A stretch of 64,000 nucleotides of DNA, taken from contig JARKPN010000166.1 of assembly GCA_029975275.1 (NCBI GenBank), forward strand, positions 40,509 through 104,508, written 5' to 3'. The notes under the pieces were generated by a model. It was not told the DNA's origin. It was given only the letters and a program-made list of their open reading frames with translations, and made no database searches. Positions 1 through 64,000 of this stretch are shown piece after piece. The position numbers and the translations under genes are program-made. The stretch's first letter is position 1. Each line of letters starts with the position of its first letter. The stretch is from Geobacteraceae bacterium. GTDB lineage: Bacteria > Desulfobacterota > Desulfuromonadia > Geobacterales > Geobacteraceae.

Positions 1-215
1 ATCAACTGGATCTGCCGGATGAGGCTTTCCATGGCAAGGGTGGCGTTGCTGGCCAGCCTGATCTTCTCGTTGTTGATCGTCACTATCTGATCCAGTGATG
101 TGTTTATCCCGGCCATGCCCTTGACACCAAGGACAGTCAGGATCGTCAGCAGGAGCAGGATCGTGCCGAAGCCCAGTCCAAGGCGGATACCCACTTTCAG
201 GTTGGTCATTTTCAT
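1..215 (-). CDS. Methyl-accepting chemotaxis protein, N-terminal fragment (gene runs off the window start)
   Basis: Reverse translation from ATG ending at 215 gives MKMTNLKVGIRLGLGFGTILLLLTILTVLGVKGMAGINTSLDQIVTINNEKIRLASNATLAMESL. That is a TM helix followed by a helical-sensor-like start typical of MCPs. An AGGAGG-type RBS (cctcct, 223-228) lies upstream, and the gene is adjacent to cheW/cheA. Confidence 0.6.
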   Translation of the reverse strand, partial: MKMTNLKVGIRLGLGFGTILLLLTILTVLGVKGMAGINTSLDQIVTINNEKIRLASNATLAMESLIRQIQL

Positions 216-239
216 AGTCGAACCTCCTCTAGAGAGCTA

Positions 240-420
240 AGGGACTCGGAAAATACCGACATACCATCTTGCATCCCGTCTTCGGGCCGTCTTTCGTCGA
301 GCCTCAATCGCAAAATCCTCGACATAGCGCTGCTATGCCTGCGGTTTTGCTCAATCGGTTCGCCAAAATCCGACCCAAATCCGGGCGCGATCTCGGTACG
401 CCGGTATTTTCCGAGTCCCT
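240..420. repeat. 19-bp perfect inverted repeat (agggactcggaaaataccg / cggtattttccgagtccct) bracketing 143 bp
   Basis: Arm 240-258 is the exact reverse complement of arm 402-420. The element lies wholly in the mcp-cheW intergenic spacer. Confidence 0.85.
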
Positions 421-431
421 AATGGTTGGAA

Positions 432-938
432 TCATTCGTTTTTCCCGGACCCGGCTTCGTCCTCCAGCCGGAGCACGGACATGTCGTCGAAGCTGAATAT
501 CCTGTCGATATCGAGAATGATCAGGAACCTGTCGCTGTGTTTTCCTATCCCCCTGATGAATGCGGCATCGATCCCGGTGCCGATCCTGGGCGGGGGCTCG
601 ATTCTGTCCGGTTCCAGCTCAAGGACCTCCTGGACCGCATCGGCCAGGGAGCCGATAACGACCGTTTCCCCGCCGATGTGGAGCTCCATGACGATGATGC
701 AGGTGTTTGCGGTCTTTTCGGTGAACGACATGCCGAACCTCTGCTTCAGGTCTATGACCGGAACCACGCTTCCGCGCAGGTTGAACACGCCCCTCATGAA
801 GTCCGGAGTCCTGGGGACTTTGGTTATGTTCGTGAAATCCAGGATCTCCCGGATGTTGGCCACATCCACCGCATAGGTCTCGTCCTGCAGCCTGAAGGTC
901 AGGTACTGGACAGCATCGGCCATGTTCGAGGTGCTCAT
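432..938 (-). CDS. cheW: Chemotaxis coupling protein CheW
   Basis: 168-aa ORF with a CheW-like fold signature (YLTFRLQDETYAVDVANIREI..., VFNLRGSVVPVIDLKQRFG). It sits immediately downstream of cheA. Confidence 0.9.
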   Translation of the reverse strand: MSTSNMADAVQYLTFRLQDETYAVDVANIREILDFTNITKVPRTPDFMRGVFNLRGSVVPVIDLKQRFGMSFTEKTANTCIIVMELHIGGETVVIGSLADAVQEVLELEPDRIEPPPRIGTGIDAAFIRGIGKHSDRFLIILDIDRIFSFDDMSVLRLEDEAGSGKNE

Positions 939-962
939 CGGTTTGCTCCTTTGTCGGAAATG

Positions 963-3059
963 TCATTGCGGCCCGGTGCCGCCCATAAGTGCCGGAATAT
1001 CCAGGATCAGAGCGATGTCGCCGTCTCCGAGGATGGTGGCGCCCGATATCCCCTCCACGTTCCGGTACACCCTCCCCAGGGTCTTGATCACGGTCTGGTG
1101 TTCGCCCACCACCGAGTCGACCACGATGCCGAACCGATTGCCGGAGAGGTTCGTTATCACGATCTGCTCTATGTCCGGCGCCGCGCCGCCCAGGTTGAAC
1201 GAGTCGCGCAGCGATACGTAAGGGACGATGCCCCCCCTGACGTTCACCAGGCGGTTGCCGCTCGACGGGACGGCATCGACCCTGTTCAGCTCGATGCACT
1301 CCTCCACCAGGGAGAGAGGCATGACGTAGCTTTCGCCGGCCGCCTTGACCAGCAGGGTCTCGATTATGGCCAGGGTGAGCGGCAGCCTTATGGTGATGAC
1401 GGTGCCGATACCGCGCCGGCTTGATATGTCGATGCTTCCGCGCAGCGAGTCTATGGCCCGCTTCACCACGTCCATCCCGACCCCCCGGCCCGACACGCCG
1501 GTGACGGTTTTGGCGGTGGAAAACCCCGGAGCGAAAATCAGGGAGAACAGCTCTTTGTCGCAAGACGCAGCCGAAGGGTTCAGGAGTCCCCGGTCGACGG
1601 CCTTTGCCCGGATGGCGTCCCCGTCCAGCCCGGCGCCGTCGTCTTCTATGGTTATGGTGACGCTGTCGCCGGAGTGTTCGGCGGTCAGGCGAACCGTTCC
1701 CTGCGCCGGTTTGCCGCCAGCCAGCCGGACGTCCGGGGTCTCGATGCCGTGGTCGATGCTGTTGCGGATGATATGCACCAGGGGGTCGTTGAGCCGCTCG
1801 AGCACCGTCTTGTCCAGCTCTGTTTCACCCCCACAGGTGACCAGCTCCACGTTCTTGCCCAACTCTCCGGAGAGGTCCCGAACCAGGCGCGTGAACCTGC
1901 TGAAGCATCCGCCGATGGGCATCATCCGCAGTGTGAGGGTGCTGTCGCGCAACTCCGCGGTCAGGCGCTCAACCTCCTCGGCCAGCAGGGTCAACTGCGG
2001 GTCGCAGCGGTGGTCGGCCGTCATACTGAGACGGGCCTGGACAGTCACCAGTTCGCCCACCAGGTTCACCAGCTTGTCCAGCCGCTCCGAGGAGACCCGG
2101 ATGCTGGCCGCCGCCTCGTTGCTCTGTCTGCGCTGCTGCACCTCGCGCACGTGCCGCTGCTCGACCAAGGCCGATTCGACCTGGGCCGGGCTGGCCATGC
2201 CTTTCTCGACCAGCAACTCCCCAAGGCGTCGCTGAAAGGAAAGGGCCTTGTGTATGTCTTCCGAAGAGAGGTCGCCCCTCTCAACCAGGATTTCGCCGAG
2301 CTTTTTCCCTGTGGAGCCTTCGGAGAGGGAGACGTGGGTATCGAGGACGTCGATGTGCAGCTCGCCGTCGTCCTCGACGAAGATGAATACGTCCCGGATT
2401 GCGTTGATGCCCCGGTTTGTGGTCAGGAGAACGTCCCAGAAGGTATGGCAGTCCTCCGGCTCCAACTCGTCCAGCCTGGGGATCCGTTCCGGATGGGCGA
2501 TCACCGTGCAGCTGCCGAGCTGGCGAAGCTCGTCCAGCAGCAGGGCAGGGTCGGTGCCGGTCTTGAGAATGTCCCGGGAGGGGATGAACCGTATGCGGTA
2601 AACCCTCTCGACATCTCCTCCGGCAGCGGAGCCGCCTTCTGTCGCGGGCGCGGAGTCCTCTGACGGAAGGGACGCGGGTTCACCCGGACGGGCAATGTCC
2701 CTGAATAGGGCCGTTAGCTTCCGCCTGGTTTCGGCGTCCGCGGAGCCGTCACCTTCGAGCATGGCACGGATCAGGTCGCACGACCTCAGGGTGAGATCGA
2801 TCAGTTCCTTGTCGACGGCAACGGCGCCGCTCCTTACCAGGTCGAACACGGTTTCCACCTCGTGGGTGAAGTCCGAGATTTCGGTGAAGCCGAACATCCC
2901 GCCGGAACCCTTGATGGTGTGCATGGCCCGGAAGGTTCTCCCTATGAGCTCCTGCTCGTCGGGCCGGTACTCCAGTTCCAGGAGCGCGGATTCGAGCTCT
3001 GACAGCAATTCGAGCGCCTCATCCCTGAATGCTTCTCTGTGTGTTTCCGCCATTCCCAT
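963..3059 (-). CDS. cheA: Chemotaxis histidine kinase CheA with an internal MshEN/T2SSE_N-like tandem motif
   Basis: 698-aa ORF. It has an HPt site (AMHTIKGSGGMFG), a dimerisation/HATPase core (DPLVHIIRNSIDHG, EDDGAGLD, GRGVGMDVV) and a C-terminal CheW-like domain. The extra segment is at aa 252-301 (KLGEILVERGDL...Q, RLGELLVEKGMA...Q). Confidence 0.92.
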   Translation of the reverse strand: MGMAETHREAFRDEALELLSELESALLELEYRPDEQELIGRTFRAMHTIKGSGGMFGFTEISDFTHEVETVFDLVRSGAVAVDKELIDLTLRSCDLIRAMLEGDGSADAETRRKLTALFRDIARPGEPASLPSEDSAPATEGGSAAGGDVERVYRIRFIPSRDILKTGTDPALLLDELRQLGSCTVIAHPERIPRLDELEPEDCHTFWDVLLTTNRGINAIRDVFIFVEDDGELHIDVLDTHVSLSEGSTGKKLGEILVERGDLSSEDIHKALSFQRRLGELLVEKGMASPAQVESALVEQRHVREVQQRRQSNEAAASIRVSSERLDKLVNLVGELVTVQARLSMTADHRCDPQLTLLAEEVERLTAELRDSTLTLRMMPIGGCFSRFTRLVRDLSGELGKNVELVTCGGETELDKTVLERLNDPLVHIIRNSIDHGIETPDVRLAGGKPAQGTVRLTAEHSGDSVTITIEDDGAGLDGDAIRAKAVDRGLLNPSAASCDKELFSLIFAPGFSTAKTVTGVSGRGVGMDVVKRAIDSLRGSIDISSRRGIGTVITIRLPLTLAIIETLLVKAAGESYVMPLSLVEECIELNRVDAVPSSGNRLVNVRGGIVPYVSLRDSFNLGGAAPDIEQIVITNLSGNRFGIVVDSVVGEHQTVIKTLGRVYRNVEGISGATILGDGDIALILDIPALMGGTGPQ

Positions 3060-3077
3060 ACGACTTTCCCGTCCCGT

Positions 3078-3425
3078 CTACAGGTCTGTTGTCCGCTCAA
3101 GCCAGAGGCATTGGCCGTCCATGGTGCGCCGGCAACCGGTGTTGCGCAGGAAACCGTACCTTGTCGCGTCATCGTGCGGCCCACGGTCCGTATCGATCAG
3201 CGACATCTCCATGCCGGAGCCGGTCGCGGTCAGGTGGGCGGAGCAGAGGAGCTGCACGCAGCTGAGGTGAATCGAGGAGACGCCCGTCATGTCCAACAGG
3301 AGCCTGTCTACGCCTGCGAGAGATTCGAGCAGGACCGTCTTCAGCTCCTGCGCGGATTCGATGTCCATGTCTCCGGTGATGCGGAGTGTCCCGACGTTTC
3401 CGTCCCGTATGAACTCATGGTGCAT
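3078..3425 (-). CDS. STAS-domain protein (anti-sigma-factor-antagonist-like)
   Basis: The start is taken at MHHEFIRDG (ATG ending at 3425, with GAGG 7 nt upstream). The pattern TLRITGDMDIESAQELKTVL...DMTGVSSIHLSCVQLL resembles SpoIIAA/STAS. The gene lies between cheY and cheA. Confidence 0.7.
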   Translation of the reverse strand: MHHEFIRDGNVGTLRITGDMDIESAQELKTVLLESLAGVDRLLLDMTGVSSIHLSCVQLLCSAHLTATGSGMEMSLIDTDRGPHDDATRYGFLRNTGCRRTMDGQCLWLERTTDL

Positions 3426-3509
3426 GCTGACCTCACTTGCGGATTTACACGACGCCACGGCGGAGCTTTTCCCGCGTAGGAAAAGGCAGGGCGGTGCGGC
3501 AATAGCGTG

Positions 3510-3875
3510 TCATTTTACGAATTTCCTGACCGTTTCGACCAACTGATCCGGGTTGAAGGGCTTTACGATCCAGCCGCTTGCCCCTGCCTGTCTGCCGGCC
3601 TGCTTTTTGGCCTCCTGGGATTCGGTGGTGAGCATCACGATGGGGATGAACCTGCATCCCGGCCTGCTCCTGAGTTGCCTGATGAGCTCTATCCCGTCCA
3701 TTTCCGGCATGTTCAGGTCGGTAATCACCATGGATACCCTGGTACCGTCCAGCTTGGCCAATGCCTCCTTGCCGTGTGCCGCGGCAATTACCTCGTATCC
3801 CGCATCCTTGAGGGTGAAAGTGACCATCTGCCGCATTGATGCGGAATCGTCCACAACTAAGAGGGTATGTGCCAT
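3510..3875 (-). CDS. cheY: CheY-like single-domain response regulator
   Basis: MAHTLLVVDDSASMRQMV...VITDLNMPEMDGIELI...KPF has the REC-domain acidic pocket and conserved Lys. An RBS (ggagga) precedes the ATG at 3875. The longer 174-aa ORF start was rejected. Confidence 0.9.
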   Translation of the reverse strand: MAHTLLVVDDSASMRQMVTFTLKDAGYEVIAAAHGKEALAKLDGTRVSMVITDLNMPEMDGIELIRQLRSRPGCRFIPIVMLTTESQEAKKQAGRQAGASGWIVKPFNPDQLVETVRKFVK

Positions 3876-4017
3876 GCCTCGTGCTCCTCCGGGAAAAATA
3901 TGTTGTTGATCGGGTCCGGTCTTCCGCTTCTCCATCATCCGCGCCCTACGGGGCCCCTTTTCCCTCACAGAGAAGGGGCGGCTTGAAATGCCTCCGGGCG
4001 AAGGGGATGGGATGATG

Positions 4018-5190
4018 TCAGGCCGTCCCGACACTGCCGGTCAGGGTGTCCCGCATGACCCGACGCTCCGATTCCATGGTGTAGATGTCTTCGAGGCGTT
4101 CCACGCCCCGCCCGGCATCGCCGTCCGGGTTTCCGGCCCGCGCAGGATTCGGTTCCGCGGCGCACCGTTGCCACCGGGTGTGAAGATCCTGCAGCGGCCC
4201 GATCACGTGTTCGATGCGTTGCCTGGTTATGTCCTGGAACTGCATCGAAACCACTATGGAGCCGATGTCCCTGGCCAGCTCCCCGGTTCCCGCAGAGATG
4301 GCGTCCAACTCGCTCCCGGCCTGTGCCATGACCTGGTCGAGCCTCGCCAGCGTGGCTTCCATGATCCTTTCCGATTCCAGGGAACGCTGCTCGCTCCTGG
4401 ACGAGTAGCGTTCGGTTTCGCTGCAGATCCCGGCGATCTCCTCTTCCACGTGTCTGCTGAGCTTGCCGATACTGTCCGCCGCTGAGGTGGACCTTGTCGA
4501 AAGTCTGCGCACCTCATCCGCCACGACCGCGAACCCGCGACCGTGCTCGCCGGCCCGGGCGGCCTCGATTGAGGCGTTGAGGGCCAGGAGGTTGGTCTGG
4601 TCGGCTATGTAGTCTATCTCCGAAACCACTTCGCGGATGTTTGTCATGCTTTCGCTTATCTTTCCTATGTTGGCGAGGGTACGTCGGGCCACATCGCTTA
4701 CGCTGCGCAGGTTGTCCATCACTGCCGCAAATGCCTGCTTGCTGACCTTGATGAGAGCCTTGCCGTCATCTCCGCCGCTTCCGGCGAATTCTCCCAGGGA
4801 TTCGGCCGCCCGGGCGGCCTGTGCCCTGGCACGCGACACGATATCCATGAAACGCCCGCCGATTTCCAGGGCAGCGGTTTCCGTGTCGTTGATAACGCTC
4901 TGAAGCTGGTTGACCAGCACCGGGATCAGCTCGACCTCCGGGCGAGGGGACGTGTCGACAGGTTCGGCATTCTGCTCCGGGACGGATGAAACAGGTCCGT
5001 GCTGCGGAGTTTCCGGTACATTGCGTCTGACCCTCTGTCTGAGGCAGAGCTGCGCCGCAATAATCGCCGGGACGATCAGTGCGGCAGTGGCGATGAGCCG
5101 CGCAGGCCGGCTGCCGATCAATACCGGCGACGCCGTCACCAGCAGCAGTAGAGAGACGAATACGGTGGGCTTGTCAATCATCTTCATCAT
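4018..5190 (-). CDS. Methyl-accepting chemotaxis protein with two closely spaced TM helices and no obvious periplasmic sensor
   Basis: The signalling hairpin is [36 protein letters not shown]. The N-terminus has two TM helices separated by about 5 aa. The start was chosen at MMKMIDK (5190) and is uncertain by a few codons. Confidence 0.85.
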
Positions 5191-5299
5191 AGGGGAAGAA
5201 CCTTGGTGGGCGGGACCGGGCCGCATTTGAGAAGGCCAGGCAGAATCGAGTCGATATGCCTGATTTCCTGAGATTGCACAAATTTGAGTTATGTATGAT

Positions 5300-5326
5300 T
5301 TATCGGACATAACAAAAAAAACTTGA
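5300..5326 (-). promoter_or_regulatory. Candidate sigma-28 (FliA) promoter upstream of the MCP gene
   Basis: The minus strand reads TCAAGTTT-N11-TCCGATAA, against the consensus TAAAGTTT-N11-GCCGATAA. It lies about 110 nt upstream of the start at 5190. Confidence 0.5.
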
Positions 5327-5597
5327 ATTATTTTTGTATCAGCGTGACAGGCCTGCATTTCAGCGGTTCGGGAGCGGTTGCGGATGAAATCCGGCCGGTT
5401 CCGGGACCCCGGCGGTTCTGCCCGCTTGATATCTGCATGCGGACAAGAACGGGCCGTTATCATTGACTTTTACTTAGGTGGTTTGATAGAATGCCACCTC
5501 TTTCGGTGTGTGGAAGTCCGGACGATCTACATAATCTGGTCCCGGCGGCGGCGGTTGCTCTCGGCCGGCGGCCTTTGTTCGATAATAGGATACGGCA

Positions 5598-6413
5598 ATG
5601 ACTAACCGGTTTTTTTTCCTCCTCTCCTGCGCGGTGCTGCTCGGCCAGTTCGGCTGCGTAGGCAAGAGCGCCTATCAGAAGAAGGTGGAGGAGACATCCT
5701 GTCTGACCAGGGAACTGACCGAGCTGCAGCTGAGAAATACGGAGCTTGCCCGGGAAACCGAGGGGATGCTGACGGAGCAGAGCCGGCTGCGTGCGAGGGT
5801 GGCCGAGCTGGAGGCCGGCAACAGGAGCCTGGAGCAGATGCTGAACGCGAAAACCGAGCCATCCTACGGCATGGTGGCCGAACTGGAGCGGGAAAAGGCC
5901 AGGCTGACCGATGATCTGGCCAGGCTGTTGAGCGCCCGGGAAGGCAAGGTGCGCGACGTCAGCAGGATCTACGAGACTCTGCTGGAAGGCATGAAAGACG
6001 AGATTGCCTCCGGTCGGGTGACCGTCTCGGAGCTGCGCGGCAGGGTCACCATCGCCGTGCGCGACGAGGCGCTGTTCAACGGAGATAAGGACGAGATCAA
6101 TCCGACAGGGATCCCCCTGCTCCGGAAGATCGCAGCCAATCTGAAAGGGGTGGGCGAGAATGAGGTCGGCATCGCGCTCCCCTTCGTGATACCCGAGAAT
6201 GTTCCCGTGACAGCGCCAAGAAACGGCAATCCGGCGGTGCTTCCGGCTGCCCGCGCCGTGGCGATCGCGCGATTCTTCAGGCAGGAGGGCATCGGACCGG
6301 AGAACCTGATCGCAATGGCCCGCGGAGAATTCGCTCCTGTCCGCGATGCAGACCGGCCGACTACACTGGGAAAGGCATCCCGTGTCGAGATAACCGTTTC
6401 GGCAGGGGATTAA
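5598..6413 (+). CDS. Lipoprotein with a coiled-coil region and an OmpA/MotB-like C-terminal domain
   Basis: A signal peptide plus lipobox (LLGQFGC) is followed by heptad-like Leu/Glu/Arg-rich helices. The C-terminus (AARAVAIARFFRQEGIGPENLIAMARGEFAPV...SRVEITV) resembles the OmpA_C peptidoglycan-binding domain. Confidence 0.65.
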   Translation: MTNRFFFLLSCAVLLGQFGCVGKSAYQKKVEETSCLTRELTELQLRNTELARETEGMLTEQSRLRARVAELEAGNRSLEQMLNAKTEPSYGMVAELEREKARLTDDLARLLSAREGKVRDVSRIYETLLEGMKDEIASGRVTVSELRGRVTIAVRDEALFNGDKDEINPTGIPLLRKIAANLKGVGENEVGIALPFVIPENVPVTAPRNGNPAVLPAARAVAIARFFRQEGIGPENLIAMARGEFAPVRDADRPTTLGKASRVEITVSAGD

Positions 6414-6417
6414 CGTC

Positions 6418-7119
6418 ATGAAGAAGAAAACGAAACAGCAGGACAAGCCAAAGGAGTTCAGCAATGCCCCGTTCAAGGGACTGACGGGGTTTGCCGCCGC
6501 CGAGTCCGTGCCTCCGGCACCCGCAAGCGGAGGAAAGGCCCCTGCGCCGACTCAGCCGCCCGCGCCTGGTGAGGGGGGTGAGGACCGGGAAGTGTTTCTC
6601 CGCTACATGGAGGGCGTAAGGAAGCTCGACGGCGAAAAACCGGAGAAACGGCCGACAAAGGGTCCCTCCGCGACACCGGCCCGGTCCGGGGAAGAGGAGG
6701 AGCGGCGCACCTTTCTGTCCGCCCTGTCGGGGATGGATGTCACCTTCAGCGATGAGCTTCCCGATGTGGAGCCGCTCCGGCCGCTCGCCGCAAACCGCAT
6801 GCGGCAGTTGAAATCAGGGGCGATCCGGATCGATCTGGAGCTGGATCTGCACGGCCTCACCAGGGACGAGGCCCTGGCGAGCCTGGGCAGCTTCGTTACC
6901 GGGGCCTATAACCGCGGACAGAAGGCCATCCTGGTCATTACAGGCAAGGGAAACAACTCGCCCGCCGAGCCGGTGCTTCAAGGCGCGGTCGCATCCTGGC
7001 TGAGGGACGCCGGCAGGAAGATGGTGGCCGAATTCGCGCCGGCTCCCCGTCGCATGGGGGGGAGCGGGGCGTTCGTGGTGTTCCTGAAGGACAGGAGCAA
7101 AGCGGATGCAGCCGGGTAG
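6418..7119 (+). CDS. Smr-domain protein
   Basis: The C-terminus LDLHGLTRDEALASLGSFV...AILVITGKGNNS...GAVASWL matches the Smr/MutS2 C-terminal nuclease domain pattern. Confidence 0.8.
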   Translation: MKKKTKQQDKPKEFSNAPFKGLTGFAAAESVPPAPASGGKAPAPTQPPAPGEGGEDREVFLRYMEGVRKLDGEKPEKRPTKGPSATPARSGEEEERRTFLSALSGMDVTFSDELPDVEPLRPLAANRMRQLKSGAIRIDLELDLHGLTRDEALASLGSFVTGAYNRGQKAILVITGKGNNSPAEPVLQGAVASWLRDAGRKMVAEFAPAPRRMGGSGAFVVFLKDRSKADAAG

Positions 7120-7158
7120 CTGTTCGCTGAATGAGGGATAACCAGAGGAGGGAGCAAG

Positions 7159-8397
7159 ATGGCGAAACGGAGAAGCAACCTTACAATCAATGTGGTTCTG
7201 GCGGCTTTCCTGATCCTGTGGGGATTCGTTCTCCTGTGCGCTGAAGCGGTGCATGCCGCGGACAAGGGGGCCAAACCTCCCGTGGCGCGCTACTGGATGA
7301 GCATAGCCACCGAGAAGAACACCATCCCGGGGATGCCCGAGGGGATGCCTGGGATGGGAGGGTTCTTCGGGGGCGGCGGTTCGGGAAAGAAGCTTCTGCT
7401 GCAATTGAATTCATCCAGGCCCGTTCCAGCCGACCCCTCGGCCGGCCACGACATTCCTCCCGGCCAGAATATGGGTAAGACGCTTCCCCTGCTGATACCG
7501 GAGCGGAAGCGGTCGGAGCCCGGCGAGCCCGGTATGCCGGGCGGGATGGAAAAGCCGAAGGCCCGCATGCTCATCTACTGGGGGTGCGGCGAGACGGTCC
7601 GCAAGGGTCAGCCGCGGGTCCTGGATACGGAAAAGATGAGCTTGGCCGAATTCGGCAAGGCCATGGCCGGGAGGGTCTCCCCCTCGCGCCAATCCCCCCC
7701 TTCACCGCAGTCCGGGCGGATTTACTCCGAGTGGCCGAACAGAGAAGACGGGACTCCGGTCCCAGGGAACAGCTCCCTGGTCGGAGGTCACCTGGTCCAG
7801 GGCAACTACCTTCCCGACATCCGTTTCTCCATCGACTCGGGCCATGATTTCATGGCGCCGGTGGAATTCACCTCGGTTCAGGGTGGGCCGGCTGAGGGCG
7901 TGAAGTTCCAGTGGCGCTCCATCCCGACCGCCACCGGGTACTTCGCCACGGCCATGGGGTACGACCAGAAGAGCGGCACCATGATACTCTGGAGCTCCAG
8001 CGAGCTTCCGGAACCCGGATACGCGCTCATGGACTACCTGTCCGAAGAAGACGTGCGGCGGCTCATCAGGGAGAAGGTGGTCATGCCCCCGTCCGTGAAC
8101 CGGTGCTCCGTACCCAGGGGGATCTTCGGGGAGTCCGAAGGGGCCATGCTTCAGTTCATCGCCTATGGCGACGAATTGAACATCGTCTACCCTCCGCGCG
8201 ATCCGAAAAAAACCCAGGACCCCATCTGGACCGTCAAGGCCAGGCGCAAATCCACCGGCATGCTCCCCCTTATGGCCATGGAGGGGCGGGAAGCCGGGGG
8301 TGAAGAGCGGGAGCGCGGGCGTGACAGGGACTCCTCCGAGGGTGGGTCGGAAGGAATGTCCCCAGGAAAGGTGCTGCGGGGGCTGTTTGGCTTCTGA
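7159..8397 (+). CDS. Hypothetical secreted protein with Gly/Met/Pro-rich segments
   Basis: 412-aa ORF with an N-terminal signal-like helix (VVLAAFLILWGFVLLCAEAVHA) and low-complexity GMPEGMPGMGGFFGGGGSG. I recognised no family. Confidence 0.55.
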   Translation: MAKRRSNLTINVVLAAFLILWGFVLLCAEAVHAADKGAKPPVARYWMSIATEKNTIPGMPEGMPGMGGFFGGGGSGKKLLLQLNSSRPVPADPSAGHDIPPGQNMGKTLPLLIPERKRSEPGEPGMPGGMEKPKARMLIYWGCGETVRKGQPRVLDTEKMSLAEFGKAMAGRVSPSRQSPPSPQSGRIYSEWPNREDGTPVPGNSSLVGGHLVQGNYLPDIRFSIDSGHDFMAPVEFTSVQGGPAEGVKFQWRSIPTATGYFATAMGYDQKSGTMILWSSSELPEPGYALMDYLSEEDVRRLIREKVVMPPSVNRCSVPRGIFGESEGAMLQFIAYGDELNIVYPPRDPKKTQDPIWTVKARRKSTGMLPLMAMEGREAGGEERERGRDRDSSEGGSEGMSPGKVLRGLFGF

Positions 8398-8428
8398 AAT
8401 CCCAAACACTGCCTGCCGAGGTTGTTCC

Positions 8429-8454
8429 ACAAGGCCCGCGAGAGCGGGCCTTGT
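8429..8454. terminator. Hairpin between convergent genes (likely bidirectional terminator)
   Basis: acaaggcccgc-gaga-gcgggccttgt forms an 11-bp perfect stem and is followed by gcgtttc. It lies between the stops at 8397 (+) and 8525 (-). Confidence 0.55.
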
Positions 8455-8524
8455 GCGTTTCGGCAATTATCAGCGTCTGTCGGGATGAAGCACGCGATTG
8501 GGTGTCAGAAGCTCGATCGCGGCA

Positions 8525-10522
8525 TTAGACGCACTCAACCGCCGACTCCCGTACATTGATATTCTGAATCGTATTTTCCCCGCCAATCGGAGTTGTCGCA
8601 GGGGGGCTCCCTTTCTCCGTGTCAAGCCAGGGTGGGACCGGGCAGCCCACGGCATCGGCTATGGCCCTGAACAACTCTATTTCCGACGCAGTCACCTTGC
8701 CGTCCTGGATCAGGCATTCCAGGCAGGCGGCCAGGAGCCTTCGCTTGATCGGTAGGCTGGCGCTATCCAGCACACGCAATGCCTGTTCAAGAGGGGCAGG
8801 CCCGCATTCGGTTGCCGGAACAAAGGTTATCTCCGTCTTTTGCTCGTTGAGCAGCCTGGCGCCCCGGTCGAACGCCTGTCGGGCCGTGTCCTCGTCGCGC
8901 TGTCCCACCCGGGCCATGGCGGTCAGGACGATGGAGCACTGTTGCTGCACGCCGCGTACGGCATAGATCTGCGCCGGACGCGGCTGCCGCGGATTGAAGT
9001 GGGGCTCCAGGTGGCGTGTGAGCAGGTAGCGGAGCATGAATTCGAACAGGCTGATCCTGTTGTCGGCGGCGCTCAGGCGGGCTACGGTGTCCCTGAGCCG
9101 CAGGAACTGCTCGCGGCTCAGTGCCCGGAGCGCCGGGAGGGACAGGTCAAGCAGCGGAAGGTACGCCGCCGTCGCGAGCGACTCGATGGCGGGGTAAAGC
9201 CCCCGGACCTCGGCGGCAACCGCTGGAATCCAGAGAGATTCCACGGTTTCCAGCTGCCTTGCCCGGATTGCGGGGTCACGATCCAGCAGCAGGCCGCATA
9301 CCAGGGCACAGGCGCCCAGCGGGCAGCCCGTCGCGGAACGGAGTGGTCCGGGCAGGCCCGACATGAGGCGCCGGGCGTGGTCGATATGTTCCTGTACCGG
9401 CTCCCCCACCTGCTCCAGCAGCGCGATGGCGGCAGCTCCCGAAAGGGGCGCCGCCTGCCCGGGACGGACCGGCTCAGGTCTCGCGGTGGTGTCAAGGCCG
9501 GAGGGCGGAGGTTCGGGCAGGGGGAGAACTACCGGAAATATCCCGTTGAAACGCGGTTCGAGGCGGCGGACGCGCTCGGTCAACGGAGGATGGGTGTCGA
9601 GGGCGTGGAGCCACGCCTCCTCAAGGCCGTTGCAGAAATAGAGGTGGCTCAGCTCGTCGGCCCTGGGATGGTCCAGCCGGGAGCCGGACACCAGTCCGCC
9701 GATCTTCTTCAGAGCGCCGGCGAGACCGCCGGGGTTACGGGTGAACTGGACCGCCAAGGCGTCCCCAAGGTACTCTCGCTGGCGGGAGACCGCACACTTG
9801 ATCAACCGGCCGAAAAAGTAGCCGATGTAACCGATCACATAGAGTCCGAAGGCGGCCAGGATCGCGAGGCCGGCGCTTCTTCCCCTGACCCCGCGCATTC
9901 CCTTGAGCACCGCCTTCCCGGCCAGACCCAGCAGCAGGATACCGTGCAGCCAGCCAAGGAGGCGCAGGTTGAGCGCCATGTCGCCGTTCAGGATGTGGCT
10001 GAACTCGTGGGCCACCACCCCCTGCAGCTCGTCGCGGTCCAGGAGCTCCAGCGCACCGCGGGTCACGCAGATCACGGCATCGTCCACCCCGTGGCCGGCG
10101 GCGAAGGCGTTGATGCCGCGTTCCCGGGCCAGGAGGTAGATATCCGGCACCGGCATCCCCGAGGCGATGGCCATCTCCTCCACCACGTTGCGCAGCAGCT
10201 TCTCGCGCGGGTCGCCGGTCTGGGGCGCCACCGGCCGTCCTCCCAGCAGGACCGCTATTTTGCCTCCACCTGCGCGCAGCTCGTTGATCTTCCAGAACGA
10301 GCCGGCAAGGATAGCCAGGGACGTGCCGCCGAAGGTCCAGAGAAACAGGCGGGGATGCCAGAGCTCCGGTTGCACGGCCGTCCGGTTGAAAAACAGGAGA
10401 TAGGAGAGCAGCGCCGCTCCATAGACCGCCAGGGCCACCCCGATCACGGCAAGGGTGAACAGCACCAGCAGCCGGAAGCTCTGGCGGCGGGCATGCTCCT
10501 GATGGACAAAAAAGTTGTTCAT
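8525..10522 (-). CDS. M48-family (HtpX-like) zinc metalloprotease with a long C-terminal extension
   Basis: HEFSHILNGD is an HExxH motif and N-terminal TM helices are present. The start is taken at MNNFFVHQEH (10522), just downstream of lemA. The C-terminal end (GKVTASEIELFRAIADAVG) looks TerB/DjlA-N-like. Confidence 0.8.
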   Translation of the reverse strand: MNNFFVHQEHARRQSFRLLVLFTLAVIGVALAVYGAALLSYLLFFNRTAVQPELWHPRLFLWTFGGTSLAILAGSFWKINELRAGGGKIAVLLGGRPVAPQTGDPREKLLRNVVEEMAIASGMPVPDIYLLARERGINAFAAGHGVDDAVICVTRGALELLDRDELQGVVAHEFSHILNGDMALNLRLLGWLHGILLLGLAGKAVLKGMRGVRGRSAGLAILAAFGLYVIGYIGYFFGRLIKCAVSRQREYLGDALAVQFTRNPGGLAGALKKIGGLVSGSRLDHPRADELSHLYFCNGLEEAWLHALDTHPPLTERVRRLEPRFNGIFPVVLPLPEPPPSGLDTTARPEPVRPGQAAPLSGAAAIALLEQVGEPVQEHIDHARRLMSGLPGPLRSATGCPLGACALVCGLLLDRDPAIRARQLETVESLWIPAVAAEVRGLYPAIESLATAAYLPLLDLSLPALRALSREQFLRLRDTVARLSAADNRISLFEFMLRYLLTRHLEPHFNPRQPRPAQIYAVRGVQQQCSIVLTAMARVGQRDEDTARQAFDRGARLLNEQKTEITFVPATECGPAPLEQALRVLDSASLPIKRRLLAACLECLIQDGKVTASEIELFRAIADAVGCPVPPWLDTEKGSPPATTPIGGENTIQNINVRESAVECV

Positions 10523-10536
10523 GGGGCGGACGGGGG

Positions 10537-11136
10537 TCAGGAGAAGGAGACGCGGGGAGCGGTACGCTCGGCGTTCTCTATCTCCAGCAGGGTCGCGGGG
10601 GTGAAGGCGAACGCGCCGGCGACCAACACCCCAGGGAAGACCTCGCATGCGGTGTTGTAGGACATGACCGCGTCGTTGAATGCCTGGCGGGCAAAGGCCA
10701 CCCGGTTCTCGGTGGAGGTGAGCTCTTCACTGAGCTGCATCATGTTCTGGTTGGCCTTCAGGTCCGGGTATGCCTCGGCCAGGGCGAACAGCCTGCCGAG
10801 CGCCCCGGTCAGGGCGCCTTCCGCCCCGGAGAGGGCCGTGATTGCCTGGGCGTTGCCCGGCTCGACCGCGGCCAGCCTGGCTGCGCCGGCCGCCTGGTTG
10901 CGTGCCGCGATAACCGCCTCCAGCGCCTCGCGCTCATGCTTCATGTAGGCCTTGGCGGTTTCCACCAGGTTGGGGATCAGGTCGTAGCGCCGCTTGAGCT
11001 GGACGTCGATCTGGGCAAACGCGTTCTTGAACTGGTTGCGCAACGCCACCAGGCGGTTGTAGATGCCGATCAGATACAGAACGATCAGAACCGCGCCGAC
11101 CACCATCACTAACAGAAATACAGCTGCGATGCCCAT
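10537..11136 (-). CDS. lemA: LemA-family membrane protein
   Basis: MGIAAVFLLVMVVGAVLIVLYLIGIYNRLVALRNQFKNAFAQIDVQLKRRYDLIPNLVETAK is the canonical LemA N-terminus. A strong RBS (aaggaggga) precedes the ATG at 11136. Confidence 0.88.
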   Translation of the reverse strand: MGIAAVFLLVMVVGAVLIVLYLIGIYNRLVALRNQFKNAFAQIDVQLKRRYDLIPNLVETAKAYMKHEREALEAVIAARNQAAGAARLAAVEPGNAQAITALSGAEGALTGALGRLFALAEAYPDLKANQNMMQLSEELTSTENRVAFARQAFNDAVMSYNTACEVFPGVLVAGAFAFTPATLLEIENAERTAPRVSFS

Positions 11137-11297
11137 TTCATTCCCTCCTTGAAACACCCGGCGAGGTCTCCCATGCCGGGGAGTTTGGTGTTTGGGGCAG
11201 ATGCCGCCAGCTAAAGAAGCTGTTTGGGTTGAATGGGATACTATAATAGAAGATTAATTGAGGCAACCACTTTTAGTTTCCGTCCGGAAAGTGCCTT

Positions 11298-11327
11298 TTG
11301 ACAAAAATGCCCATATTGTCATATCAT
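11298..11327 (+). promoter_or_regulatory. Candidate sigma-70 promoter for the ALDH gene
   Basis: TTGACA (11298-11303), an 18-nt spacer, then TATCAT (11322-11327). It lies about 45 nt upstream of the ATG at 11372. Confidence 0.4.
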
Positions 11328-11371
11328 TACACGCTTACCACCCACGAATGACACAATCCAGGAGAACCGAG

Positions 11372-12991
11372 ATGAGAGACACCATCGAAAGCCTCTTTCC
11401 CCGCGAAGGAGAGATACCCGCCAACGACCGTATTGCTTCCCTGATCCGCCAGGACTGTTACCTGGTCAACGGCGAGATGCGGCGCTGGAACGGCCCGATG
11501 AGGGAGGTGTTGTCGCCGGTCTGGGTGAAGAACGGTTCGGGTCCCGCCAGGAAGGTGATCGGCGAATTCCCGCTCCTGACCGGGGAGGCGGCCCTGGAGG
11601 CCCTTTCGGTGGCGGTGCGGGCCTACGACAACGGCCGCGGCCCGTGGCCGACCATGTCGGTGGGTGAGCGGATCCGCTGCGTGCAAGATTTCACCGGGTC
11701 CCTGCTGGCACAGCGGGAGCCCATCGTCAGGCTGCTCATGTGGGAGATAGGAAAGTCCCGCCGGGAGGCGGAGCGGGAGTTCGACCGGGCAGTCGCCTAC
11801 ATACGGGAGACCGTGGAGGCCCTCAAGGAGCTGGACCGGGTCTCGTCCAGGTTCGTGATCCAGCAGGGTATCATCGGTCAGATACGCCGTGCCCCCCTCG
11901 GGGTGGTCCTCTGCATGGGGCCGTACAACTTTCCCCTTTACGAGACCTTCACCACCCTGATCCCGGCCCTGGTCATGGGAAACACCCTGGTCCTGAAACC
12001 TCCCCGCTTCGGGGTCCTGCTGTTCCGGCCGTTGCTGAAAGCGTTCCGCGAATCCTTTCCGGCCGGTGTGGTCAATACGGTCTACGGGGACGGTAAGACG
12101 GTGATAGCGCCGCTCATGGCCTCGGGAAAGGTGGACGTTCTGGCCTTCATCGGCACCAACCGGGTGGCCGACGCCCTGCGCAGGACCCATCCCCGGCCCC
12201 ACCGGCTGCGCTGCGTCATGGGACTGGACGCAAAAAACCCGGCAATCATCCTGCCGGACGCGGACCTGGACCTGGCCGCGGCCGAGTGCATCCGCGGCAG
12301 CCTTGCCTACAACGGCCAGCGCTGCACCGCCCTGAAGGTCCTGTTCGTGCACCGGAAGGTGGCTGACGCCTTCCTGGAGAGGATGGCGCAGGGGATAGCC
12401 GCTTTGAAGTGCGGCATGCCGTGGGAGGAGGGGGTCACCATCACTCCCTTGCCGGAGCCGGAGAAACCGGACTACCTGTCCGGCCTGGTGGGGGACGCCC
12501 TGGAGCAGGGCGCCAGGGTCGTCAACCAGGGGGGAGGGACCGCGGTCAACTCGTTCTTCTACCCGGCCCTGGTCTACCCGGTTACCCCGGAGATGCGCCT
12601 CTACAGCGAGGAGCAGTTCGGGCCCGTCATTCCTGTGGTCCCATACGACGACATCAGCGTTCCGGTAAACTACGTGGTCAACTCCAACTACGGTCAGCAG
12701 GCGAGCATTTTCGGGCGCGATTCGGACCTGATGGCACAGCTGGTCGATTCCCTGGTCAACCAGGTGTGCCGCATCAACATCAACAGCCAGTGCCAGCGCA
12801 GCCCTGACACGTTTCCCTTCAACGGCAGGAAGGATTCGGCCGAAGGTACCCAGTCGGTTTCCGACGCGCTCCGGATCTTCTCGATCCGTATCGTGGTCTC
12901 GGCCCGGGAAACCGAGGAGAACCGGGAAATCATCACCAATATCGTCAGGGAGAGGAAATCCCACTTCCTGTCCACGGATTTCATCCTGTAG
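11372..12991 (+). CDS. Aldehyde dehydrogenase superfamily protein, GapN-like (non-phosphorylating GAPDH clade)
   Basis: The start is at MRDTIESLFP, preceded by an AGGAGA RBS. The catalytic Cys motif YNGQRCTALK and the C-terminal QRSPDTFPFNGRKDSAEG resemble GapN. The ELGGK general-base motif reads GLDAK here. Confidence 0.75.
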   Translation: MRDTIESLFPREGEIPANDRIASLIRQDCYLVNGEMRRWNGPMREVLSPVWVKNGSGPARKVIGEFPLLTGEAALEALSVAVRAYDNGRGPWPTMSVGERIRCVQDFTGSLLAQREPIVRLLMWEIGKSRREAEREFDRAVAYIRETVEALKELDRVSSRFVIQQGIIGQIRRAPLGVVLCMGPYNFPLYETFTTLIPALVMGNTLVLKPPRFGVLLFRPLLKAFRESFPAGVVNTVYGDGKTVIAPLMASGKVDVLAFIGTNRVADALRRTHPRPHRLRCVMGLDAKNPAIILPDADLDLAAAECIRGSLAYNGQRCTALKVLFVHRKVADAFLERMAQGIAALKCGMPWEEGVTITPLPEPEKPDYLSGLVGDALEQGARVVNQGGGTAVNSFFYPALVYPVTPEMRLYSEEQFGPVIPVVPYDDISVPVNYVVNSNYGQQASIFGRDSDLMAQLVDSLVNQVCRININSQCQRSPDTFPFNGRKDSAEGTQSVSDALRIFSIRIVVSARETEENREIITNIVRERKSHFLSTDFIL

Positions 12992-13231
12992 CAAAGGCTG
13001 CCGAGCAGCACCCTTTGTTATCGACTCAAGGCCCTTTTCCTGGATACGTTGATGACCTGCCGGTCCTTGCGCGACCTGGACGATCCGGAAACAAATTTCG
13101 AATTTTTTCTCAATGAGTTTCAGGTAATCGGCGGTGGTGCCGCTGCAGCCGCCTGCTTTTCCTTGAATTCCTGCCTCCATGCCGCTATACTGGCACCCGT
13201 TTTACATGAGCGTCCACAATATGGGGTTATC

Positions 13232-14389
13232 ATGAATATCCACGAATACCAGGCCAAGGAAATCCTCCGTTCCTTCGGCATACCGGTGCCGCAGGGGCGA
13301 GTCGCCTTCAGGGAGGCACAGGTGGAACGTGCGGCCAGGGAGCTGGGCGGACGGTGCGTGGTCAAGGCCCAGATATACGCAGGCGGTCGGGGCAAGGCGG
13401 GCGGGGTGCGTCTCGTCGCCACTCCCGAGGAGGCCGTCCAGACGGCGAAAAACCTGTTCGGCAAGACCCTGGTGACCCCCCAGACCGGTCCCGAGGGGCT
13501 GATCGTGCGCCGCATCCTGGTGGAGGAGGCGGTGGAGGTTTCCCGGGAATTCTACCTCTCCCTCACCCTGGACCGCCAGACCTCCCGCTACTGCATCATC
13601 GCTTCGGCCGAGGGGGGTATGGAGATAGAGGCCATTGCCGAGAAATCGCCCGAGAAGATCCATCTGCTGACCATCGATCCGTTCGTCGGCCTGCGCACCT
13701 ACCAGGCTCGGAAGCTGGCCTTGGCTTTGGGGATGCGGGGGAACGTCTGCGAAGAATGCGTGACGCTCATCATGAATCTCTACCGCTGCTGCCTGGAAAA
13801 GGACTGTTCCCTGGTGGAGATCAATCCGCTGGTGGTCACCGGCTCCGATTGGCTGCTGGCCATGGACGCCAAGATGAATCTCGACGACAATGCCCTGTTC
13901 CGTCACCCCGAGTACCAGGAGATGACCGACCTGTCCCAGATCGACCCGCTGGAGATAACTGCGGGCGAGTTCGATCTCTCCTACATCAAGCTGAAGGGGA
14001 GCATCGGCTGTATGGTGAACGGTGCGGGGCTTGCCATGGCAACACTGGACATGCTCTCGGAATACGGGGGGGAGCCGGCCAACTTTCTGGACGTGGGGGG
14101 CGGCGCCGGCAGGGACCGGGTGGCCGCGGCCTTCAGGATCATTTTGGATGATCCGGCCGTGAAAGGGGTGTTCGTCAACATTTTCGGAGGCATCATGCGC
14201 TGTGACGTGATCGCCGAGGGGATCATTCAGGCCGCGTCCGATACCGGCTGTCACCTCCCCATCGTGGTCAGGATGGACGGCACCCTGGTTGAGGAGGGAA
14301 AGCGTCTGCTCCATGAATCGGGTCTGAATGTGAGGTTCACCCATGATTTGACGGAAGGGGTACAGGCAATCGTGGGGATGGTTCGCTAA
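13232..14389 (+). CDS. sucC: Succinyl-CoA synthetase beta subunit
   Basis: [22 protein letters not shown]...[17 protein letters not shown] is the canonical ATP-grasp SucC N-terminus, and sucD follows. Confidence 0.93.
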
Positions 14390-14432
14390 GAGGTACTAAC
14401 AGCACTATGAATGCATGGAGCATAATTGAACA

Positions 14433-15317
14433 ATGTCCATTCTTGTTAATAGAAACTCCAAGGTAGTCGTCCAGGGGATCACCGGCAGAGCCGGTCTGTT
14501 CCACACCCGGCAGTGCCGCGACTACGGCACGAACATCGTGGCCGGCGTCACCCCCGGCAAGGGTGGCGGCGTGATCGAGGGGATCCCGGTGTTCGATACG
14601 GTGGAGGAGGCGGTCCGCGCGACCGGCGCCGACGTCTCCATGATCTTCGTGCCGCCGGCAGGGGCTGCGGATGCGCTGCTGGAGGCGGCTGCGGCCGGGG
14701 TGGGACTGGCCGTCTGCATCACCGAGGGGATCCCGGTGCGGGACATGGTTCTGGCCAAACGGGCGCTCCAGGAGAGTGCCACGATCATGATCGGACCAAA
14801 CTGTCCGGGCATTATCACCCCGGGCGAGTGCAAGGTCGGTATCATGCCGGGAGACATACACCTGAAGGGAAGGATAGGGGTGGTCTCCCGCAGCGGCACC
14901 CTCACCTACGAGGCGGTCAAGCAGCTGACCGTCATGGGACTCGGCCAGTCTACCTGCATCGGCATCGGCGGCGACCCCATCATCGGGCTGAACTTCATCG
15001 ACGCCCTCAGGATGTTCAACGAGGACCCTGAGACCGAAGGGGTCTGCCTCATCGGAGAGATCGGCGGCGGAGCGGAAGAGGAGGCGGCCCTCTGGATCCG
15101 GAACAATATGAACAAGCCGGTGACCGCCTTCATAGCCGGCCGCACGGCGCCTCCGGGGAAGCGCATGGGGCACGCCGGCGCCATCGTCAGCGGCGGCAAG
15201 GGGCGGGCCGAGGACAAGATCCGTGCCCTCCAGGAATGCGGAATCCCGGTGGCCGCGAGCCCGGCGCGCATGGGAGAGACCATGGCGGGGGCCATAAAAA
15301 AAGTAGCGCGACGATGA
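14433..15317 (+). CDS. sucD: Succinyl-CoA synthetase alpha subunit
   Basis: [17 protein letters not shown]..., SRSGTLTYE and the phosphohistidine loop [13 protein letters not shown] are all present. Confidence 0.95.
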
Positions 15318-15405
15318 AAATACCTTGCTTTTGTCGCTATCGGTTTTTATACTTCAACCTGAACTGGGTGGTGCCCCAGGGCAGCGCCGGAAGGGAGGCG
15401 ACATA

Positions 15406-15795
15406 ATGGAGTTTGTTGTTTTCTTGTGGGGCGTGATTGCGGCGACACTGCTGGTTGTGGCTGTTTTTCATATCCGTACCATGATAGAGATACGCAGGAC
15501 GGTCACAACCGCCAGAGAATGCCTGATCAGGCTCGATGCCGAGTTGTCGCCGACCATCAGGGAGGCGCGGGAGGTCGTGGAAGGCCTGAAGGTCACGGTC
15601 GGGGGGGTGGCCTCCCGGGTGGAAGACCTCAAGTCGGCCATGGAGTCCGTTGGCGATACCGGGAGAAGCATAAGCAGGATCAATTGCGCGGTCGGTGAGG
15701 TGGCTGATTTCATTTCACGTGTGTCGCTGTTCTCCACCGGCATCAAGGCCGCGGCGAGCTACGTGGTAAGCAGAATCTCTAGGAGAAGGGGGTAA
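15406..15795 (+). CDS. DUF948-like membrane-anchored coiled-coil protein
   Basis: The start is at MEFVVFLWGV, preceded by a GGGAGG RBS. A single N-terminal TM helix is followed by long helices, and the gene is paired with a YtxH-like gene as in many genomes. Confidence 0.6.
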   Translation: MEFVVFLWGVIAATLLVVAVFHIRTMIEIRRTVTTARECLIRLDAELSPTIREAREVVEGLKVTVGGVASRVEDLKSAMESVGDTGRSISRINCAVGEVADFISRVSLFSTGIKAAASYVVSRISRRRG

Positions 15796-16125
15796 TTGTA
15801 TATGGCGAACGATGATAGAGGAACGAGTTTGGCGGCGGTGGTGGTCTCATTTCTGGCAGGGGCGGCCATCGGCTCCGGTCTGGCCCTTCTTTTCGCGCCC
15901 AAGACCGGCAGGGAGGTGCGCGAGCAGATAAAGGACCTTACCGAGGACGCGGTTGACCGTATCAAGGACTACGCGCGGGATGCCCAGGAAAAGATAAAGT
16001 CCGCCTACGAGAGCGGCAGGGAAGTGGTCATTGAGAAGAAATCCATAATCAGCTCCGCCATCGAGGCCGGCAAAGAGGCCATTGAGAAAGAGAAGGAACG
16101 CCTCAGTGAGCAGGGCAAGGCGTAG
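15796..16125 (+). CDS. YtxH-domain protein
   Basis: LAGAAIGSGLALLFAPKTGREVREQIKD is the YtxH signature. The rest is helical and Lys/Glu-rich. Confidence 0.8.
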   Translation: MYMANDDRGTSLAAVVVSFLAGAAIGSGLALLFAPKTGREVREQIKDLTEDAVDRIKDYARDAQEKIKSAYESGREVVIEKKSIISSAIEAGKEAIEKEKERLSEQGKA

Positions 16126-16135
16126 CAGTTCCAAC

Positions 16136-16165
16136 AAAAAAGCCCACCCAGCGTGGGCTTTTTTG
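16136..16165 (+). terminator. Rho-independent terminator (A-tract/stem/T-tract, potentially bidirectional)
   Basis: The sequence is aaaaaaGCCCACccagcGTGGGCtttttt, immediately after the stop at 16125. Confidence 0.8.
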
Positions 16166-16214
16166 CGTCTGTTTCCCGGTCCGCCCAAGGCGGCGCCGTA
16201 ACGCGGAAAAGCTT

Positions 16215-17600
16215 ATGGGGGAAGAACAGCAAAAACAGCAAAGACGGGGCCGGGAACCGGTCGAGATGCTGTCGGATTGGTTACTGGCGCCGGTGGCGGA
16301 AGGGTGTCGGAGCGCCAAGTGTCGCATCCGTGCCCTGCTCAGGGGCGCGGCGGTCGTGTCCATGAATTTTATGGAGCACCGGTGCCTGCTGCGCGCCTCG
16401 GCCCTTTCCTTTACCACCATACTCTCCCTGGTGCCGCTGTTCGCCCTGGCCTTTGCGGTGCTCAAGGGGCTGGGCGTTCAGAACACCCTGGAACCACTCA
16501 TCCTGGAACATCTCACCGCCGGTTCCGGCGAGTTGGTGGGGAAGATTATCTCCTATATCAACAACACCAAGATGGCCTCCCTCGGTGCCATCGGGTTGGT
16601 CGCCCTGATCATTACGGTCGTCTCACTGCTGGGGAGCGTCGAGGAGACCTTCAACGAGATTTGGGGGGTGGAGGAAAACCGTTCCCTGTATCGAAGGTTC
16701 AGCGACTACCTGAGTGTGGTGGTGAGCGGACCGCTGCTGCTGCTGGCCGCGACCAGCATCACCACCAGCCTGCAGAGCCAGAGCCTTGTCCGCTGGCTCA
16801 TCTCAACCGCCTACTTCGGCGACCTGGTGCTGTTCCTGTTCCGTATCGTACCCTACCTGAGCGTCTGGCTGGCTTTGGTCTGCCTCTACCTGTTCATCCC
16901 CAATACCAGGGTGAAAATCGGCTCCGCCCTGGTGGGCGGCATCCTGGCCGGTACCGCGTGGGAAGCGGCCCAGTGGGGATACATCCACTTCCAGATCGGC
17001 GTGGCCAAGTACAATGCGGTCTACGGCACCCTGGCGGCCCTGCCGGTGTTCATGGTCTGGATCTATACCAGTTGGGTTATCGTTCTGTTTGGCGCGGTGG
17101 TGGTGGCGGCCCACCAGAACAGGCGGGTTCTCAGGCCGGACACGGGGCAGGATGGGCTGAGCTGGGCTGCACGGGAGTCCGCCTCGCTGGTCATTCTCCT
17201 GACCGTTGCGGGCTCCTTTGTCCGCGGCGAGTCTCCCAGGACACTGGAGCGGATTGCCGCGGAGCGGCGTCTTCCGGTCGGGACCACGCGCAGGCTCCTC
17301 TCCAACCTGGTGAAGGCGGGCTATCTGGTGGCCGCGGAGGGGGGGAGGAGCTACTGCCCGGCCCGCGACCCGGGGAGCATCGACATGGCTGAGCTGCTGG
17401 CGGACCTGAAGCGTCAGGGGGCCTCGTGCCCGGTCAGCGAAACCGACCCGGTGGCGCGGGTGACGCTGGATATGATTGCCCAACTGGAGGAAGGGGGGCG
17501 CGGTGCACTGCGCGGCGTTACCCTGCGGGACCTGGCGTTGCGGCTCGGGGAGGGTGCGGATCGCCGTCACACCCCGGCTGGTCCCGGCATTTCGCGGTAG
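16215..17600 (+). CDS. YihY/BrkB-family inner membrane protein with a C-terminal wHTH-like extension
   Basis: HRCLLRASALSFTTILSLVPLFALAF, YGTLAALPVFMVWIY and multiple TM helices are present. The C-terminal soluble part is RLPVGTTRRLLSNLVKAGYLV. The exact start is uncertain. Confidence 0.75.
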   Translation: MGEEQQKQQRRGREPVEMLSDWLLAPVAEGCRSAKCRIRALLRGAAVVSMNFMEHRCLLRASALSFTTILSLVPLFALAFAVLKGLGVQNTLEPLILEHLTAGSGELVGKIISYINNTKMASLGAIGLVALIITVVSLLGSVEETFNEIWGVEENRSLYRRFSDYLSVVVSGPLLLLAATSITTSLQSQSLVRWLISTAYFGDLVLFLFRIVPYLSVWLALVCLYLFIPNTRVKIGSALVGGILAGTAWEAAQWGYIHFQIGVAKYNAVYGTLAALPVFMVWIYTSWVIVLFGAVVVAAHQNRRVLRPDTGQDGLSWAARESASLVILLTVAGSFVRGESPRTLERIAAERRLPVGTTRRLLSNLVKAGYLVAAEGGRSYCPARDPGSIDMAELLADLKRQGASCPVSETDPVARVTLDMIAQLEEGGRGALRGVTLRDLALRLGEGADRRHTPAGPGISR

Positions 17601-17770
17601 CAGCCGCTGCTTCGTCCCTCGGAGAACAGCTCTCTACATGCGGCTGTCGCCGATGACCAGGTAGAATTGATGCCATGATAGGGCAGGGGCGTGCCGCGAT
17701 ACACTACCCGGCATTTCGTCTATCAGTTCTACCGTCGGATACCCATCAGACCCATGACCATCTGACGGGA

Positions 17771-18934
17771 TCAGTGAAACTCGATGGTGACGGTTTTTCC
17801 CAGGGCGCTCAGCCGGTCGGCAATCTTTTCCATCAGGTTTTTACGAATCGATATGCTGGAGGGAAGGTCGGGGTTCTGGTAGGAAGGGTTCACGGCAAGA
17901 CCCACCAGAAGGGTGACTTCATCGGCATCGAGCAGTGCGCCGGCAACCTGGACGGCGCCGCTTCCGTCTCTGGTCGGCAACTGTCCGGCATTGCCGTGGG
18001 TGGCTTCGATCCATTCCAGTACGGATGTCAGGGTGAAAATGCCTTCGGTCATGATGTCGATGCCCGGGAGGGAGCCCATCGGTGGGACCTCGAGACGGGC
18101 GGTCTCGGGGTCGAGCGAAACCTCGTGGCCGCTCCGGGCGCCGATGATGCGTCCGGTGGTGCCGCCGCACACGATGCGGGTTCCTTGAAAATTCAGAACG
18201 CGCCGGGCAAGCGCGCCGTCTTCGGAGAGATCGAGCGGAGGCCCGGTGAACAGAACCACCGCCTGTTTTGCCCGGACCAGCAGGCCGACCATGGAAACGT
18301 CGTCCGAAGGCCTTCTGTTGTAGAGCTGATTGGTGTGCGCCACGGTTTTTTCAACGATGAGACGCACGTCCGACGGCAGGAACCGGATCATCTCCTCTAT
18401 GTACGCCGAAAGGTGTTCGAGATCCCAATTATAATTGAATACGCCGCCGAGCCCTGCGTGAAGGAGGCCGTCGCTCATGGCCACCAGGAGGTCGCCCCGT
18501 TGCAGCGTGCCCTGGCAAAACTCTATGCTCCGGTCCAGCAGCGGAACCCGCTCGAAGGGAAGCGGCTCCACTTTCTGCCCCCGGAAAAAGAGCACCGGCG
18601 GATTGTCAAAATTGTAGATTCGGTAGGCCAGGGTCGTATGGTCGATTTCAATCATCGTGTTGGTTGCATAGGCCAGATTCACTCTCCTGTCGACGGGCAA
18701 GGTGGCGATAACGGTTTCGATCACCTCGGGCAGGGGGATGTCTTCGCGCAGCATGTTGATGATGATTTCGGAAGAGAGCGAAGCCAGGATATTCGCCTTG
18801 ACGCCGCATCCGAGCCCGTCGCACAGGACCACCCTGGTTTTGTTCCCTGAACTGAGCACCCGAATCTGGTCGCCGCACAGTTCCTCGCCGACCTTGTTCA
18901 GGCTCTGATAGTGGACATCCACGAGGAATTTCAC
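17771..18934 (-). CDS. SpoIIE/PP2C-type protein phosphatase with an uncharacterised C-terminal domain
   Basis: GEELCGDQIRVL...VLCDGLGCGVKANILAS...LVAMSDGLLHAG...DDVSMVGLLV is the PP2C/SpoIIE metal-site pattern. A further ~170 aa of unknown function follows. Confidence 0.7.
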   Translation of the reverse strand: MKFLVDVHYQSLNKVGEELCGDQIRVLSSGNKTRVVLCDGLGCGVKANILASLSSEIIINMLREDIPLPEVIETVIATLPVDRRVNLAYATNTMIEIDHTTLAYRIYNFDNPPVLFFRGQKVEPLPFERVPLLDRSIEFCQGTLQRGDLLVAMSDGLLHAGLGGVFNYNWDLEHLSAYIEEMIRFLPSDVRLIVEKTVAHTNQLYNRRPSDDVSMVGLLVRAKQAVVLFTGPPLDLSEDGALARRVLNFQGTRIVCGGTTGRIIGARSGHEVSLDPETARLEVPPMGSLPGIDIMTEGIFTLTSVLEWIEATHGNAGQLPTRDGSGAVQVAGALLDADEVTLLVGLAVNPSYQNPDLPSSISIRKNLMEKIADRLSALGKTVTIEFH

Positions 18935-19435
18935 TTACTTTATCTCCTCGTTCAGCACGTTTCGGATCTTGATCAGGCTGACCTTCGCCTCGGCGGTGGT
19001 CTCTCCGAGCAGACCGGCGATTTCCTGGGCGATATGCATTTGCCTGTCGATGACCTTGTTGACGTTCTGTAAAAGCTCCTGTTTCATCCGGCGCATTTCT
19101 TCCCGCTGCAGGTGCTCGCTGGTAAGGTCCACAAGTATGCAGGCAACGATCCCCTCGTCCTTCATGGGGAAAATTATCAGCCTGAGGTAGGTGCCGTAGC
19201 GTGGGAACTTTCTTTCCTTGCGGATGACGATGTTTTCTTTCCAGGCTTTTTCAAAGTCCGCAAGGTCATCAAAGAATGCGGAAGCGTGTTTTTCAAGGGT
19301 CTGAGCCTCATCGGTCCTGAAAATCTGGCAAAAGGACGGGTTCACTACCTGAATGATCATTGATGCATGGTCCACGACAACCAGGCTGTTCGGGTCAAAT
19401 TCCCACAATCTCTTCCAGAGTGATTCGTGTATCAT
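18935..19435 (-). CDS. Small PAS-like sensor protein, translationally abutted to the phosphatase gene
   Basis: The start is at MIHESLWKRLWEFDPNSLVVVDHASMIIQVVNPSFCQIF (PAS-like), with a C-terminal coiled coil. Its stop codon directly abuts the ATG of the downstream gene (18934/18935). Confidence 0.6.
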   Translation of the reverse strand: MIHESLWKRLWEFDPNSLVVVDHASMIIQVVNPSFCQIFRTDEAQTLEKHASAFFDDLADFEKAWKENIVIRKERKFPRYGTYLRLIIFPMKDEGIVACILVDLTSEHLQREEMRRMKQELLQNVNKVIDRQMHIAQEIAGLLGETTAEAKVSLIKIRNVLNEEIK

Positions 19436-19930
19436 GGTCCACCTGTTTTTCCGGTAACGTAAGAAACGCCGAAATGAGTTATAGAGGAATAGAGTTATTT
19501 GGTCAAGCTGGTTCGGAACCCGCGGGCAATACCGGACCCCTCTGTTGACAGCATGGTTGCACGGGATTTTCTGAAGGCGTCGGTCCATGAGTATGTCAAC
19601 TCTGCTGGCGTGCACACCCATTGGTATACCCTGGAATTGAGAGGGCAGATGTCAAAAATGCGAAAAAATCCTGCTGCCGAGCGTAGTGGGCATCCTGCCG
19701 AAATTGTTGATTGGGACCACGGGAGAGGGGGGCGCTTCGGTGTGCGTGGCTCTGTCCGGTGTTGGCGGCGAGGAAGGGGGATAGATGTTCCCCGACATGC
19801 GGGACCGACGAGCGCGGAGGGGGACGTCCGTTCAGTTGTGCGATTCCTTCAGAGAAATGCGTCATTGAGCGGACGTCTCCCCCAATCATGAGTAAAAGCG
19901 GCGTATTGTGTCGGGAATGCAAACGAAACG

Positions 19931-20746
19931 CTACTGGTTATGCATCAGAACCATCTGCGCCGGCATGGGGGCCGGGAACCCGGCTGCCGTCAGAGCTTCC
20001 CGGATGGTGCGATTGCCGTCGAAATAGACCTGCCAGTAATGATCGTTGTGACAGAACGGGCGCACGGCCAGCACCGGTCCAACGAGGTTGAATTCCAGGA
20101 TTTCAACCTCAACCGCCGGTTCGGCGAGTACGTTGGGCAGGGCGGCCAGCTTTTCACGCAGGAGCAGCATGGCGGCCGTGTGGTCGGCCCCGCCGGCGAG
20201 CTGGCATTTCAATTCGACCCTGCGGTATGGGTTGTGGCTGTAGTTCTGAATCGTATCCCCGAATATCTTGGCGTTGCCTACCAGGGTCTGGACATTGTCA
20301 GGCGTATTAATCGTGGTGGCAAAGAGACCGATCTCCTTTATCGTGCCGGTAATACCGGCAACCGTCACAAAATCCCCTATCTTGAACGGACGCAATACGA
20401 TCAGGAAACCGCCGGCGGCCAGGTTTGACAACAGACCGCCCCAGGCGGCGCCGATGGCAATGCCGATACCTGCCACCAAGGCCGCGAAGGTTGTCGTCTG
20501 GACCCCGAAGTAGCCGAGTATCGCGACAACCAGGGCGATATTCAGTGCTATTGCGACAAAGCTGCCGATGTACCGGATCAGCACCGGATCCACCTTCTGT
20601 TTTTCGAAGGCCCGCTGCAGCATCCGTCCGACCAGGCCAATCAGCCAGCGGCCGACGATCCAGAAGATAAGGGCTGCGACGACCTTTGTGCCTATTGCCG
20701 TTGCATACGTCACGAAGAGTTCCTGATAATGGCTTGCCTGTTCCAT
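19931..20746 (-). CDS. Small-conductance mechanosensitive channel (MscS family)
   Basis: Three N-terminal TM helices are followed by LRPFKIGDFVTVAGITGTIKEIGLFATTINTPDN, the MscS beta-domain signature. Confidence 0.88.
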   Translation of the reverse strand: MEQASHYQELFVTYATAIGTKVVAALIFWIVGRWLIGLVGRMLQRAFEKQKVDPVLIRYIGSFVAIALNIALVVAILGYFGVQTTTFAALVAGIGIAIGAAWGGLLSNLAAGGFLIVLRPFKIGDFVTVAGITGTIKEIGLFATTINTPDNVQTLVGNAKIFGDTIQNYSHNPYRRVELKCQLAGGADHTAAMLLLREKLAALPNVLAEPAVEVEILEFNLVGPVLAVRPFCHNDHYWQVYFDGNRTIREALTAAGFPAPMPAQMVLMHNQ

Positions 20747-21064
20747 GCTCCACCTCCTTGCTGTCGTTGTTCCGGGTTACGTTCCTTTCCTTCCGTCAGA
20801 ACGACAGGCAGTCTTTCGTCCCGCCGGAAACACACTCTGTTTAGAAATTATATCGGCGTTGTTGAATGTGTCTAATAAAGTCAAGTTATGATTCTTTCTC
20901 TTTCGGTCGCGGCACCGCAAATCCGGATCCGCCGTTGGACCCGCCATTGCGCGCGGAGACGCTGAAGGCGTAGTTCCAGGCGCGAAACTACTATCCCTTT
21001 AACCCGCTCTTCGGGGCACCGTGTGAGTGGATGAGTAATGTGGGAATCAGGTGAGGTTTTGGGG

Positions 21065-21091
21065 TCTCCCTCCGCGAGGTGTGGAGGGAGA
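21065..21091 (-). terminator. Hairpin downstream of the efflux operon
   Basis: tctccctcc-N9-ggagggaga forms a 9-bp stem 39 nt past the OMF stop. There is no clear U-tract on the minus strand. Confidence 0.35.
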
Positions 21092-21129
21092 TTTGTCATG
21101 GCAGGGTACTGTCTGACGCGCGGCCGTTT

Positions 21130-22590
21130 TCATCCTCTTTCGCCGCCGGCCGCGGCACCCGCGGTTGCTCCCTGTTGCTGCCCAGTGCCGGTCAGCTTGT
21201 CCGCCTCGCTCACCCAGCCGCCTCCCAGCGCCTTGTAGATGTTCACCAGCGAGCTGAACAGCGATGCCCTGGTCTGTGCCCACTCCAGTTCGGCCGGGAA
21301 GAGCTGCTGCTGGGCCTGCAGGACCGTGAAGTAGGGGGTGTAGCCGCCGTCGTACTGCAGCCGGGCCAGCCGCTCGTACTCCTTGGCCGCGGTGACCAGC
21401 CGCCCTTGCGCCTCGATCTGGTCGGTCAGTTTCTGGCGTCCGACCAGGGCGTCCTCAACGTCGGCAAAGGCGTTCTGGATGGCGGACTGGTAGGCGAGCA
21501 GCGCGGCCTGCCGGGCGGCCTCGGCCTGTTTCACCTGGCCGGAGACGGCGCCGGCGGTGAAGATTGGCCCGGTGATGGAACCGGCATAGCTCCAGATCTC
21601 GGCCGGACCCCTGAACAGGTTGCGCAGCGCCCCGCTTGACCGGCCGTAATCGCCGGTCAGGGAGATGGTGGGGAAGTAGAGTGCCCTGGCCGCGCCGATC
21701 CGGGCATTGGCCGCGATAAGGTTCTGTTCGGCCTGCAGGATATCGGGCCGGTTTTCCAGCAGCTGGGAGGGGACCCCCGCCGGGACGGACGGCAGTACGA
21801 GTTCGTAGATGGACTTGCCGCGCGGCACCGGTTCCGGGTTGCGGCCCAGCAGTATCGAGATGGCGTTCTCGGTCTGGACTATCAGATTCTCGATCTGCGG
21901 GATGGTTGCCGCAGCGGTCTCGTACTGGGTGCGGGCCTGCTGGACGTTCATCTGTGAGATCTGGCCGTAGCTGAACTGCAGCTCGAACAGCTTGACCGAA
22001 TCCTGGTAGCTGGCCAGGTTGCGCCGGGCAATGACGAGCTGCTCGTCAAGGCCGCGCAGCAGGAAATAGTTGTCCGCAACCGAGGCCACCAGGGACAGGA
22101 CTACGCCGCGGCGCGCCTCGACCGAGGCGAGCAGCTCCGCCCGCGAGGCCTCGGAAAGCCTGCGGATGCGGCCCCAGAGGTCGATCTCCCAGCTGGCGCC
22201 GGCAAACAGCTGGAATGATTTCTGGGGATTGGGAATGCTCGAAGAGAGCGGCGTGGCATTCTTCTCGCTGAGCCGCTGGCGGGTGGCGCCCGCGCCGTAG
22301 CTGACCTGCGGGAAGAGCGCGGAGCGGACCTGAGTCATCACCCCGCTGGCCTGCTCGATGTTGGCGGCGGCGATGGCAACGCTCTTGTTCCCCGCCAGTG
22401 CCCGCGTTATCAGGTCGTCCAGTACCGGGTCGCCGAACTGCTTCCACCAGGTGGTATCGGCCGTCTCCCGTGCGTCCTTGAATCCGTACCGGTAGTTCTG
22501 CGGGACCTCCACCGCGGGTCGGCGGTAGTCGGGGCCGACCATGCAGCCGGCAAGTGATAGCGAAATCGCAAGAATGAAAAGGCGCCGCAC
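21130..22590 (-). CDS. RND efflux outer-membrane factor lipoprotein (NodT/OprM family)
   Basis: A lipobox (SLSLAGC) and two TolC-like repeats are present. It is the last gene of the MFP-RND-OMF operon. Confidence 0.9.
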   Translation of the reverse strand: MRRLFILAISLSLAGCMVGPDYRRPAVEVPQNYRYGFKDARETADTTWWKQFGDPVLDDLITRALAGNKSVAIAAANIEQASGVMTQVRSALFPQVSYGAGATRQRLSEKNATPLSSSIPNPQKSFQLFAGASWEIDLWGRIRRLSEASRAELLASVEARRGVVLSLVASVADNYFLLRGLDEQLVIARRNLASYQDSVKLFELQFSYGQISQMNVQQARTQYETAAATIPQIENLIVQTENAISILLGRNPEPVPRGKSIYELVLPSVPAGVPSQLLENRPDILQAEQNLIAANARIGAARALYFPTISLTGDYGRSSGALRNLFRGPAEIWSYAGSITGPIFTAGAVSGQVKQAEAARQAALLAYQSAIQNAFADVEDALVGRQKLTDQIEAQGRLVTAAKEYERLARLQYDGGYTPYFTVLQAQQQLFPAELEWAQTRASLFSSLVNIYKALGGGWVSEADKLTGTGQQQGATAGAAAGGERG

Positions 22591-22643
22591 GTCAATCCCT
22601 CCTGATGATTCGGTCTACTCGGCTTCCACCGCTGGTTTTTCGT

Positions 22644-25600
22644 CTATGGCTTCCGCGGGGCGGGTTTCTTTTTCCTGCCCCGCTCGGCCAGCCGGTCGAA
22701 GATATAGAAGAACAGCGGCACGTACAGCATGGCCAGGGTGGCCTCGCCGATCATCCCGCCCATGATGCCGGTGCCGATGGAGTGGCGGGCGTTGGCGCCG
22801 GCGCCGGTGGCGACGGCCAGCGGCAGCACGCCGCAGATAAACGCCAGCGAGGTCATGATGATGGGTCGCAGCCGCTCCTCGCCGGCCTTTATGGTCGCAT
22901 CCATCACCGACAGGCCCTGCTTGCGCAGGTCCACGGCAAAGGTGACCCTCAGTACGGCGTTCTTGGCCCCCAGGCCGATGAGCACCAGCAGGCCGATCTG
23001 GAAGTAGACGTCGTTGTGGAGCCCGCGCATCCAGTTGAAGGCCAGGGCGCCGAGGATGCCGAACGGCACCGCGGTCATGACCGAGCAGGGCAGGGTCCAC
23101 GACTCGAACTGGGCCGCCAGCACCAGGAAGACGATGATCAGGCCGAAGGCGAAGGCGACCGCCGAGGTCCCGCCCGACTTCTTCTCCTCGAAGGCCATGC
23201 CCGACCAGGCGTAGCCGTAGCCCTGGGGGAGCACCTGGTCGGCTACCTCCTCCATGGCCCGGATCGCCTCGCCCGAGCTGAAACCATCCGCCGCCGCGCC
23301 GGTCAGCTGGGCCGCCGGGAAGCCGTTGAAGTGCGGCACCAGGTCGGGACCGGCCACGTAGCTGGTGCTTGCCACCGCCGACAGGGGTATCATCTGGCCG
23401 GAGCTTGACCTGGTGTGGAGACGGGTGATGTCGTCGGGGCTGCGGCGATAGGGCGCCTCCGATTGCAGGATAACGTTCCAGACCCGGCTGTACTGGTTGA
23501 ACTGGCTTACCTGGATAGAGCCGAACTGGGCCTGCAGGGCGCTGTAAACGTCCTCTACCGGCACACCCAGGAGCTCCGCCTTGGAGCGGTCCACGTCGAC
23601 CTTCAACTGTTGTGAGGAGGCGCGGAAGGTGGTGTTCAGGCCGGAGAGTTCGGGCCGTTTGCGGGCCTGGTCGAGAAACTTTCCGGAGAGCTCCGCCAGG
23701 CGCGCCGGATCGCCGCCCCCCATGTCCTGGATCCAGAATTCAAAGCCGCCGGTGGTGCCGATGCCCGGAATGGCGGGCGGCGGGATGGGGAGGAGCTTTC
23801 CGTCGCTGAGCCCTTTTGAGCCGTCGTAAGCCCCCAGCAGGACGGCCCTGGCGTTCTCCTTGCGGGCACGGGCGATGCTGGAGTAACGCTCTTCGAAGTC
23901 CTTCAGCGTGACGAAGAAGGTTGCGGCATTGGACTTGTACTGGCCGTCCAGCAGGCTGAAGCCGTTCACCACGGTCCGGTTGGCGACCGCGGGGTCCGCG
24001 GCGAACAGCCGGTCGATCCGGTCCGACGCCTGCGAGGTGCGTTTCAGGCTGGCGGCGTCGGGCATCAGCAGCTGGGCCAGCACGTACCCCTGGTCCTCGT
24101 TGGGCACGAAGCTGGTCGGAATGGTCCGGAACAGCTGCACCAGCCCGATCAGGAGCACGGCCAGCAGCACGAAGGCCACCGACATACGCTTGATCATGAG
24201 CGTCACCGCGTCGCCGAAAGCCACGGTGAACCGGTCGAACTGGCGGTTGAACCAGGCGAAGAAGCCGCGCGTCGGGGGGGTGGTGTGCCTGAGCAGGACC
24301 GCGCACATAGCCGGGGTCAGGGTCAGTGCCACGAAGCCGGAAAGGGCCACGGATATGACGATGGTGATGGCGAACTGCTTGTAGAGCTGACCGGTGGTGC
24401 CCGGCAGGAAGGCCGCCGGGATGAAGACCGAGGACATGACCAGCACCACCGCCACCAGCGAGCTGCCGATCTCCCCCATGGCCTTGATGGTGGCGGCGCG
24501 TGGGGACAGGTGGAACCGGGCCATGTTACGGTCCACGTTTTCCACCACCACAATCGCATCGTCGACCACCATGCCTATAGCCAGCACGATGCCGAACAGG
24601 GTCAGCAGGTTGATGGAGAACCCCAGCGCCAGCATGCCGGTGAAGGTGCCGATCAGCGACACGAAGACGGCGACCGTGCAGATGATGGTGGCGCGGAAGC
24701 TCTGCAGGAACAGGTAGACCACCAGCACCACCAGCAGAATGGCCTCGAACAGGGTGTGGACGACCTCCTTGATGGATATCCGCACGAATTCGGTGGTGTC
24801 CATGGCGATGACGTAGTCGATGCCGTCAGGCATGGTGCGCTTCAACTCCTGCAGGGCCTTGCGCACCGCCTTGGACACTTCCAGGCCGTTGGCTCCCGGC
24901 TGCTGGTAGATGGCAATGGGGGTTGCCGGCACGCCGTTCAGCTTGTTGTCGTCCACGTACTGCCGTCGACCCACCTCGGCGCGGGCCACGTCCCCGACGC
25001 GGACGATGGCGCTGCCGTCCTGGCTGGCGCGCAGGATGATGTCCTCGTACTGGGACGGGTCTACGAACGGCGCCTGGGTCACCACCGGGAAGGTCAACTG
25101 CACTTGGTCGTCATTGGGCTGCTGCCCCACCTGACCGGCCCCGAACAGGGCGTTCTGCTTGGCGACCGCGTTCTGGATGTCGCTGGTGGTGATACAGAGG
25201 GAGGCCATCCGGTCGGGGTTCATCCAGATACGCATGGCCTGGTCCGGCACGCCGAAGATCTGGGCCTGACCGGCTCCGTTCACCCTTTTTATGGCATCCA
25301 GCACGTAGACGTTGGCGTAGTTGGTTACGTAGTCCGGGCTGTAGCGGCCGTCCTTGTTGGTCACCGCGATGATCATCAGGGTGCTGGACGACTTTTTCTG
25401 CACCGACACACCGTACTGGGTCACCGCCTCGGGGAGCTGGGGGAGGGCAAGGTTCACCCGGTTCTGCACCTGGACCTGGGCGATGTCGGGGTCGGTGTCC
25501 AGGGAGAAGTAGACGGTGATGGTCAGCTTGCCGGTGCTGGAGCTGGTCGACGTCATGTAGAGCATGTTGTCGACGCCGTTGATCTGGGCCTCGATGGGCG

Positions 25601-25790
25601 CCGCCACCGAGTCGCCCACGGTCTTGGAGTCGGCGCCGGGATAGGTGGTCATCACCTGGATCTGCACCGGCGTGATGGTTGGATACTGGGCAACCGGCAG
25701 CAGCTTCATGGACACCAGTCCGGCGATGACGATAATGAGCGAGATGACCGTGGCAAAGATCGGCCGCTCTATGAAAAATTTTGAGAACAT
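22644..25790 (-). CDS. RND multidrug efflux permease (AcrB/MexB-like, HAE1)
   Basis: 1048 aa. It starts MFSKFFIERPIFATVISLIIVIAGL and has a 12-TM architecture with two large periplasmic loops. Confidence 0.95.
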   Translation of the reverse strand: MFSKFFIERPIFATVISLIIVIAGLVSMKLLPVAQYPTITPVQIQVMTTYPGADSKTVGDSVAAPIEAQINGVDNMLYMTSTSSSTGKLTITVYFSLDTDPDIAQVQVQNRVNLALPQLPEAVTQYGVSVQKKSSSTLMIIAVTNKDGRYSPDYVTNYANVYVLDAIKRVNGAGQAQIFGVPDQAMRIWMNPDRMASLCITTSDIQNAVAKQNALFGAGQVGQQPNDDQVQLTFPVVTQAPFVDPSQYEDIILRASQDGSAIVRVGDVARAEVGRRQYVDDNKLNGVPATPIAIYQQPGANGLEVSKAVRKALQELKRTMPDGIDYVIAMDTTEFVRISIKEVVHTLFEAILLVVLVVYLFLQSFRATIICTVAVFVSLIGTFTGMLALGFSINLLTLFGIVLAIGMVVDDAIVVVENVDRNMARFHLSPRAATIKAMGEIGSSLVAVVLVMSSVFIPAAFLPGTTGQLYKQFAITIVISVALSGFVALTLTPAMCAVLLRHTTPPTRGFFAWFNRQFDRFTVAFGDAVTLMIKRMSVAFVLLAVLLIGLVQLFRTIPTSFVPNEDQGYVLAQLLMPDAASLKRTSQASDRIDRLFAADPAVANRTVVNGFSLLDGQYKSNAATFFVTLKDFEERYSSIARARKENARAVLLGAYDGSKGLSDGKLLPIPPPAIPGIGTTGGFEFWIQDMGGGDPARLAELSGKFLDQARKRPELSGLNTTFRASSQQLKVDVDRSKAELLGVPVEDVYSALQAQFGSIQVSQFNQYSRVWNVILQSEAPYRRSPDDITRLHTRSSSGQMIPLSAVASTSYVAGPDLVPHFNGFPAAQLTGAAADGFSSGEAIRAMEEVADQVLPQGYGYAWSGMAFEEKKSGGTSAVAFAFGLIIVFLVLAAQFESWTLPCSVMTAVPFGILGALAFNWMRGLHNDVYFQIGLLVLIGLGAKNAVLRVTFAVDLRKQGLSVMDATIKAGEERLRPIIMTSLAFICGVLPLAVATGAGANARHSIGTGIMGGMIGEATLAMLYVPLFFYIFDRLAERGRKKKPAPRKP

Positions 25791-25832
25791 GGAAGCACTC
25801 CCGGGACGTGCCGTCGTTGTCGTGTCAGCCTG

Positions 25833-27005
25833 CTACCGTTTCACCGTGAGCGGGGTCCCGGGCTGAAGCGTCAGGCCCCCGTCGACCACCACCCGTTCGC
25901 CGGCCCGGAGGCCGTCCGTGATAAGCCAGTCGTTGCCGTGCCATTCACCGGCCGTCACCGGCCGGTACTCGGCCTTTCCGGCCTTGTCCACCACCCAGAC
26001 ATAGTGTCCCTTGCCTCCCTGCTGGACCGCCCGCTGGGGCAGCACGACGGCCCCGGGCCTGACTGCCCCCTTCAGGAGAGCCCGGACATACTGGTTGGGA
26101 CGCAGTATCCCCTTAGGGTTGTCGACGCTGGCCCTGATAAGGAAGGTGCCGGTCTGCGGGTTATAGGAGGGGGCCGCGAAGGTGATCTGCCCCTTGTGCG
26201 GGAAGGCGTTGCCGTCCACCAGCAGGATCTCGACCTCGAATTTTCCGCCAGCCGGGGGGATCAGGGCCTTCCGGGCGATCTGGTCGCGGAAACGCTGCAT
26301 CTCGTTTTCCGAGATGCTGAAGTTCACCCAGATGGGCGAAAGGACCGCCACGGTGGTGAGCTGGCTGTTCTGCTGGTTGATGTAGGTGCCGTCCTGCTGC
26401 ATGGCGGCGCCGGTGATGCCGGAGATGGGAGAGGTGATGGTACAGTAGGAGAGGTTGAGGCGGGCCGTCTCCAGTTCGGATTTTGCCTGCTCCACCGCGG
26501 CCGCCGAAGATTCGAAGGAGCCGGTGGCGTCGTCCAGGTCCTTCTTCGATAGGGCGTTCAGGGCGGCCAGTGGCCGGGTGCGCTCCAGGTTGAGCCGGGC
26601 GGTTTCCATGGCGGCCTTCTGCCGGGCGAGCGCCGCGGCCGCGCCGTTCACCTGGGCTTGGAACGGTTTCTTGTCCATGAGGAACAGGACCTGCCCGGCC
26701 TTCACCATGGCGCCTTCGGTATAGACCCGCCGATCCAGGAAGCCGCTGACCCGCGCCTGGATGTTCACCTGGTGCGAGCTCTGTGTCTGCGCCACGAACT
26801 CGAACGTGGCCGGCAGGTCGCGGCCGGTCACGGTGACCGCGGTCACCGTGACCGGCCCGGTATCCGGTTTGTTCTCATCGTGTTTCGCGCAGGACGTCAG
26901 GGCCGGCACCAGAAGGCAACCTGACGCAAGCGAAGCAAAGGCAAACCGCCGCGCGACACTGAGCCGACTTCTAACGGCAGCCGGCCCGCAAAAAAACATT
27001 CGCAT
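25833..27005 (-). CDS. RND efflux periplasmic adaptor (membrane fusion protein)
   Basis: Lipoprotein-like N-terminus, a coiled-coil hairpin (ALARQKAAMETARLNLERT...VEQAKSELETARLNLSY) and beta-barrel domains. The start is taken at the MRMFF ATG (27005), preceded by a GGGAGG RBS. Confidence 0.9.
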   Translation of the reverse strand: MRMFFCGPAAVRSRLSVARRFAFASLASGCLLVPALTSCAKHDENKPDTGPVTVTAVTVTGRDLPATFEFVAQTQSSHQVNIQARVSGFLDRRVYTEGAMVKAGQVLFLMDKKPFQAQVNGAAAALARQKAAMETARLNLERTRPLAALNALSKKDLDDATGSFESSAAAVEQAKSELETARLNLSYCTITSPISGITGAAMQQDGTYINQQNSQLTTVAVLSPIWVNFSISENEMQRFRDQIARKALIPPAGGKFEVEILLVDGNAFPHKGQITFAAPSYNPQTGTFLIRASVDNPKGILRPNQYVRALLKGAVRPGAVVLPQRAVQQGGKGHYVWVVDKAGKAEYRPVTAGEWHGNDWLITDGLRAGERVVVDGGLTLQPGTPLTVKR

Positions 27006-27274
27006 GTTACTTCCCTCCCGCCGTTGTTTGACGCCCTGCACCGGGAGAGTATAGCGTAATGATAAAAAATTAGAAAGGTTCTAGATCATAAGGATTTGGT
27101 TTTTTTGTAACCTTAAATGCACGTAGCCCTTTGACCAGTTTTTCAGTCGATTTGCCGTATGATGTTCCCGGCTCGTCGGGTGGAAATGGCGTTGAAACCG
27201 TCTATACTGATGAATGTTGATTCGAGCGACTTTTCTTCCGGCGTGCTGCCGGGCGTCTGAGGGATGGTGACGAT

Positions 27275-28141
27275 ATGAGAAACGAGTTTTCGCCGGGCAG
27301 GCTGCTCCGTACGGCGGTTGGCACGGAAAAACCGCTGCAGGTGATGGGTGTGCCCAACGCCTACAGCGCGATCATGGCCGAAAAGACCGGTTTGCTTGCC
27401 CTCTACCTGTCCGGCGCCGGCGTGGCAAACGGCGCTTTCGGCCTGCCGGACCTGGGGATAACCACCCTGGGGGATGTGCTGGAGGAGGTGAGGCGCATCA
27501 CGGGGGCCTCCCTGCTGCCGCTGCTGGTGGATGCGGACACCGGCTTCGGCGGACCGATGATGATCGGCCGTACGGTCCGGGAGCTGATCAGGGCCGGAGC
27601 CGCCGGAATGCACATCGAAGACCAGGTCCCGGCCAAACGGTGCGGTCACCGCCCCGGAAAATCGGTGGTGAGCACGGAAGAAATGGTGGACCGGGTCAAG
27701 GCTGCGGCGGACGCCAGGAGCGATCCCGACTTCGTGATCATGGCCAGGACCGACGCCTTTGCCGTGGAGGGGCTGGATGCGGCGTTGGAGCGGGCCTGCC
27801 GCTACAGGGAGGCAGGCGCTGACATGATCTTCCCCGAGGCCCTGAGGGCACTGGACCAGTACCGTCTGTTCGCCGATACGCTCGGCATCCCGATCCTGGC
27901 AAACCAGACCGAATTCGGGGTCACCCCGCTGTTCACCCTCCTGGAGATGGCCGAGGCGGGGGTCGGTCTGGCGCTCTATCCGCTCTCCGCCTTCAGGGCA
28001 ATGAATGCCGCTGCCCTCAAGGTGTTCCGCGCTGTCAGGATGGAAGGGACCCAGAAGGGTATGCTCGATTCGATGCAGACCCGCGCTGAACTTTACGATT
28101 TTCTCGGGTATCTCGAGTACGAGCGAAAACTGGACAAGTAG
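27275..28141 (+). CDS. prpB: Methylisocitrate lyase
   Basis: The ICL/PEP-mutase fold motifs LLVDADTGFGG and HIEDQVPAKRCGHRPGK are present, and the gene is followed by prpC and prpD. Confidence 0.9.
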   Translation: MRNEFSPGRLLRTAVGTEKPLQVMGVPNAYSAIMAEKTGLLALYLSGAGVANGAFGLPDLGITTLGDVLEEVRRITGASLLPLLVDADTGFGGPMMIGRTVRELIRAGAAGMHIEDQVPAKRCGHRPGKSVVSTEEMVDRVKAAADARSDPDFVIMARTDAFAVEGLDAALERACRYREAGADMIFPEALRALDQYRLFADTLGIPILANQTEFGVTPLFTLLEMAEAGVGLALYPLSAFRAMNAAALKVFRAVRMEGTQKGMLDSMQTRAELYDFLGYLEYERKLDK

Positions 28142-28196
28142 CTGGCGTATTGAAATTTAATCAACACCTCAATTACTTTTCAAAGGAGGATGAACC

Positions 28197-29318
28197 ATGA
28201 CAGCTGAGATTGTTGCAGGTCTGGCGGGGATTGTGGCGGACAGGACCACCATCAGCACGGTGGGGAAGACCGGGTTGGGGTTGAGTTACCGGGGGTATTC
28301 CATCGAGGACCTGACCCGGGAGGCCGATTTCGAGGAAGTCGCCTACCTGCTCCTCTACGGAGAGCTCCCCACCAGGAGCGAGCTTGACGCCTTCCGCGGC
28401 CGGATAATCTCCCTGCGTGGCCTTCCCGAGCGGCTGAGGAACATACTGGAGCAGGTGCCTGCCGAGGCCCACCCCATGGACGTCCTCCGGACCGGCTGTT
28501 CGGCCCTGGGCGCCATGGAGCCGGAAGCCTCGCCAAGCGACCAGCTGAAGGCAGTCGAACGGCTCCTGGCCACGCTGCCCGGCATGCTCCTTTACTGGCA
28601 TCACTTCCACGCGAGCGGCAAGCGTATCGACACCATGAGCGACGAGCCGAGGCTGGCCTGCCACTTCCTGAACCTCCTGCACGGTAGGGCCCCCGACCGG
28701 GAGCCGTGTAACGCGGTCAACGTCTCGTTCATCATCTATGCGGAACACGAGTTCAACGCGTCAACCTTTTCCGCCCGGGTGACCACCTCCACCAGGAGCG
28801 ACTACCATTCAGCCGTCACCGCCGCCATCGGCACCCTGAAAGGGCCCCTGCACGGCGGCGCCAACGAGGAGGCCATGAAGCTGATCGAGCGCTTCGAAAC
28901 GCCGGACCAGGCGGAGCAGGAGATCCTGCGGATGCTGGAGCGGAAGGAACGGATCATGGGGTTCGGCCACCGGGTCTACAAGGACAAGCCCGACCCCCGT
29001 TCCGACATCATCAAGGAGTGGTCCAGGAGGCTCGCCGAGGCCACCGGCCACAAGCTCCTCTACCAAGTCTCGGAACGGATAGAAGAGGTGGTGGTGCGCG
29101 AGAAGGGGCTGTTTCCCAACGTGGATTTCTACAGCGCCTCCCTCTACCACATGTGCGGCATCCCGACGAACATGTTCACCCCGCTGTTCGTGTTCGCCCG
29201 CGCGGCAGGCTGGTCGGCCCACATCATCGAGCAGCGGGCAACCGGCCGACTGATCCGTCCGACCGCCGAGTATATCGGGCTTGAGCCGCGGGCGTTCGTG
29301 CCGTTGGAAAAGAGGTGA
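28197..29318 (+). CDS. prpC: 2-methylcitrate synthase (citrate synthase family)
   Basis: The citrate synthase signatures GPLHGGANE and MGFGHRVYK are present. Its position between prpB and prpD supports the PrpC call. Confidence 0.88.
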
Positions 29319-29325
29319 TTTTCCC

Positions 29326-30780
29326 GTGTCAAACCCGACCGCCGAAAGCAATATCAGACCTCCCCCGGACCGGGAACTGGTGGAAATCGCCGATTACGTG
29401 ACCGAGTACGTGGTCACCGCCGGCGAGGCCCTGGAGACGGCCCGCCTCTGCCTGCTGGACAGCCTGGGGTGCGCTCTGCTGGCCCTGAACTACCCGGAGT
29501 GCACCAGGCTGCTGGGGCCGGTGGTCCCGGGTGTCACCATCCGTCCCGGCGCCCGTGTCCCGGGAACCGACCATGAACTGGATCCGGTAACGGCGGCCTT
29601 CAACACCGGCGTTCTGATCCGCTGGCTCGACTTCAACGACGCCTGGCTGGCCGCCGAGTGGGGCCATCCGTCCGACAACCTGGGAGGAATCCTGGCGTCG
29701 GCCGACTACCTGAGCCGGAGAAACGTGTCTGAGGGAAAAGAGCCGCTCGCCATGGGGGAGGTTCTTGCCGCCATGGTCAAGGCCCACGAGATCCAGGGGG
29801 TGCTGGCATTGGAGAACAGCTTCAACCGGGTCGGCCTGGACCATGTGGTGCTGGTCAAGGCGGCGACTACGGCGGTGGTGACCCGGCTGCTGGGAGGTAG
29901 CAGGGACCACATCGCCGATGCCCTGTCCCAGGCCTGGATCGACGGCCAGAGCCTGCGTACCTACCGGCACGCGCCCAATACCGGTCCCAGGAAATCGTGG
30001 GCCGCCGGCGACGCCACCAGTCGCGGGGTCTGGCTGGCGCTCCTGACCCTGCGGGGCGAGCCCGGCTACCCGAGCGCCCTGAGCGCGAAGAAGTGGGGCT
30101 TTTACGACGTATCCTTCCGCGGCGTCCCATTCCGCCTGCAACGTTCCTACGGCTCCTATGTCATGGAGAACATCCTGTTCAAGATCTCCTTCCCGGCCGA
30201 GTACCACGCCCAGACGGCAGTGGAGTGCGCCTTCAGGCTCCACGAACAGGTGAGGGACCGGCTGGACGAGGTCGCGCGCGTCGTCATCTCCACCCAGGAG
30301 TCGGCCATTCGGATCATCAGCAAGACCGGACCCCTGTACAACCCGGCCGACCGGGACCACTGTCTCCAGTACATGACGGCCGTCGCACTGATCCGCGGCC
30401 GGCTGACCGCCGATGACTACGGCGACCAGGCTGCCGCCGATCCATGCATCGACCGGCTCAGGGAGCTGATGGAGGTGGAGGAGGACCCGCGCTACAGCCG
30501 TGACTACCTGGACCCGGACAAGCGCTCCATCGCCAACGCGGTGCAGGTCTTCTTCAGGGACGGAAGCAGCACGGAGAAGGTGGAGGTGGAGTATCCCCTG
30601 GGCCACCGCCGCCGCCGCTCGGAAGGGATCCCCCTGCTGTTGAAAAAATGCCGGGACAACCTCTCCGCCCGGCTGCCGGAGGAACGAGTGGACCTGGTGC
30701 TCGACGTTTGCTCCGACCTGGGACGGTTGCAAGCCATGCCGGTCCATGAATTCATTGGGCTGTTTCTGCCCGGGAAATAG
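29326..30780 (+). CDS. prpD: 2-methylcitrate dehydratase
   Basis: MmgE/PrpD family pattern ([10 protein letters not shown]..., [17 protein letters not shown]). A GTG start at 29326 lies 8 nt after the prpC stop, with an AGAGG RBS. Confidence 0.88.
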
Positions 30781-30827
30781 GTGCAGGTTCCGCATCTGCC
30801 ATGACGTGACTATTCTTCAAAAACCGT

Positions 30828-30856
30828 TTGACAGGAGTCATATCATCAGCTATAAA
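30828..30856 (+). promoter_or_regulatory. Near-consensus sigma-70 promoter of the Rrf2-cydAB unit
   Basis: TTGACA (30828-30833), a 17-nt spacer, then TATAAA (30851-30856). It lies about 32 nt upstream of the ATG at 30888. Confidence 0.6.
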
Positions 30857-30887
30857 AAGACAAAAAAGGTCCTTTAGGTATGTTTTT

Positions 30888-31304
30888 ATGATGGAATTGA
30901 CCCGTAAGGGTGAATATGCAATACGAGGAATTCTCTACCTGGCACGTCAACCACAGGGCAAACTCTCCCTGGTCGGTGAAATCGCCGCCGCCTCAGGGGT
31001 CCCCAAGACGTTCCTCGCCAAGATCCTCCAGGACTTCACCAAGGTCGGTCTAGTCTATTCCTTCCGAGGCACGGGCGGAGGCTTTTCCCTGGCCCGCACC
31101 CCGGACAGGATCACTCTGCGTGAAGTGGTGGAGGCGGTGGAGGGCCCCATTCTTCCCAACCGCTGCCTTATAGGCGCCGGGAGTTGTGAAAACGACTCCT
31201 CCTGCCTGGTCCACCCGGTATGGAAACGGGTAAGGGATGAAATCGTCACGATCCTGGACGGTGTGACCATCGAGGAACTGGCCGGGGAAGACCATCCGAC
31301 ATAA
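30888..31304 (+). CDS. Rrf2-family transcriptional regulator with three clustered Cys (probable Fe-S sensor)
   Basis: MMELTRKGEYAIRGILYLA is a wHTH start. RCLIGAGSCENDSSCLVH provides a Cys triad as in IscR/NsrR-type regulators. Confidence 0.85.
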   Translation: MMELTRKGEYAIRGILYLARQPQGKLSLVGEIAAASGVPKTFLAKILQDFTKVGLVYSFRGTGGGFSLARTPDRITLREVVEAVEGPILPNRCLIGAGSCENDSSCLVHPVWKRVRDEIVTILDGVTIEELAGEDHPT

Positions 31305-31354
31305 TCGCGTAAGGCGAAAATACCAGCCGAACTATCCAAAAGGAGGATGCCTGT

Positions 31355-32701
31355 ATGGATGTGGTGGCGTTGAGCAGGCTGCAGTTCGCGATTACCAGCA
31401 TGTTTCATTTCATCTTTGTGCCGCTCACTCTCGGTTTGTCGATCCTGGTTGCCTTCATGGAGACCAGGTATGTCCGCACCGGCAACGAGCTGTACAAGGA
31501 GATGACCAAGTTCTGGGGCAAGCTTTTCCTGATCAATTTCGCCCTGGGTGTGGTCACCGGCATTACCCTGGAGTTCCAGTTCGGCATGAACTGGGCCGAG
31601 TATTCCCGCTATGTGGGAGATATCTTCGGCGCGCCGCTGGCCATCGAGGCCACCCTGGCATTCTTCCTGGAATCGGTGTTCATTGGGGTATGGATCTTCG
31701 GCTGGGACAAGGTGTCGAAGACCTTCCACGCCGTCTCCATCTGGATAGTCGCGCTGGCAACCAACCTCTCGGCCCTCTGGATCCTGCTGGCCAACGGCTG
31801 GATGCAGAAGCCGGTCGGATTCGTGCTGCGCAACGGCAGGGCCGAGATGGTCGATTTCATGGCCATGGTGACTAACCCTTACGGCCTGATGAAGTTCGCC
31901 CACACCATCGTGTCCGGCTACGTGCTGGCGGGCTTCTTCGTGCTGGGGGTATCGGCCTGGCACCTCCTGAGGAAAAACCGGCCCGATTTCTTTGGCAAAT
32001 CCTTCAGGATCGGAGCGGTGTTCGCTGTGGCGGCGATTCTGATGGTGGTCCTCACGGGGGACTATTCAGCGGTACTGGTGGCCAAGCACCAGCCGGCCAA
32101 ATTCGCCGCCATGGAGTCCGTGTGGGAGACCCGGAAAGGGGCGGGGATCAACATTTTCGTCATACCCGACCCGAAAAGGGAATGCAACCTGGTGGAGGGA
32201 CCCTGTATCCCGAACCTGCTCAGTTATCTGGCCTTTCACACTCCTGACGGAGAGATCAAGGGGCTGAAGGCCTTTCCGGTTGAGGATCGTCCGCCGGTAA
32301 CCCCGACCTTTATCAGCTTCAGGATAATGGTGGGCCTGGGCTTCCTCATGCTGCTTCTTGCTGCCGTATCACTGGTAAAATCGTTGAGGGGCACGTTGGA
32401 GAGGCATCCCCTGTTCCTTCGCCTGCTGGTCTATGCCATCCCGATTCCATACATCGCCAACCAGCTCGGCTGGCTTGTGGCCGAGGTCGGGAGGCAGCCG
32501 TGGATCGTCTATGGGGTCCTGAGGACCTCGGACGCCGTCTCCAAGTCCATCAACGCCACCCAGGTTGTGATTTCACTGGCTGGCTTTACGCTGCTGTATG
32601 GGTTCCTCGGTTTCCTAGACGTCTACCTGCTGACGAAATACGCCCGCAAGGGTCCGGAGCAGACAGCTCCCGCCGTTGTTCCGGCGGCAAAGGAGGTGTG
32701 A
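31355..32701 (+). CDS. cydA: Cytochrome bd ubiquinol oxidase subunit I
   Basis: MDVVALSRLQFAITSMFHFIFVPLTLGL and GWLVAEVGRQPWIVYGVLRT are CydA hallmarks. Confidence 0.95.
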   Translation: MDVVALSRLQFAITSMFHFIFVPLTLGLSILVAFMETRYVRTGNELYKEMTKFWGKLFLINFALGVVTGITLEFQFGMNWAEYSRYVGDIFGAPLAIEATLAFFLESVFIGVWIFGWDKVSKTFHAVSIWIVALATNLSALWILLANGWMQKPVGFVLRNGRAEMVDFMAMVTNPYGLMKFAHTIVSGYVLAGFFVLGVSAWHLLRKNRPDFFGKSFRIGAVFAVAAILMVVLTGDYSAVLVAKHQPAKFAAMESVWETRKGAGINIFVIPDPKRECNLVEGPCIPNLLSYLAFHTPDGEIKGLKAFPVEDRPPVTPTFISFRIMVGLGFLMLLLAAVSLVKSLRGTLERHPLFLRLLVYAIPIPYIANQLGWLVAEVGRQPWIVYGVLRTSDAVSKSINATQVVISLAGFTLLYGFLGFLDVYLLTKYARKGPEQTAPAVVPAAKEV

Positions 32702-32702
32702 T

Positions 32703-33731
32703 ATGGAGCTTCAGGTTACCTGGTTCGTCCTCTGGGGGGTCCTCTGGGCGGTCTATTTCATGTTGGACGGATTCGTGCTGGGCGCCGGTATGCTGCACCG
32801 CTACCTGGGCTCCAATGAGGCGGAGAGGAGGGTGATCATCAACACCTTCGGACCGGTCTGGGACGGCAACGAGGTCTGGCTGATAACAGCCGGCGGCGCT
32901 ACCTTCGCGGCCTTTCCGACCACTTACGCCCTCATGTTCAGCTACCTGTACACGGCACTGCTCCTGCTCCTCTTTGCCTTGATCGTGCGGGGCGTATCCT
33001 TCGAGTTCAGGGGCAAGCTGGAGAACGACCGCTGGAAAGGGGCCTGGGATACGGCTATAATGGTCTGCAGTTTTCTTCCGGCGCTCCTGTTCGGGGTCGC
33101 CTTTGGCAACATCTTTCGCGGGCTTCCCATGGACGCCTCGGGCTACCAGGGTTCATTTTTTTTCCTGCTGAATCCATTCGGGCTCCTTACCGGAGCGCTG
33201 TTCGTGTTCCTGTTCCTGGTGCACGGCGCCTTGTACCTGTCAGCCAAGACCGACGGGGACCTGAGCGACAGGGCACTGGCCACGGCCAACCGCCTGTGGC
33301 CCTTCCTGCTGGTGATTGCCGCCGCTTTCCTGGTTGCCGCCTATCCGGCGACCGGCCTGTACGGCAACTATCTCGACACACCTGCGTTGCTGACGCTTCC
33401 GCTGCTGGCGGTCGCGGCCCTGGTCTCGATTCGCGTCTTCACGGCTCGCAATAACGTTCTTGCCTCCTTTGCCGCGTCGTGCGTTACCATCGTCCTGGTG
33501 GTTGCCACCGGGGTTACAGGCCTGTTCCCCAACCTGATCCCCTCAAGCCTCGACCCGGCATACAGCCTGACCATCTTCAACTCCTCCTCCAGCCAATACA
33601 CCCTGAGGATCATGACGGTTGTGGCGCTGATTTTCGTTCCCATCGTCATCGCCTACAAGGTATGGGTTTACCGGGTCTTCCGCGCCAAGGTCACGACTCA
33701 GGAGGTCATGGGGGACGAACACGCTTACTGA
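32703..33731 (+). CDS. cydB: Cytochrome bd ubiquinol oxidase subunit II
   Basis: The ATG lies 1 nt after the cydA stop. MELQVTWFVLWGVLWAVYFMLDGFVLGAGML is the CydB N-terminus. Confidence 0.93.
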   Translation: MELQVTWFVLWGVLWAVYFMLDGFVLGAGMLHRYLGSNEAERRVIINTFGPVWDGNEVWLITAGGATFAAFPTTYALMFSYLYTALLLLLFALIVRGVSFEFRGKLENDRWKGAWDTAIMVCSFLPALLFGVAFGNIFRGLPMDASGYQGSFFFLLNPFGLLTGALFVFLFLVHGALYLSAKTDGDLSDRALATANRLWPFLLVIAAAFLVAAYPATGLYGNYLDTPALLTLPLLAVAALVSIRVFTARNNVLASFAASCVTIVLVVATGVTGLFPNLIPSSLDPAYSLTIFNSSSSQYTLRIMTVVALIFVPIVIAYKVWVYRVFRAKVTTQEVMGDEHAY

Positions 33732-33753
33732 ATTTATGGATCCAGGAATCTAA

Positions 33754-33790
33754 ACCTCCCGTGAAGAGTGGTCCTCGGGAGGTTTTTTTA
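33754..33790 (+). terminator. Rho-independent terminator after cydB
   Basis: acctcccg-N14-cgggaggt is followed by ttttttta. Confidence 0.85.
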
Positions 33791-33906
33791 TAGAATGGGT
33801 TTTCTTGCCGGCAAATCTGTGGTAAGTATAAGAAAAAACATATTGTCAGGCTTCAAAAACAGGCATGTGAAATGCCTGCGAATATTACGTGCGGGGAACG
33901 TGCACC

Positions 33907-34152
33907 ATGGCAAAAACAAAATATTCCGAATTAACCGCGGTAGCCGCTTTTGTCGCCGGAGCGGCAATAGCGGCCGGACTTACCCTCCTTTTGAGCCCCA
34001 AAACCGGTCGTGAGATCAGGGAAAACATCGGCGGCATCAAGGAAGATGCCGTCGACAAGCTGAAGGAATGCGCCCGTGAGGCCAGGTTCAAACTGAGCCC
34101 CAAGACAAAATCGGACGCCTTCCGCTACGAAGGCGGAGATTGCTGGATCTGA
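33907..34152 (+). CDS. YtxH-domain protein (second copy in the window)
   Basis: MAKTKYSELTAVAAFVAGAAIAAGLTLLLSPKTGREIRENI carries the same signature as the 15796 gene. Confidence 0.75.
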   Translation: MAKTKYSELTAVAAFVAGAAIAAGLTLLLSPKTGREIRENIGGIKEDAVDKLKECAREARFKLSPKTKSDAFRYEGGDCWI

Positions 34153-34167
34153 GCCTGTAATCCGACA

Positions 34168-34210
34168 CAGGAAGACCGGCGTGACTGAAATTGTCGTGCC
34201 GGTCTTCCTG
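34168..34210 (+). terminator. 13-bp perfect hairpin downstream of the ytxH-like gene (no T-tract)
   Basis: caggaagaccggc-N17-gccggtcttcctg, 16 nt after the stop. Confidence 0.4.
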
Positions 34211-34603
34211 CGCACTCTCTGGTGCGAACGAGTCGCCTGTGCGCATGTGCCTCAGGTCCGACAATGCCCTGTTCCGGTCTACCCATGCTTTGGCATCTCT
34301 CCGTATGTCTCCCGCGACGACACCTCCTTTTCTGTTTCGCGACACATCACTTCCTGAAAGAAAACGAGCGACGCTTCACGCCTCCAGCCGGTTGAACATG
34401 TGCCGGAATTAAGTAGTTGATCTGTCGCAGCCAAAATAGTAAACAGATTACATCCGAACAACGACTGGAGACCTGGACAGGCGTCTCAGTCGTTCTGAGG
34501 GCAACTGTCTTAACGGCATGCTCAGAAAAGTCTACCGGGACGTAACAATCCCCTCTAGGTGTTGCGTAGTGGAGAGACGGAAGAGATAGCGGGAATAAGT
34601 TTC

Positions 34604-35560
34604 ATGACAAACGTCGGCAGCGGACAGTATAAGCATCATCAGGTCCTGGTGGTCGAGGACAGCGCACTCATGCGTAGGGTCCTTGATGGGCACCTTCAGG
34701 AGATGGGATACCGGACCGTCACCGTCGAGAACGGCCGCCAGGCTTTGGACAAACTCGTCACAGGGTACTACCCCATCGTCATTACCGATCTGGTCATGCC
34801 TGAAATGGATGGAAGGGAACTGTGCATGGCCGTAAGGGAAATGTCCTTGGGGGGGTATGTCTATCTCATCATGCTTACCTCCCGGGATTCCAGGGAGGAC
34901 ATGATCCGCGGCCTGGAGGCGGGGGCCGACGAATACCTGATCAAACCGGTAAACCGGGCAGAACTGATGGTGCGCCTGAAGACCGCCGAAAGGATACTCA
35001 CCCTCGAAAGCTCGTTGAAGAAAAGCTATGAGGAGATTAAGGCCCTGTCGGTCCGGGACCCGCTTACCAGGGTCTACAACCGGGGATACCTGGACGAAAG
35101 GCTTGTCCACGAGGTCAAGCGGGCCTTTCGTTTCGAGAGACCTATCTCCCTCATAATGTTCGATATTGACCACTTCAAGCTCATCAACGATACCTTCGGA
35201 CATACGGTCGGGGATCGTGTGCTTGTTGAGTGCGCGGATCTCTTGAAGCTCTCCATCCGTCAGGAGATCGACTGGATAGCCCGCTACGGTGGTGAGGAGT
35301 TCGTCATTGTCCTTCCCGAGACCCTCTCTCCTGGGGCGTTCGTGGCTGCGGAAAGGTTGCGGAAAAATCTTGCGACCAAGGTGATGGCGGCGGACGGCGC
35401 CGAAATACGGGTCACGGCAAGCTTCGGCGTGAGCAGCTTCACGCCGGCGAGCCAGAAGGAGGACCTCTCAATGGCCGCATCACTTATTGCCGGTGCGGAC
35501 CGTGCCCTTTACAGTGCCAAGAAAGAAGGGCGGAACAGGGTCGAGTGCGTGCAACTTTGA
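34604..35560 (+). CDS. Response regulator with GGDEF output (REC-diguanylate cyclase)
   Basis: The REC domain reads VLVVEDSALMRRV...VITDLVMPEMDG...KP. The GGDEF domain has an intact RYGGEEF active site. The start is taken at the MTNVGSG ATG. Confidence 0.88.
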   Translation: MTNVGSGQYKHHQVLVVEDSALMRRVLDGHLQEMGYRTVTVENGRQALDKLVTGYYPIVITDLVMPEMDGRELCMAVREMSLGGYVYLIMLTSRDSREDMIRGLEAGADEYLIKPVNRAELMVRLKTAERILTLESSLKKSYEEIKALSVRDPLTRVYNRGYLDERLVHEVKRAFRFERPISLIMFDIDHFKLINDTFGHTVGDRVLVECADLLKLSIRQEIDWIARYGGEEFVIVLPETLSPGAFVAAERLRKNLATKVMAADGAEIRVTASFGVSSFTPASQKEDLSMAASLIAGADRALYSAKKEGRNRVECVQL

Positions 35561-35594
35561 CGTACTCTCCTGCTTCGCCCCCTCAGCGTGCCGG

Positions 35595-36005
35595 TCATCT
35601 GTTCACGCTGATCCTGCCGTCGGTGTCCACCAATGTCTCGAAATATACCTGCCGCTCTCCCTCGGTTACCAGTCGTGCCGTTATCTGGAACCGCAGGGTA
35701 AGAGAGTCGTCTTCTTCCGGGATGAACGTCACGTTTGTACCGGACAGTCTCGGCTCGTACCTCTCCATGGCTGACTTGAGGCTCGATTCTATCTCGTGCA
35801 CCGAATCGGGATAGCTCTGGAGAAAATCAAGAAAATCCGGAACCCCGTAATCGTCCGCAATGGGGACATTTCCCTGTCTGGTGTTCAGCATCTTCTGCAG
35901 ATGGTCGACAATCGAGTCGATGCAGCGTCGCATATCTTCGCTTCCCCGACGATGCGGTTCAGTTTCCCAGGAACGAAGCCGTTCCAGAAGTCGTTCTCCA
36001 ACCAT
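35595..36005 (-). CDS. tssE: T6SS baseplate subunit TssE (gp25-like)
   Basis: LLERL...SIVDHLQKMLNTRQGNVPIADDYGVPDF...RYEPRL is the GPW_gp25/TssE pattern. Confidence 0.85.
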   Translation of the reverse strand: MVGERLLERLRSWETEPHRRGSEDMRRCIDSIVDHLQKMLNTRQGNVPIADDYGVPDFLDFLQSYPDSVHEIESSLKSAMERYEPRLSGTNVTFIPEEDDSLTLRFQITARLVTEGERQVYFETLVDTDGRISVNR

Positions 36006-36066
36006 CCTCTTTTGCTCCTTTCCGCGCAGTTCACTCCCTCCCTAATGCAAGGGAAGGGTGGGTAGC

Positions 36067-36814
36067 TCAAATCGTCTTTTCCAGAACATCGGCCCTGTCG
36101 CCGGGAGCAGGATGGCTTGAGAACACGCTGCTGTCGTTGCCGTACATCTTTTCCAGTTTGCGCAGTGCGCTTACGGCGGCTTTGGGGTCGTACTTGTTGG
36201 TCTTGATGAATTTGAGGGCATACTTAATCGGCGTCCTTTTCGTTGGCCTGGGAGTATTGTGCGTGCACCAGTTGCTCGGCCAGTTCTCCCAAGGCTTCAT
36301 CTGACAGCTTGACCATGCTGCTGCCGCTTGCAACACCGGCCTTGCGGGCGGCAGATGTAACATAGGCGGTCTGAAATGCCTTCTTGCTGTGACCGAGGCT
36401 CACATGCCCGATTTCGTGGCCTATGACGTAACGCACCTCGTCATCGGTCATCTGGTCCATGAGCCCGGCGAAAACGCGGACGGTCCCGTCGGCCATGGCG
36501 AACGCATTGACATCCTTCACCAGATAGACCTTGATATCGGTTTTCACATTGCCGTCAATCTTCATCCCCTTCGTGAGCTTCGCAAGTCGTTTCGCGTAGG
36601 GACTGGAAGGGGGTGCAAGCTGATTGGACTGGTCGTAGGTCTGGCTCGCCTCCGAGGCGAGTTGCTTTACCTGTCCATCGGTCAGGGTTGCCGCAGAAGT
36701 GAGGTCTTTACCGGCTTCCAGCATGCCGCCGAGGTCGAAACCGGCATTGGCGGGGTGAGTGAGTGCTGCAGATATAAATACCGCTGTTGTGATCTTTCTG
36801 AGTTTGTTCAGCAA
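36067..36814 (-). pseudogene. Secreted M48-family zinc peptidase, split by a +1 frameshift at about 36223-36229
   Basis: ORF 36224-36880 carries a signal peptide (TTG start at 36814 with an AGGAGA RBS), HEIGHVSLGH and ...SQANEKDAD, then a stop. The next frame continues KYALKFIKTNKYDPKAAVSALRKLEK...SSHPAPGDRADVLE, which is the expected continuation of the E-x-x-AD third-ligand region and the M48 C-terminus. Confidence 0.8.
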
Positions 36815-36939
36815 AGTTCTTTCTCCTCTTTCGTGTAGGATAGGCAGGCCAGCGTAGTAAGTTTTGCATAAAGCTATCAAGGTTTTCTTCCTTGTTGTGC
36901 TTTGATGTTACTAACAGAACAACGCTTCACTATTGGAAA

Positions 36940-37230
36940 CTATTCTTGCACTCTTACAATTACCGCGGAAATCTTTTTGATTTCTATTACACTATCGAAA
37001 AATTCCCCATTGGAGAGTTCGCCTAATTGTACAAGCTCTTTGGTGACAGTACGCACTTTGCCGCTTAATTCTCCGCCACCCATCAAGCGCAGGGTAATTC
37101 GTTTCCCTTTATGAGCCTCCAGTACTTTCTGAACGCTGTCTCCGGCTTTGATCTCCAAAACGTCCGCAAAGGCTCCCTGAGTCAGACTCATGCAAACCAG
37201 AAACGTTGGAACAACAAATAGATATTTCAT
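36940..37230 (-). CDS. Hypothetical small secreted protein (96 aa) in the low-GC patch
   Basis: The signal peptide is MKYLFVVPTFLVCMSLTQGAFA. The mature ~74 aa looks like a small beta-rich domain. I recognised no family. Confidence 0.5.
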   Translation of the reverse strand: MKYLFVVPTFLVCMSLTQGAFADVLEIKAGDSVQKVLEAHKGKRITLRLMGGGELSGKVRTVTKELVQLGELSNGEFFDSVIEIKKISAVIVRVQE

Positions 37231-37375
37231 ATGTGTCTCCTATTGAATTGGATTATTTTGCACCTCAATTAGGCGCATTTGTGTCCTTATTTCTGATTTG
37301 GGTCTTGCAAAGTGCAGTTCGCGACCATCTCGACCTAAGGGAGAGATTCTGAGGTGTACCTACCATACTCGGACG

Positions 37376-37403
37376 TGGCCCTCCCCGGCAACGGGGAGGG
37401 CCA
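37376..37403 (-). terminator. GC-rich 11-bp hairpin immediately after hcp
   Basis: tggccctcccc-N6-ggggagggcca, 17 nt past the hcp stop. There is no U-tract, so it may act as an attenuator or mRNA-stabilising stem. Confidence 0.45.
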
Positions 37404-37419
37404 TAACCAACTCAGATGA

Positions 37420-37908
37420 TCAGCCTCTCGGCACAGTCCATGAATCCTCTGACTCAATACCGTTGGGCTCATACGTCCACTTAATTTTCTTGTAGGTGAA
37501 GGATACCTTTTCCATGTGTCCATAGGGATCGCTGCTGGACTCGAGGGTGATAGGCATGTAAGGCTCCATCCCGACCACGATGGCGTCCTCAAGAGTTGTG
37601 GTGAAATAGTGCTCTTCGGTTCCCTGCTTGGTGATCCGATAGTATTTAAGGTTGACGTCTTTCATGTGTTCGCCGGTGCAGAGTGCTTGGTAAAGCTTGG
37701 GTGAACTCTTGTCATACATCTTTGTAATCGTTAGAGGTCCGTGCAGGCGTTTGCCCGACCCAAGTCCGGTGTTCGGATCACGTGGGATGCTGATGGCATG
37801 GTCCAGTGCATAGACAAGGATGGTGTTTTCCCTGCCTTGCATTTCGCAAGACCCGTCGATCTTGCCTTGTTTTTCTCCGGTCAGTGTCAAATGTGCTGGC
37901 ATTGGCAT
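37420..37908 (-). CDS. hcp: T6SS tube protein Hcp (TssD)
   Basis: 162 aa. The Hcp1-family pattern is present (MPMPAHLTLTGEKQGKIDGSC..., HGPLTITKMYDKSSPKLYQAL, KIKWTYEPNGIE). A GAGGAGG RBS lies upstream. Confidence 0.92.
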   Translation of the reverse strand: MPMPAHLTLTGEKQGKIDGSCEMQGRENTILVYALDHAISIPRDPNTGLGSGKRLHGPLTITKMYDKSSPKLYQALCTGEHMKDVNLKYYRITKQGTEEHYFTTTLEDAIVVGMEPYMPITLESSSDPYGHMEKVSFTYKKIKWTYEPNGIESEDSWTVPRG

Positions 37909-38123
37909 AGTGTGCTTCCTCCTCGCTGTGGTTTAGGTGTCCTCTAAGAGGATCACCAAGTTGCTACCAAAATGCCCTCAACAGGTGTTCGTGGCCATCC
38001 CAACTGAGCCTGGAATCTGTCATTAGTCAATGGATAGGTCTTTAGGTTTGTTGTGTGTGCCATTTTCTTTGACGGCAGATTGGTATGCTTAACATGATTA
38101 CCTTAAGGTAAATAGAGCATTTA

Positions 38124-38570
38124 TTATTCGCAAACTATCGACTCAATTTGCAGAAAGGTCCCGGATTTTGTTAGTTTTAATGTTAGCCTGCAGCGTTTTG
38201 CGCCCTTAGGCAGCCGTTTTGTAAGGACCGCGTTTGTATTATGGTAAGTACAGGAAAGCCAGAACCCGTCTGGATTCTCACCGGGAAACAACCATGTTGA
38301 AACAGATTTTCCTTTTTTGTTAATTGCCTTGTCTGGCACAAGAGTAGCTAAACCTGAAGGGTGTCCGCTGCTGAACATAACATTGTCGACATAATGCTCT
38401 CTTGGCACAACATAACCTTCCCAATTCTCGGGGGACGTTACAACCTTCTCCGAAACGTTTATGCTCGGAGGGCATTGAATGTTTTCGGCATTGGCACTAA
38501 TAGGTAATGAGAAAATAACCGAAATTAATAACAATATGTATTTCGACGGAGGGTGGGTATTTGGTTTCAT
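38124..38570 (-). CDS. Periplasmic STY0301-like protein, putative cognate immunity protein
   Basis: The start is at MKPNTHPP, preceded by a GGAGA RBS. The signal peptide ends ISANA. The mature part (IQCPPSI...NWEGY...FSSGHPSGLATLVPD...WLSCTYHNTNAVLTKRLP...C) matches my recollection of the STY0301 family. It lies directly downstream of the effector-like gene. Confidence 0.6.
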   Translation of the reverse strand: MKPNTHPPSKYILLLISVIFSLPISANAENIQCPPSINVSEKVVTSPENWEGYVVPREHYVDNVMFSSGHPSGLATLVPDKAINKKGKSVSTWLFPGENPDGFWLSCTYHNTNAVLTKRLPKGAKRCRLTLKLTKSGTFLQIESIVCE

Positions 38571-38615
38571 TTTATGTCTCCATATCAGGTTTGATGCATA
38601 CAAGAATCCATCAAA

Positions 38616-39008
38616 TCATTCAATTACATAGAAACTATCCCCATCGTTGCTTCGCTTTGTTCCTTTAGGGCGATTGAAGTTTATCGTTCTAATCTGCACT
38701 TCACCCTGATTGTTCTATTGATCGAGCACCTTAATCCCTTGTTTGTCGTGTGAAAGATATATAGCCGCATGTCTCCCCTGAGCGTCGGTCGGGTAGCTTC
38801 CACTTCCGTCGAACGTAGCAATTGCTGTCCCGCGAGGAATTGCCCCATGGGAAGCGTCTTTAACCTTTATGCCCTTTCTCCACGCGAGTGTTGCAGGTGC
38901 GCCTGTAGCTTGTTGAATAAACTCAACGCACTCAGTATTTCCCTTTTTATTTACAAACTTCTTTTTCCCATATACGCTGCTTTCCGGGATACGTAATGTG
39001 TAAGCCAT
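38616..39008 (-). pseudogene. BPSL0067-like small putative T6SS effector (Cys/His hydrolase-like), interrupted by an in-frame TAG at 38715-38717
   Basis: The strong RBS reads gcaaggaggttctATG. The translation is MAYTLRIPESSVYGKKKFVNKKGNTECVEFIQQATGAPATLAWRKGIKV...GTAIATFDGSGSYPTDAQGRHAAIYLSHDKQGIKVLDQ, then TAG, then in frame NNQGEVQIRTINFNRPKGTKRSNDGDSFYVIE and TGA. There is no signal peptide. Confidence 0.7.
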
Positions 39009-39795
39009 AGAACCTCCTTGCTCATTATGCTACTATTTCAGCGATTTGTATTGGTCTTGTGACGGAGCCAAGCAACCATCCCTAAGGAGCTCAAATACTT
39101 CAGGTTGTATCTTAACAACGTATTTCTAAATATTGTCGATCGCCAATATTCTGTTGCTCTGACATACTTAGCTGAGACATGGTTATTTCTCCTTTGCTTT
39201 GATTGAAAACAATATTTGTTTGAACTTAGTTGTATCGATATTGCTTTTTATCCTAATAGCAAGTTTAACTGGGAGGTATCACTCGTTTCAGTTCCAATTA
39301 CGATAGGTGGGGCATTATTATATTTAAAGACAGTTACTGTGCTGCCAAGACTAACCCATATGACATTGGCGGGAATTGTGACCACAAATTGTTCTGATTT
39401 TACTTTAACGCCTCGTTTTTGTGATGTTTTTCCCATGACAGGGTGTCGGCTATCACAAAACATCCTCTTTTTTCACACAGTAGCAATTTCTGAACCTGTT
39501 GAACTTTTTCAACAAAAACCACGTCGTTTGCCATAAAAGCGAACAGCACAAGCACTGTAAGTAATGTTTTCACAGCTATCTATCCTCTAACCAATGACGA
39601 TATAAGTGTTAAAATATAAATATTTTATATATTAATTATAATTAAATTACATAGTTGCAAAAAAATCGTCTTACTACGAGGTGTTACGGGTATAACACTC
39701 GACTTGTCTGGTATGAACCACCACATCTCTTAAGCATACCTGAATAATTGAAATCTGAGTCGAAGCCACCTTAGACGATAGATGCGGATTTCGTA

Positions 39796-39813
39796 GGGGC
39801 AACTAATTGCCCC
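39796..39813 (-). terminator. Short hairpin just downstream of tssC
   Basis: ggggcaa-ctaa-ttgcccc forms a 7-bp stem 33 nt past the tssC stop. There is no U-tract. Confidence 0.3.
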
Positions 39814-39845
39814 CACGGTTGTCTCAGCTCGTAGGCAAAACAAGA

Positions 39846-41342
39846 TCACGCCGCATTGACCTCTTTATCCAACTTACCCACCAGCGACAGCGTAAAATAC
39901 GCTCCCATGTACTTGAAGTGCGGCCTGACCTTCAGCGACACCCGGTACCAGCCGGGTTCGCCGGGAACTTCCTCGACCGAGATCTCCGCCTGGCGAAGGG
40001 GCCTGCGGCTTCTCACGCCCGGCATGGGGTTATCCATGTCAGAGACGTACTGGCGGATCCAGTTGTTCAGTTCCAGTTCCAGGTCGCTCCGTTCCTTCCA
40101 CGTGCCGATGTTTTCCCGCTGGATGACCTTGAGATAATGGGCCAGGCGGCTGATGATGAACATGTACGGGAGCTGCAGTCCGAGTTTGTAGTTGAGCTCG
40201 GCCTCTTTCCCCTCCTTGCTGATGCCGAAGTATTTCGGCTTCTGGACCGAGTTGGCCGAGAAGAAGGCCGCGTTGTCGCTCCCCTTGCGCATGGTGAGGG
40301 CAATAAAGCCTTCCTCGGCCAGTTCGAATTCCCTTCGCTCGGAAATGAGAACTTCGGTGGGAATCTTGGTCTGAATGGCGCCCATGGCCTCGTACTGGTG
40401 CAGCGGCAGGTCCTCCACCGCTCCGCCTCCCTGGGGTCCGATGATGTTGGCGCACCAGCGATAATTGGCGAAGCTGTCGGCAATCCGAGTGGCAAAGGCA
40501 AAGGCCGCATTGCCCCAGTTGTAATGCCTGTGGCTCGCGGACACGTCTTCCTGATAGTTGAAGCTCTTGACCGGCAGGGTATCGAGGCCGTACGGCAGGC
40601 GGAGCAGGAAGCGGGGGAGGGTGAGGCCTACATAGCGGGCGTCCTCGGTCTCACGGAATGATTGCCACTTGATATACTGTGGGCCTTCCATTATGGATTT
40701 GATGTCCTTGAGAGTCGGAAGGGTATTGAAATCCTCGATGCCGAAGAACTCCGGGGCTACCGCGGCTACAAAAGGCGTATGGGACATGGCAGCCACTGCG
40801 GCGGTGTATTGAAGCAGCCTCATGTCCTGCGGTCCGGCGTCGAACTCGTAGTTTCCTATCATGCAGCCATAGGGTTTGCCCCCGAACTGGCCGTACTCGT
40901 TGGTATATACGATCTTGTAGAGCCCTGACTTGACGATCTCGGTGGCGTCCTCGAAGTCCTCCAGCAATTCGTCCTTGGTGACGTGGAGTATCTCCAGCTT
41001 GGTATTCTCCCTGAAGTCGGTCCTGTCCATGAGGAATTCCAGCGATCGCCAGGCCGATTCAATCTGTTGGAACTCAAGGTTATGGAGTATTTCATCCACC
41101 TGAAGGCTCAGCTTGCGGTCTATCTCGGCTATCATACCGTCGAGACTGGCCTTGGACACCTTTGCCGCTTCACGTCCCGGTTCCAGAAGCTGGGAGATCA
41201 GGGCTTCCACCCCCTTGCGGGTGATGGAATAGGCTTCGTCCGCCGGCCTGAGCCTGGTGGCCTGGACAATCTCCTCCAGGAGCGATTCCTGCAGTACCTC
41301 CTGCTTCTCGACGATTTGAGGATTTTCCTGGTTCGTGTTCAT
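39846..41342 (-). CDS. tssC: T6SS contractile sheath large subunit TssC
   Basis: 498 aa with VipB/TssC family-wide motifs (PYGCMIGNYEF, RLPYG, GPQGGGAVEDLP, YRVSLKVRPHFKY). Confidence 0.95.
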   Translation of the reverse strand: MNTNQENPQIVEKQEVLQESLLEEIVQATRLRPADEAYSITRKGVEALISQLLEPGREAAKVSKASLDGMIAEIDRKLSLQVDEILHNLEFQQIESAWRSLEFLMDRTDFRENTKLEILHVTKDELLEDFEDATEIVKSGLYKIVYTNEYGQFGGKPYGCMIGNYEFDAGPQDMRLLQYTAAVAAMSHTPFVAAVAPEFFGIEDFNTLPTLKDIKSIMEGPQYIKWQSFRETEDARYVGLTLPRFLLRLPYGLDTLPVKSFNYQEDVSASHRHYNWGNAAFAFATRIADSFANYRWCANIIGPQGGGAVEDLPLHQYEAMGAIQTKIPTEVLISERREFELAEEGFIALTMRKGSDNAAFFSANSVQKPKYFGISKEGKEAELNYKLGLQLPYMFIISRLAHYLKVIQRENIGTWKERSDLELELNNWIRQYVSDMDNPMPGVRSRRPLRQAEISVEEVPGEPGWYRVSLKVRPHFKYMGAYFTLSLVGKLDKEVNAA

Positions 41343-41351
41343 GTCTCCTCC

Positions 41352-41837
41352 TTATCCTTCCAGTCCGATTTCAGCCAGAAGTCTCTGGCGGGATGCGTCG
41401 TCCCTGATGAGCGCCTGGATCTTTTTCCTGAACTCGGGGACATTGGAGAGCGGTCCCTTGAGGGCGCGCAATGCCTCCCGCAGCTCGAGAAGACGCTTCA
41501 ACTCCGGCACCTGCTCCACAATCGCCTCGGGGCCGAAATCCTTCATCTTCTCGACCCGAAGACTGACGTTCAATTCGTGGTCCTTGTCCTCGGCGAGCCG
41601 GTTGGGCACCGAGAAATTCAGGGTGATATTCCGGGCCTTGAGGACTTCATTGAAGTTGTCCTTGTCAACGCTCACCGGCTCGCGCTTTTCAACCGGCAGG
41701 TCACTGTCGCTGCCGGTGAAATCCCCCAGGACCAGCATCTTGAGGGGGAGTTCGATCTCTTCTTTCGCGTCGCCGAGAGATGGGCGGTAGACGATGTTTA
41801 CGCGCTCCTTTGGAGCAATGGACGATTCTTTTGCCAT
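41352..41837 (-). CDS. tssB: T6SS contractile sheath small subunit TssB
   Basis: 161 aa. The VipA/TssB pattern is PKERVNIVYRP...ELPLKMLVLGDFTG. Confidence 0.93.
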   Translation of the reverse strand: MAKESSIAPKERVNIVYRPSLGDAKEEIELPLKMLVLGDFTGSDSDLPVEKREPVSVDKDNFNEVLKARNITLNFSVPNRLAEDKDHELNVSLRVEKMKDFGPEAIVEQVPELKRLLELREALRALKGPLSNVPEFRKKIQALIRDDASRQRLLAEIGLEG

Positions 41838-41909
41838 GATGGCCTCCTTGTCGGTACTTCGTATATGATTATCAGCTGAACTATCCGGTACGGCCTCTTG
41901 AGGCTTTGC

Positions 41910-44306
41910 TCAGTACTTCGTCAATCGAACCATTTCCGGCATGTCGAGACGCCCAATGCGGTGCAGGACATCGGTGGCCTGCTCCTTGAACCTCTGCTCC
42001 GCCTGGGCGCCCAGGGCAAGCCACGCAAGCCTCAGGCCGTCGATCGCCAGTGCCGGGTCGTATTCTTCGAGCCCGTGATTTTCGATATCCAGCAGAACCT
42101 GGTCGAGATGGGGAAGGGCAAGCCTTGATTTGCCAACCTCCACCAGCATCCTGGAAAGGGCCAATCTCCAGAGGAGTTTTTCACGTTTCGAGGATGATGA
42201 TTTCAGCTTCCGCTGCAACTCTTCCATTGCCTCGATCAGGTTTCCCTTGCGTATCAACAGCTGTATCTCTTCGATATTACGCGTTATAGCCGCCTCCATC
42301 CCGGGTTCTGGCGACGTATCAACGGGGCCGGGAAGTGCTTCACCGGACATGTTTCTCCTGAAAACCATGCCTTCCAGCCACTGCCTGGTCTCCGGGGTGG
42401 CAAACGGCGTTCCATCGGAAAAGGACAGGTTTTCGAGGCCGGGCAGACGGTGCATCAGAAAGGCGGTTTCCTGACACACGGCCTCATGGGCCTTTTCGTA
42501 TCTGCTCCCGAGTCGCGACAGGGCCTCCGCAGCCAGGCGGTTGAGGTCCAGCCAGAAAATATACTGGGAAAGCCTGGCTTCGGCCGCCTTGAGGAGCGCC
42601 TCGGCATCGCCTCGGTTGCGTAGGTCGAAGAGCAGGTTTTTTTCCGTTGTGGTCGGCGGCGGTATCCTGGTCCTGCCGTTTACCGACGGCGGGAGGTCTT
42701 CCACGGCATACCATGCGGCCTTTCTCGCCAGGCGGTAGCAGACTGGAGAGGCAGGATCCTGTTGCCATAGACAGGACGACGCCTCCATGACCTTTTTCAA
42801 ACCTTCACCCAGGGCATCGTCGGCTTCCTGCCGGTTCGTTATCGTTCTCGGGAAAGGTGAATCCTTCGGTTCGAGATCCCGCTTGACGGAGGGGAGGGGA
42901 GCAGGCTCCACCGCAGGTTCCGACACGGCATTCCCCGCAGGCTCATGCCGGGACGGTGCATCGATCGGTTCGGAGAACCTGCTGAAGAATTCCCTGATGC
43001 CGTTAAGGGAAGGGAAACTTTCCAGATGTTCCGACAGAAAGATTTCCAGCCGGCTGAGGTTTTCATTGATGAGCTCGAGCTGGAGAGTGGAAAAGGATGG
43101 GTTTGCGAGCTGTTTAAGGGCTATCCCTGCCTTCTCCACCCACCATTCAATGGCCCGGACGCGCCCTCTCATGCGGTGCTTGGATGGATAGAGGTCTTCC
43201 CAGAAGTGTTCCAGCAGGTCGAGATACAACTTCAACCCCATGGCGAAACCGTCGTTTCGGCGGGTATAGACCAGGGCCACGCTGAGATAGCCGGCAGCGA
43301 CCATGTCCTTGGACCTGTTCATCAGGATGTCGGAGGCGAATCTGCACACCTTTTCCCAATTGACCGATCCTGCCAGCGCCGGCGATGAAAGCTTGTCAAC
43401 CTCGGTCTGCAGTTCGTCGAAGGACGGATCATACCGGATGTCGGCTCCGGCGGGCTTGTCGGCGCTGATCGGCTGCCTGGCCAGTTCGGATATGTCCATG
43501 GAGAACTCCGTTCCAATCATGTTTTTCCAGAATGCGGCCGACGAAACCGACCAGAGCTGATTGAAATCCGAGGATTTCAGCGGTCGCCGATAGACGGCCA
43601 GATATGCTTTTTCCAGCGTTCCGCCCATGAACAGGGCACTCGGCATGCCCTTCAGAGCATCTTTGAACAGCATGTGCCACAGACTGACGTGCATAATCTT
43701 GTCATTGCAGGGCCCCCGGTCCAGGCTGACAAACACCTCTCCCTTGTCGCTGTTCGAAGCCGCCAGCTTTTTCAATTCCCGGTAGTCGAGAAAAGAAGCG
43801 TAGGGGTCCATGGGGGAACCGATCTGGTACAGGCCCTTTCTCTTCGAGGTCAGTGCATCCCACTCGGGGACCGGCGGCCTGACCGTGCGGATCTCCTGTT
43901 CGAGCTTTTTGAGATCGGTGAACAGCTGCGAGGCCAGGTATTCGATCTGACGCCAGGTCTTCTCACACGCGAAAGGAAGCAGATCCCAGTTTTCCTGCCA
44001 GTTTTTGAGGGCGCCCGTTCCGGTGATTACGAGCGGGTAGGGCCTGCCGAAACTGTCGCTGCTTACCCGTACGATTCCGCAGACCAGGAAGTCCTTGCCG
44101 GACTCTTTTGCCCAGAAACGCCATGAACAGAAATCGGGTGCGCTGTTTCCGTTGGCGGTCAGAAGCTGATAGCCGTCCTCGACCCAGTTGAACAGGCCCT
44201 CGAAAAACGGTGTGTCATCCCCCAGCCTGAAATAGTCCCCGGCCGCCGGATGTTTGCCGAACGCGGCCCACTTCCAGTTGTTTTCGCTCTCTATTGTGCC
44301 CAACAC
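41910..44306 (-). CDS. tssA: TagF-TssA fusion ORF (N-terminal TagF/DUF2094 domain reading without a stop into a complete ImpA_N/VasJ-type TssA)
   Basis: aa 1-269 carry the TagF hallmarks AAFGKHPAAGDYF, SWRFWA and DSFGRPYPLVITG. aa 270 onward begins MDISELARQPISADKPAGADIRYDPSFDELQ, a canonical TssA N-terminus, with its own GGAG RBS 6 nt upstream of the ATG at 43499. The C-terminal part is VasJ-like. Confidence 0.8.
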   Translation of the reverse strand: MLGTIESENNWKWAAFGKHPAAGDYFRLGDDTPFFEGLFNWVEDGYQLLTANGNSAPDFCSWRFWAKESGKDFLVCGIVRVSSDSFGRPYPLVITGTGALKNWQENWDLLPFACEKTWRQIEYLASQLFTDLKKLEQEIRTVRPPVPEWDALTSKRKGLYQIGSPMDPYASFLDYRELKKLAASNSDKGEVFVSLDRGPCNDKIMHVSLWHMLFKDALKGMPSALFMGGTLEKAYLAVYRRPLKSSDFNQLWSVSSAAFWKNMIGTEFSMDISELARQPISADKPAGADIRYDPSFDELQTEVDKLSSPALAGSVNWEKVCRFASDILMNRSKDMVAAGYLSVALVYTRRNDGFAMGLKLYLDLLEHFWEDLYPSKHRMRGRVRAIEWWVEKAGIALKQLANPSFSTLQLELINENLSRLEIFLSEHLESFPSLNGIREFFSRFSEPIDAPSRHEPAGNAVSEPAVEPAPLPSVKRDLEPKDSPFPRTITNRQEADDALGEGLKKVMEASSCLWQQDPASPVCYRLARKAAWYAVEDLPPSVNGRTRIPPPTTTEKNLLFDLRNRGDAEALLKAAEARLSQYIFWLDLNRLAAEALSRLGSRYEKAHEAVCQETAFLMHRLPGLENLSFSDGTPFATPETRQWLEGMVFRRNMSGEALPGPVDTSPEPGMEAAITRNIEEIQLLIRKGNLIEAMEELQRKLKSSSSKREKLLWRLALSRMLVEVGKSRLALPHLDQVLLDIENHGLEEYDPALAIDGLRLAWLALGAQAEQRFKEQATDVLHRIGRLDMPEMVRLTKY

Positions 44307-47300
44307 CGTGCTATGCTCCTTGGCGCCTGACCGGACATCGTCGCGGCCTGCTTCTTTATTGCACCGCTACCCATGAATTGATAGTTGACGGTAATATGTT
44401 TAATTCCCATCCGTTCGAGGGCCGTCCTTTCACCCGGGAAATCGCGTGCCGAAAAGGTCCTTCTCCCACCCCGGAAATCCCTCAGAAAGTCAGGGAAGCC
44501 GTCCGATCCCATGTAGTGCCTGGTAAGCACCGTATCCCCCACCTCGATCTGGAAGAGCACATCTCCGCAGGTATCCGGAGACCAGGTGAAGGTCCTGCCT
44601 GCGGGATAGTTGTTGTTGACGAGAGTCTGACTAGCGTTGCCGCATTGAAGTTCCAGCCGCGTAGCGTGGGGTTTCAGTCTCGCCTCAGTATTAGCGTCGG
44701 TGGGAAGTCCCTTGATTCCTACGTTGAAGTTCTGGGGTTTTCCCATTGCGATTACCGTGGCCTGCGCCTTGGCCCCTTGTCCGAGAAAACTGAAGAGCGC
44801 GTGTTCAAGGGGTAGGGCGCCTCCCAGCGCCTCCTTGGCTCCATAACCGTACATGTTCCCCTTCAGGAAGGGCATCGCAGGGCCCTTGGCGAAACGCCAC
44901 GCCAGACCGTCGGGTCCCACCAGCATCGGCATTGCCTGTTGTGGGGTCATTCCCATGGTCGGCGCTAGCACTTGCTCTTCCCACATGGATTGAAGCTGGC
45001 AGGCGCTTTCACGTCTCAGAAAGATCCATAGGAATTCCACGGGACCGTTTATGAGTTGGGAGAAGACGGGGTCGGTCTCGCCCCCGGCCAAACCCGTCTT
45101 CAGTCGGGCACCGGACGAGAATGCAGAGAACAATGGTGATTTCCCGTTTACCGGGTCTTCAGCGAAGGTCTGCGAGGCCAGTTGAAAGGAAAGGTTCCTG
45201 GAAGCCGTTGCTTGCGCGATGGACGATAGGGTACCCCGGTATTCCGCATACGACTTTCCGGCCGCTGATTGGGCCTCGAGTATTTTTGCGTCCGCCTCGC
45301 GTCCGATATTTCTGCGCAGAGCGCTGATAAACCTCCCCCCTCCTGACGTGACCTTGACAACGGCGCCCGTCTTACGTACAGCCCCTTGCATCTTGACTGC
45401 CTGGTACTGGTAGACCTGTTGCAGCCATGGCGGCAGGGAGCCTTCTGTAACCACCGGTTGAAGCTCCAGGGCAATTCTATTCAGCAGGGCGAAATAGGGC
45501 CCCTGTTCGGTTGACATGCGGCCCGCAACCTGACGCCATTCGGCAACCCCGCGGAGGCGACTCGCCCCCCGTGGAAAACCCGCAGCAAAGCCCTGCCAGG
45601 CCGAAACCGCTGCCCCGCGGTACCACTCCAGTAACGCCGCCTTGGCAGAGGAAATTGAGGCGGGTTCCGGGTGGGCGTTATCAAGCTCTGCCATCAGTGA
45701 ATCGATGGATTCCTTTCCCTTCCTGGTAAAAGAGGGAAGGACAGACTTCTCTCCCTCTGCCTGAAGGCTGCCCCCCCAGAATTCGGCGAGCGTTACCGAA
45801 GAAAGGCCGCTCTGGGTGTCTGTCCAGGCCGTCAGCCACTGCATGCTCGGGATCTTCGCGGCGATTGTCTGTCTGAGCCATGACTGGAGCACGGTCGTCT
45901 CCTTGTTCAGGTCACCGGGTTCATCACGCCAGATCAGATAGTAGAGATAAAGTGAGCCAAAGGCTTTTCTGGTCTGCGGAGTTCCGGCCGAACCGTCGCC
46001 AAGGAGGGAGATATACGATGGCTGAGGCATCGACTTGAGGACCTCCAGGTCCTTCTCTTCCTGTCGTGCTTTGAGAATGTTGATCCTTCTCACAAGATGC
46101 ACCGCAAACTGACCGTAGAGTTCATCGGGAGTGGAAGCGGAAATGGTGAGCAACGTACCGGACAGTTGTTTGTCATAGGGCGTAAGCAGGCCCTCCCGGA
46201 ACATGCGGCAGTATCTTTTCTTCAGAAAGCCTTCCAGCTTCAGACTTTCATTGAGCCAGAACCTCGGAAACCACCAATTGCTGTTCTTCTCTTCTACGTT
46301 AAGTATTTCCTTACGGAAGTTGTCCATGGTGACGAGATCCGCTTGCATGCCCCCGCGCAGTGACTGGGAAGCGGTGAATTCCCTTGAGACATCGCGGATC
46401 GTTTTTACGTTTTTCACGAAGGAGAAACTCAACAGACCGCAGAGCGCAATACCGAGGATGACCCACGCGGTGAGGCCAAGGTTGCCCGTCAACATGCGCC
46501 ATTCCAAGGCTTTTCGGGTCGGAGCAAGAAGGTTGCGGTCCCCGGGCAGCACCTTGGCGAAGAAATCATGGAGGAAAAGGCCCTTGTTGGTGCCGGGAAG
46601 TGCCTCTACCTCGCCGGTTCTGCCGAGAGTCCTGCTGAAGTGGGAGTGAGGATTTCCTTCCTGTCGCCCGCTGCTGAAGAAGATACCCCGCAGCAGTGGG
46701 GTTTCCTGATATGGGTTTTTGCGGAAGGCACCGCTCATGAAAGAGGCCAGGCCCTGTTTCAGAGTCTCGAATTCCTCGGGAAACAGGAGCAGCGCCGGAT
46801 CGGCCCCTTTGTCGGCGGGCTGATGCAGCAGCTGGAGACGAAGGTTTCTCAGGCGTTCGTCGATGGTGGCGACCGCATGTTCGACAAAGCTCTCCACATC
46901 TCTGGAAAGGTCCTGATTGACAATCCCCATGGGTTGGTCAAGGCTCTTGTCCGGCAGGTTCTCGCAGAAACGGTTAACCCCCTGGATCAGGTCGCACTTG
47001 GTAGCCAGGACATACACCGGAAAACGTATGCCAAGGGCGCGCATGAGTTCGTCAATACGCTGCCGTATGGTGCGGCCATACTCTTCCAGATTTTCTTTCC
47101 CGGCCTCCAGGAGCCTGTCGGCGGCCACGGTCACTATCAGGCCGTTGAGCGGTTCCATGCGCCGATATTTCAGCAGCAGCGACAGAAACCTTTGCCATTC
47201 GTCCTTGTCCCTTCCCTCGTTTATCGGTATGGCGTAACGGCCGGCAGTATCGAGTACCACCGCCTGCTCAAAAAACCACCATTCGCACTGCCTGGTCCCC

Positions 47301-47767
47301 GACACCCCGGTAACCCGTCCCCTGTCACTGAACGGAGAAGCAAGCCTGGCGCTGTTCAGTGACGTGGTCTTACCGGATCCGCTTTCACCGATTACCATGT
47401 ACCAGGGGAGAACGTAGAGTGGGTTACCGAGTTTCTTCAGATGCGATTTCCTAACCGTTTCTATCGCGGCTCTCCACTTTTCCTGCAGATCCTTCATCTC
47501 GCTTTTTTCTTTTTCCGAGACGGTACGCAGACGGGCAATATCCTGATCGCTTATGTCCCTGACGAAGTTCTGTTCCCTGCGTCGCAACCAGAGCTTTCTT
47601 GCGAATATGAAACCGAAAGCCAACCCTGTCAGCAGCAGAATCAGAAAGAAACCGACCCACCACGGCCAGTTGATGACTACAACAAAACCAAAGATCAACA
47701 GAACGAGGAGGATACACGCTGCGATAAGGAGTGTTATCTTGAGAAATTTTTTTATTCTATCTTTCAT
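44291..47767 (-). CDS. tssM: T6SS membrane complex protein TssM (IcmF)
   Basis: 1158 aa with N-terminal TM helices and a Walker A motif (GESGSGKTTSL). The IcmF-related and C-terminal domains are present. It overlaps tagF by 16 nt and follows tssL by 1 nt. Confidence 0.93.
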   Translation of the reverse strand: MKDRIKKFLKITLLIAACILLVLLIFGFVVVINWPWWVGFFLILLLTGLAFGFIFARKLWLRRREQNFVRDISDQDIARLRTVSEKEKSEMKDLQEKWRAAIETVRKSHLKKLGNPLYVLPWYMVIGESGSGKTTSLNSARLASPFSDRGRVTGVSGTRQCEWWFFEQAVVLDTAGRYAIPINEGRDKDEWQRFLSLLLKYRRMEPLNGLIVTVAADRLLEAGKENLEEYGRTIRQRIDELMRALGIRFPVYVLATKCDLIQGVNRFCENLPDKSLDQPMGIVNQDLSRDVESFVEHAVATIDERLRNLRLQLLHQPADKGADPALLLFPEEFETLKQGLASFMSGAFRKNPYQETPLLRGIFFSSGRQEGNPHSHFSRTLGRTGEVEALPGTNKGLFLHDFFAKVLPGDRNLLAPTRKALEWRMLTGNLGLTAWVILGIALCGLLSFSFVKNVKTIRDVSREFTASQSLRGGMQADLVTMDNFRKEILNVEEKNSNWWFPRFWLNESLKLEGFLKKRYCRMFREGLLTPYDKQLSGTLLTISASTPDELYGQFAVHLVRRINILKARQEEKDLEVLKSMPQPSYISLLGDGSAGTPQTRKAFGSLYLYYLIWRDEPGDLNKETTVLQSWLRQTIAAKIPSMQWLTAWTDTQSGLSSVTLAEFWGGSLQAEGEKSVLPSFTRKGKESIDSLMAELDNAHPEPASISSAKAALLEWYRGAAVSAWQGFAAGFPRGASRLRGVAEWRQVAGRMSTEQGPYFALLNRIALELQPVVTEGSLPPWLQQVYQYQAVKMQGAVRKTGAVVKVTSGGGRFISALRRNIGREADAKILEAQSAAGKSYAEYRGTLSSIAQATASRNLSFQLASQTFAEDPVNGKSPLFSAFSSGARLKTGLAGGETDPVFSQLINGPVEFLWIFLRRESACQLQSMWEEQVLAPTMGMTPQQAMPMLVGPDGLAWRFAKGPAMPFLKGNMYGYGAKEALGGALPLEHALFSFLGQGAKAQATVIAMGKPQNFNVGIKGLPTDANTEARLKPHATRLELQCGNASQTLVNNNYPAGRTFTWSPDTCGDVLFQIEVGDTVLTRHYMGSDGFPDFLRDFRGGRRTFSARDFPGERTALERMGIKHITVNYQFMGSGAIKKQAATMSGQAPRSIARCWAQ

Positions 47768-47768
47768 C

Positions 47769-48449
47769 TCAGTTCGATACCGTCCTTATGAAATGTTCCC
47801 CAATGCCGCTCAGGGTGAATCTGTAGATCCCGTACAGAAGACAGAAAAAAAAGACAGGTCCGACAAGGCAAATCGCGAACACGAGTTTTGAACCGAACCT
47901 GATCCTTTGCCGTTCCCTTTCCGCGGGACCTGTCGGAAAGGCTTCCGGAAAGAGGTCGTTGCGTTCAAGGGAAGGGAGTCCGACCGAACTGCCCAGCAGC
48001 AGCTTCAGGTTTGAGGTCTTGATCTGTTCAAGCTGGTATTCGTCTCCCGGGTGGCAGTAGCGCCCGGTGAATCCGAGAGCGAGGCAAAGGTAAAAGACCT
48101 CCCGCACCTCTCTTTGGTGGAGTCCTATGGAGCTCAGACGATCAAAGAACTCTTCTCCGGCATCGGTGGTGTTGTAAAACTGCCTCTGAAGCTGGTCCTT
48201 CAGCCATATGCTACGCTCTCTCCAGGGTGCATTGAGCAGGGCTTCGTCGATCCACGCGCATACGGCGAAGCGGGCCTGTTCAAAATCCTCCCTCGGGAAG
48301 CCGCCTCGTGCCACTCCCCCCTCGCTTTCCGCGAGGAGCCTGCTTATGTCTGCCTTTACCTGCTCACAGGTCGGATGCTTGCTCTCGACGGTTTGAAGAA
48401 AAAAAGACACATATGCAAAAATGTTGATAAAACAGTCACTTAAATGCAT
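47769..48449 (-). CDS. tssL: T6SS membrane complex protein TssL (DotU family, no OmpA extension)
   Basis: ARFAVCAWIDE, FFDRL, VREVFYLCLALGFTGRY and a C-terminal TM helix are present. A GGAGG RBS lies upstream. Confidence 0.88.
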   Translation of the reverse strand: MHLSDCFINIFAYVSFFLQTVESKHPTCEQVKADISRLLAESEGGVARGGFPREDFEQARFAVCAWIDEALLNAPWRERSIWLKDQLQRQFYNTTDAGEEFFDRLSSIGLHQREVREVFYLCLALGFTGRYCHPGDEYQLEQIKTSNLKLLLGSSVGLPSLERNDLFPEAFPTGPAERERQRIRFGSKLVFAICLVGPVFFFCLLYGIYRFTLSGIGEHFIRTVSN

Positions 48450-48816
48450 TGAACCTCCATTTCCGCATCACCACTAAAAAATCATTCAATGTGAGTGATT
48501 GCAAATAATACAAATCAAATTATGTAAAATCAAGTAAATTAAGATCAAGGGTTGGAAATATTTTAATTTTCACAACCGAGCATTTCTTAAGCTTGCTGGA
48601 TAGTCTGTGAACTAACAATGGAGCACATAGCAGTGTTGTCGTAAAACTTGTAGCGAGGATATGGGGAGGGCGTCGCCTCGACGTAGTTTCCTTCCAGGGC
48701 TTAGATCCAGGCATTGACCAAATAAGACACGGCGCCCAGGCCGGGGCAGGTTATGTCCAGCAATTGAAAATAGAAAGAAACGCCGCAGAACCTTAATAAG
48801 GCTTTGCGGCGTAAAA

Positions 48817-49183
48817 TTACGCGGGTAAGTTGCTGGAGTATATAAATTTTGAAGGAAAGGTAAAGTAATCCTGAAGAAGTTGATAGCCGGAAAACACATG
48901 AGAAAATCCGGGGAGAAGCGCCTCATCCTGACCGAAACCGACCGGCATCAGGCAACCGGGAGGGAGGATCACGGCGGCTCTACCTTTGACCGGCGTGATT
49001 GTCATACGTGTGACATCATTACGGAGGAGAGTATAGAGTTCGGTGTCTAATGCATAATCGCCGGACATTGGGAGAGGGGAAGATCGTTCAGGACAAGTGA
49101 AAGCCTGAGTTCCGGAGCGCCTCTCATCGACCGGCCGAAACAAACATCCCTCAGTTCAAGCGGATGGAGTTCCACGTCGTCAT
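48817..49183 (-). pseudogene. tssF: tssF relic (about 120 codons in two frames; both ends of the gene missing)
   Basis: One frame reads FYDDVELHPLELRDV...GAPELRLSLVLNDLPLSQ. A second frame (ORF 48817-49143) reads GDYALDTELYTLLRND...LMPVGFGQDEALLPGFSHVFSGYQLLQDYFTFPSKFIY. The latter matches the TssF/ImpG signature GF..DEALLP....F.GYRLLQEYFAFPEKF. Confidence 0.7.
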
Positions 49184-49188
49184 AAAAC

Positions 49189-50577
49189 TTATCTACCCAC
49201 CACCATCAGTTCCACGTCGGTTCCCTCGGGAGCGTTGTTCCAGTGAAGCGCAAGCGAACGGTTCCTTTCCACCGAATGCCACTGTTCATCGTGATGGTTA
49301 ATGGTGAAATAGAACGTATTGGCCCGGCGGGGAAGCTCCTGGGGCGGGACCTGAAGGTACTCCAGCGCGATGCCCGGAAGCGCCTGGGTGACCAGCATGT
49401 GCAGCTGCTCCCCTGAGCTCAGTTTGGCGATGTCCTCTATGGTCGGCACCACGGCCTTTGGATCCGCGTCGGTCTTTATTGCCAGATAGTAGCGGTTGCG
49501 TCCCTCGAAGACGGCTGGCTTAAGCTCAGCGGCGAAGAAAGTTCCGTCATGCGCCAGGCGAATCACGTATTCCGGACCGGCTGTAATTTCGTCGAGGAGA
49601 TGCGAGATCATGTCCTGAAGTGCCGAAAAGCACCCCCACAAGTCACGGTGGTCGTAATCCGGAATGCTGGTTTGGCCGTCCTTCAGTTCCCCCAAGACGC
49701 TAACTTCTTCGGAAAATGTAGTGAGCTCGCCCACAAGCTGTTTTAGCGCCCCATAGAGAAACCAGGGGTGGACGTGTTCCGTCTTCGTGAAATGTACAAG
49801 AAGCGGGACATAGCGATTGATGGACCTGAGCGCCAGGAAATAGACCATGTCCCTTGAGCCGAATTCCGCCGTCTGGACTCCTCGCTTGCTCTTATGCTCT
49901 TCAAGCTGGTATGCCCTTGCGGTAACCTGTTCCCTTATCTCTTCAGCCAGCTTCCGAAGGGGCACCGAAGCGTTGCAGGCAATTGAAGGGGGGATGTAGT
50001 CTTCTGAAAGCCTGGTTTCCGTACCGAACTTTTCCAACCGGGCCAGAGGTATGAGCTGGTAGTCTCCCAGCTTGTGCATTTCCGTTTCCCAGAAGATCTT
50101 CAGCACGAAGTAAAGCCTTCTCACCTGTCCTCCCGGCCCCCCGGCGTGAAGGTCGCCGAACTCATCGGAATCGTTCGTTGCCACGAAACGCGTGTGTACC
50201 GATTCAAAACCTTCCAACGCCTGAAGAACGGTGACGTTTTCCCCCTCATCCGTCCAGTTCTTGAGGCCGAGATATACGGTTAGCGGCTTTCCGTCCTTCA
50301 CCCAGGCTTCGTCGAAGACGCGGGCCTCCACCAGGGCATTGCCCGGAAGAGACACATGGGTCCCGTCGGGAAACAGGAAATCTCCGTTCTTGAGATTGAA
50401 TGAACCCGTAGGCAGTGCCCCCTCAAGAATCTCCATCTCTCCCACCCCCCAGAAGTCCTGCATCAGGTAACGCTGATAGGGGGAGAACAGTCCCTGAACC
50501 GTTCGATCCAGGAGCTGGAAATGCTGGGGTTGAAGATAGATGCCCTGGTGCCAGAAAAGCGGTCGCTGAATGTTCAT
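49189..50577 (-). CDS. tssK: T6SS baseplate subunit TssK
   Basis: MNIQRPLFWHQGIYLQPQHFQLLDR is the canonical TssK N-terminus. The protein is 462 aa. Confidence 0.93.
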   Translation of the reverse strand: MNIQRPLFWHQGIYLQPQHFQLLDRTVQGLFSPYQRYLMQDFWGVGEMEILEGALPTGSFNLKNGDFLFPDGTHVSLPGNALVEARVFDEAWVKDGKPLTVYLGLKNWTDEGENVTVLQALEGFESVHTRFVATNDSDEFGDLHAGGPGGQVRRLYFVLKIFWETEMHKLGDYQLIPLARLEKFGTETRLSEDYIPPSIACNASVPLRKLAEEIREQVTARAYQLEEHKSKRGVQTAEFGSRDMVYFLALRSINRYVPLLVHFTKTEHVHPWFLYGALKQLVGELTTFSEEVSVLGELKDGQTSIPDYDHRDLWGCFSALQDMISHLLDEITAGPEYVIRLAHDGTFFAAELKPAVFEGRNRYYLAIKTDADPKAVVPTIEDIAKLSSGEQLHMLVTQALPGIALEYLQVPPQELPRRANTFYFTINHHDEQWHSVERNRSLALHWNNAPEGTDVELMVVGR

Positions 50578-51098
50578 TATCTTTCCTTTATCTCCTGAAT
50601 GCTCTCAGGTCCCATGTGAAGATTGATGTTCAGTTTTTGGGGGTTGTTTAGAAGGGAGACCGGGATCTCGTAAGTGCGTACGCAGTTCACCTTATGCAGA
50701 GCATAATAACCCGCGACCAATCCCACGTATTTGGCGCCCTCGGTCCGATCCAGTGCCCCCTTAATCTCCTGTTTCGGTTGGACCACCAGTCTCTTTGCAT
50801 AGGTAACGCCGCCGTCGAAGCGGTTGCACTCCAGGAGCTTCGACAGTCCTCCGTTTTCATCGCTCAACTGTTTGAAACCGTTCAGGTCCTTCAGGTGATA
50901 GACGCAGACGATGAGTGAGTGGGGTTTTCCCTGGTAGAGGTTAAGAAGTGGGTCTCCCTGGAAGCGGAGGGTTATGGCGTCCTTTTCGTGCGTCCATTCC
51001 GGCGGAGAGACGATGGCGGACTTTCCAAAACATGAGCAAAGAAGAAATGGAAGAAGAACGCAGGGAATAGCGAAAGACAGTCTGGTCATTTTGTTCAC
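50577..51098 (-). CDS. tssJ: T6SS outer-membrane lipoprotein TssJ
   Basis: The lipobox is LPFLLCSC. The TssJ-like beta-sandwich pattern is LRFQGDPLLN...HSLIVCVYHLKD...YVGLVAGYY. Its stop overlaps the tssK ATG (TAATG). Confidence 0.85.
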   Translation of the reverse strand: MNKMTRLSFAIPCVLLPFLLCSCFGKSAIVSPPEWTHEKDAITLRFQGDPLLNLYQGKPHSLIVCVYHLKDLNGFKQLSDENGGLSKLLECNRFDGGVTYAKRLVVQPKQEIKGALDRTEGAKYVGLVAGYYALHKVNCVRTYEIPVSLLNNPQKLNINLHMGPESIQEIKER

Positions 51099-51395
51099 CC
51101 CATGGCTGTTTTTTTAGGAAACCGTGTGAATCGGTGCTGGAGCGTGCGGAATATGTAACGGCGGGCCATAATAGTTTAATGAAATAAATAAAGTAGTATA
51201 ATAAAAAATTAATAAATCGATATCATTTATCCAAAGAAGTGTCAATTAATTTTATTAAAAATTAATGTGTATGCTACAAAAATGTCCCCCGGGAATAATC
51301 GTCAAAACCGTCACTTATCCTTTGACAGCAGAGGGACAAGTTGATAACTTACCTGAGTTCGATGATGTTTATTTGAATTTGCGATAGGTGTGTTC

Positions 51396-52304
51396 ATGAA
51401 CCTGAAGCAGCTTGAGGTCTTTATAGCCGTGGCTGAAAGCAGCAGCTTCTCACGCGCCGCCGAGATGACTTTTCTGACCCAATCGACGGTCAGCCAGCAT
51501 ATCTCTTCCCTGGAAACCGAGTTCGGTCTCAAGCTGTTCGACAGGACCGGCAAGGGGGCGCTCCTTACCGAGGCTGGAAAAATCCTTCTCCTGCATGCGC
51601 GACACCTGACCCTTGAAGCGCGTGAAATCCCGCTGATCCTTAACCGGTTCAAAGGCCTTGAAGATGCCGTTCTGAAGATCTGCGGCAGCAATATTCCGGC
51701 CACCTACATGCTCCCGGACTTCATACCGGTATTCCACCGGCTGCATCCGGGGGTTACCATTACGCTGCTTCAGGGGGACAGCCGCGAGACGCTGGAAAGA
51801 CTGCAACGCGAGGAGGTCGAACTGGCGGTGCTGGGAAGCCGGTTCGATGATCCGGGGATTGACTATGCACCCCTGATAATCGACACCGTTTCACTGGTCG
51901 TGAACGCGGACCACCGCTGGAGCGCGAAAGCGAAGGTCTCGGTCGAGGATCTCGTTGTAGAAACCTTCATATTCCGGGAACCCGGATCAGGAACCGACAG
52001 GACCGTGCGGGCCGCGATGGCCGGTGCCGGATTCGACACCGGGCGGCTGAACATCAAGACGTATCTCGGCAGCAACGAAGCGGTCAAGCAGGCTATTCTG
52101 AGCGGCGCCGGGGTGTCGTTCCTCTCCGAGATGTCGGTGAAAAGGGAATGCGAGATGGGCCGCCTGTCGCTGGTAAAGGTCGAGGGGCTCGAAATCTTGA
52201 GGACTATTTACCTGGCCAATAGACTCGGCAGGGAGATGTCGCCGCCGGCCGAGGCATTCGCTTCACTTGTCAAATTGATGTATCGGTCAAATGCCACGGA
52301 ATAG
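51396..52304 (+). CDS. LysR-family transcriptional regulator, divergent from the T6SS operon
   Basis: MNLKQLEVFIAVAESSSFSRAAEMTFLTQSTVSQHISSLE is the LysR HTH, followed by a LysR substrate-binding domain. Confidence 0.9.
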   Translation: MNLKQLEVFIAVAESSSFSRAAEMTFLTQSTVSQHISSLETEFGLKLFDRTGKGALLTEAGKILLLHARHLTLEAREIPLILNRFKGLEDAVLKICGSNIPATYMLPDFIPVFHRLHPGVTITLLQGDSRETLERLQREEVELAVLGSRFDDPGIDYAPLIIDTVSLVVNADHRWSAKAKVSVEDLVVETFIFREPGSGTDRTVRAAMAGAGFDTGRLNIKTYLGSNEAVKQAILSGAGVSFLSEMSVKRECEMGRLSLVKVEGLEILRTIYLANRLGREMSPPAEAFASLVKLMYRSNATE

Positions 52305-52400
52305 AGCTTCTTTTCCCCAGCATCGCCGCGCTGCTTCCATTGTCCTGACAACCGTTCAGCCCGCCTGATGTAAGAAAAATCACTTCAGCCTGGAGGATTA

Positions 52401-53402
52401 ATGCGGAAAATAGACCTGCGGGGCGTCTCGTGTCCTACAACCTTTCTGAAAGCGAAACTGGCACTGGAGATGATCGATGCCGGTGAAACGGTGGAGATTC
52501 TCATGGATGCCGGAGAACCGTCCGTGAACCTGCCTCGCAATTTGAAGCTGGAAGGGCACAGGGTGCTTGGGGTTGAGGAAAAGACGGGGTCTTTCGTCCT
52601 CACCCTGGAAGTGGTTTCTTCGGAGGTGAGGTCACTGGAGCCGGTACGGGTATACCCGTCGGTCAAGTTGACGAAAAACGGCCTCGAGCCTGCTACCGAC
52701 CCGGTGATGGTCGAGGAGACCATGGAGCTGATCATCAACGACACCAGGCTTTCCACCATCGTAACGACCCCGGAGCATCATAGAGAGCTGGCTGTGGGCT
52801 ACATGGTAACCGAGGGGGCAATCAAAGGCCGGAACGATATTGAGGAGATCAGCGAGAAAGAGGGGAGAATCTTCCTGAAGATCAAATCGTTCGATCAGTT
52901 CAACATCTGGCACGAGCTGAGGTCTTCGGGATGCGTCGGGATAAACTGGGACAAGAGGGACGAGGACACAAGTCTCCCAATCAAACGGAAATTTGGGGTC
53001 AATGTCCTGCTGGCAAGCGTCAGGCACCTGTATGACGAGACCCAGGAGCGGACCGGTGGAGCCCACTCCGCCAGCCTGGTGCATGCCGACGGCACCTTGA
53101 TGTACAAAGCGCTGGACATCGGCAGGCACAACGCCATCGACAAGGTGGTGGGGATGGCGGTCCTGAACGGTGACGACCTGTCCGACATGTTCCTGGTTTC
53201 CTCGGGGAGGCAGCCGGCGGGCATGGTCATGAAGGCCGTCAGGGCCGGGATACCGCTGATCGTTTCCAAGTCGGCGCCTGTCAGCTCGGGCATCGACAGT
53301 GCCCTCCGGGCCAACCTCACGCTCTGCTGTTACGCCACCACCCAAAAGCTCAAAGTGTTCTCCGCATCCGAACGGATTGCGGTTACCGGCGCGCTGTCAT
53401 AA
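52401..53402 (+). CDS. fdhD: TusA-like domain fused to the formate dehydrogenase accessory sulfurtransferase FdhD
   Basis: The N-terminal ~75 aa (IDLRGVSCPTTFLKAKLALEMIDAGETVEILMD) is TusA/SirA-like with a CP-x-x motif. The remainder has FdhD motifs (ELAVGYMVTEG, SSGCVG, GGAHSASL, DIGRHNAIDKV). Confidence 0.8.
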   Translation: MRKIDLRGVSCPTTFLKAKLALEMIDAGETVEILMDAGEPSVNLPRNLKLEGHRVLGVEEKTGSFVLTLEVVSSEVRSLEPVRVYPSVKLTKNGLEPATDPVMVEETMELIINDTRLSTIVTTPEHHRELAVGYMVTEGAIKGRNDIEEISEKEGRIFLKIKSFDQFNIWHELRSSGCVGINWDKRDEDTSLPIKRKFGVNVLLASVRHLYDETQERTGGAHSASLVHADGTLMYKALDIGRHNAIDKVVGMAVLNGDDLSDMFLVSSGRQPAGMVMKAVRAGIPLIVSKSAPVSSGIDSALRANLTLCCYATTQKLKVFSASERIAVTGALS

Positions 53403-53964
53403 TTCTCAGCCGGCCCGGAATATCCCATTTCTTCATGAGATCCGCGACCGAAGGGGGCACGAAATCTTCCCACGGATCGTTTTGCGTCATCCGGCGGCGG
53501 ATATCGCTGGCGCTCAACCCCTTCTGATCTACGGCTACCTCCCTGAGAACGTGGGTCTTAAGGCCGAGCGAACTGAAATACTCCAGCTTCCGCTTCCCCC
53601 AGTCGTCGTAGATGGACAGGAAAAACAGCGCATCGAGAGGAACATAGTACCTGTACAGCTCGGGCATGCTGATGGGAAAGGGGACCACTGAGAAACGCGA
53701 GGATTCGATGCCGGACTCTTCCAGGACGGTCCGTGCCATTACGTAACGTTCAAAATAGCTGAGCGGGTTTGCCGACGGGCTGCTCCGCTTCGGGTCCGCC
53801 GATTCGTCCCTTGTCAGGAGCGGATCGGGATTGGTTATACCCACGACCAGGTGCCGGCAGAGCGCCATCCCTGTCATCAGGTATGTCAGGTGGTCGTTGT
53901 GCAGGACCTGGAAGCGGCCGTGAATGACACCTGTTTCGGCATATGGTGCCGGTTCAATGGTCAT
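53383..53964 (-). CDS. Cytidylyltransferase-like (NMN/NaMN adenylyltransferase-like) nucleotidyltransferase
   Basis: GVIHGRFQVLHNDHLTYL is an H-x-G-H-type motif variant. The protein is 193 aa and its 3' end overlaps the fdhD 3' end by 20 nt. Confidence 0.6.
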   Translation of the reverse strand: MTIEPAPYAETGVIHGRFQVLHNDHLTYLMTGMALCRHLVVGITNPDPLLTRDESADPKRSSPSANPLSYFERYVMARTVLEESGIESSRFSVVPFPISMPELYRYYVPLDALFFLSIYDDWGKRKLEYFSSLGLKTHVLREVAVDQKGLSASDIRRRMTQNDPWEDFVPPSVADLMKKWDIPGRLRIMTARR

Positions 53965-54048
53965 GTGATACCCCTTGTTTCCCTTTTCCGGGCCTGCTCC
54001 GCCGAAGCAGCCGAAGGCCTGGCGCCATGCCGATTGTCATGTCTGCTC

Positions 54049-55350
54049 TCACTCGACCTTCAGCGCCGTATATCTCCCCGGTGAGAACGGCTGGTCATCG
54101 GGCGAGTCCATGAGTCCCCAGAGCTTCCCCCGGTCAAGGAAATTCAGCACCAGATACATGAGCTCCGCTCCCCTGACCAGGCTGAGCCCGCCGCGTGCGC
54201 AGCTTATCTCGTCGAATCCCGTCACATCATCCCGCCTGACGTACTTTCCGGTCATTACCAGCGGCACGCTCTCGCCTGTATGGATCATGCTGCCCGAAGC
54301 GGCCGTGGAATGGTCGGCGGTGACGATAAAGAGGACATCGTCGTCGGGCACGATCTCCTGGACGGCGTAGGCAAGCGCCGAATCAACCGACTCTATGACC
54401 TGTTTCTTGAACAGGGGATCCCGGGTGTGACCGGCTTCGTCCACGGCCTTTGTGTGAACATGAACGAAATCGTACTCCTTTGCCTGGCAGGCAATCCTGA
54501 GCCTTTCCCGCAGGTCGCCGCCTGGGTCGTCAGTGTCCACGACCTCGCGGATTTCCATCCCCAGCATCCGGCCGAGCCCGCGATACACGGAGCCCGAGGC
54601 AACCAGCAACGCCTTGAGGCCCCACTTGTCCTGAAACGAGGGGAGCCTTGCCATCGCCCCGGCCCGCTGGGTGCCCACCGCATTGATGGGAGGCAGCCCC
54701 CTTTTCATCCGTTCCTGGTTGACGGGATGCTGCGAAAGGACCTGGTGGCTCCAGCGCAGGTAGTCATTGAGAAACCTGGCCGTGCCCGGGGCACGGGAAT
54801 CGTTCCGCATGGAACGCAACGGGAGGACCTCCATCAGGGGCCGACCCTCAATGATCGGATTGGAGTCGGTCACGGCCTTCGACACCGCCCCCCTGAGGCG
54901 GAGTATGCCTCCTATGCCCTTTGTGGGAAGAAATTCGGCCTCGATACCGTCGCGGCTGAAGTTCCGAATGGTCTCATGCAGGACCCGGCAGCTTTCCCGG
55001 TCAAGCACCGGGTTCTCATGGCGGAGCACCAGGATGTCCCTTTCTCTTGATGCGGAATAGATGCGGGCAAGGAGGGCCACGTCTTCCTCACGCACGTCGA
55101 GCCCTTCTCCAATCGCTTCCAGGGCGCCCCGACCCGGGAATTCATCCATGCGGTAGCCGAACATGAGGAAGTGGGCCAGTTCGCTCGGCAGGGCGGATCC
55201 CTGGAGATGGGCGTGGAACAGCCCGTTCATGCCGGTTGACGCAATCCTGTCGAGATTGGGGGTGTGGGCGGCCTGGAGGGGGGTCTTTCCGTTGAGGACC
55301 GGGTGACTCCGGTCGCCGAGACCGTCGAGAAGAAGAAGGATGCAGCGCAT
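54049..55350 (-). CDS. Cofactor-independent phosphoglycerate mutase-like protein (archaeal ApgM / alkaline phosphatase superfamily)
   Basis: MRCILLLLDGLGDR...TPNLDRIA...DEAGH...TADHSTA are the metal-binding motifs of the iPGM/ApgM family. Confidence 0.75.
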   Translation of the reverse strand: MRCILLLLDGLGDRSHPVLNGKTPLQAAHTPNLDRIASTGMNGLFHAHLQGSALPSELAHFLMFGYRMDEFPGRGALEAIGEGLDVREEDVALLARIYSASRERDILVLRHENPVLDRESCRVLHETIRNFSRDGIEAEFLPTKGIGGILRLRGAVSKAVTDSNPIIEGRPLMEVLPLRSMRNDSRAPGTARFLNDYLRWSHQVLSQHPVNQERMKRGLPPINAVGTQRAGAMARLPSFQDKWGLKALLVASGSVYRGLGRMLGMEIREVVDTDDPGGDLRERLRIACQAKEYDFVHVHTKAVDEAGHTRDPLFKKQVIESVDSALAYAVQEIVPDDDVLFIVTADHSTAASGSMIHTGESVPLVMTGKYVRRDDVTGFDEISCARGGLSLVRGAELMYLVLNFLDRGKLWGLMDSPDDQPFSPGRYTALKVE

Positions 55351-55395
55351 GCAGGGATCCCCTGGAGTAGAGTTTTGGTTTTTGTAGAGTATATC

Positions 55396-56235
55396 CTAAG
55401 CAGCGACCAGGGGAAGCTGCTTATCGGGGAGCGACACAACCGGTTGCAGGGACAGGGTGTCGAGGTAACCTCGAAGGATGTCGCGGGTACGGAGCACCTC
55501 GGCGGGATCCATGAGCTCGATGACCCACCAGTCGCAGAACGGCGCCAGCCCGAGAAGATCCAGCCGATTGTATATGTCCGACAGGCAACGTGGCGCCACA
55601 TGCCCGAAGCCTTCCAGTTCGGTATGGTAGACATGGGCATTTAATATCCTGTCCAGGTGGGGGAGGAGGTAGGCATCGAAAGTGTCGCCTAGCGGGTGGC
55701 TGCCGCTCACTGCATGGGCATGGCCGATGTCGATGGTGACGTGGGAGCCGCTCTCCGTCACGATCCTCTGAAATTGTTGCGGGTCGTTGGTGAGCGGGGT
55801 GGTGAGGTTTTCCAGCGCCACGGTCACGCCGTTGTGCCGACCGTGCTCTACCAGCACGGCCAGGTTGTCGATGGCGCGAGACGCATCGATCCCTTCGCCT
55901 GAGGGGTTGCCGAGCCCGGAGTGCACCGTCATGTGCCGTCCCCCGGCATTCGCCACCTGGTCCGCCGTACGCATCAGGAGCGCAAGTGAATCGTCTCCTC
56001 TCCGGTCTGTGTAGGCCGGATCCACACCGTGAAAGCGGCAATGATAGCGCACCTGGAAGCCGGTCAGGGATTTCATCACTGAGAGGAACTTTCTCTCGGG
56101 GAGAGAGGGATCTATGGACCAGTCGATAGCCGAGAAGCCGTTTGCTTCGGCAAACTCCGCCAGACTGTCCGCATCGTGGTCGAATATGTTGCACATGGCA
56201 AGTGCTGGTTTCATTTTGCTAATCGACAGACTCAA
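55396..56235 (-). CDS. Sugar phosphate isomerase/epimerase (xylose-isomerase-like TIM barrel)
   Basis: The AP_endonuc_2-like pattern is present (VALENLTTP, IDIGHAHAV, HVYHTE). The start may instead be the MKPALAM ATG at 56214. Confidence 0.65.
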   Translation of the reverse strand: MSLSISKMKPALAMCNIFDHDADSLAEFAEANGFSAIDWSIDPSLPERKFLSVMKSLTGFQVRYHCRFHGVDPAYTDRRGDDSLALLMRTADQVANAGGRHMTVHSGLGNPSGEGIDASRAIDNLAVLVEHGRHNGVTVALENLTTPLTNDPQQFQRIVTESGSHVTIDIGHAHAVSGSHPLGDTFDAYLLPHLDRILNAHVYHTELEGFGHVAPRCLSDIYNRLDLLGLAPFCDWWVIELMDPAEVLRTRDILRGYLDTLSLQPVVSLPDKQLPLVAA

Positions 56236-56674
56236 GTTTCAGGCCGAATACTCTTTCCGTATCGTCAACGAGAAAAGTGAGCAGGTACCCGTTCGATCTG
56301 AAGGTGAACGGCTGCTCGTGCTCGGCAAAACCGTATTGAAGTATAATCCGGTTGCCTTCTTCGTACGTCATGCCGGGCCTGACGCCGAACAGGCTGGTGG
56401 CGGGGTTGCGGGTGGTGATTTTCCGTACCTTCCCGTCGAACCCGTAACCGATCACGACATCGAGAGCATCGAAACTCCGCTCGTAACCTTTCAGGCAGGG
56501 CTCGTCAACCCCCTTGATCCCGTTGATCTCCCGGTAGTCCGTATCGGAATGAAGCTGGACGCCGAACACATTCACCTGGTCCTTCAGCGTGTCCCGCTCC
56601 AGGTGCCGTACAGCGCATCCGGTGACAAGCGCAACCGTGATGAAGACGACTATCACAGATTTAAAGAATCCCAT
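56219..56674 (-). CDS. Hypothetical lipoprotein
   Basis: A signal peptide plus lipobox (VALVTGC) is present. I recognised no family. Confidence 0.55.
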   Translation of the reverse strand: MGFFKSVIVVFITVALVTGCAVRHLERDTLKDQVNVFGVQLHSDTDYREINGIKGVDEPCLKGYERSFDALDVVIGYGFDGKVRKITTRNPATSLFGVRPGMTYEEGNRIILQYGFAEHEQPFTFRSNGYLLTFLVDDTERVFGLKLESVD

Positions 56675-56691
56675 TGCCGTACCTGAACAGG

Positions 56692-56720
56692 ACCGGGCCG
56701 CGTTTTGTCCGCGGCCCGGT
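56692..56720 (-). terminator. 11-bp GC-rich hairpin between the rhodanese and lipoprotein genes
   Basis: accgggccgcg-ttttgtc-cgcggcccggt. The trailing T-tract on the minus strand is weak. Confidence 0.4.
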
Positions 56721-56739
56721 GGAATGGCTGTCTACAGCG

Positions 56740-57249
56740 TTACTTGGTGAGCTGGTAACCCGCATCCTGCCATGCGATAATGCCGCCGGGATAACGGTAG
56801 ACGTTGCTGAATCCGTTTTCCACGAGAATTTTCGCGCCGATGTGGCTTCTTCTGCAGGCGACGAAACCGCAATAGAGAACGATGGTTTTCCCCTTGTCCG
56901 GCCCTGCCGCCTTCAACAGGGCGTTCTTGTCGACAGGGGTAAGCTCCTTTTCGGTCTTGGGCATGAACCCGTTCACCGCCGAGGCAATGATGCCCAGAGC
57001 CTTGTCTTCATCGGCAGGGAGCGTACTGATAATGGTCATTGCTTTTCCCGCATCGATCCACTTCTTGAGCTCTTCGGTGGTAACGAGCTGATAGCCGCCG
57101 TCCTTCACATCAGCCACCAGCTTGACGGCGGCAGTCTCGATGGGAACTTCCTTGCCCTGGGGCGACGTCCCGGGAGCAGCGAATGCGTTACCTGTGAACG
57201 CAAAGCACACAAGCAGAGAAGCAACCGTCAACAGTACACGTGATTTCAT
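56740..57249 (-). CDS. Periplasmic rhodanese-domain sulfurtransferase
   Basis: The signal peptide ends AFA. The active-site loop is LYCGFVACRRSH and the C-terminus reads GGIIAWQDAGY. Confidence 0.8.
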   Translation of the reverse strand: MKSRVLLTVASLLVCFAFTGNAFAAPGTSPQGKEVPIETAAVKLVADVKDGGYQLVTTEELKKWIDAGKAMTIISTLPADEDKALGIIASAVNGFMPKTEKELTPVDKNALLKAAGPDKGKTIVLYCGFVACRRSHIGAKILVENGFSNVYRYPGGIIAWQDAGYQLTK

Positions 57250-57289
57250 ATAACCTCCTGATTATTTAAGATCTGTGTTCAGCAAAGCT

Positions 57290-57580
57290 ATCTATTTATA
57301 AGGGTAATGTCAAATCGATAATTACTATTGGAATTTTGCTTTATATCGAGTATTTCTATAAGAAAAAAGCTTATAGTGACAAAACTGACCTGACACACAT
57401 GAGCCGGACGAGTAACTTGCTCGGCTTGTTCGCGCCGGCCCATGCAACAGTTCTCCAAGATAGCTCCGTATCTTGCCGTACAATACCTTGCGCCGATATT
57501 TCGGAGCCCACACGATATGGTACTTGCACTCCCATTTTGTGTGGCATAAACTTTCTGGGTCGTCAATGAAGCCTCCTTTC
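57290..57580 (-). mobile_element. IS200/IS605-family tnpA relic (frameshifted and truncated)
   Basis: One frame reads HTKWECKYHIVWAPKYRRKVLYGKIRSYLGELL, the Y1 transposase N-terminal signature. The AGGAGG-TTG start is in a different frame. The similarity degenerates after about 45 codons and the His-hydrophobic-His / Tyr regions are absent. The patch is low-GC. Confidence 0.7.
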
Positions 57581-57782
57581 TCTGAATTTTGAGCGGTTCA
57601 CGTATGTCCAAGGCTTGGAGTGAAATTATCGATATGACGGAATGGTGGTGAAAGGTTCAGCGGGTTTCTACGGCGTGGCTGCGGTAAGGCGCGGTCTTGC
57701 CGGTCCGGACCGCAAAGCAACCTGAGTCGGCCACGTGATTCTGAAAGGTATCGGCGGATTGCAGGGTGAGGGAAATCAATAG

Positions 57783-58676
57783 TTATGCAATGTTGTCCTG
57801 TTGTTCCGCCGTAACAGGCAGTTCCACCTGTGCATCCCTGCAGGCACGCGGAATGTGATTGATGATTTCAAGTATCTGGGTGGCCGGCGTCGGTCGGGCG
57901 TAGCAGCCTGCCAGTCTGTTGACGCGCATGGCTGTGACTGCCGCCCGTCGTATGTCAAACCCGGCCTCGATGAAGACCGACACAAGGCCGGTCAGGGTGT
58001 CGCCCGTACCGCCGATGGCCTCCAACGCCTCTTCAACCGGGCTATCGACCGTTTCCAGTACCCCGCTTTCATCTGCCAGGTAATCGGCCTTTCCCTTGAC
58101 CAGCAGATAACGTGCGGCGTTGCGGTGTTGGTAGGCCCGGGCGATGAGATCCGGGACGAGGTTGTCTTCATGAAGGATAAAACCCCGGGTGTAGAAGGGG
58201 TGGGGCGCCTCTTCGTCGGCCAGAAACGCCAGCTCGCCCACATCGGGGGTGAAGAGGTCGTAGGCGGACGCCTCACCGCTCATTTTCGCCATATACATGT
58301 ATCCCGCATCGGCGATGAGACGCGGCCGCGAGTCCATGTTCCGGAGGACCGACAGCAGCCGGGCATGCCGATGGACGATGGGCTGCAGGTAGTGAAAGGT
58401 AATGGTCCGGAAGGATACGCCGGCTAGTGTTTCGGTCAAGTGTGCATACAGGCGGTGGCTCCCCTTGCCGCTTCCCGTGTCTCCCACCAGGTACGCAAAC
58501 GGCGCCGGAAGGCCCAGTGCCTCGCAGGCTTTCACTGCGGCGGCGAGAAGGGCCGGGGTTCCCCGGTTGACATCGATGTTCAACTTGCCGATGCGCAGCC
58601 GTCCACCGTCGAGCGAAACGACCCCTCCAACAAGGGGAAAATCATCGGATGGAACGGTTCCCGCTACGCAGAGCAT
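57783..58676 (-). CDS. YjeF_C / ribokinase-superfamily protein (NAD(P)HX-dehydratase-like fold)
   Basis: FTPDVGELAFL, LLVKGKADYL and AIGGTGDTLTG are the pattern of YjeF C-terminal-type kinases/dehydratases. The start was chosen at MLCVAGT. It is the last gene of the operon. Confidence 0.55.
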   Translation of the reverse strand: MLCVAGTVPSDDFPLVGGVVSLDGGRLRIGKLNIDVNRGTPALLAAAVKACEALGLPAPFAYLVGDTGSGKGSHRLYAHLTETLAGVSFRTITFHYLQPIVHRHARLLSVLRNMDSRPRLIADAGYMYMAKMSGEASAYDLFTPDVGELAFLADEEAPHPFYTRGFILHEDNLVPDLIARAYQHRNAARYLLVKGKADYLADESGVLETVDSPVEEALEAIGGTGDTLTGLVSVFIEAGFDIRRAAVTAMRVNRLAGCYARPTPATQILEIINHIPRACRDAQVELPVTAEQQDNIA

Positions 58677-59224
58677 CGGCGTTTGACCTCCTCGTAGGCG
58701 AGCTGCAGCGCGTAGCCGCACAGGGTGTGCCCGATAGAGCGCGGACTCGGCGCGTCCGTGATGGTCCGTCCCACCATGGAAGCGGCCAGGTAGGGGACGT
58801 CCGGGCAGCCGCCGCCCGAGATATTGACGAAGACGCCCGTTTTTTTGTCAATGGTCAGTTTCATGTTCGCCGCGCGCACCATGAGGTGCTCGCCGAAGTC
58901 CTTGACATGAAAGATGTCCACCGGCTGGAGAAGAGGACCGATTACAGGCACTATCCTTAGCGGCGGCAGCTTTGCCGTTTCCAGAATTCTTAGGATGTCC
59001 AGCTGTTCGATGAGGGGAAACTCGATAACCAGATCACACCCCTGCCGCACTTCCGGGGGCGGGCCCATGACCCGGATTGTCCACCCTTCCTGCTTCAGAA
59101 CCGTTTCAGCCTGGATGACCTCGCCGGTATTTTCAAACAGAAGAATCCCCCGGTCACAGTTGGACTCCGGACCGGTGGATTCTTCCTTGTTTTTGTTACT
59201 TTTCAAAAAATCTAAGATAGCCAA
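58664..59224 (-). CDS. DUF3343-like (putative Se/S carrier) domain fused to an uncharacterised Cys-containing C-terminal domain
   Basis: The N-terminal half (GILLFENTGEVIQAETVLKQEGWTIRVMGPPPEVRQGCDLVIEF) fits DUF3343. The C-terminal half contains ISGGGCPDVPYLAASMVG. Confidence 0.55.
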   Translation of the reverse strand: MAILDFLKSNKNKEESTGPESNCDRGILLFENTGEVIQAETVLKQEGWTIRVMGPPPEVRQGCDLVIEFPLIEQLDILRILETAKLPPLRIVPVIGPLLQPVDIFHVKDFGEHLMVRAANMKLTIDKKTGVFVNISGGGCPDVPYLAASMVGRTITDAPSPRSIGHTLCGYALQLAYEEVKRRCSA

Positions 59225-59453
59225 GCTCTTTATCCTTACCCTTTTTTATCGTTATAGCGCAGCCGTCCGACTCGTCGCGGATTTCCGAGAGCGTCCAGCC
59301 CCGGTCCGTGGCCGCGCGGCAAACGTTTTCCTTGGCGGTATCGTTGTCCACAACGATGCAGATTTCATCCGATTGGCCCGATTTGATGGCATTCATCGTC
59401 ATGAGGACCGGTTGGGGGCACGAAAGCCCCCGTACATCAACTTTTACAACCAT
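59196..59453 (-). CDS. yedF: YedF/TusA-like sulfur/selenium carrier protein
   Basis: MVVKVDVRGLSCPQPVLMTMNAIKSG carries the CPxP motif. An AGGAGGA RBS lies upstream and the gene sits directly downstream of yedE. Confidence 0.8.
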   Translation of the reverse strand: MVVKVDVRGLSCPQPVLMTMNAIKSGQSDEICIVVDNDTAKENVCRAATDRGWTLSEIRDESDGCAITIKKGKDKELGYLRFFEK

Positions 59454-59464
59454 GGTTTCCTCCT

Positions 59465-60559
59465 TTATGCAATTCTTTTTCTCATGGTAAATCCAATGAA
59501 CAGGCACACCAGCATGCCGATAATGACCGCCTGGATCCCGTAAGGACCGATGCCCTTCGGCGTGCTTGCCAGACCAAAGTTATGGCTGAAGGCAGCCCCG
59601 AAAACCATGCCCAGTACGAAAATGGCGGCGTCGCCGTCTCCTTCGCCCGACAGGAACAACTGGCGGCCGGGACAGCCTCCGGCAAGGCAGAAAGCCAGGC
59701 CGGACAGCATCATGCCGGCGAAGTTCCACACCTGCATGGTGTGGGCGACGGGCTGTCCCTGGAATCCGGGATGGAACTGCCCGGCCAAGAAATTGAAAAC
59801 AAAGGCGGTTACGATAAGGGCGATGAATCCCGAAAGGAGGTGCATATGCCTGAACAGAACAAAGTCGCGGATGGCGCCCATGGTGCAGAAACGGCTCCTT
59901 TGGGCGAGAAATCCGATGAGAAGCCCCACAGCTAAGGATATAAGGAGCGGCGCATGCATGGAACCGGGACCCTTCAGGCTGAAGAAAAGCACCTCGTTTT
60001 TCGCCTGGCCGGAGATCGGCGGGTAGACGAGCATCAGAAACAGCAGTCCCGCCATGATTATGGGGAGCATGAGGCCTGCCGTAAAATGAGTCTGCTGGGT
60101 TCTGCCTAGAGAGTAGCCGCTTTTCAGGAAAAGGGTGCCGACCCAGATGCCGAAGCCGAGACCGAGCAGTCCGATGATGGCGGAACCGTCACCGCCAGCA
60201 AGACGCAGTGCCGCGCGCCAGGGGCATCCGAGAAACACCAGTGCACCGATCATGGCGAAAGCGCCCAGCACGAAACGCACCACCGGCGCGGAGCCGAGGC
60301 GGGGCCGGTATTCCTTGAACATCAAGGCGGCTATCAATGATCCGAGCACGAAACCGATGATTTCAGGACGGACATACTGCACTACGTCGGCGCGGTGAAG
60401 GCCGACGGCGCCGGTTATGTCACGCAGGAAGCAGGCGACGCACACTCCCATATTGCCCGGATTCCCCAGTTTCTGCAGCAGGGGCGCAAGTATACCGATT
60501 ACGATCCCGACGGCGATGATGCCCCAGCGTCCAGCGAAAAAGTTTTTCAAACCGACCAC
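59465..60559 (-). CDS. yedE: YedE/FdhT-family selenium/sulfur-compound transport membrane protein
   Basis: 364 aa and polytopic. The paired conserved Cys motifs are GNMGVCVACFLRD and CLAGGCPGRQ. Confidence 0.8.
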   Translation of the reverse strand: MVGLKNFFAGRWGIIAVGIVIGILAPLLQKLGNPGNMGVCVACFLRDITGAVGLHRADVVQYVRPEIIGFVLGSLIAALMFKEYRPRLGSAPVVRFVLGAFAMIGALVFLGCPWRAALRLAGGDGSAIIGLLGLGFGIWVGTLFLKSGYSLGRTQQTHFTAGLMLPIIMAGLLFLMLVYPPISGQAKNEVLFFSLKGPGSMHAPLLISLAVGLLIGFLAQRSRFCTMGAIRDFVLFRHMHLLSGFIALIVTAFVFNFLAGQFHPGFQGQPVAHTMQVWNFAGMMLSGLAFCLAGGCPGRQLFLSGEGDGDAAIFVLGMVFGAAFSHNFGLASTPKGIGPYGIQAVIIGMLVCLFIGFTMRKRIA

Positions 60560-60621
60560 GCATTCCTCCTTTTTTCATGACATTTAGTTTGGACTGCCTT
60601 TGTATGAGGGAATTCACTGAC

Positions 60622-61539
60622 TCAATAAAGTGTTAACGCCCCACGCGACGACATTGGCTGTTCCTGTGAGTGATCCGGTTGCAGGAGACCGACGGCATCC
60701 GACCGGCACCGTGTGCAGTGACTCATCTGGGGGACATGGCGGGAGGCGATGATTCGTATGCGGCGCAATTCGTCGGGCGACGGCGGTATCAATCCCGCAA
60801 AGGGGGTGTCCGCGACAGGCATCACCGGAAGGCAGTTCATCACGTCGACGCCCATCTCCGCCATCGTAGCGGCAATCGTCTCGACGTGGCCGTCGTTGAT
60901 GCCGGGCAGGATTACCGTGTTCACCTTCACCGCAATCCCTTTCGTCTTCAGTACCGTGAGTGCCTCCTGCTGGCGTGCCAACAGCAATTCGGCCGCATCT
61001 CGACCACGATAGATCATCCCGTCCACGCGGACCCAGGCATAGATTCTCTCTCCCACCGACGGATCCACCGCATTCACCGTAATCGTGACATGGGTTACCC
61101 CCGATGCGGCCAGTCCGTCGATGTGGCCGATCAGGTTCAGGCCGTTGGTGGACAGACAGATGAGGAAACCCGGCCAGGCGCGGCGGATCTCCCGGATTGT
61201 TTCCAATGTGCGCTCAGGGTCGCAGAGAGCGTCGCCGGGACCGGCAATGCCGATGACCGAGATGTCGGTCCCGGCTTTGAGCAGGGTGGAGAGATAGGGG
61301 ACTGTGTCACGTGGTTGAAGAATTCTACTGGTAACACCCGGCCTGCTTTCATTGGTACAGTTGTATCGGCGGTTGCAGTAATTGCACCTGATATTGCACT
61401 CCGGCGCAACCGGAAGATGGATACGCCCCCATCGCCCCTGTGCCGAATTGTTGAAGCAGGGATGGGACGAATCGGATCCGGGCGTGCTTTTCATTACCAG
61501 AGACACGTTACACCCGCTTTCTGCCGACTTTGATGGCAT
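60622..61539 (-). CDS. Stand-alone NifB-type radical SAM protein (no NifX-like domain)
   Basis: HLPVAPECNIRCNYCNRRYNCTNESRPGVTS is nearly identical to the NifB radical-SAM signature. The SAM-core motifs GIAGPGDAL, STNGL and VTITVNAVD, and a C-terminal Cys cluster (HCTRCRSDAVG), are also present. Confidence 0.75.
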   Translation of the reverse strand: MPSKSAESGCNVSLVMKSTPGSDSSHPCFNNSAQGRWGRIHLPVAPECNIRCNYCNRRYNCTNESRPGVTSRILQPRDTVPYLSTLLKAGTDISVIGIAGPGDALCDPERTLETIREIRRAWPGFLICLSTNGLNLIGHIDGLAASGVTHVTITVNAVDPSVGERIYAWVRVDGMIYRGRDAAELLLARQQEALTVLKTKGIAVKVNTVILPGINDGHVETIAATMAEMGVDVMNCLPVMPVADTPFAGLIPPSPDELRRIRIIASRHVPQMSHCTRCRSDAVGLLQPDHSQEQPMSSRGALTLY

Positions 61540-62272
61540 CGATCGGACAGGATCCGAGACAGTCGGCGCAATTGGTGCAGTTCACCTCATCAGGGCGAGT
61601 CCCCATCTCACAGACCTTCAGACAGTCATCGCAGTCGTTGCAGGCCCCGGTCTTGAACACCCTGAACAGTGAGAACCTCCTGAACAGCTCCAGCAGACCG
61701 CCGGTGGGACAGGCGAACCGGCACCACAGGTTGGCGACAAGGAAACCGGCGGCGACCAGCCCGAGGACGACGAAAGTCCTTACAAGCCAGAATGGAGTGG
61801 CATGCTCGAAGGAGAGCCTTACGGAATTCCAGAATTCACCTGCGCGAATGGGGACCATCCAGCGCGGGTTGCCGAGATAGAGCCAAAGGACGAGGGATGC
61901 GGCGAGACCCGCGAACAGCCCCCATGCCGCAAACCCGGTGAAGCGGTTCCTGATACGCAGCTTGAACAGGGACATTTTGCCGATCAACTGGTTGACGAGA
62001 CCACCGGGACACAGCCAGCCGCAGAATGCGCGGCCGAACAGGAGGACCGAAATCGGGAGAACCAGCCAGAACCCCCAGAACAGAGAAGTAACTCTTCCCC
62101 AGCAGGTGATGACGGGACAGGCCTTGCAGTCCACGAACGGAACCGGGAAGGGGCAGCGGAAAATGCCGTAAAAAGACCATTGGCCGAGCACTGCGAGCAT
62201 GCCGGTCTGCACCGCGCGACGCAGCCAGATCAGGGGTTTCACGGCCGCGGTTTTGAGTTCATTATCAGACAT
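61508..62272 (-). CDS. NapH/MauN/NosR-like membrane-bound 4Fe-4S polyferredoxin
   Basis: Several TM helices carry CGWLCPGG and RFACPTGG motifs. The C-terminus has a 2x[4Fe-4S] ferredoxin (CNDCDDCLKVCEMG, CTNCADCLGSCP). Confidence 0.75.
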   Translation of the reverse strand: MSDNELKTAAVKPLIWLRRAVQTGMLAVLGQWSFYGIFRCPFPVPFVDCKACPVITCWGRVTSLFWGFWLVLPISVLLFGRAFCGWLCPGGLVNQLIGKMSLFKLRIRNRFTGFAAWGLFAGLAASLVLWLYLGNPRWMVPIRAGEFWNSVRLSFEHATPFWLVRTFVVLGLVAAGFLVANLWCRFACPTGGLLELFRRFSLFRVFKTGACNDCDDCLKVCEMGTRPDEVNCTNCADCLGSCPIDAIKVGRKRV

Positions 62273-63131
62273 CCTTCACCCCCAGCTTTTCGATGAGCAT
62301 CCGGCCCTTGTCCGAGTCGGCCGGAATGAACCCCTGCCTTTCAAAGATCGCCTGTGCCTCCCGCGAGCAGATGAAGTCCACGTAGTGATCGGCCAGCGCT
62401 CGGTCTGTGGCGGCGTTCATTGTCCCGATGGTAAAGGTGAGAGGGCCGGGCGGGAAAAATTTCTCCGGAATGGGGATTACCTCTACCTTGCCTTCGTGTG
62501 CCGCCATGCGGGTGAGACGCTTCTCGACGATTGAGACATCGCCTTTTCCGCCGATGATCGCGGGCATCATCTTGACGACGCAGGTTTCCCTCTCGGTCAT
62601 GTTCGCTAGCACGGTCTTCTCAATCCCGGCCTTTTTGAGGATTCCCGTCACGGCGTCGCCGCCCGGTGGGGAAGCGCCCAGCGGAAGGATGACCCGAACC
62701 CCGTGCCGCGTCAGATCTTCCAGGGTCTTTATGCCGGCGGCGTTCCCTTTCGGGGTGACCATCACGTACTCGGTGAAGCAGAGAGGTCGGAAGTATGCCA
62801 TCTTGTCCTTCTCCCGAAGCGTCTTTGCCAACTTCAAGACCCGTCCCGCGAAAACCTCTGTTGTCGCTCCGCCGAGCAGTGACTTGCCAAGCGCCGCCGC
62901 GAACGCGCCGGTGTAAGCGATCCGGACCCCGGTTTTGCTTTCAAATTGGCTGTTCGCCAGGTTAAATGCCTCCGACAGCCCGCCGCATGACCAGACCTGA
63001 AGCGTATCGGCCTTGAACTGGCCCGCAGCCAGACGTTGTGGGGCCAGGGAGGCCGTGAGAGCCGCGGCCGCAGCTGTCTTGAGAAAGGCTCTTCTGTCCA
63101 TCGAACATTTTTTGTTTCCCATCAATTTCAC
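62265..63131 (-). CDS. Tat-signal periplasmic binding protein, ModA/WtpA-like (oxyanion-binding PBP fold)
   Basis: A twin-arginine motif (DRRAFLKTAAAAALTASLAP) is present. The PBP type-II pattern (LQVWSCGGLSEAFNLANSQFESKTGVRIAYTGAFAAALGKSL) resembles the molybdate/tungstate-binding protein N-terminus. Confidence 0.6.
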   Translation of the reverse strand: MKLMGNKKCSMDRRAFLKTAAAAALTASLAPQRLAAGQFKADTLQVWSCGGLSEAFNLANSQFESKTGVRIAYTGAFAAALGKSLLGGATTEVFAGRVLKLAKTLREKDKMAYFRPLCFTEYVMVTPKGNAAGIKTLEDLTRHGVRVILPLGASPPGGDAVTGILKKAGIEKTVLANMTERETCVVKMMPAIIGGKGDVSIVEKRLTRMAAHEGKVEVIPIPEKFFPPGPLTFTIGTMNAATDRALADHYVDFICSREAQAIFERQGFIPADSDKGRMLIEKLGVKDV

Positions 63132-63313
63132 CTTTCCAAATGCCTGGGATTATTTCCATGCGGCTGTAAAGAGTAATTTTCATGAGTATATACAGGGAAG
63201 ACCAACAACAGGTCAAATGGATAATATTGATGATATTTGTGAAACATATTAATTATTTCAATGCTGGTTTGGGAAGTGAAATCTGCCTGGCAGACGAATT
63301 GATATGATGAATT

Positions 63314-63342
63314 CAATCCGGGCGCATTGCACGCCCGGATTG
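63314..63342 (-). terminator. Hairpin terminator after the FDH-like gene
   Basis: caatccgggcg-cattgca-cgcccggattg forms an 11-bp stem 14 nt past the stop at 63356. An A/T-rich tract follows on the minus strand. Confidence 0.6.
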
Positions 63343-63355
63343 TCTGTAAATAGGG

Positions 63356-64000
63356 TCAGATCAATTTTTCCAACCGTACTGCGCAGATCTTGTACTCGCC
63401 GGTCTGGCTGATGGGGTCGAAGGCGTGTACGGTGAGCTCATTGGTGGGAGTCGTGGCATGGTGGAAGCTCATCCAGATCATGCCTGGCTGTACCTTGTCG
63501 GTCACCTGTATCCCGGTGGTCACGCTGCCCCTGCGGGAGGTGACCCGCAGCCGGTCGCCGTCACCGACGGACAGGTTTTTCGCGTCCCTCGGATGGAGCA
63601 TGGCCGCCTCTTGCGGCACGTAATCCGACAGCGCCTTGGATTGACGGGTGGTGACATTGTAGTGTGACAGGATGCGGCCGGTGGAGAGGAGGAAGGGGTA
63701 TTCCTCGTCGGGAAGTTCCGCGGGAGGAATGTGCTCGATCCCCTTCAGCAGCCCAAGGCCGCGGGTGAAGGTCTTCGTGTGCAGGATGGCCGTACCCGGA
63801 TGGTCGATGGACGGGCAGGGCCATTGCAGGCCGTCATTATCGATCCGGTCGTAATTGATCCCGGTGAAGATGGGGGACAGGGCAGCCAGTTCGTCCCAGA
63901 TTTCGCCGGGCCAGGAGTAGTCCATGGGATAGCCCATGCGTTTGGCGACCTCACAGACGATCCACCAGTCGGCACGGGTGTCGGCGATGGGTTCGATGGC
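63356..64000 (-). CDS. Molybdopterin (bis-MGD) oxidoreductase, formate dehydrogenase alpha-like, C-terminal part (gene continues beyond the window end)
   Basis: LSTGRILSHYNVTTRQSKAL...MLHPRDAKNLSVGDGDRLRVTSRRGSVTTGIQVTDKVQPGMIWMSFHH...DPISQTGEYKICAVRLEK is the FdhF/FdhA-type C-terminal molybdopterin dinucleotide-binding domain. The reading frame is open upstream to 64000. Confidence 0.8.
   Translation of the reverse strand, partial: AIEPIADTRADWWIVCEVAKRMGYPMDYSWPGEIWDELAALSPIFTGINYDRIDNDGLQWPCPSIDHPGTAILHTKTFTRGLGLLKGIEHIPPAELPDEEYPFLLSTGRILSHYNVTTRQSKALSDYVPQEAAMLHPRDAKNLSVGDGDRLRVTSRRGSVTTGIQVTDKVQPGMIWMSFHHATTPTNELTVHAFDPISQTGEYKICAVRLEKLI

What the first reader, a model, noticed from the sequence alone, without database searches (positions are those of the whole stretch)
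57783..63131. Seven-gene operon combining a Mo/W-type binding protein, NapH-like polyferredoxin, NifB-type radical SAM, YedE, YedF, a DUF3343 fusion and a YjeF_C-like enzyme
All seven genes are on the minus strand. They are separated by at most 62 nt or overlap (62265/62272, 61508/61539, 59196/59224, 58664/58676). The unit is bounded by a terminator hairpin after the FDH gene (63314-63342) and an IS200 relic downstream. YedE/YedF/DUF3343 are selenium/sulfur trafficking markers. NifB chemistry builds complex Fe-S cores. The binding protein looks oxyanion-type. I know of no described pathway that unites these. A dedicated metallocofactor (Mo/W-Se/S or unusual Fe-S) maturation or delivery system for the neighbouring formate-dehydrogenase-like enzyme is a plausible but unproven reading.
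Basis: inference. Interest (0 to 1): 0.65.

Follow-up and report, generated by a model that had tools for sequence, protein, structure and literature searches.

The report
Selenium cassette joined to NifB-paralog trio
The seven genes are real and tightly packed, but they are two separately conserved units placed side by side in a selenium/tungsten/formate-dehydrogenase island: a four-gene selenium uptake and hand-over cassette, and an undescribed three-gene unit built around a close copy of the nitrogenase cluster-building enzyme NifB that has no nitrogenase nearby.

Summary
Seven minus-strand genes at 57783-63131 carry the stated domains. They overlap or lie at most 62 nt apart, between a strong hairpin (63314-63342) and an IS200 relic.

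The seven genes are not one conserved unit.

- **Module B** is YedE, a TusA-like protein, a DUF3343+DUF8182 fusion and a ribokinase-fold enzyme. It recurs intact in 80 metagenomic loci, often beside selD, YedF and the selenium LysR regulator. None of those loci has module A.
- **Module A** is a Tat-signal ModA-fold protein with invariant cysteines, a NapH-type membrane polyferredoxin with an extra 4-Cys loop predicted to face the periplasm, and a NifB paralog that keeps every NifB cluster ligand. It recurs in 27 species representatives from several phyla, and at 35-39% identity with a different gene order.
- No nifH lies within 10 kb of module A. Its commonest neighbours are double-cubane [8Fe-9S] reductases (9 of 27) and selenium genes. 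FDH neighbours occur almost only in Geobacteraceae.
- The two modules are joined only in close relatives of the window.

Module B probably feeds selenium to SelD. Module A is an undescribed system. I infer that it binds an extracytoplasmic anion and builds a complex Fe-S(/Se) cluster. An FDH-specific role is only partly supported.

The parts
63356..64000 (-). 3' end of the formate dehydrogenase alpha subunit. The full gene is 893 aa, NuoG-fused type, uninterrupted, and runs off the window.
   Evidence: Molydop_binding 3.2e-29. The full gene in L004 scores 863 bits on TIGR01591.
63314..63342 (-). 12-bp G+C-rich hairpin after the FDH stop codon, with no U tract.
   Evidence: -22.8 kcal/mol, z = -5.6, 0 of 200 shuffles as stable. 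Not listed by the terminator scan.
63252..63280 (-). Sigma-70-like promoter match (TTCACT-17-AATAAT, extended TG) in the roughly 190-nt AT-rich spacer upstream of the first gene.
   Evidence: This is a consensus match only.
62265..63131 (-). Module A gene 1: Tat-signal, ModA/PEB3-fold binding protein with invariant Cys49, Cys118 and Cys184.
   Evidence: SBP_bac_11 1.2e-43, below the ModA cutoff. RRxFLK is conserved in the N-termini of the orthologues, and the SLQVWSCGG motif is conserved. AF2 pLDDT is 77; Foldseek finds ModA and PEB3 at TM 0.7-0.84 and about 20% identity. Cys49 lies in the loop that aligns with the E. coli ModA Ser12 loop.
61508..62272 (-). Module A gene 2: NapH-type membrane polyferredoxin. 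It has two CX3CP motifs, two 4-Cys ferredoxin motifs and an extra invariant 4-Cys loop (C40/C49/C52/C57) predicted to face the periplasm.
   Evidence: Fer4_5. 16 Cys are invariant in 27 orthologues, and hydropathy and charge support the topology. E. coli NapH lacks the 4-Cys loop. Identity between phyla is 68-73%.
60622..61539 (-). Module A gene 3: NifB paralog, radical SAM core only, no NifX domain. A likely alternative start lies at 61494.
   Evidence: TIGR01290 315.6 bits, below the 343.65 cutoff. PDB NifB 6y1x 3.7e-75. All NifB Cys/His ligands are invariant, and clade-specific Cys106 is present in 100 of 108 versus Ala in 35 of 35. The clade separates from NifB-NifX proteins.
59465..60559 (-). 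Module B gene 1: YedE-family putative selenium transporter.
   Evidence: TIGR04112 487 bits, cutoff 200.
59196..59453 (-). Module B gene 2: small TusA-like sulfur/selenium carrier with a CPxP cysteine motif. The longest ORF starts at 59507.
   Evidence: TusA 2.8e-16. Only the N-terminal part of the YedF model is matched (54.9 bits, cutoff 110). Motif DVRGLSCPQPV is read.
58664..59224 (-). Module B gene 3: DUF3343 (Se/S carrier) fused to DUF8182, with conserved Cys63, Cys140, His166, Cys169 and Cys184.
   Evidence: Se_S_carrier 6.5e-21. DUF8182 from precomputed Pfam. Conservation measured in 60 orthologues.
57783..58676 (-). Module B gene 4: divergent ribokinase-superfamily enzyme (Pfam Carb_kinase) with a GGTGDTLTG motif. 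The longest ORF starts at 58721.
   Evidence: Carb_kinase 2.6e-9. No PDB sequence match. AF2 pLDDT is 87.6; Foldseek finds only generic PfkB, ThiD and NnrD folds at TM 0.5-0.6. The gene overlaps the upstream gene by 13 nt in 47 of 73 loci.
57325..57570 (-). Truncated IS200/IS605 Y1 transposase relic, which marks the 3' edge of the unit.
   Evidence: Y1_Tnp 2.1e-8, profile positions 2-41 of 121.
56740..57249 (-). Rhodanese with a Sec-type signal peptide. It belongs to the same island and is possibly a periplasmic S/Se transferase.
   Evidence: Rhodanese 1.5e-11; matches the N-terminal domain of the TsoB model. The signal peptide is read.
53383..56235 (-). A three-gene set that recurs beside either module: an AP_endonuc_2 TIM-barrel protein, an ApgM-family metalloenzyme and a nucleotidyltransferase-like protein.
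   Evidence: One search gives the families. The genes of the set recur in 3-4 each of the 27 species trio loci and in 3-8 each of 80 cassette loci.
52401..53402 (+). FdhD sulfurtransferase with an N-terminal TusA domain.
   Evidence: TIGR00129 168 bits, cutoff 141, plus TusA/YedF-like residues 3-71.
51390..52304 (+). Selenium-metabolism-associated LysR regulator; probable regulator of the island.
   Evidence: NF040786 284.9 bits, cutoff 250.

Best explanation
The seven genes are two independently inherited functional modules. They sit next to each other in a variable selenium / tungsten / formate-dehydrogenase island, next to a selenium-type LysR regulator that probably controls it.

**Module B (57783-60559): selenium import and hand-over.**
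- YedE brings a reduced selenium species across the membrane.
- The selenium passes along cysteines of the TusA-like protein and the DUF3343-DUF8182 protein.
- The translationally coupled ribokinase-fold enzyme spends ATP on an unknown step.
- The selenium ends at SelD. SelD is encoded immediately downstream in related genomes.

**Module A (60622-63131): an envelope-spanning unit.**
- A Tat-exported, ModA-fold protein with thiols in its binding cleft binds an anionic, thiophilic species in the periplasm. A chalcogen species such as a selenium or sulfur oxyanion is favoured. A thio-molybdate or thio-tungstate is not excluded.
- The NapH-type polyferredoxin moves electrons between its cytoplasmic [4Fe-4S] clusters and its periplasmic 4-Cys loop, and so processes that species.
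- The NifB paralog, docked on the cytoplasmic side, fuses [4Fe-4S] units into an 8Fe L-cluster-like core.
- The most likely clients are the selenium-linked double-cubane reductases. The bridging atom may be selenium or sulfur.

**Shown and inferred.** Shown: the gene content, the two-module structure, their conservation and neighbours, the intact NifB ligand set and the absence of nif genes nearby. Inferred: the ligand, the direction of electron flow, the cluster product and its client.
For: **Two modules**
- A scan with the NapH-like alignment found 27 species loci. The SBP is adjacent wherever the contig reaches it, and the NifB-like gene lies immediately downstream in 23.
- A scan with the kinase-like protein found 80 loci: DUF3343 fusion in 73, TusA in 56, YedE in 50, SelD in 23, YedF in 10, LysR_Se in 10, and the trio in 0.
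- Related islands carry FDH followed by the trio only (L016), the cassette only (L047, L043) or both (L004, L041).

**Selenium context**
- YedE scores 487 bits, LysR_Sec_metab 285 bits, and a full YedF lies upstream.
- A Sec-containing selD directly follows the cassette in L043.

**NifB nature**
- The best solved relative is NifB 6y1x at 3.7e-75, and all ligands are invariant.
- The clade is distinct from NifB-NifX proteins.
- Canonical relatives sit in nifHDKENB clusters.
- No nifH is found in 590 kb of trio loci, and the positive control works.

**Neighbours of the trio**
- Double-cubane reductase NF040772 (527 bits) occurs in 9 of 27 loci. At least one selenium gene (YedE, YedF, SelD or LysR_Se) is also seen in 8 of the 27 (L015-L017, L020, L035-L037, L039); two of these also carry a cysteine desulfurase/SclA-like gene.
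- Haft and Gwadz found that these reductases occur almost only in selD genomes, and raised the idea of a selenium-bridged 8Fe-9S cofactor (bioRxiv 10.1101/2022.07.06.499078).

**Envelope-spanning design**
- RRxFLK is conserved in the N-termini of the orthologues, and the NapH-like 4-Cys loop is predicted to face the periplasm.
- Versions of the trio at 35-39% identity keep all three parts in a different gene order. They add an anion porin (L131) or ExbB-ExbD-TonB (L130).

**Precedent**
- L-clusters operate outside nitrogenase in the MCR activation complex (PMC12176620).
Against: - No experiment bears on any step.
- 14 of the 27 trio loci show neither a selenium gene nor a double-cubane reductase in the available flanks. 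Many of these contigs are short.
- Three loci (L027-L029) keep the SBP and the NapH-like gene without an adjacent NifB-like gene.
- The trio contains no importer, so a route for the bound atom across the membrane is missing unless YedE or the NapH-like protein provides it.
- From my own knowledge, unchecked here: double-cubane proteins have been produced with their cluster in E. coli, which argues that they need no dedicated maturase.
- An invariant Tat signal fits a protein loaded with a cofactor before export as well as it fits a plain binding protein.
- Mo/W-related neighbours (MoeA, MobA, TupABC, FDH, and MrpORP in L130) keep a Mo/W ligand in play.
- One binding-protein copy in L131 has no room for a signal peptide.
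Confidence: 0.4

Rival explanations
1. All seven genes form one dedicated system that matures or delivers a Mo/W-Se/S or unusual Fe-S cofactor for the neighbouring formate dehydrogenase.
For: - In the window and its Geobacteraceae-like relatives, both modules sit directly downstream of the FDH alpha gene.
- The same island holds MobA, MoeA, YedF, rhodaneses, a TusA-FdhD fusion and, in relatives, TupABC.
- A Syntrophus contig has the trio followed by HdrA-like, FlpD and FDH genes.
- A Moco-II RNA motif precedes the FDH gene in L016 and L043.
Against: - FDH lies within 10 kb in only 4 of the 27 trio loci, all Geobacteraceae. It is seen in 3 of 80 cassette loci (two of them weak, 27-30% identity, matches).
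- Sporomusa, Megasphaera, Smithella, Syntrophorhabdus and Acidobacteriota loci have no FDH nearby.
- The two modules are inherited independently.
- The FDH gene is uninterrupted, so it contains no selenocysteine.
- No riboswitch or shared regulatory RNA was found in the window.
Confidence: 0.15
2. Module A handles molybdenum or tungsten. The Cys-lined ModA-like protein captures thiomolybdate or thiotungstate in sulfidic habitats. The NapH-like protein and the NifB paralog then convert it into, or combine it with, an Fe-S core to give a heterometal cluster of the ORP/NifQ type. Module B is merely adjacent.
For: - The fold is closest to ModA.
- Thiols in the anion loop suit thio-anions.
- Neighbours include TupABC, MoeA, MobA and FDH.
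- The distant variant L130 sits beside a split MrpORP carrier with a Nitro_FeMo-Co domain.
- An anion porin accompanies L131.
Against: - The protein scores below every ModA model cutoff.
- No Moco riboswitch precedes the gene in the window or in the 7 relatives scanned; the two Moco-II matches precede FDH genes.
- Mo/W genes accompany the trio in only one lineage, whereas selenium genes and double-cubane reductases accompany it in several.
- The MrpORP link rests on a single locus.
Confidence: 0.12
3. The Tat-signal protein is not a transport-type binding protein. It is the client: it receives the NifB-made 8Fe cluster in the cytoplasm, is exported folded, and works as a periplasmic redox enzyme wired to the cell by the NapH-like protein, as NapA and NosZ are wired by NapGH and NosR.
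For: - The twin-arginine motif is conserved in the N-termini of orthologues from several phyla.
- Three invariant cysteines lie at cleft and hinge positions.
- From established knowledge: NapH/NosR-family proteins serve Tat-exported metalloenzymes.
- The NifB paralog lacks a NifX domain, and no other invariant partner exists that could accept its product.
- One copy in L131 has no signal peptide, so the fold can exist in the cytoplasm.
Against: - The predicted structure is an ordinary small-anion ModA fold.
- No Tat chaperone gene is present.
- L027-L029 lack an adjacent NifB-like gene.
- The porin and TonB parts in distant variants suggest an imported ligand.
- I know of no periplasmic-binding-protein fold that carries an Fe-S cluster.
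Confidence: 0.12
4. The two modules have unrelated functions. They lie together here only because the island is a rearrangement hot spot, as the IS200 relic suggests. The NifB paralog serves a nitrogenase or nitrogenase-like enzyme encoded elsewhere in the genome.
For: - The modules occur apart in nearly all genomes sampled.
- An IS200 relic flanks the cassette.
- In L041 an 850-nt gap separates the two halves.
- The paralog keeps every NifB ligand.
- NifB homologues are known to serve nitrogenase-like systems (PMC13474568).
Against: - YedE and TusA have joined the trio independently in Sporomusa and Megasphaera, and other selenium genes sit beside it in further lineages.
- No nifH-like gene was found in 590 kb of trio loci.
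- The paralog forms its own clade with a signature Cys106.
- It is always coupled to the same two non-nif partners, even at 35-39% identity.
Confidence: 0.18

Closest known systems
NifB (nitrogenase FeMo-cofactor radical SAM maturase) and its homologues MarB/NflB and archaeal NifB
   Same: - It is 53-59% identical to NifB-NifX proteins.
- The radical SAM CX3CX2C motif, the K1/K2 cluster cysteines and His41 are all invariant.
- It is a SAM-domain-only form, like archaeal NifB.
- Its best solved relative is Methanothrix NifB 6y1x.
   Different: - It forms a separate clade with a signature Cys106 in the GPGDxLC motif.
- It scores below the TIGR01290 cutoff.
- It is never next to nifH, nifDK, nifEN or nitrogenase-like genes.
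- It is always coupled to a Tat-signal binding protein and a NapH-type membrane protein.
NapGH / NosR / MauN membrane polyferredoxins
   Same: It has Fer4_5 architecture: membrane helices, two cytoplasmic CX3CP motifs and two C-terminal 4-Cys ferredoxin motifs. It is also genetically paired with a Tat-exported periplasmic protein.
   Different: - It is only 27% identical to E. coli NapH and far below the family cutoffs.
- It has an extra invariant 4-Cys loop predicted to face the periplasm.
- It has no NapG, NapA or NosZ partner. Its partners are a ModA-fold protein and a radical SAM enzyme.
ModA / PEB3 / sulfate-binding periplasmic proteins (SBP_bac_11)
   Same: It has the class II binding-protein fold, with TM 0.7-0.84 to ModA and PEB3 structures and conserved loops at helix N-termini.
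   Different: - It scores below the ModA cutoffs and is about 20% identical.
- Cysteines replace the serine/alanine residues of the anion loop.
- It carries an invariant Tat signal.
- No ABC permease or ATPase belongs to the unit.
YedE / YedF / DUF3343 candidate selenium genes (Lin et al. 2015, PMC5322559)
   Same: Module B contains a bona fide YedE, a TusA/YedF-N-like carrier and a DUF3343 protein. It sits near selD, YedF and LysR_Se, as that study described.
   Different: - Here DUF3343 is fused to DUF8182.
- It is translationally coupled to a conserved ribokinase-fold enzyme.
- That study does not mention such an enzyme, and I found no curated model for it.
SAO (selenocysteine-assisted organometallic) system and selenium-linked double-cubane reductases (Haft and Gwadz 2022)
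   Same: - It occurs in anaerobes only.
- Its binding proteins have cysteines in the cleft.
- It neighbours NF040772 double-cubane reductases and their activase.
- It co-locates with selenium genes. In Sporomusa, a SaoP-like ABC permease lies beside the trio.
   Different: None of the seven proteins reaches a Sao family model. The SAO paper describes no radical SAM, NifB-like or NapH-like component.

Membership tests
NifB (TIGR01290) | Radical SAM CX3CX2C motif plus the cysteine/histidine ligands of the K1 and K2 [4Fe-4S] modules | tested here: met
   C28, H41, C48/52/55, C61, C128, C236, C275 and C278 are invariant wherever the residue is covered, in 108 short-clade and 35 NifB-NifX sequences. 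The alignment to NifB 6y1x supports this.
NifB (TIGR01290) | Score at or above the curated equivalog cutoff | tested here: not met
   315.6 bits against a cutoff of 343.65. The profile is matched only to position 286 of 441, because there is no NifX domain.
NifB (TIGR01290) | Genomic association with nitrogenase genes (nifH, nifDK, nifEN) | tested here: not met
   No NifH-like hit in 590 kb of trio loci and the window. The same query finds nifH at E about 1e-127 in two canonical NifB-NifX loci. Whole genomes could not be scanned.
NifB (TIGR01290) | Makes the [8Fe-9S-C] L-cluster (NifB-co) from two [4Fe-4S] clusters and SAM | not testable with these tools
   This needs biochemistry, such as EPR or FeMo-co synthesis complementation.
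YedE selenium transporter (TIGR04112) | Full-length match above the curated cutoff | tested here: met
   487.1 bits against a cutoff of 200, covering residues 14-357. The thiosulfate transporter TsuA model scores only 39.6 bits.
YedF (TIGR03527) | Two-domain protein of about 194 aa, above the cutoff | tested here: not met
   The 72-103 aa protein matches only profile positions 1-72, at 54.9 bits against a cutoff of 110. A true YedF (213 bits) lies upstream, outside the window.
DUF3343 / Se_S_carrier (PF11823) | Domain match above the gathering score, with the conserved cysteine | tested here: met
   74 bits against a cutoff of 25. Cys63 is conserved in 60 orthologues.
YjeF_C / NAD(P)HX dehydratase (TIGR00196) | Match above the curated cutoff | tested here: not met
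   32.4 bits against a cutoff of 129.85. Pfam Carb_kinase scores 37.3 bits against a cutoff of 27. Foldseek ranks PfkB and ThiD as high as NnrD, with TM only 0.5-0.6.
ModA molybdate-binding protein (TIGR01256) | Match above the cutoff, and the serine-containing anion loop | tested here: not met
   44.7 bits against a cutoff of 62.5. The loop reads SCGG where E. coli ModA reads AAAS (the ModA sequence was recalled from memory).
ModA molybdate-binding protein (TIGR01256) | Encoded with ModB/ModC ABC transporter genes | tested here: not met
   No permease or ATPase belongs to the conserved unit in the 27 loci. NitT/TauT-type ABC genes are neighbours in only 5-7 loci.
NapH/MauN (TIGR02163) | Match above the cutoff, and a nap or mau operon context | tested here: not met
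   48.4 bits against a cutoff of 213. No NapA, NapG or NapB is nearby. The CX3CP motifs and ferredoxin cysteines are shared, but NapH lacks the 4-Cys loop.
SAO system (Haft and Gwadz) | Matches to the SaoA, B, C, D, E, L, P, T or X family models | tested here: not met
   No Sao model is hit by any of the seven proteins. A Sporomusa neighbour permease hits SaoP at 143 bits against a cutoff of 295.

The most novel reading that the evidence does not exclude
The trio is a new bacterial system in which a NifB paralog builds a nitrogenase-type 8Fe cluster for something other than nitrogenase. Two forms of this reading remain open. In one, the product is a selenium-bridged double-cubane or L-cluster-like cofactor for the selenium-linked double-cubane reductases, with the bridging atom captured outside the cell by the Tat-exported thiol-lined protein. 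In the other, the cluster itself is exported on that protein to form an unprecedented periplasmic enzyme wired by the NapH-like polyferredoxin.
Probability: 0.25. Interest if true: 0.9.

Novelty: new variant of a known kind. Interest (0 to 1): 0.7.

Why it matters
**NifB outside nitrogenase.** NifB-type chemistry was long thought to serve only nitrogenase. Work in 2025 showed L-clusters in the archaeal MCR activation complex. A NifB paralog that is compact, highly conserved (55-88% identity across phyla) and has non-nif partners would extend that chemistry to ordinary anaerobic bacteria. It would also give a concrete handle on two open questions:
- what the selenium-linked double-cubane reductases do and how their cofactor is made;
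- where the extra bridging atom of NifB-type clusters comes from in vivo.

**The selenium cassette.** It adds two uncharacterised, strongly conserved players to the route from YedE to SelD: the DUF8182 domain and a ribokinase-fold enzyme.

**Testability.** Both modules occur in cultivable organisms (Sporomusa ovata, Megasphaera cerevisiae, Syntrophus buswellii), so the ideas can be tested.

Tried and rejected
- **Regulatory RNA.** An Rfam scan of 50000-64000 at E up to 1 found nothing, and no Moco riboswitch precedes the binding-protein gene. Moco-II motifs occur only upstream of FDH genes in two relatives.
- **Terminators.** The scan found no credible intrinsic terminator inside or after the unit. 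The region 3' of the last gene folds no better than shuffles.
- **Exact look-up.** Searching for the 305-aa NifB-like ORF gave only short contigs. The 290-aa form located the source genome.
- **Nitrogenase role.** Rejected for lack of nif neighbours and because the paralog forms a separate clade.
- **Bona fide ModA, NapH, YedF or NnrD membership.** Each was rejected on curated cutoffs.
- **Kinase-like protein.** A sequence search of the PDB found nothing. The fold search gave only superfamily-level matches.
- **Binding-protein alignment to E. coli ModA.** The profile alignment covered only the N-lobe. Placement of Cys118 and Cys184 therefore rests on predicted secondary structure.
- **Longer NifB-like hits.** P0076 and P0100 looked like possible fusions but appear to be frameshifted NifB-NifX genes.
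- **Literature.** Searches for NifB with YedE, NapH, selenium or double-cubane found no description of this gene set.
- **Not possible here.** Whole-genome co-occurrence with selD, double-cubane reductases or nif genes could not be computed.

Full report
**1. What is in the sequence**

Seven ORFs lie head to tail on the minus strand between 57783 and 63131. Pfam and NCBIfam assign them as follows:

| Coordinates | Assignment | Score |
|---|---|---|
| 62265-63131 | SBP_bac_11 binding protein with a twin-arginine motif | Pfam 1.2e-43; ModA model 44.7 bits (cutoff 62.5) |
| 61508-62272 | Fer4_5 membrane polyferredoxin of the NapH/MauN type | 48 bits (cutoff 213) |
| 60622-61539 | Radical SAM protein, no NifX domain | NifB TIGR01290 315.6 bits (cutoff 343.65) |
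| 59465-60559 | YedE-family putative selenium transporter | 487 bits (cutoff 200) |
| 59196-59507 | Small TusA protein, matching only the first domain of YedF | TusA 2.8e-16 |
| 58664-59224 | DUF3343 (Se_S_carrier) fused to DUF8182 | 74 bits; DUF8182 |
| 57783-58721 | Carb_kinase-family protein | 2.6e-9 |

The largest gap is 62 nt, between the NifB-like gene and yedE. It holds a strong ribosome-binding site and no hairpin.
- The hairpin at 63314-63342 is real and strong (12 bp, -22.8 kcal/mol, z = -5.6). It has no U tract.
- The IS200 relic at 57325-57570 is real (Y1_Tnp, E = 2e-8).
- A promoter-like match lies in the AT-rich spacer upstream of the first gene.
- No Rfam family matches anywhere in 50000-64000.

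**2. Source and surroundings**

- The same DNA occurs in assembly GCA_040771705.1 (locus L004). The closest species-level relatives are Geobacteraceae MAGs.
- Beyond the window end, the FDH alpha gene is complete (893 aa, uninterrupted). It is preceded by two rhodaneses, a full-length YedF (213 bits), an HTH protein, MoeA and MobA.
- Downstream of the seven genes lie:
  - a signal-peptide rhodanese and a lipoprotein;
  - an AP_endonuc_2 protein, an ApgM-family metalloenzyme and a nucleotidyltransferase-like protein;
  - a TusA-FdhD fusion;
  - a LysR regulator that passes the curated 'selenium metabolism-associated' model (285 bits, cutoff 250).
- The seven genes therefore sit inside a selenium / Mo-W cofactor / FDH island. 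Next to it lie a type VI secretion cluster and cytochrome bd oxidase genes.

**3. The unit splits in two**

*Module A* is the binding protein, the NapH-like protein and the NifB-like protein.

- A scan of one genome per species with an alignment of the NapH-like protein returned 27 loci. They come from Geobacteraceae, Smithella, Syntrophus, Syntrophorhabdus, Desulfomonilia, Acidobacteriota, Sporomusa and other Negativicutes, Bacillota MAGs and Megasphaera.
- The binding-protein gene is adjacent wherever the contig reaches it. The same 8-nt overlap is seen in every full locus examined.
- The NifB-like gene lies immediately downstream in 23 loci. The exceptions are L027-L029 and L035, whose stored locus ends just downstream of the NapH-like gene.
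- Proteins are 55-88% identical across phyla.
- None of the 27 loci has the DUF3343 fusion or the kinase-like gene.

*Module B* is YedE, the TusA-like protein, the DUF3343 fusion and the kinase-like enzyme.

- A metagenome scan with the kinase-like protein returned 80 loci at 51-86% identity.
- The DUF3343-DUF8182 gene is upstream in 73, TusA in 56 and YedE in 50. Most of the missing cases are cut contigs.
- SelD is nearby in 23, YedF in 10 and the selenium LysR in 10. The trio is present in none.
- In L043 the cassette is followed directly by a selD gene with an in-frame UGA at the canonical position.

*The island varies in content.* Close relatives show the same island carrying different modules:

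| Locus | Order after the FDH gene |
|---|---|
| L016 | trio, then ApgM set |
| L015 | trio, SelD, TupABC, then ApgM set |
| L047 | cassette, SelD, TupA |
| L043 | cassette, SelD, TupABC |
| Window, L041 | trio, then cassette |

The seven-gene arrangement is thus a lineage-specific juxtaposition of two independently conserved modules in a variable island. The IS200 relic at its edge is consistent with rearrangement there.

**4. Module B**

- YedE is a clear family member.
- The TusA-like protein carries the CPxP cysteine motif.
- The DUF3343-DUF8182 protein has conserved Cys63, Cys140, His166, Cys169 and Cys184.
- Its stop overlaps the start of the kinase-like gene by 13 nt in 47 of 73 loci. 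This suggests that the two proteins work as a pair.
- The last enzyme is modelled with confidence (pLDDT 87.6). It resembles solved structures only at the ribokinase-superfamily level: PfkB, ThiD and YxkO/NnrD at TM 0.5-0.6. It has no PDB match by sequence and keeps a GGTGDTLTG motif.
- Lin et al. (PMC5322559) proposed YedE, YedF and DUF3343 as selenium transport and trafficking candidates. They do not mention this enzyme.
- The most economical reading is a thiol relay that carries imported selenium to SelD, with an ATP-dependent step of unknown chemistry.

**5. Module A**

*The radical SAM protein is a true NifB relative.*
- Its best solved match is Methanothrix NifB 6y1x (3.7e-75).
- All nine NifB cysteines and His41 are invariant in 108 short-clade and 35 NifB-NifX sequences.
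- It nevertheless forms a separate cluster: about 63% identity within the clade and 53% to NifB-NifX proteins.
- It has a signature Cys106 in 100 of 108 sequences, where all 35 canonical proteins have Ala.
- Canonical relatives at 54-58% identity sit in nifH-I1-I2-D-K-E-N-B clusters.
- No NifH-like sequence occurs in 590 kb of trio loci, while the same query finds nifH in the controls.

*The binding protein.*
- An RRxFLK motif is conserved in the N-termini of the orthologues. Cys49, Cys118 and Cys184 are invariant.
- Its model (pLDDT 77) matches ModA and PEB3 at TM 0.7-0.84 and about 20% identity.
- Cys49 falls in the loop that aligns with the Ser12 anion loop of E. coli ModA (the ModA sequence was recalled from memory).

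*The NapH-like protein.*
- It has 16 invariant cysteines: two CX3CP motifs, two ferredoxin motifs and a 4-Cys loop (C40/49/52/57).
- Hydropathy and charge distribution place that loop on the periplasmic side. E. coli NapH lacks it.
- The family is small and tight: 18 representatives at E up to 1e-30 among 1.84 billion.

**6. Neighbours of the trio**

Within 10 kb in the 27 species loci:

| Neighbour | Loci |
|---|---|
| Double-cubane [8Fe-9S] reductase (NF040772, 527 bits) | 9 |
| Its activase | 6 |
| NitT/TauT-type ABC genes (permease related to SaoP, below cutoff) | 5-7 |
| FDH (Geobacteraceae only) | 4 |
| YedE | 3 |
| YedF | 3 |
| SelD | 3 |
| Selenocysteine-lyase-like desulfurase | 2 |
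| Selenium LysR | 2 |
| ApgM set | 1-3 per gene |

- Thirteen of the 27 loci have a selenium gene or a double-cubane reductase, although many contigs are short.
- In Sporomusa the trio with YedE and TusA lies beside URO-D-like and B12-binding genes. A recent study links gene clusters of this kind to methyl-selenide metabolism (PMC10418091).
- Haft and Gwadz showed that NF040772 reductases occur almost only in selD genomes. They raised, as a formal possibility, a selenium-bridged version of the 8Fe-9S cofactor.
- Their SAO system contains no NifB-like or NapH-like protein.

**7. Deeper conservation**

- Relatives of the NapH-like protein at 36-39% identity are again encoded with a NifB-like radical SAM protein and SBP_bac_11 proteins. 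The gene order differs.
- L131 adds an OprO/P-type anion porin.
- L130 adds ExbB-ExbD-TonB, a split MrpORP carrier with a Nitro_FeMo-Co domain, and methyltransferases.
- The 4-Cys loop and the VW(S/A)CGG motif are kept.
- This shows that the three proteins are functionally coupled. The outer-membrane uptake parts point to a ligand that comes from outside.
- One binding-protein copy in L131 has no room for a signal peptide. The fold is therefore not tied to the periplasm.

**8. Interpretation**

- Best supported: a two-module selenium island.
- Module B imports selenium and hands it on to SelD.
- Module A is an undescribed envelope-spanning unit. A thiol-lined periplasmic protein binds an anionic, thiophilic species. 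A polyferredoxin links periplasmic thiols to cytoplasmic [4Fe-4S] clusters. A NifB paralog fuses Fe-S cubanes into an 8Fe cluster.
- Its neighbours point to chalcogen chemistry, and to the double-cubane reductases as the likeliest clients.
- The ligand, the product and the client are all inferences.
- Rivals that remain open:
  - an FDH-specific maturation role, with good local and poor general support;
  - a Mo/W thio-anion role;
  - a Tat-exported cluster enzyme;
  - mere juxtaposition, with the paralog serving a nitrogenase-like enzyme encoded elsewhere.

**9. Comparison with what is known, and novelty**

- The YedE, YedF and DUF3343 association is published. The DUF8182 fusion and the coupled ribokinase-fold enzyme appear not to be described.
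- Reviews of NifB homologues list only nif, nitrogenase-like and MCR-related partners (PMC13474568, PMC12176620).
- I found no paper or curated model for the trio, and public annotations are generic.
- I rate the finding a new variant of known kinds. There is a real chance, about one in four, that the trio is something categorically new.

Noticed in passing
window 53383-56235 (-): A three-gene set recurs next to the trio and next to the selenium cassette. It comprises an AP_endonuc_2 TIM-barrel protein, an ApgM-family metalloenzyme (349 bits on TIGR00306, with a PhpG-like secondary hit) and a nucleotidyltransferase-like protein. Its genes appear in 3-4 trio loci each and 3-8 cassette loci each, and an ApgM-like gene also lies near the Sporomusa trio. 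It may be a third selenium-island module of unknown chemistry.
   Followed up: partly
window 52401-53402 (+) and 51390-52304 (+): FdhD carries an extra N-terminal TusA/YedF-like domain. The adjacent LysR regulator passes the curated 'selenium metabolism-associated' model NF040786 (285 bits, cutoff 250).
   Followed up: partly
window 56740-57249 (-) and 56219-56674 (-): A rhodanese has a Sec-type signal peptide and matches the N-terminal domain of the TsoB selenoprotein model. Next to it is a 151-aa lipoprotein with a lipobox and no family match. Both lie between the IS200 relic and the ApgM set, and suggest sulfur or selenium handling in the periplasm.
   Followed up: no
L043 8891-9946 (+): In a Syntrophotaleaceae genome the cassette is followed directly by a selD gene with an in-frame TGA at the canonical position (VKAAG-U-AAKL). 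SelD is therefore itself a selenoprotein there. The public gene call carries no Pfam hit.
   Followed up: partly
window 60622-61539 (-), residue 106: The trio-linked NifB clade has a cysteine in the GPGDxLC motif in 100 of 108 sequences. All 35 canonical NifB-NifX proteins have alanine there. This makes a simple sequence marker for the paralog.
   Followed up: yes
L130 1-14913 and L131 1-4835: Versions of the trio at 35-39% identity have a different gene order. One comes with an OprO/P-type porin. The other comes with ExbB-ExbD-TonB, a TPR protein, a split MrpORP carrier (with a Nitro_FeMo-Co domain), a damage-control phosphatase and methyltransferases. One gene is called as an SBP_bac_11-methyltransferase fusion; its 5' end lies outside the stored locus and my translation from base 1 was out of frame, so the fusion was not checked. 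Their NifB-like proteins lack the Cys61 equivalent.
   Followed up: partly
L016 5590-5635 and L043 2921-2966: A Moco-II RNA motif lies between the double-cubane reductase gene and the FDH gene in two relatives. No such match was found in the corresponding region of the window's own genome (L004).
   Followed up: no
L027, L028, L029: Three species (Sporomusa silvacetica and two MAGs) keep the binding-protein and NapH-like genes but have no NifB-like gene downstream. A peroxiredoxin, a C39-like peptidase or SLH-domain genes follow instead.
   Followed up: partly
window 39846-51098 (-) and 31355-33731 (+): A type VI secretion gene cluster (TssJ, TssK, DotU, TssM, TssA and the sheath protein) directly abuts the selenium island. 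Cytochrome bd oxidase subunits I and II lie further along. They appear unrelated to the finding.
   Followed up: no
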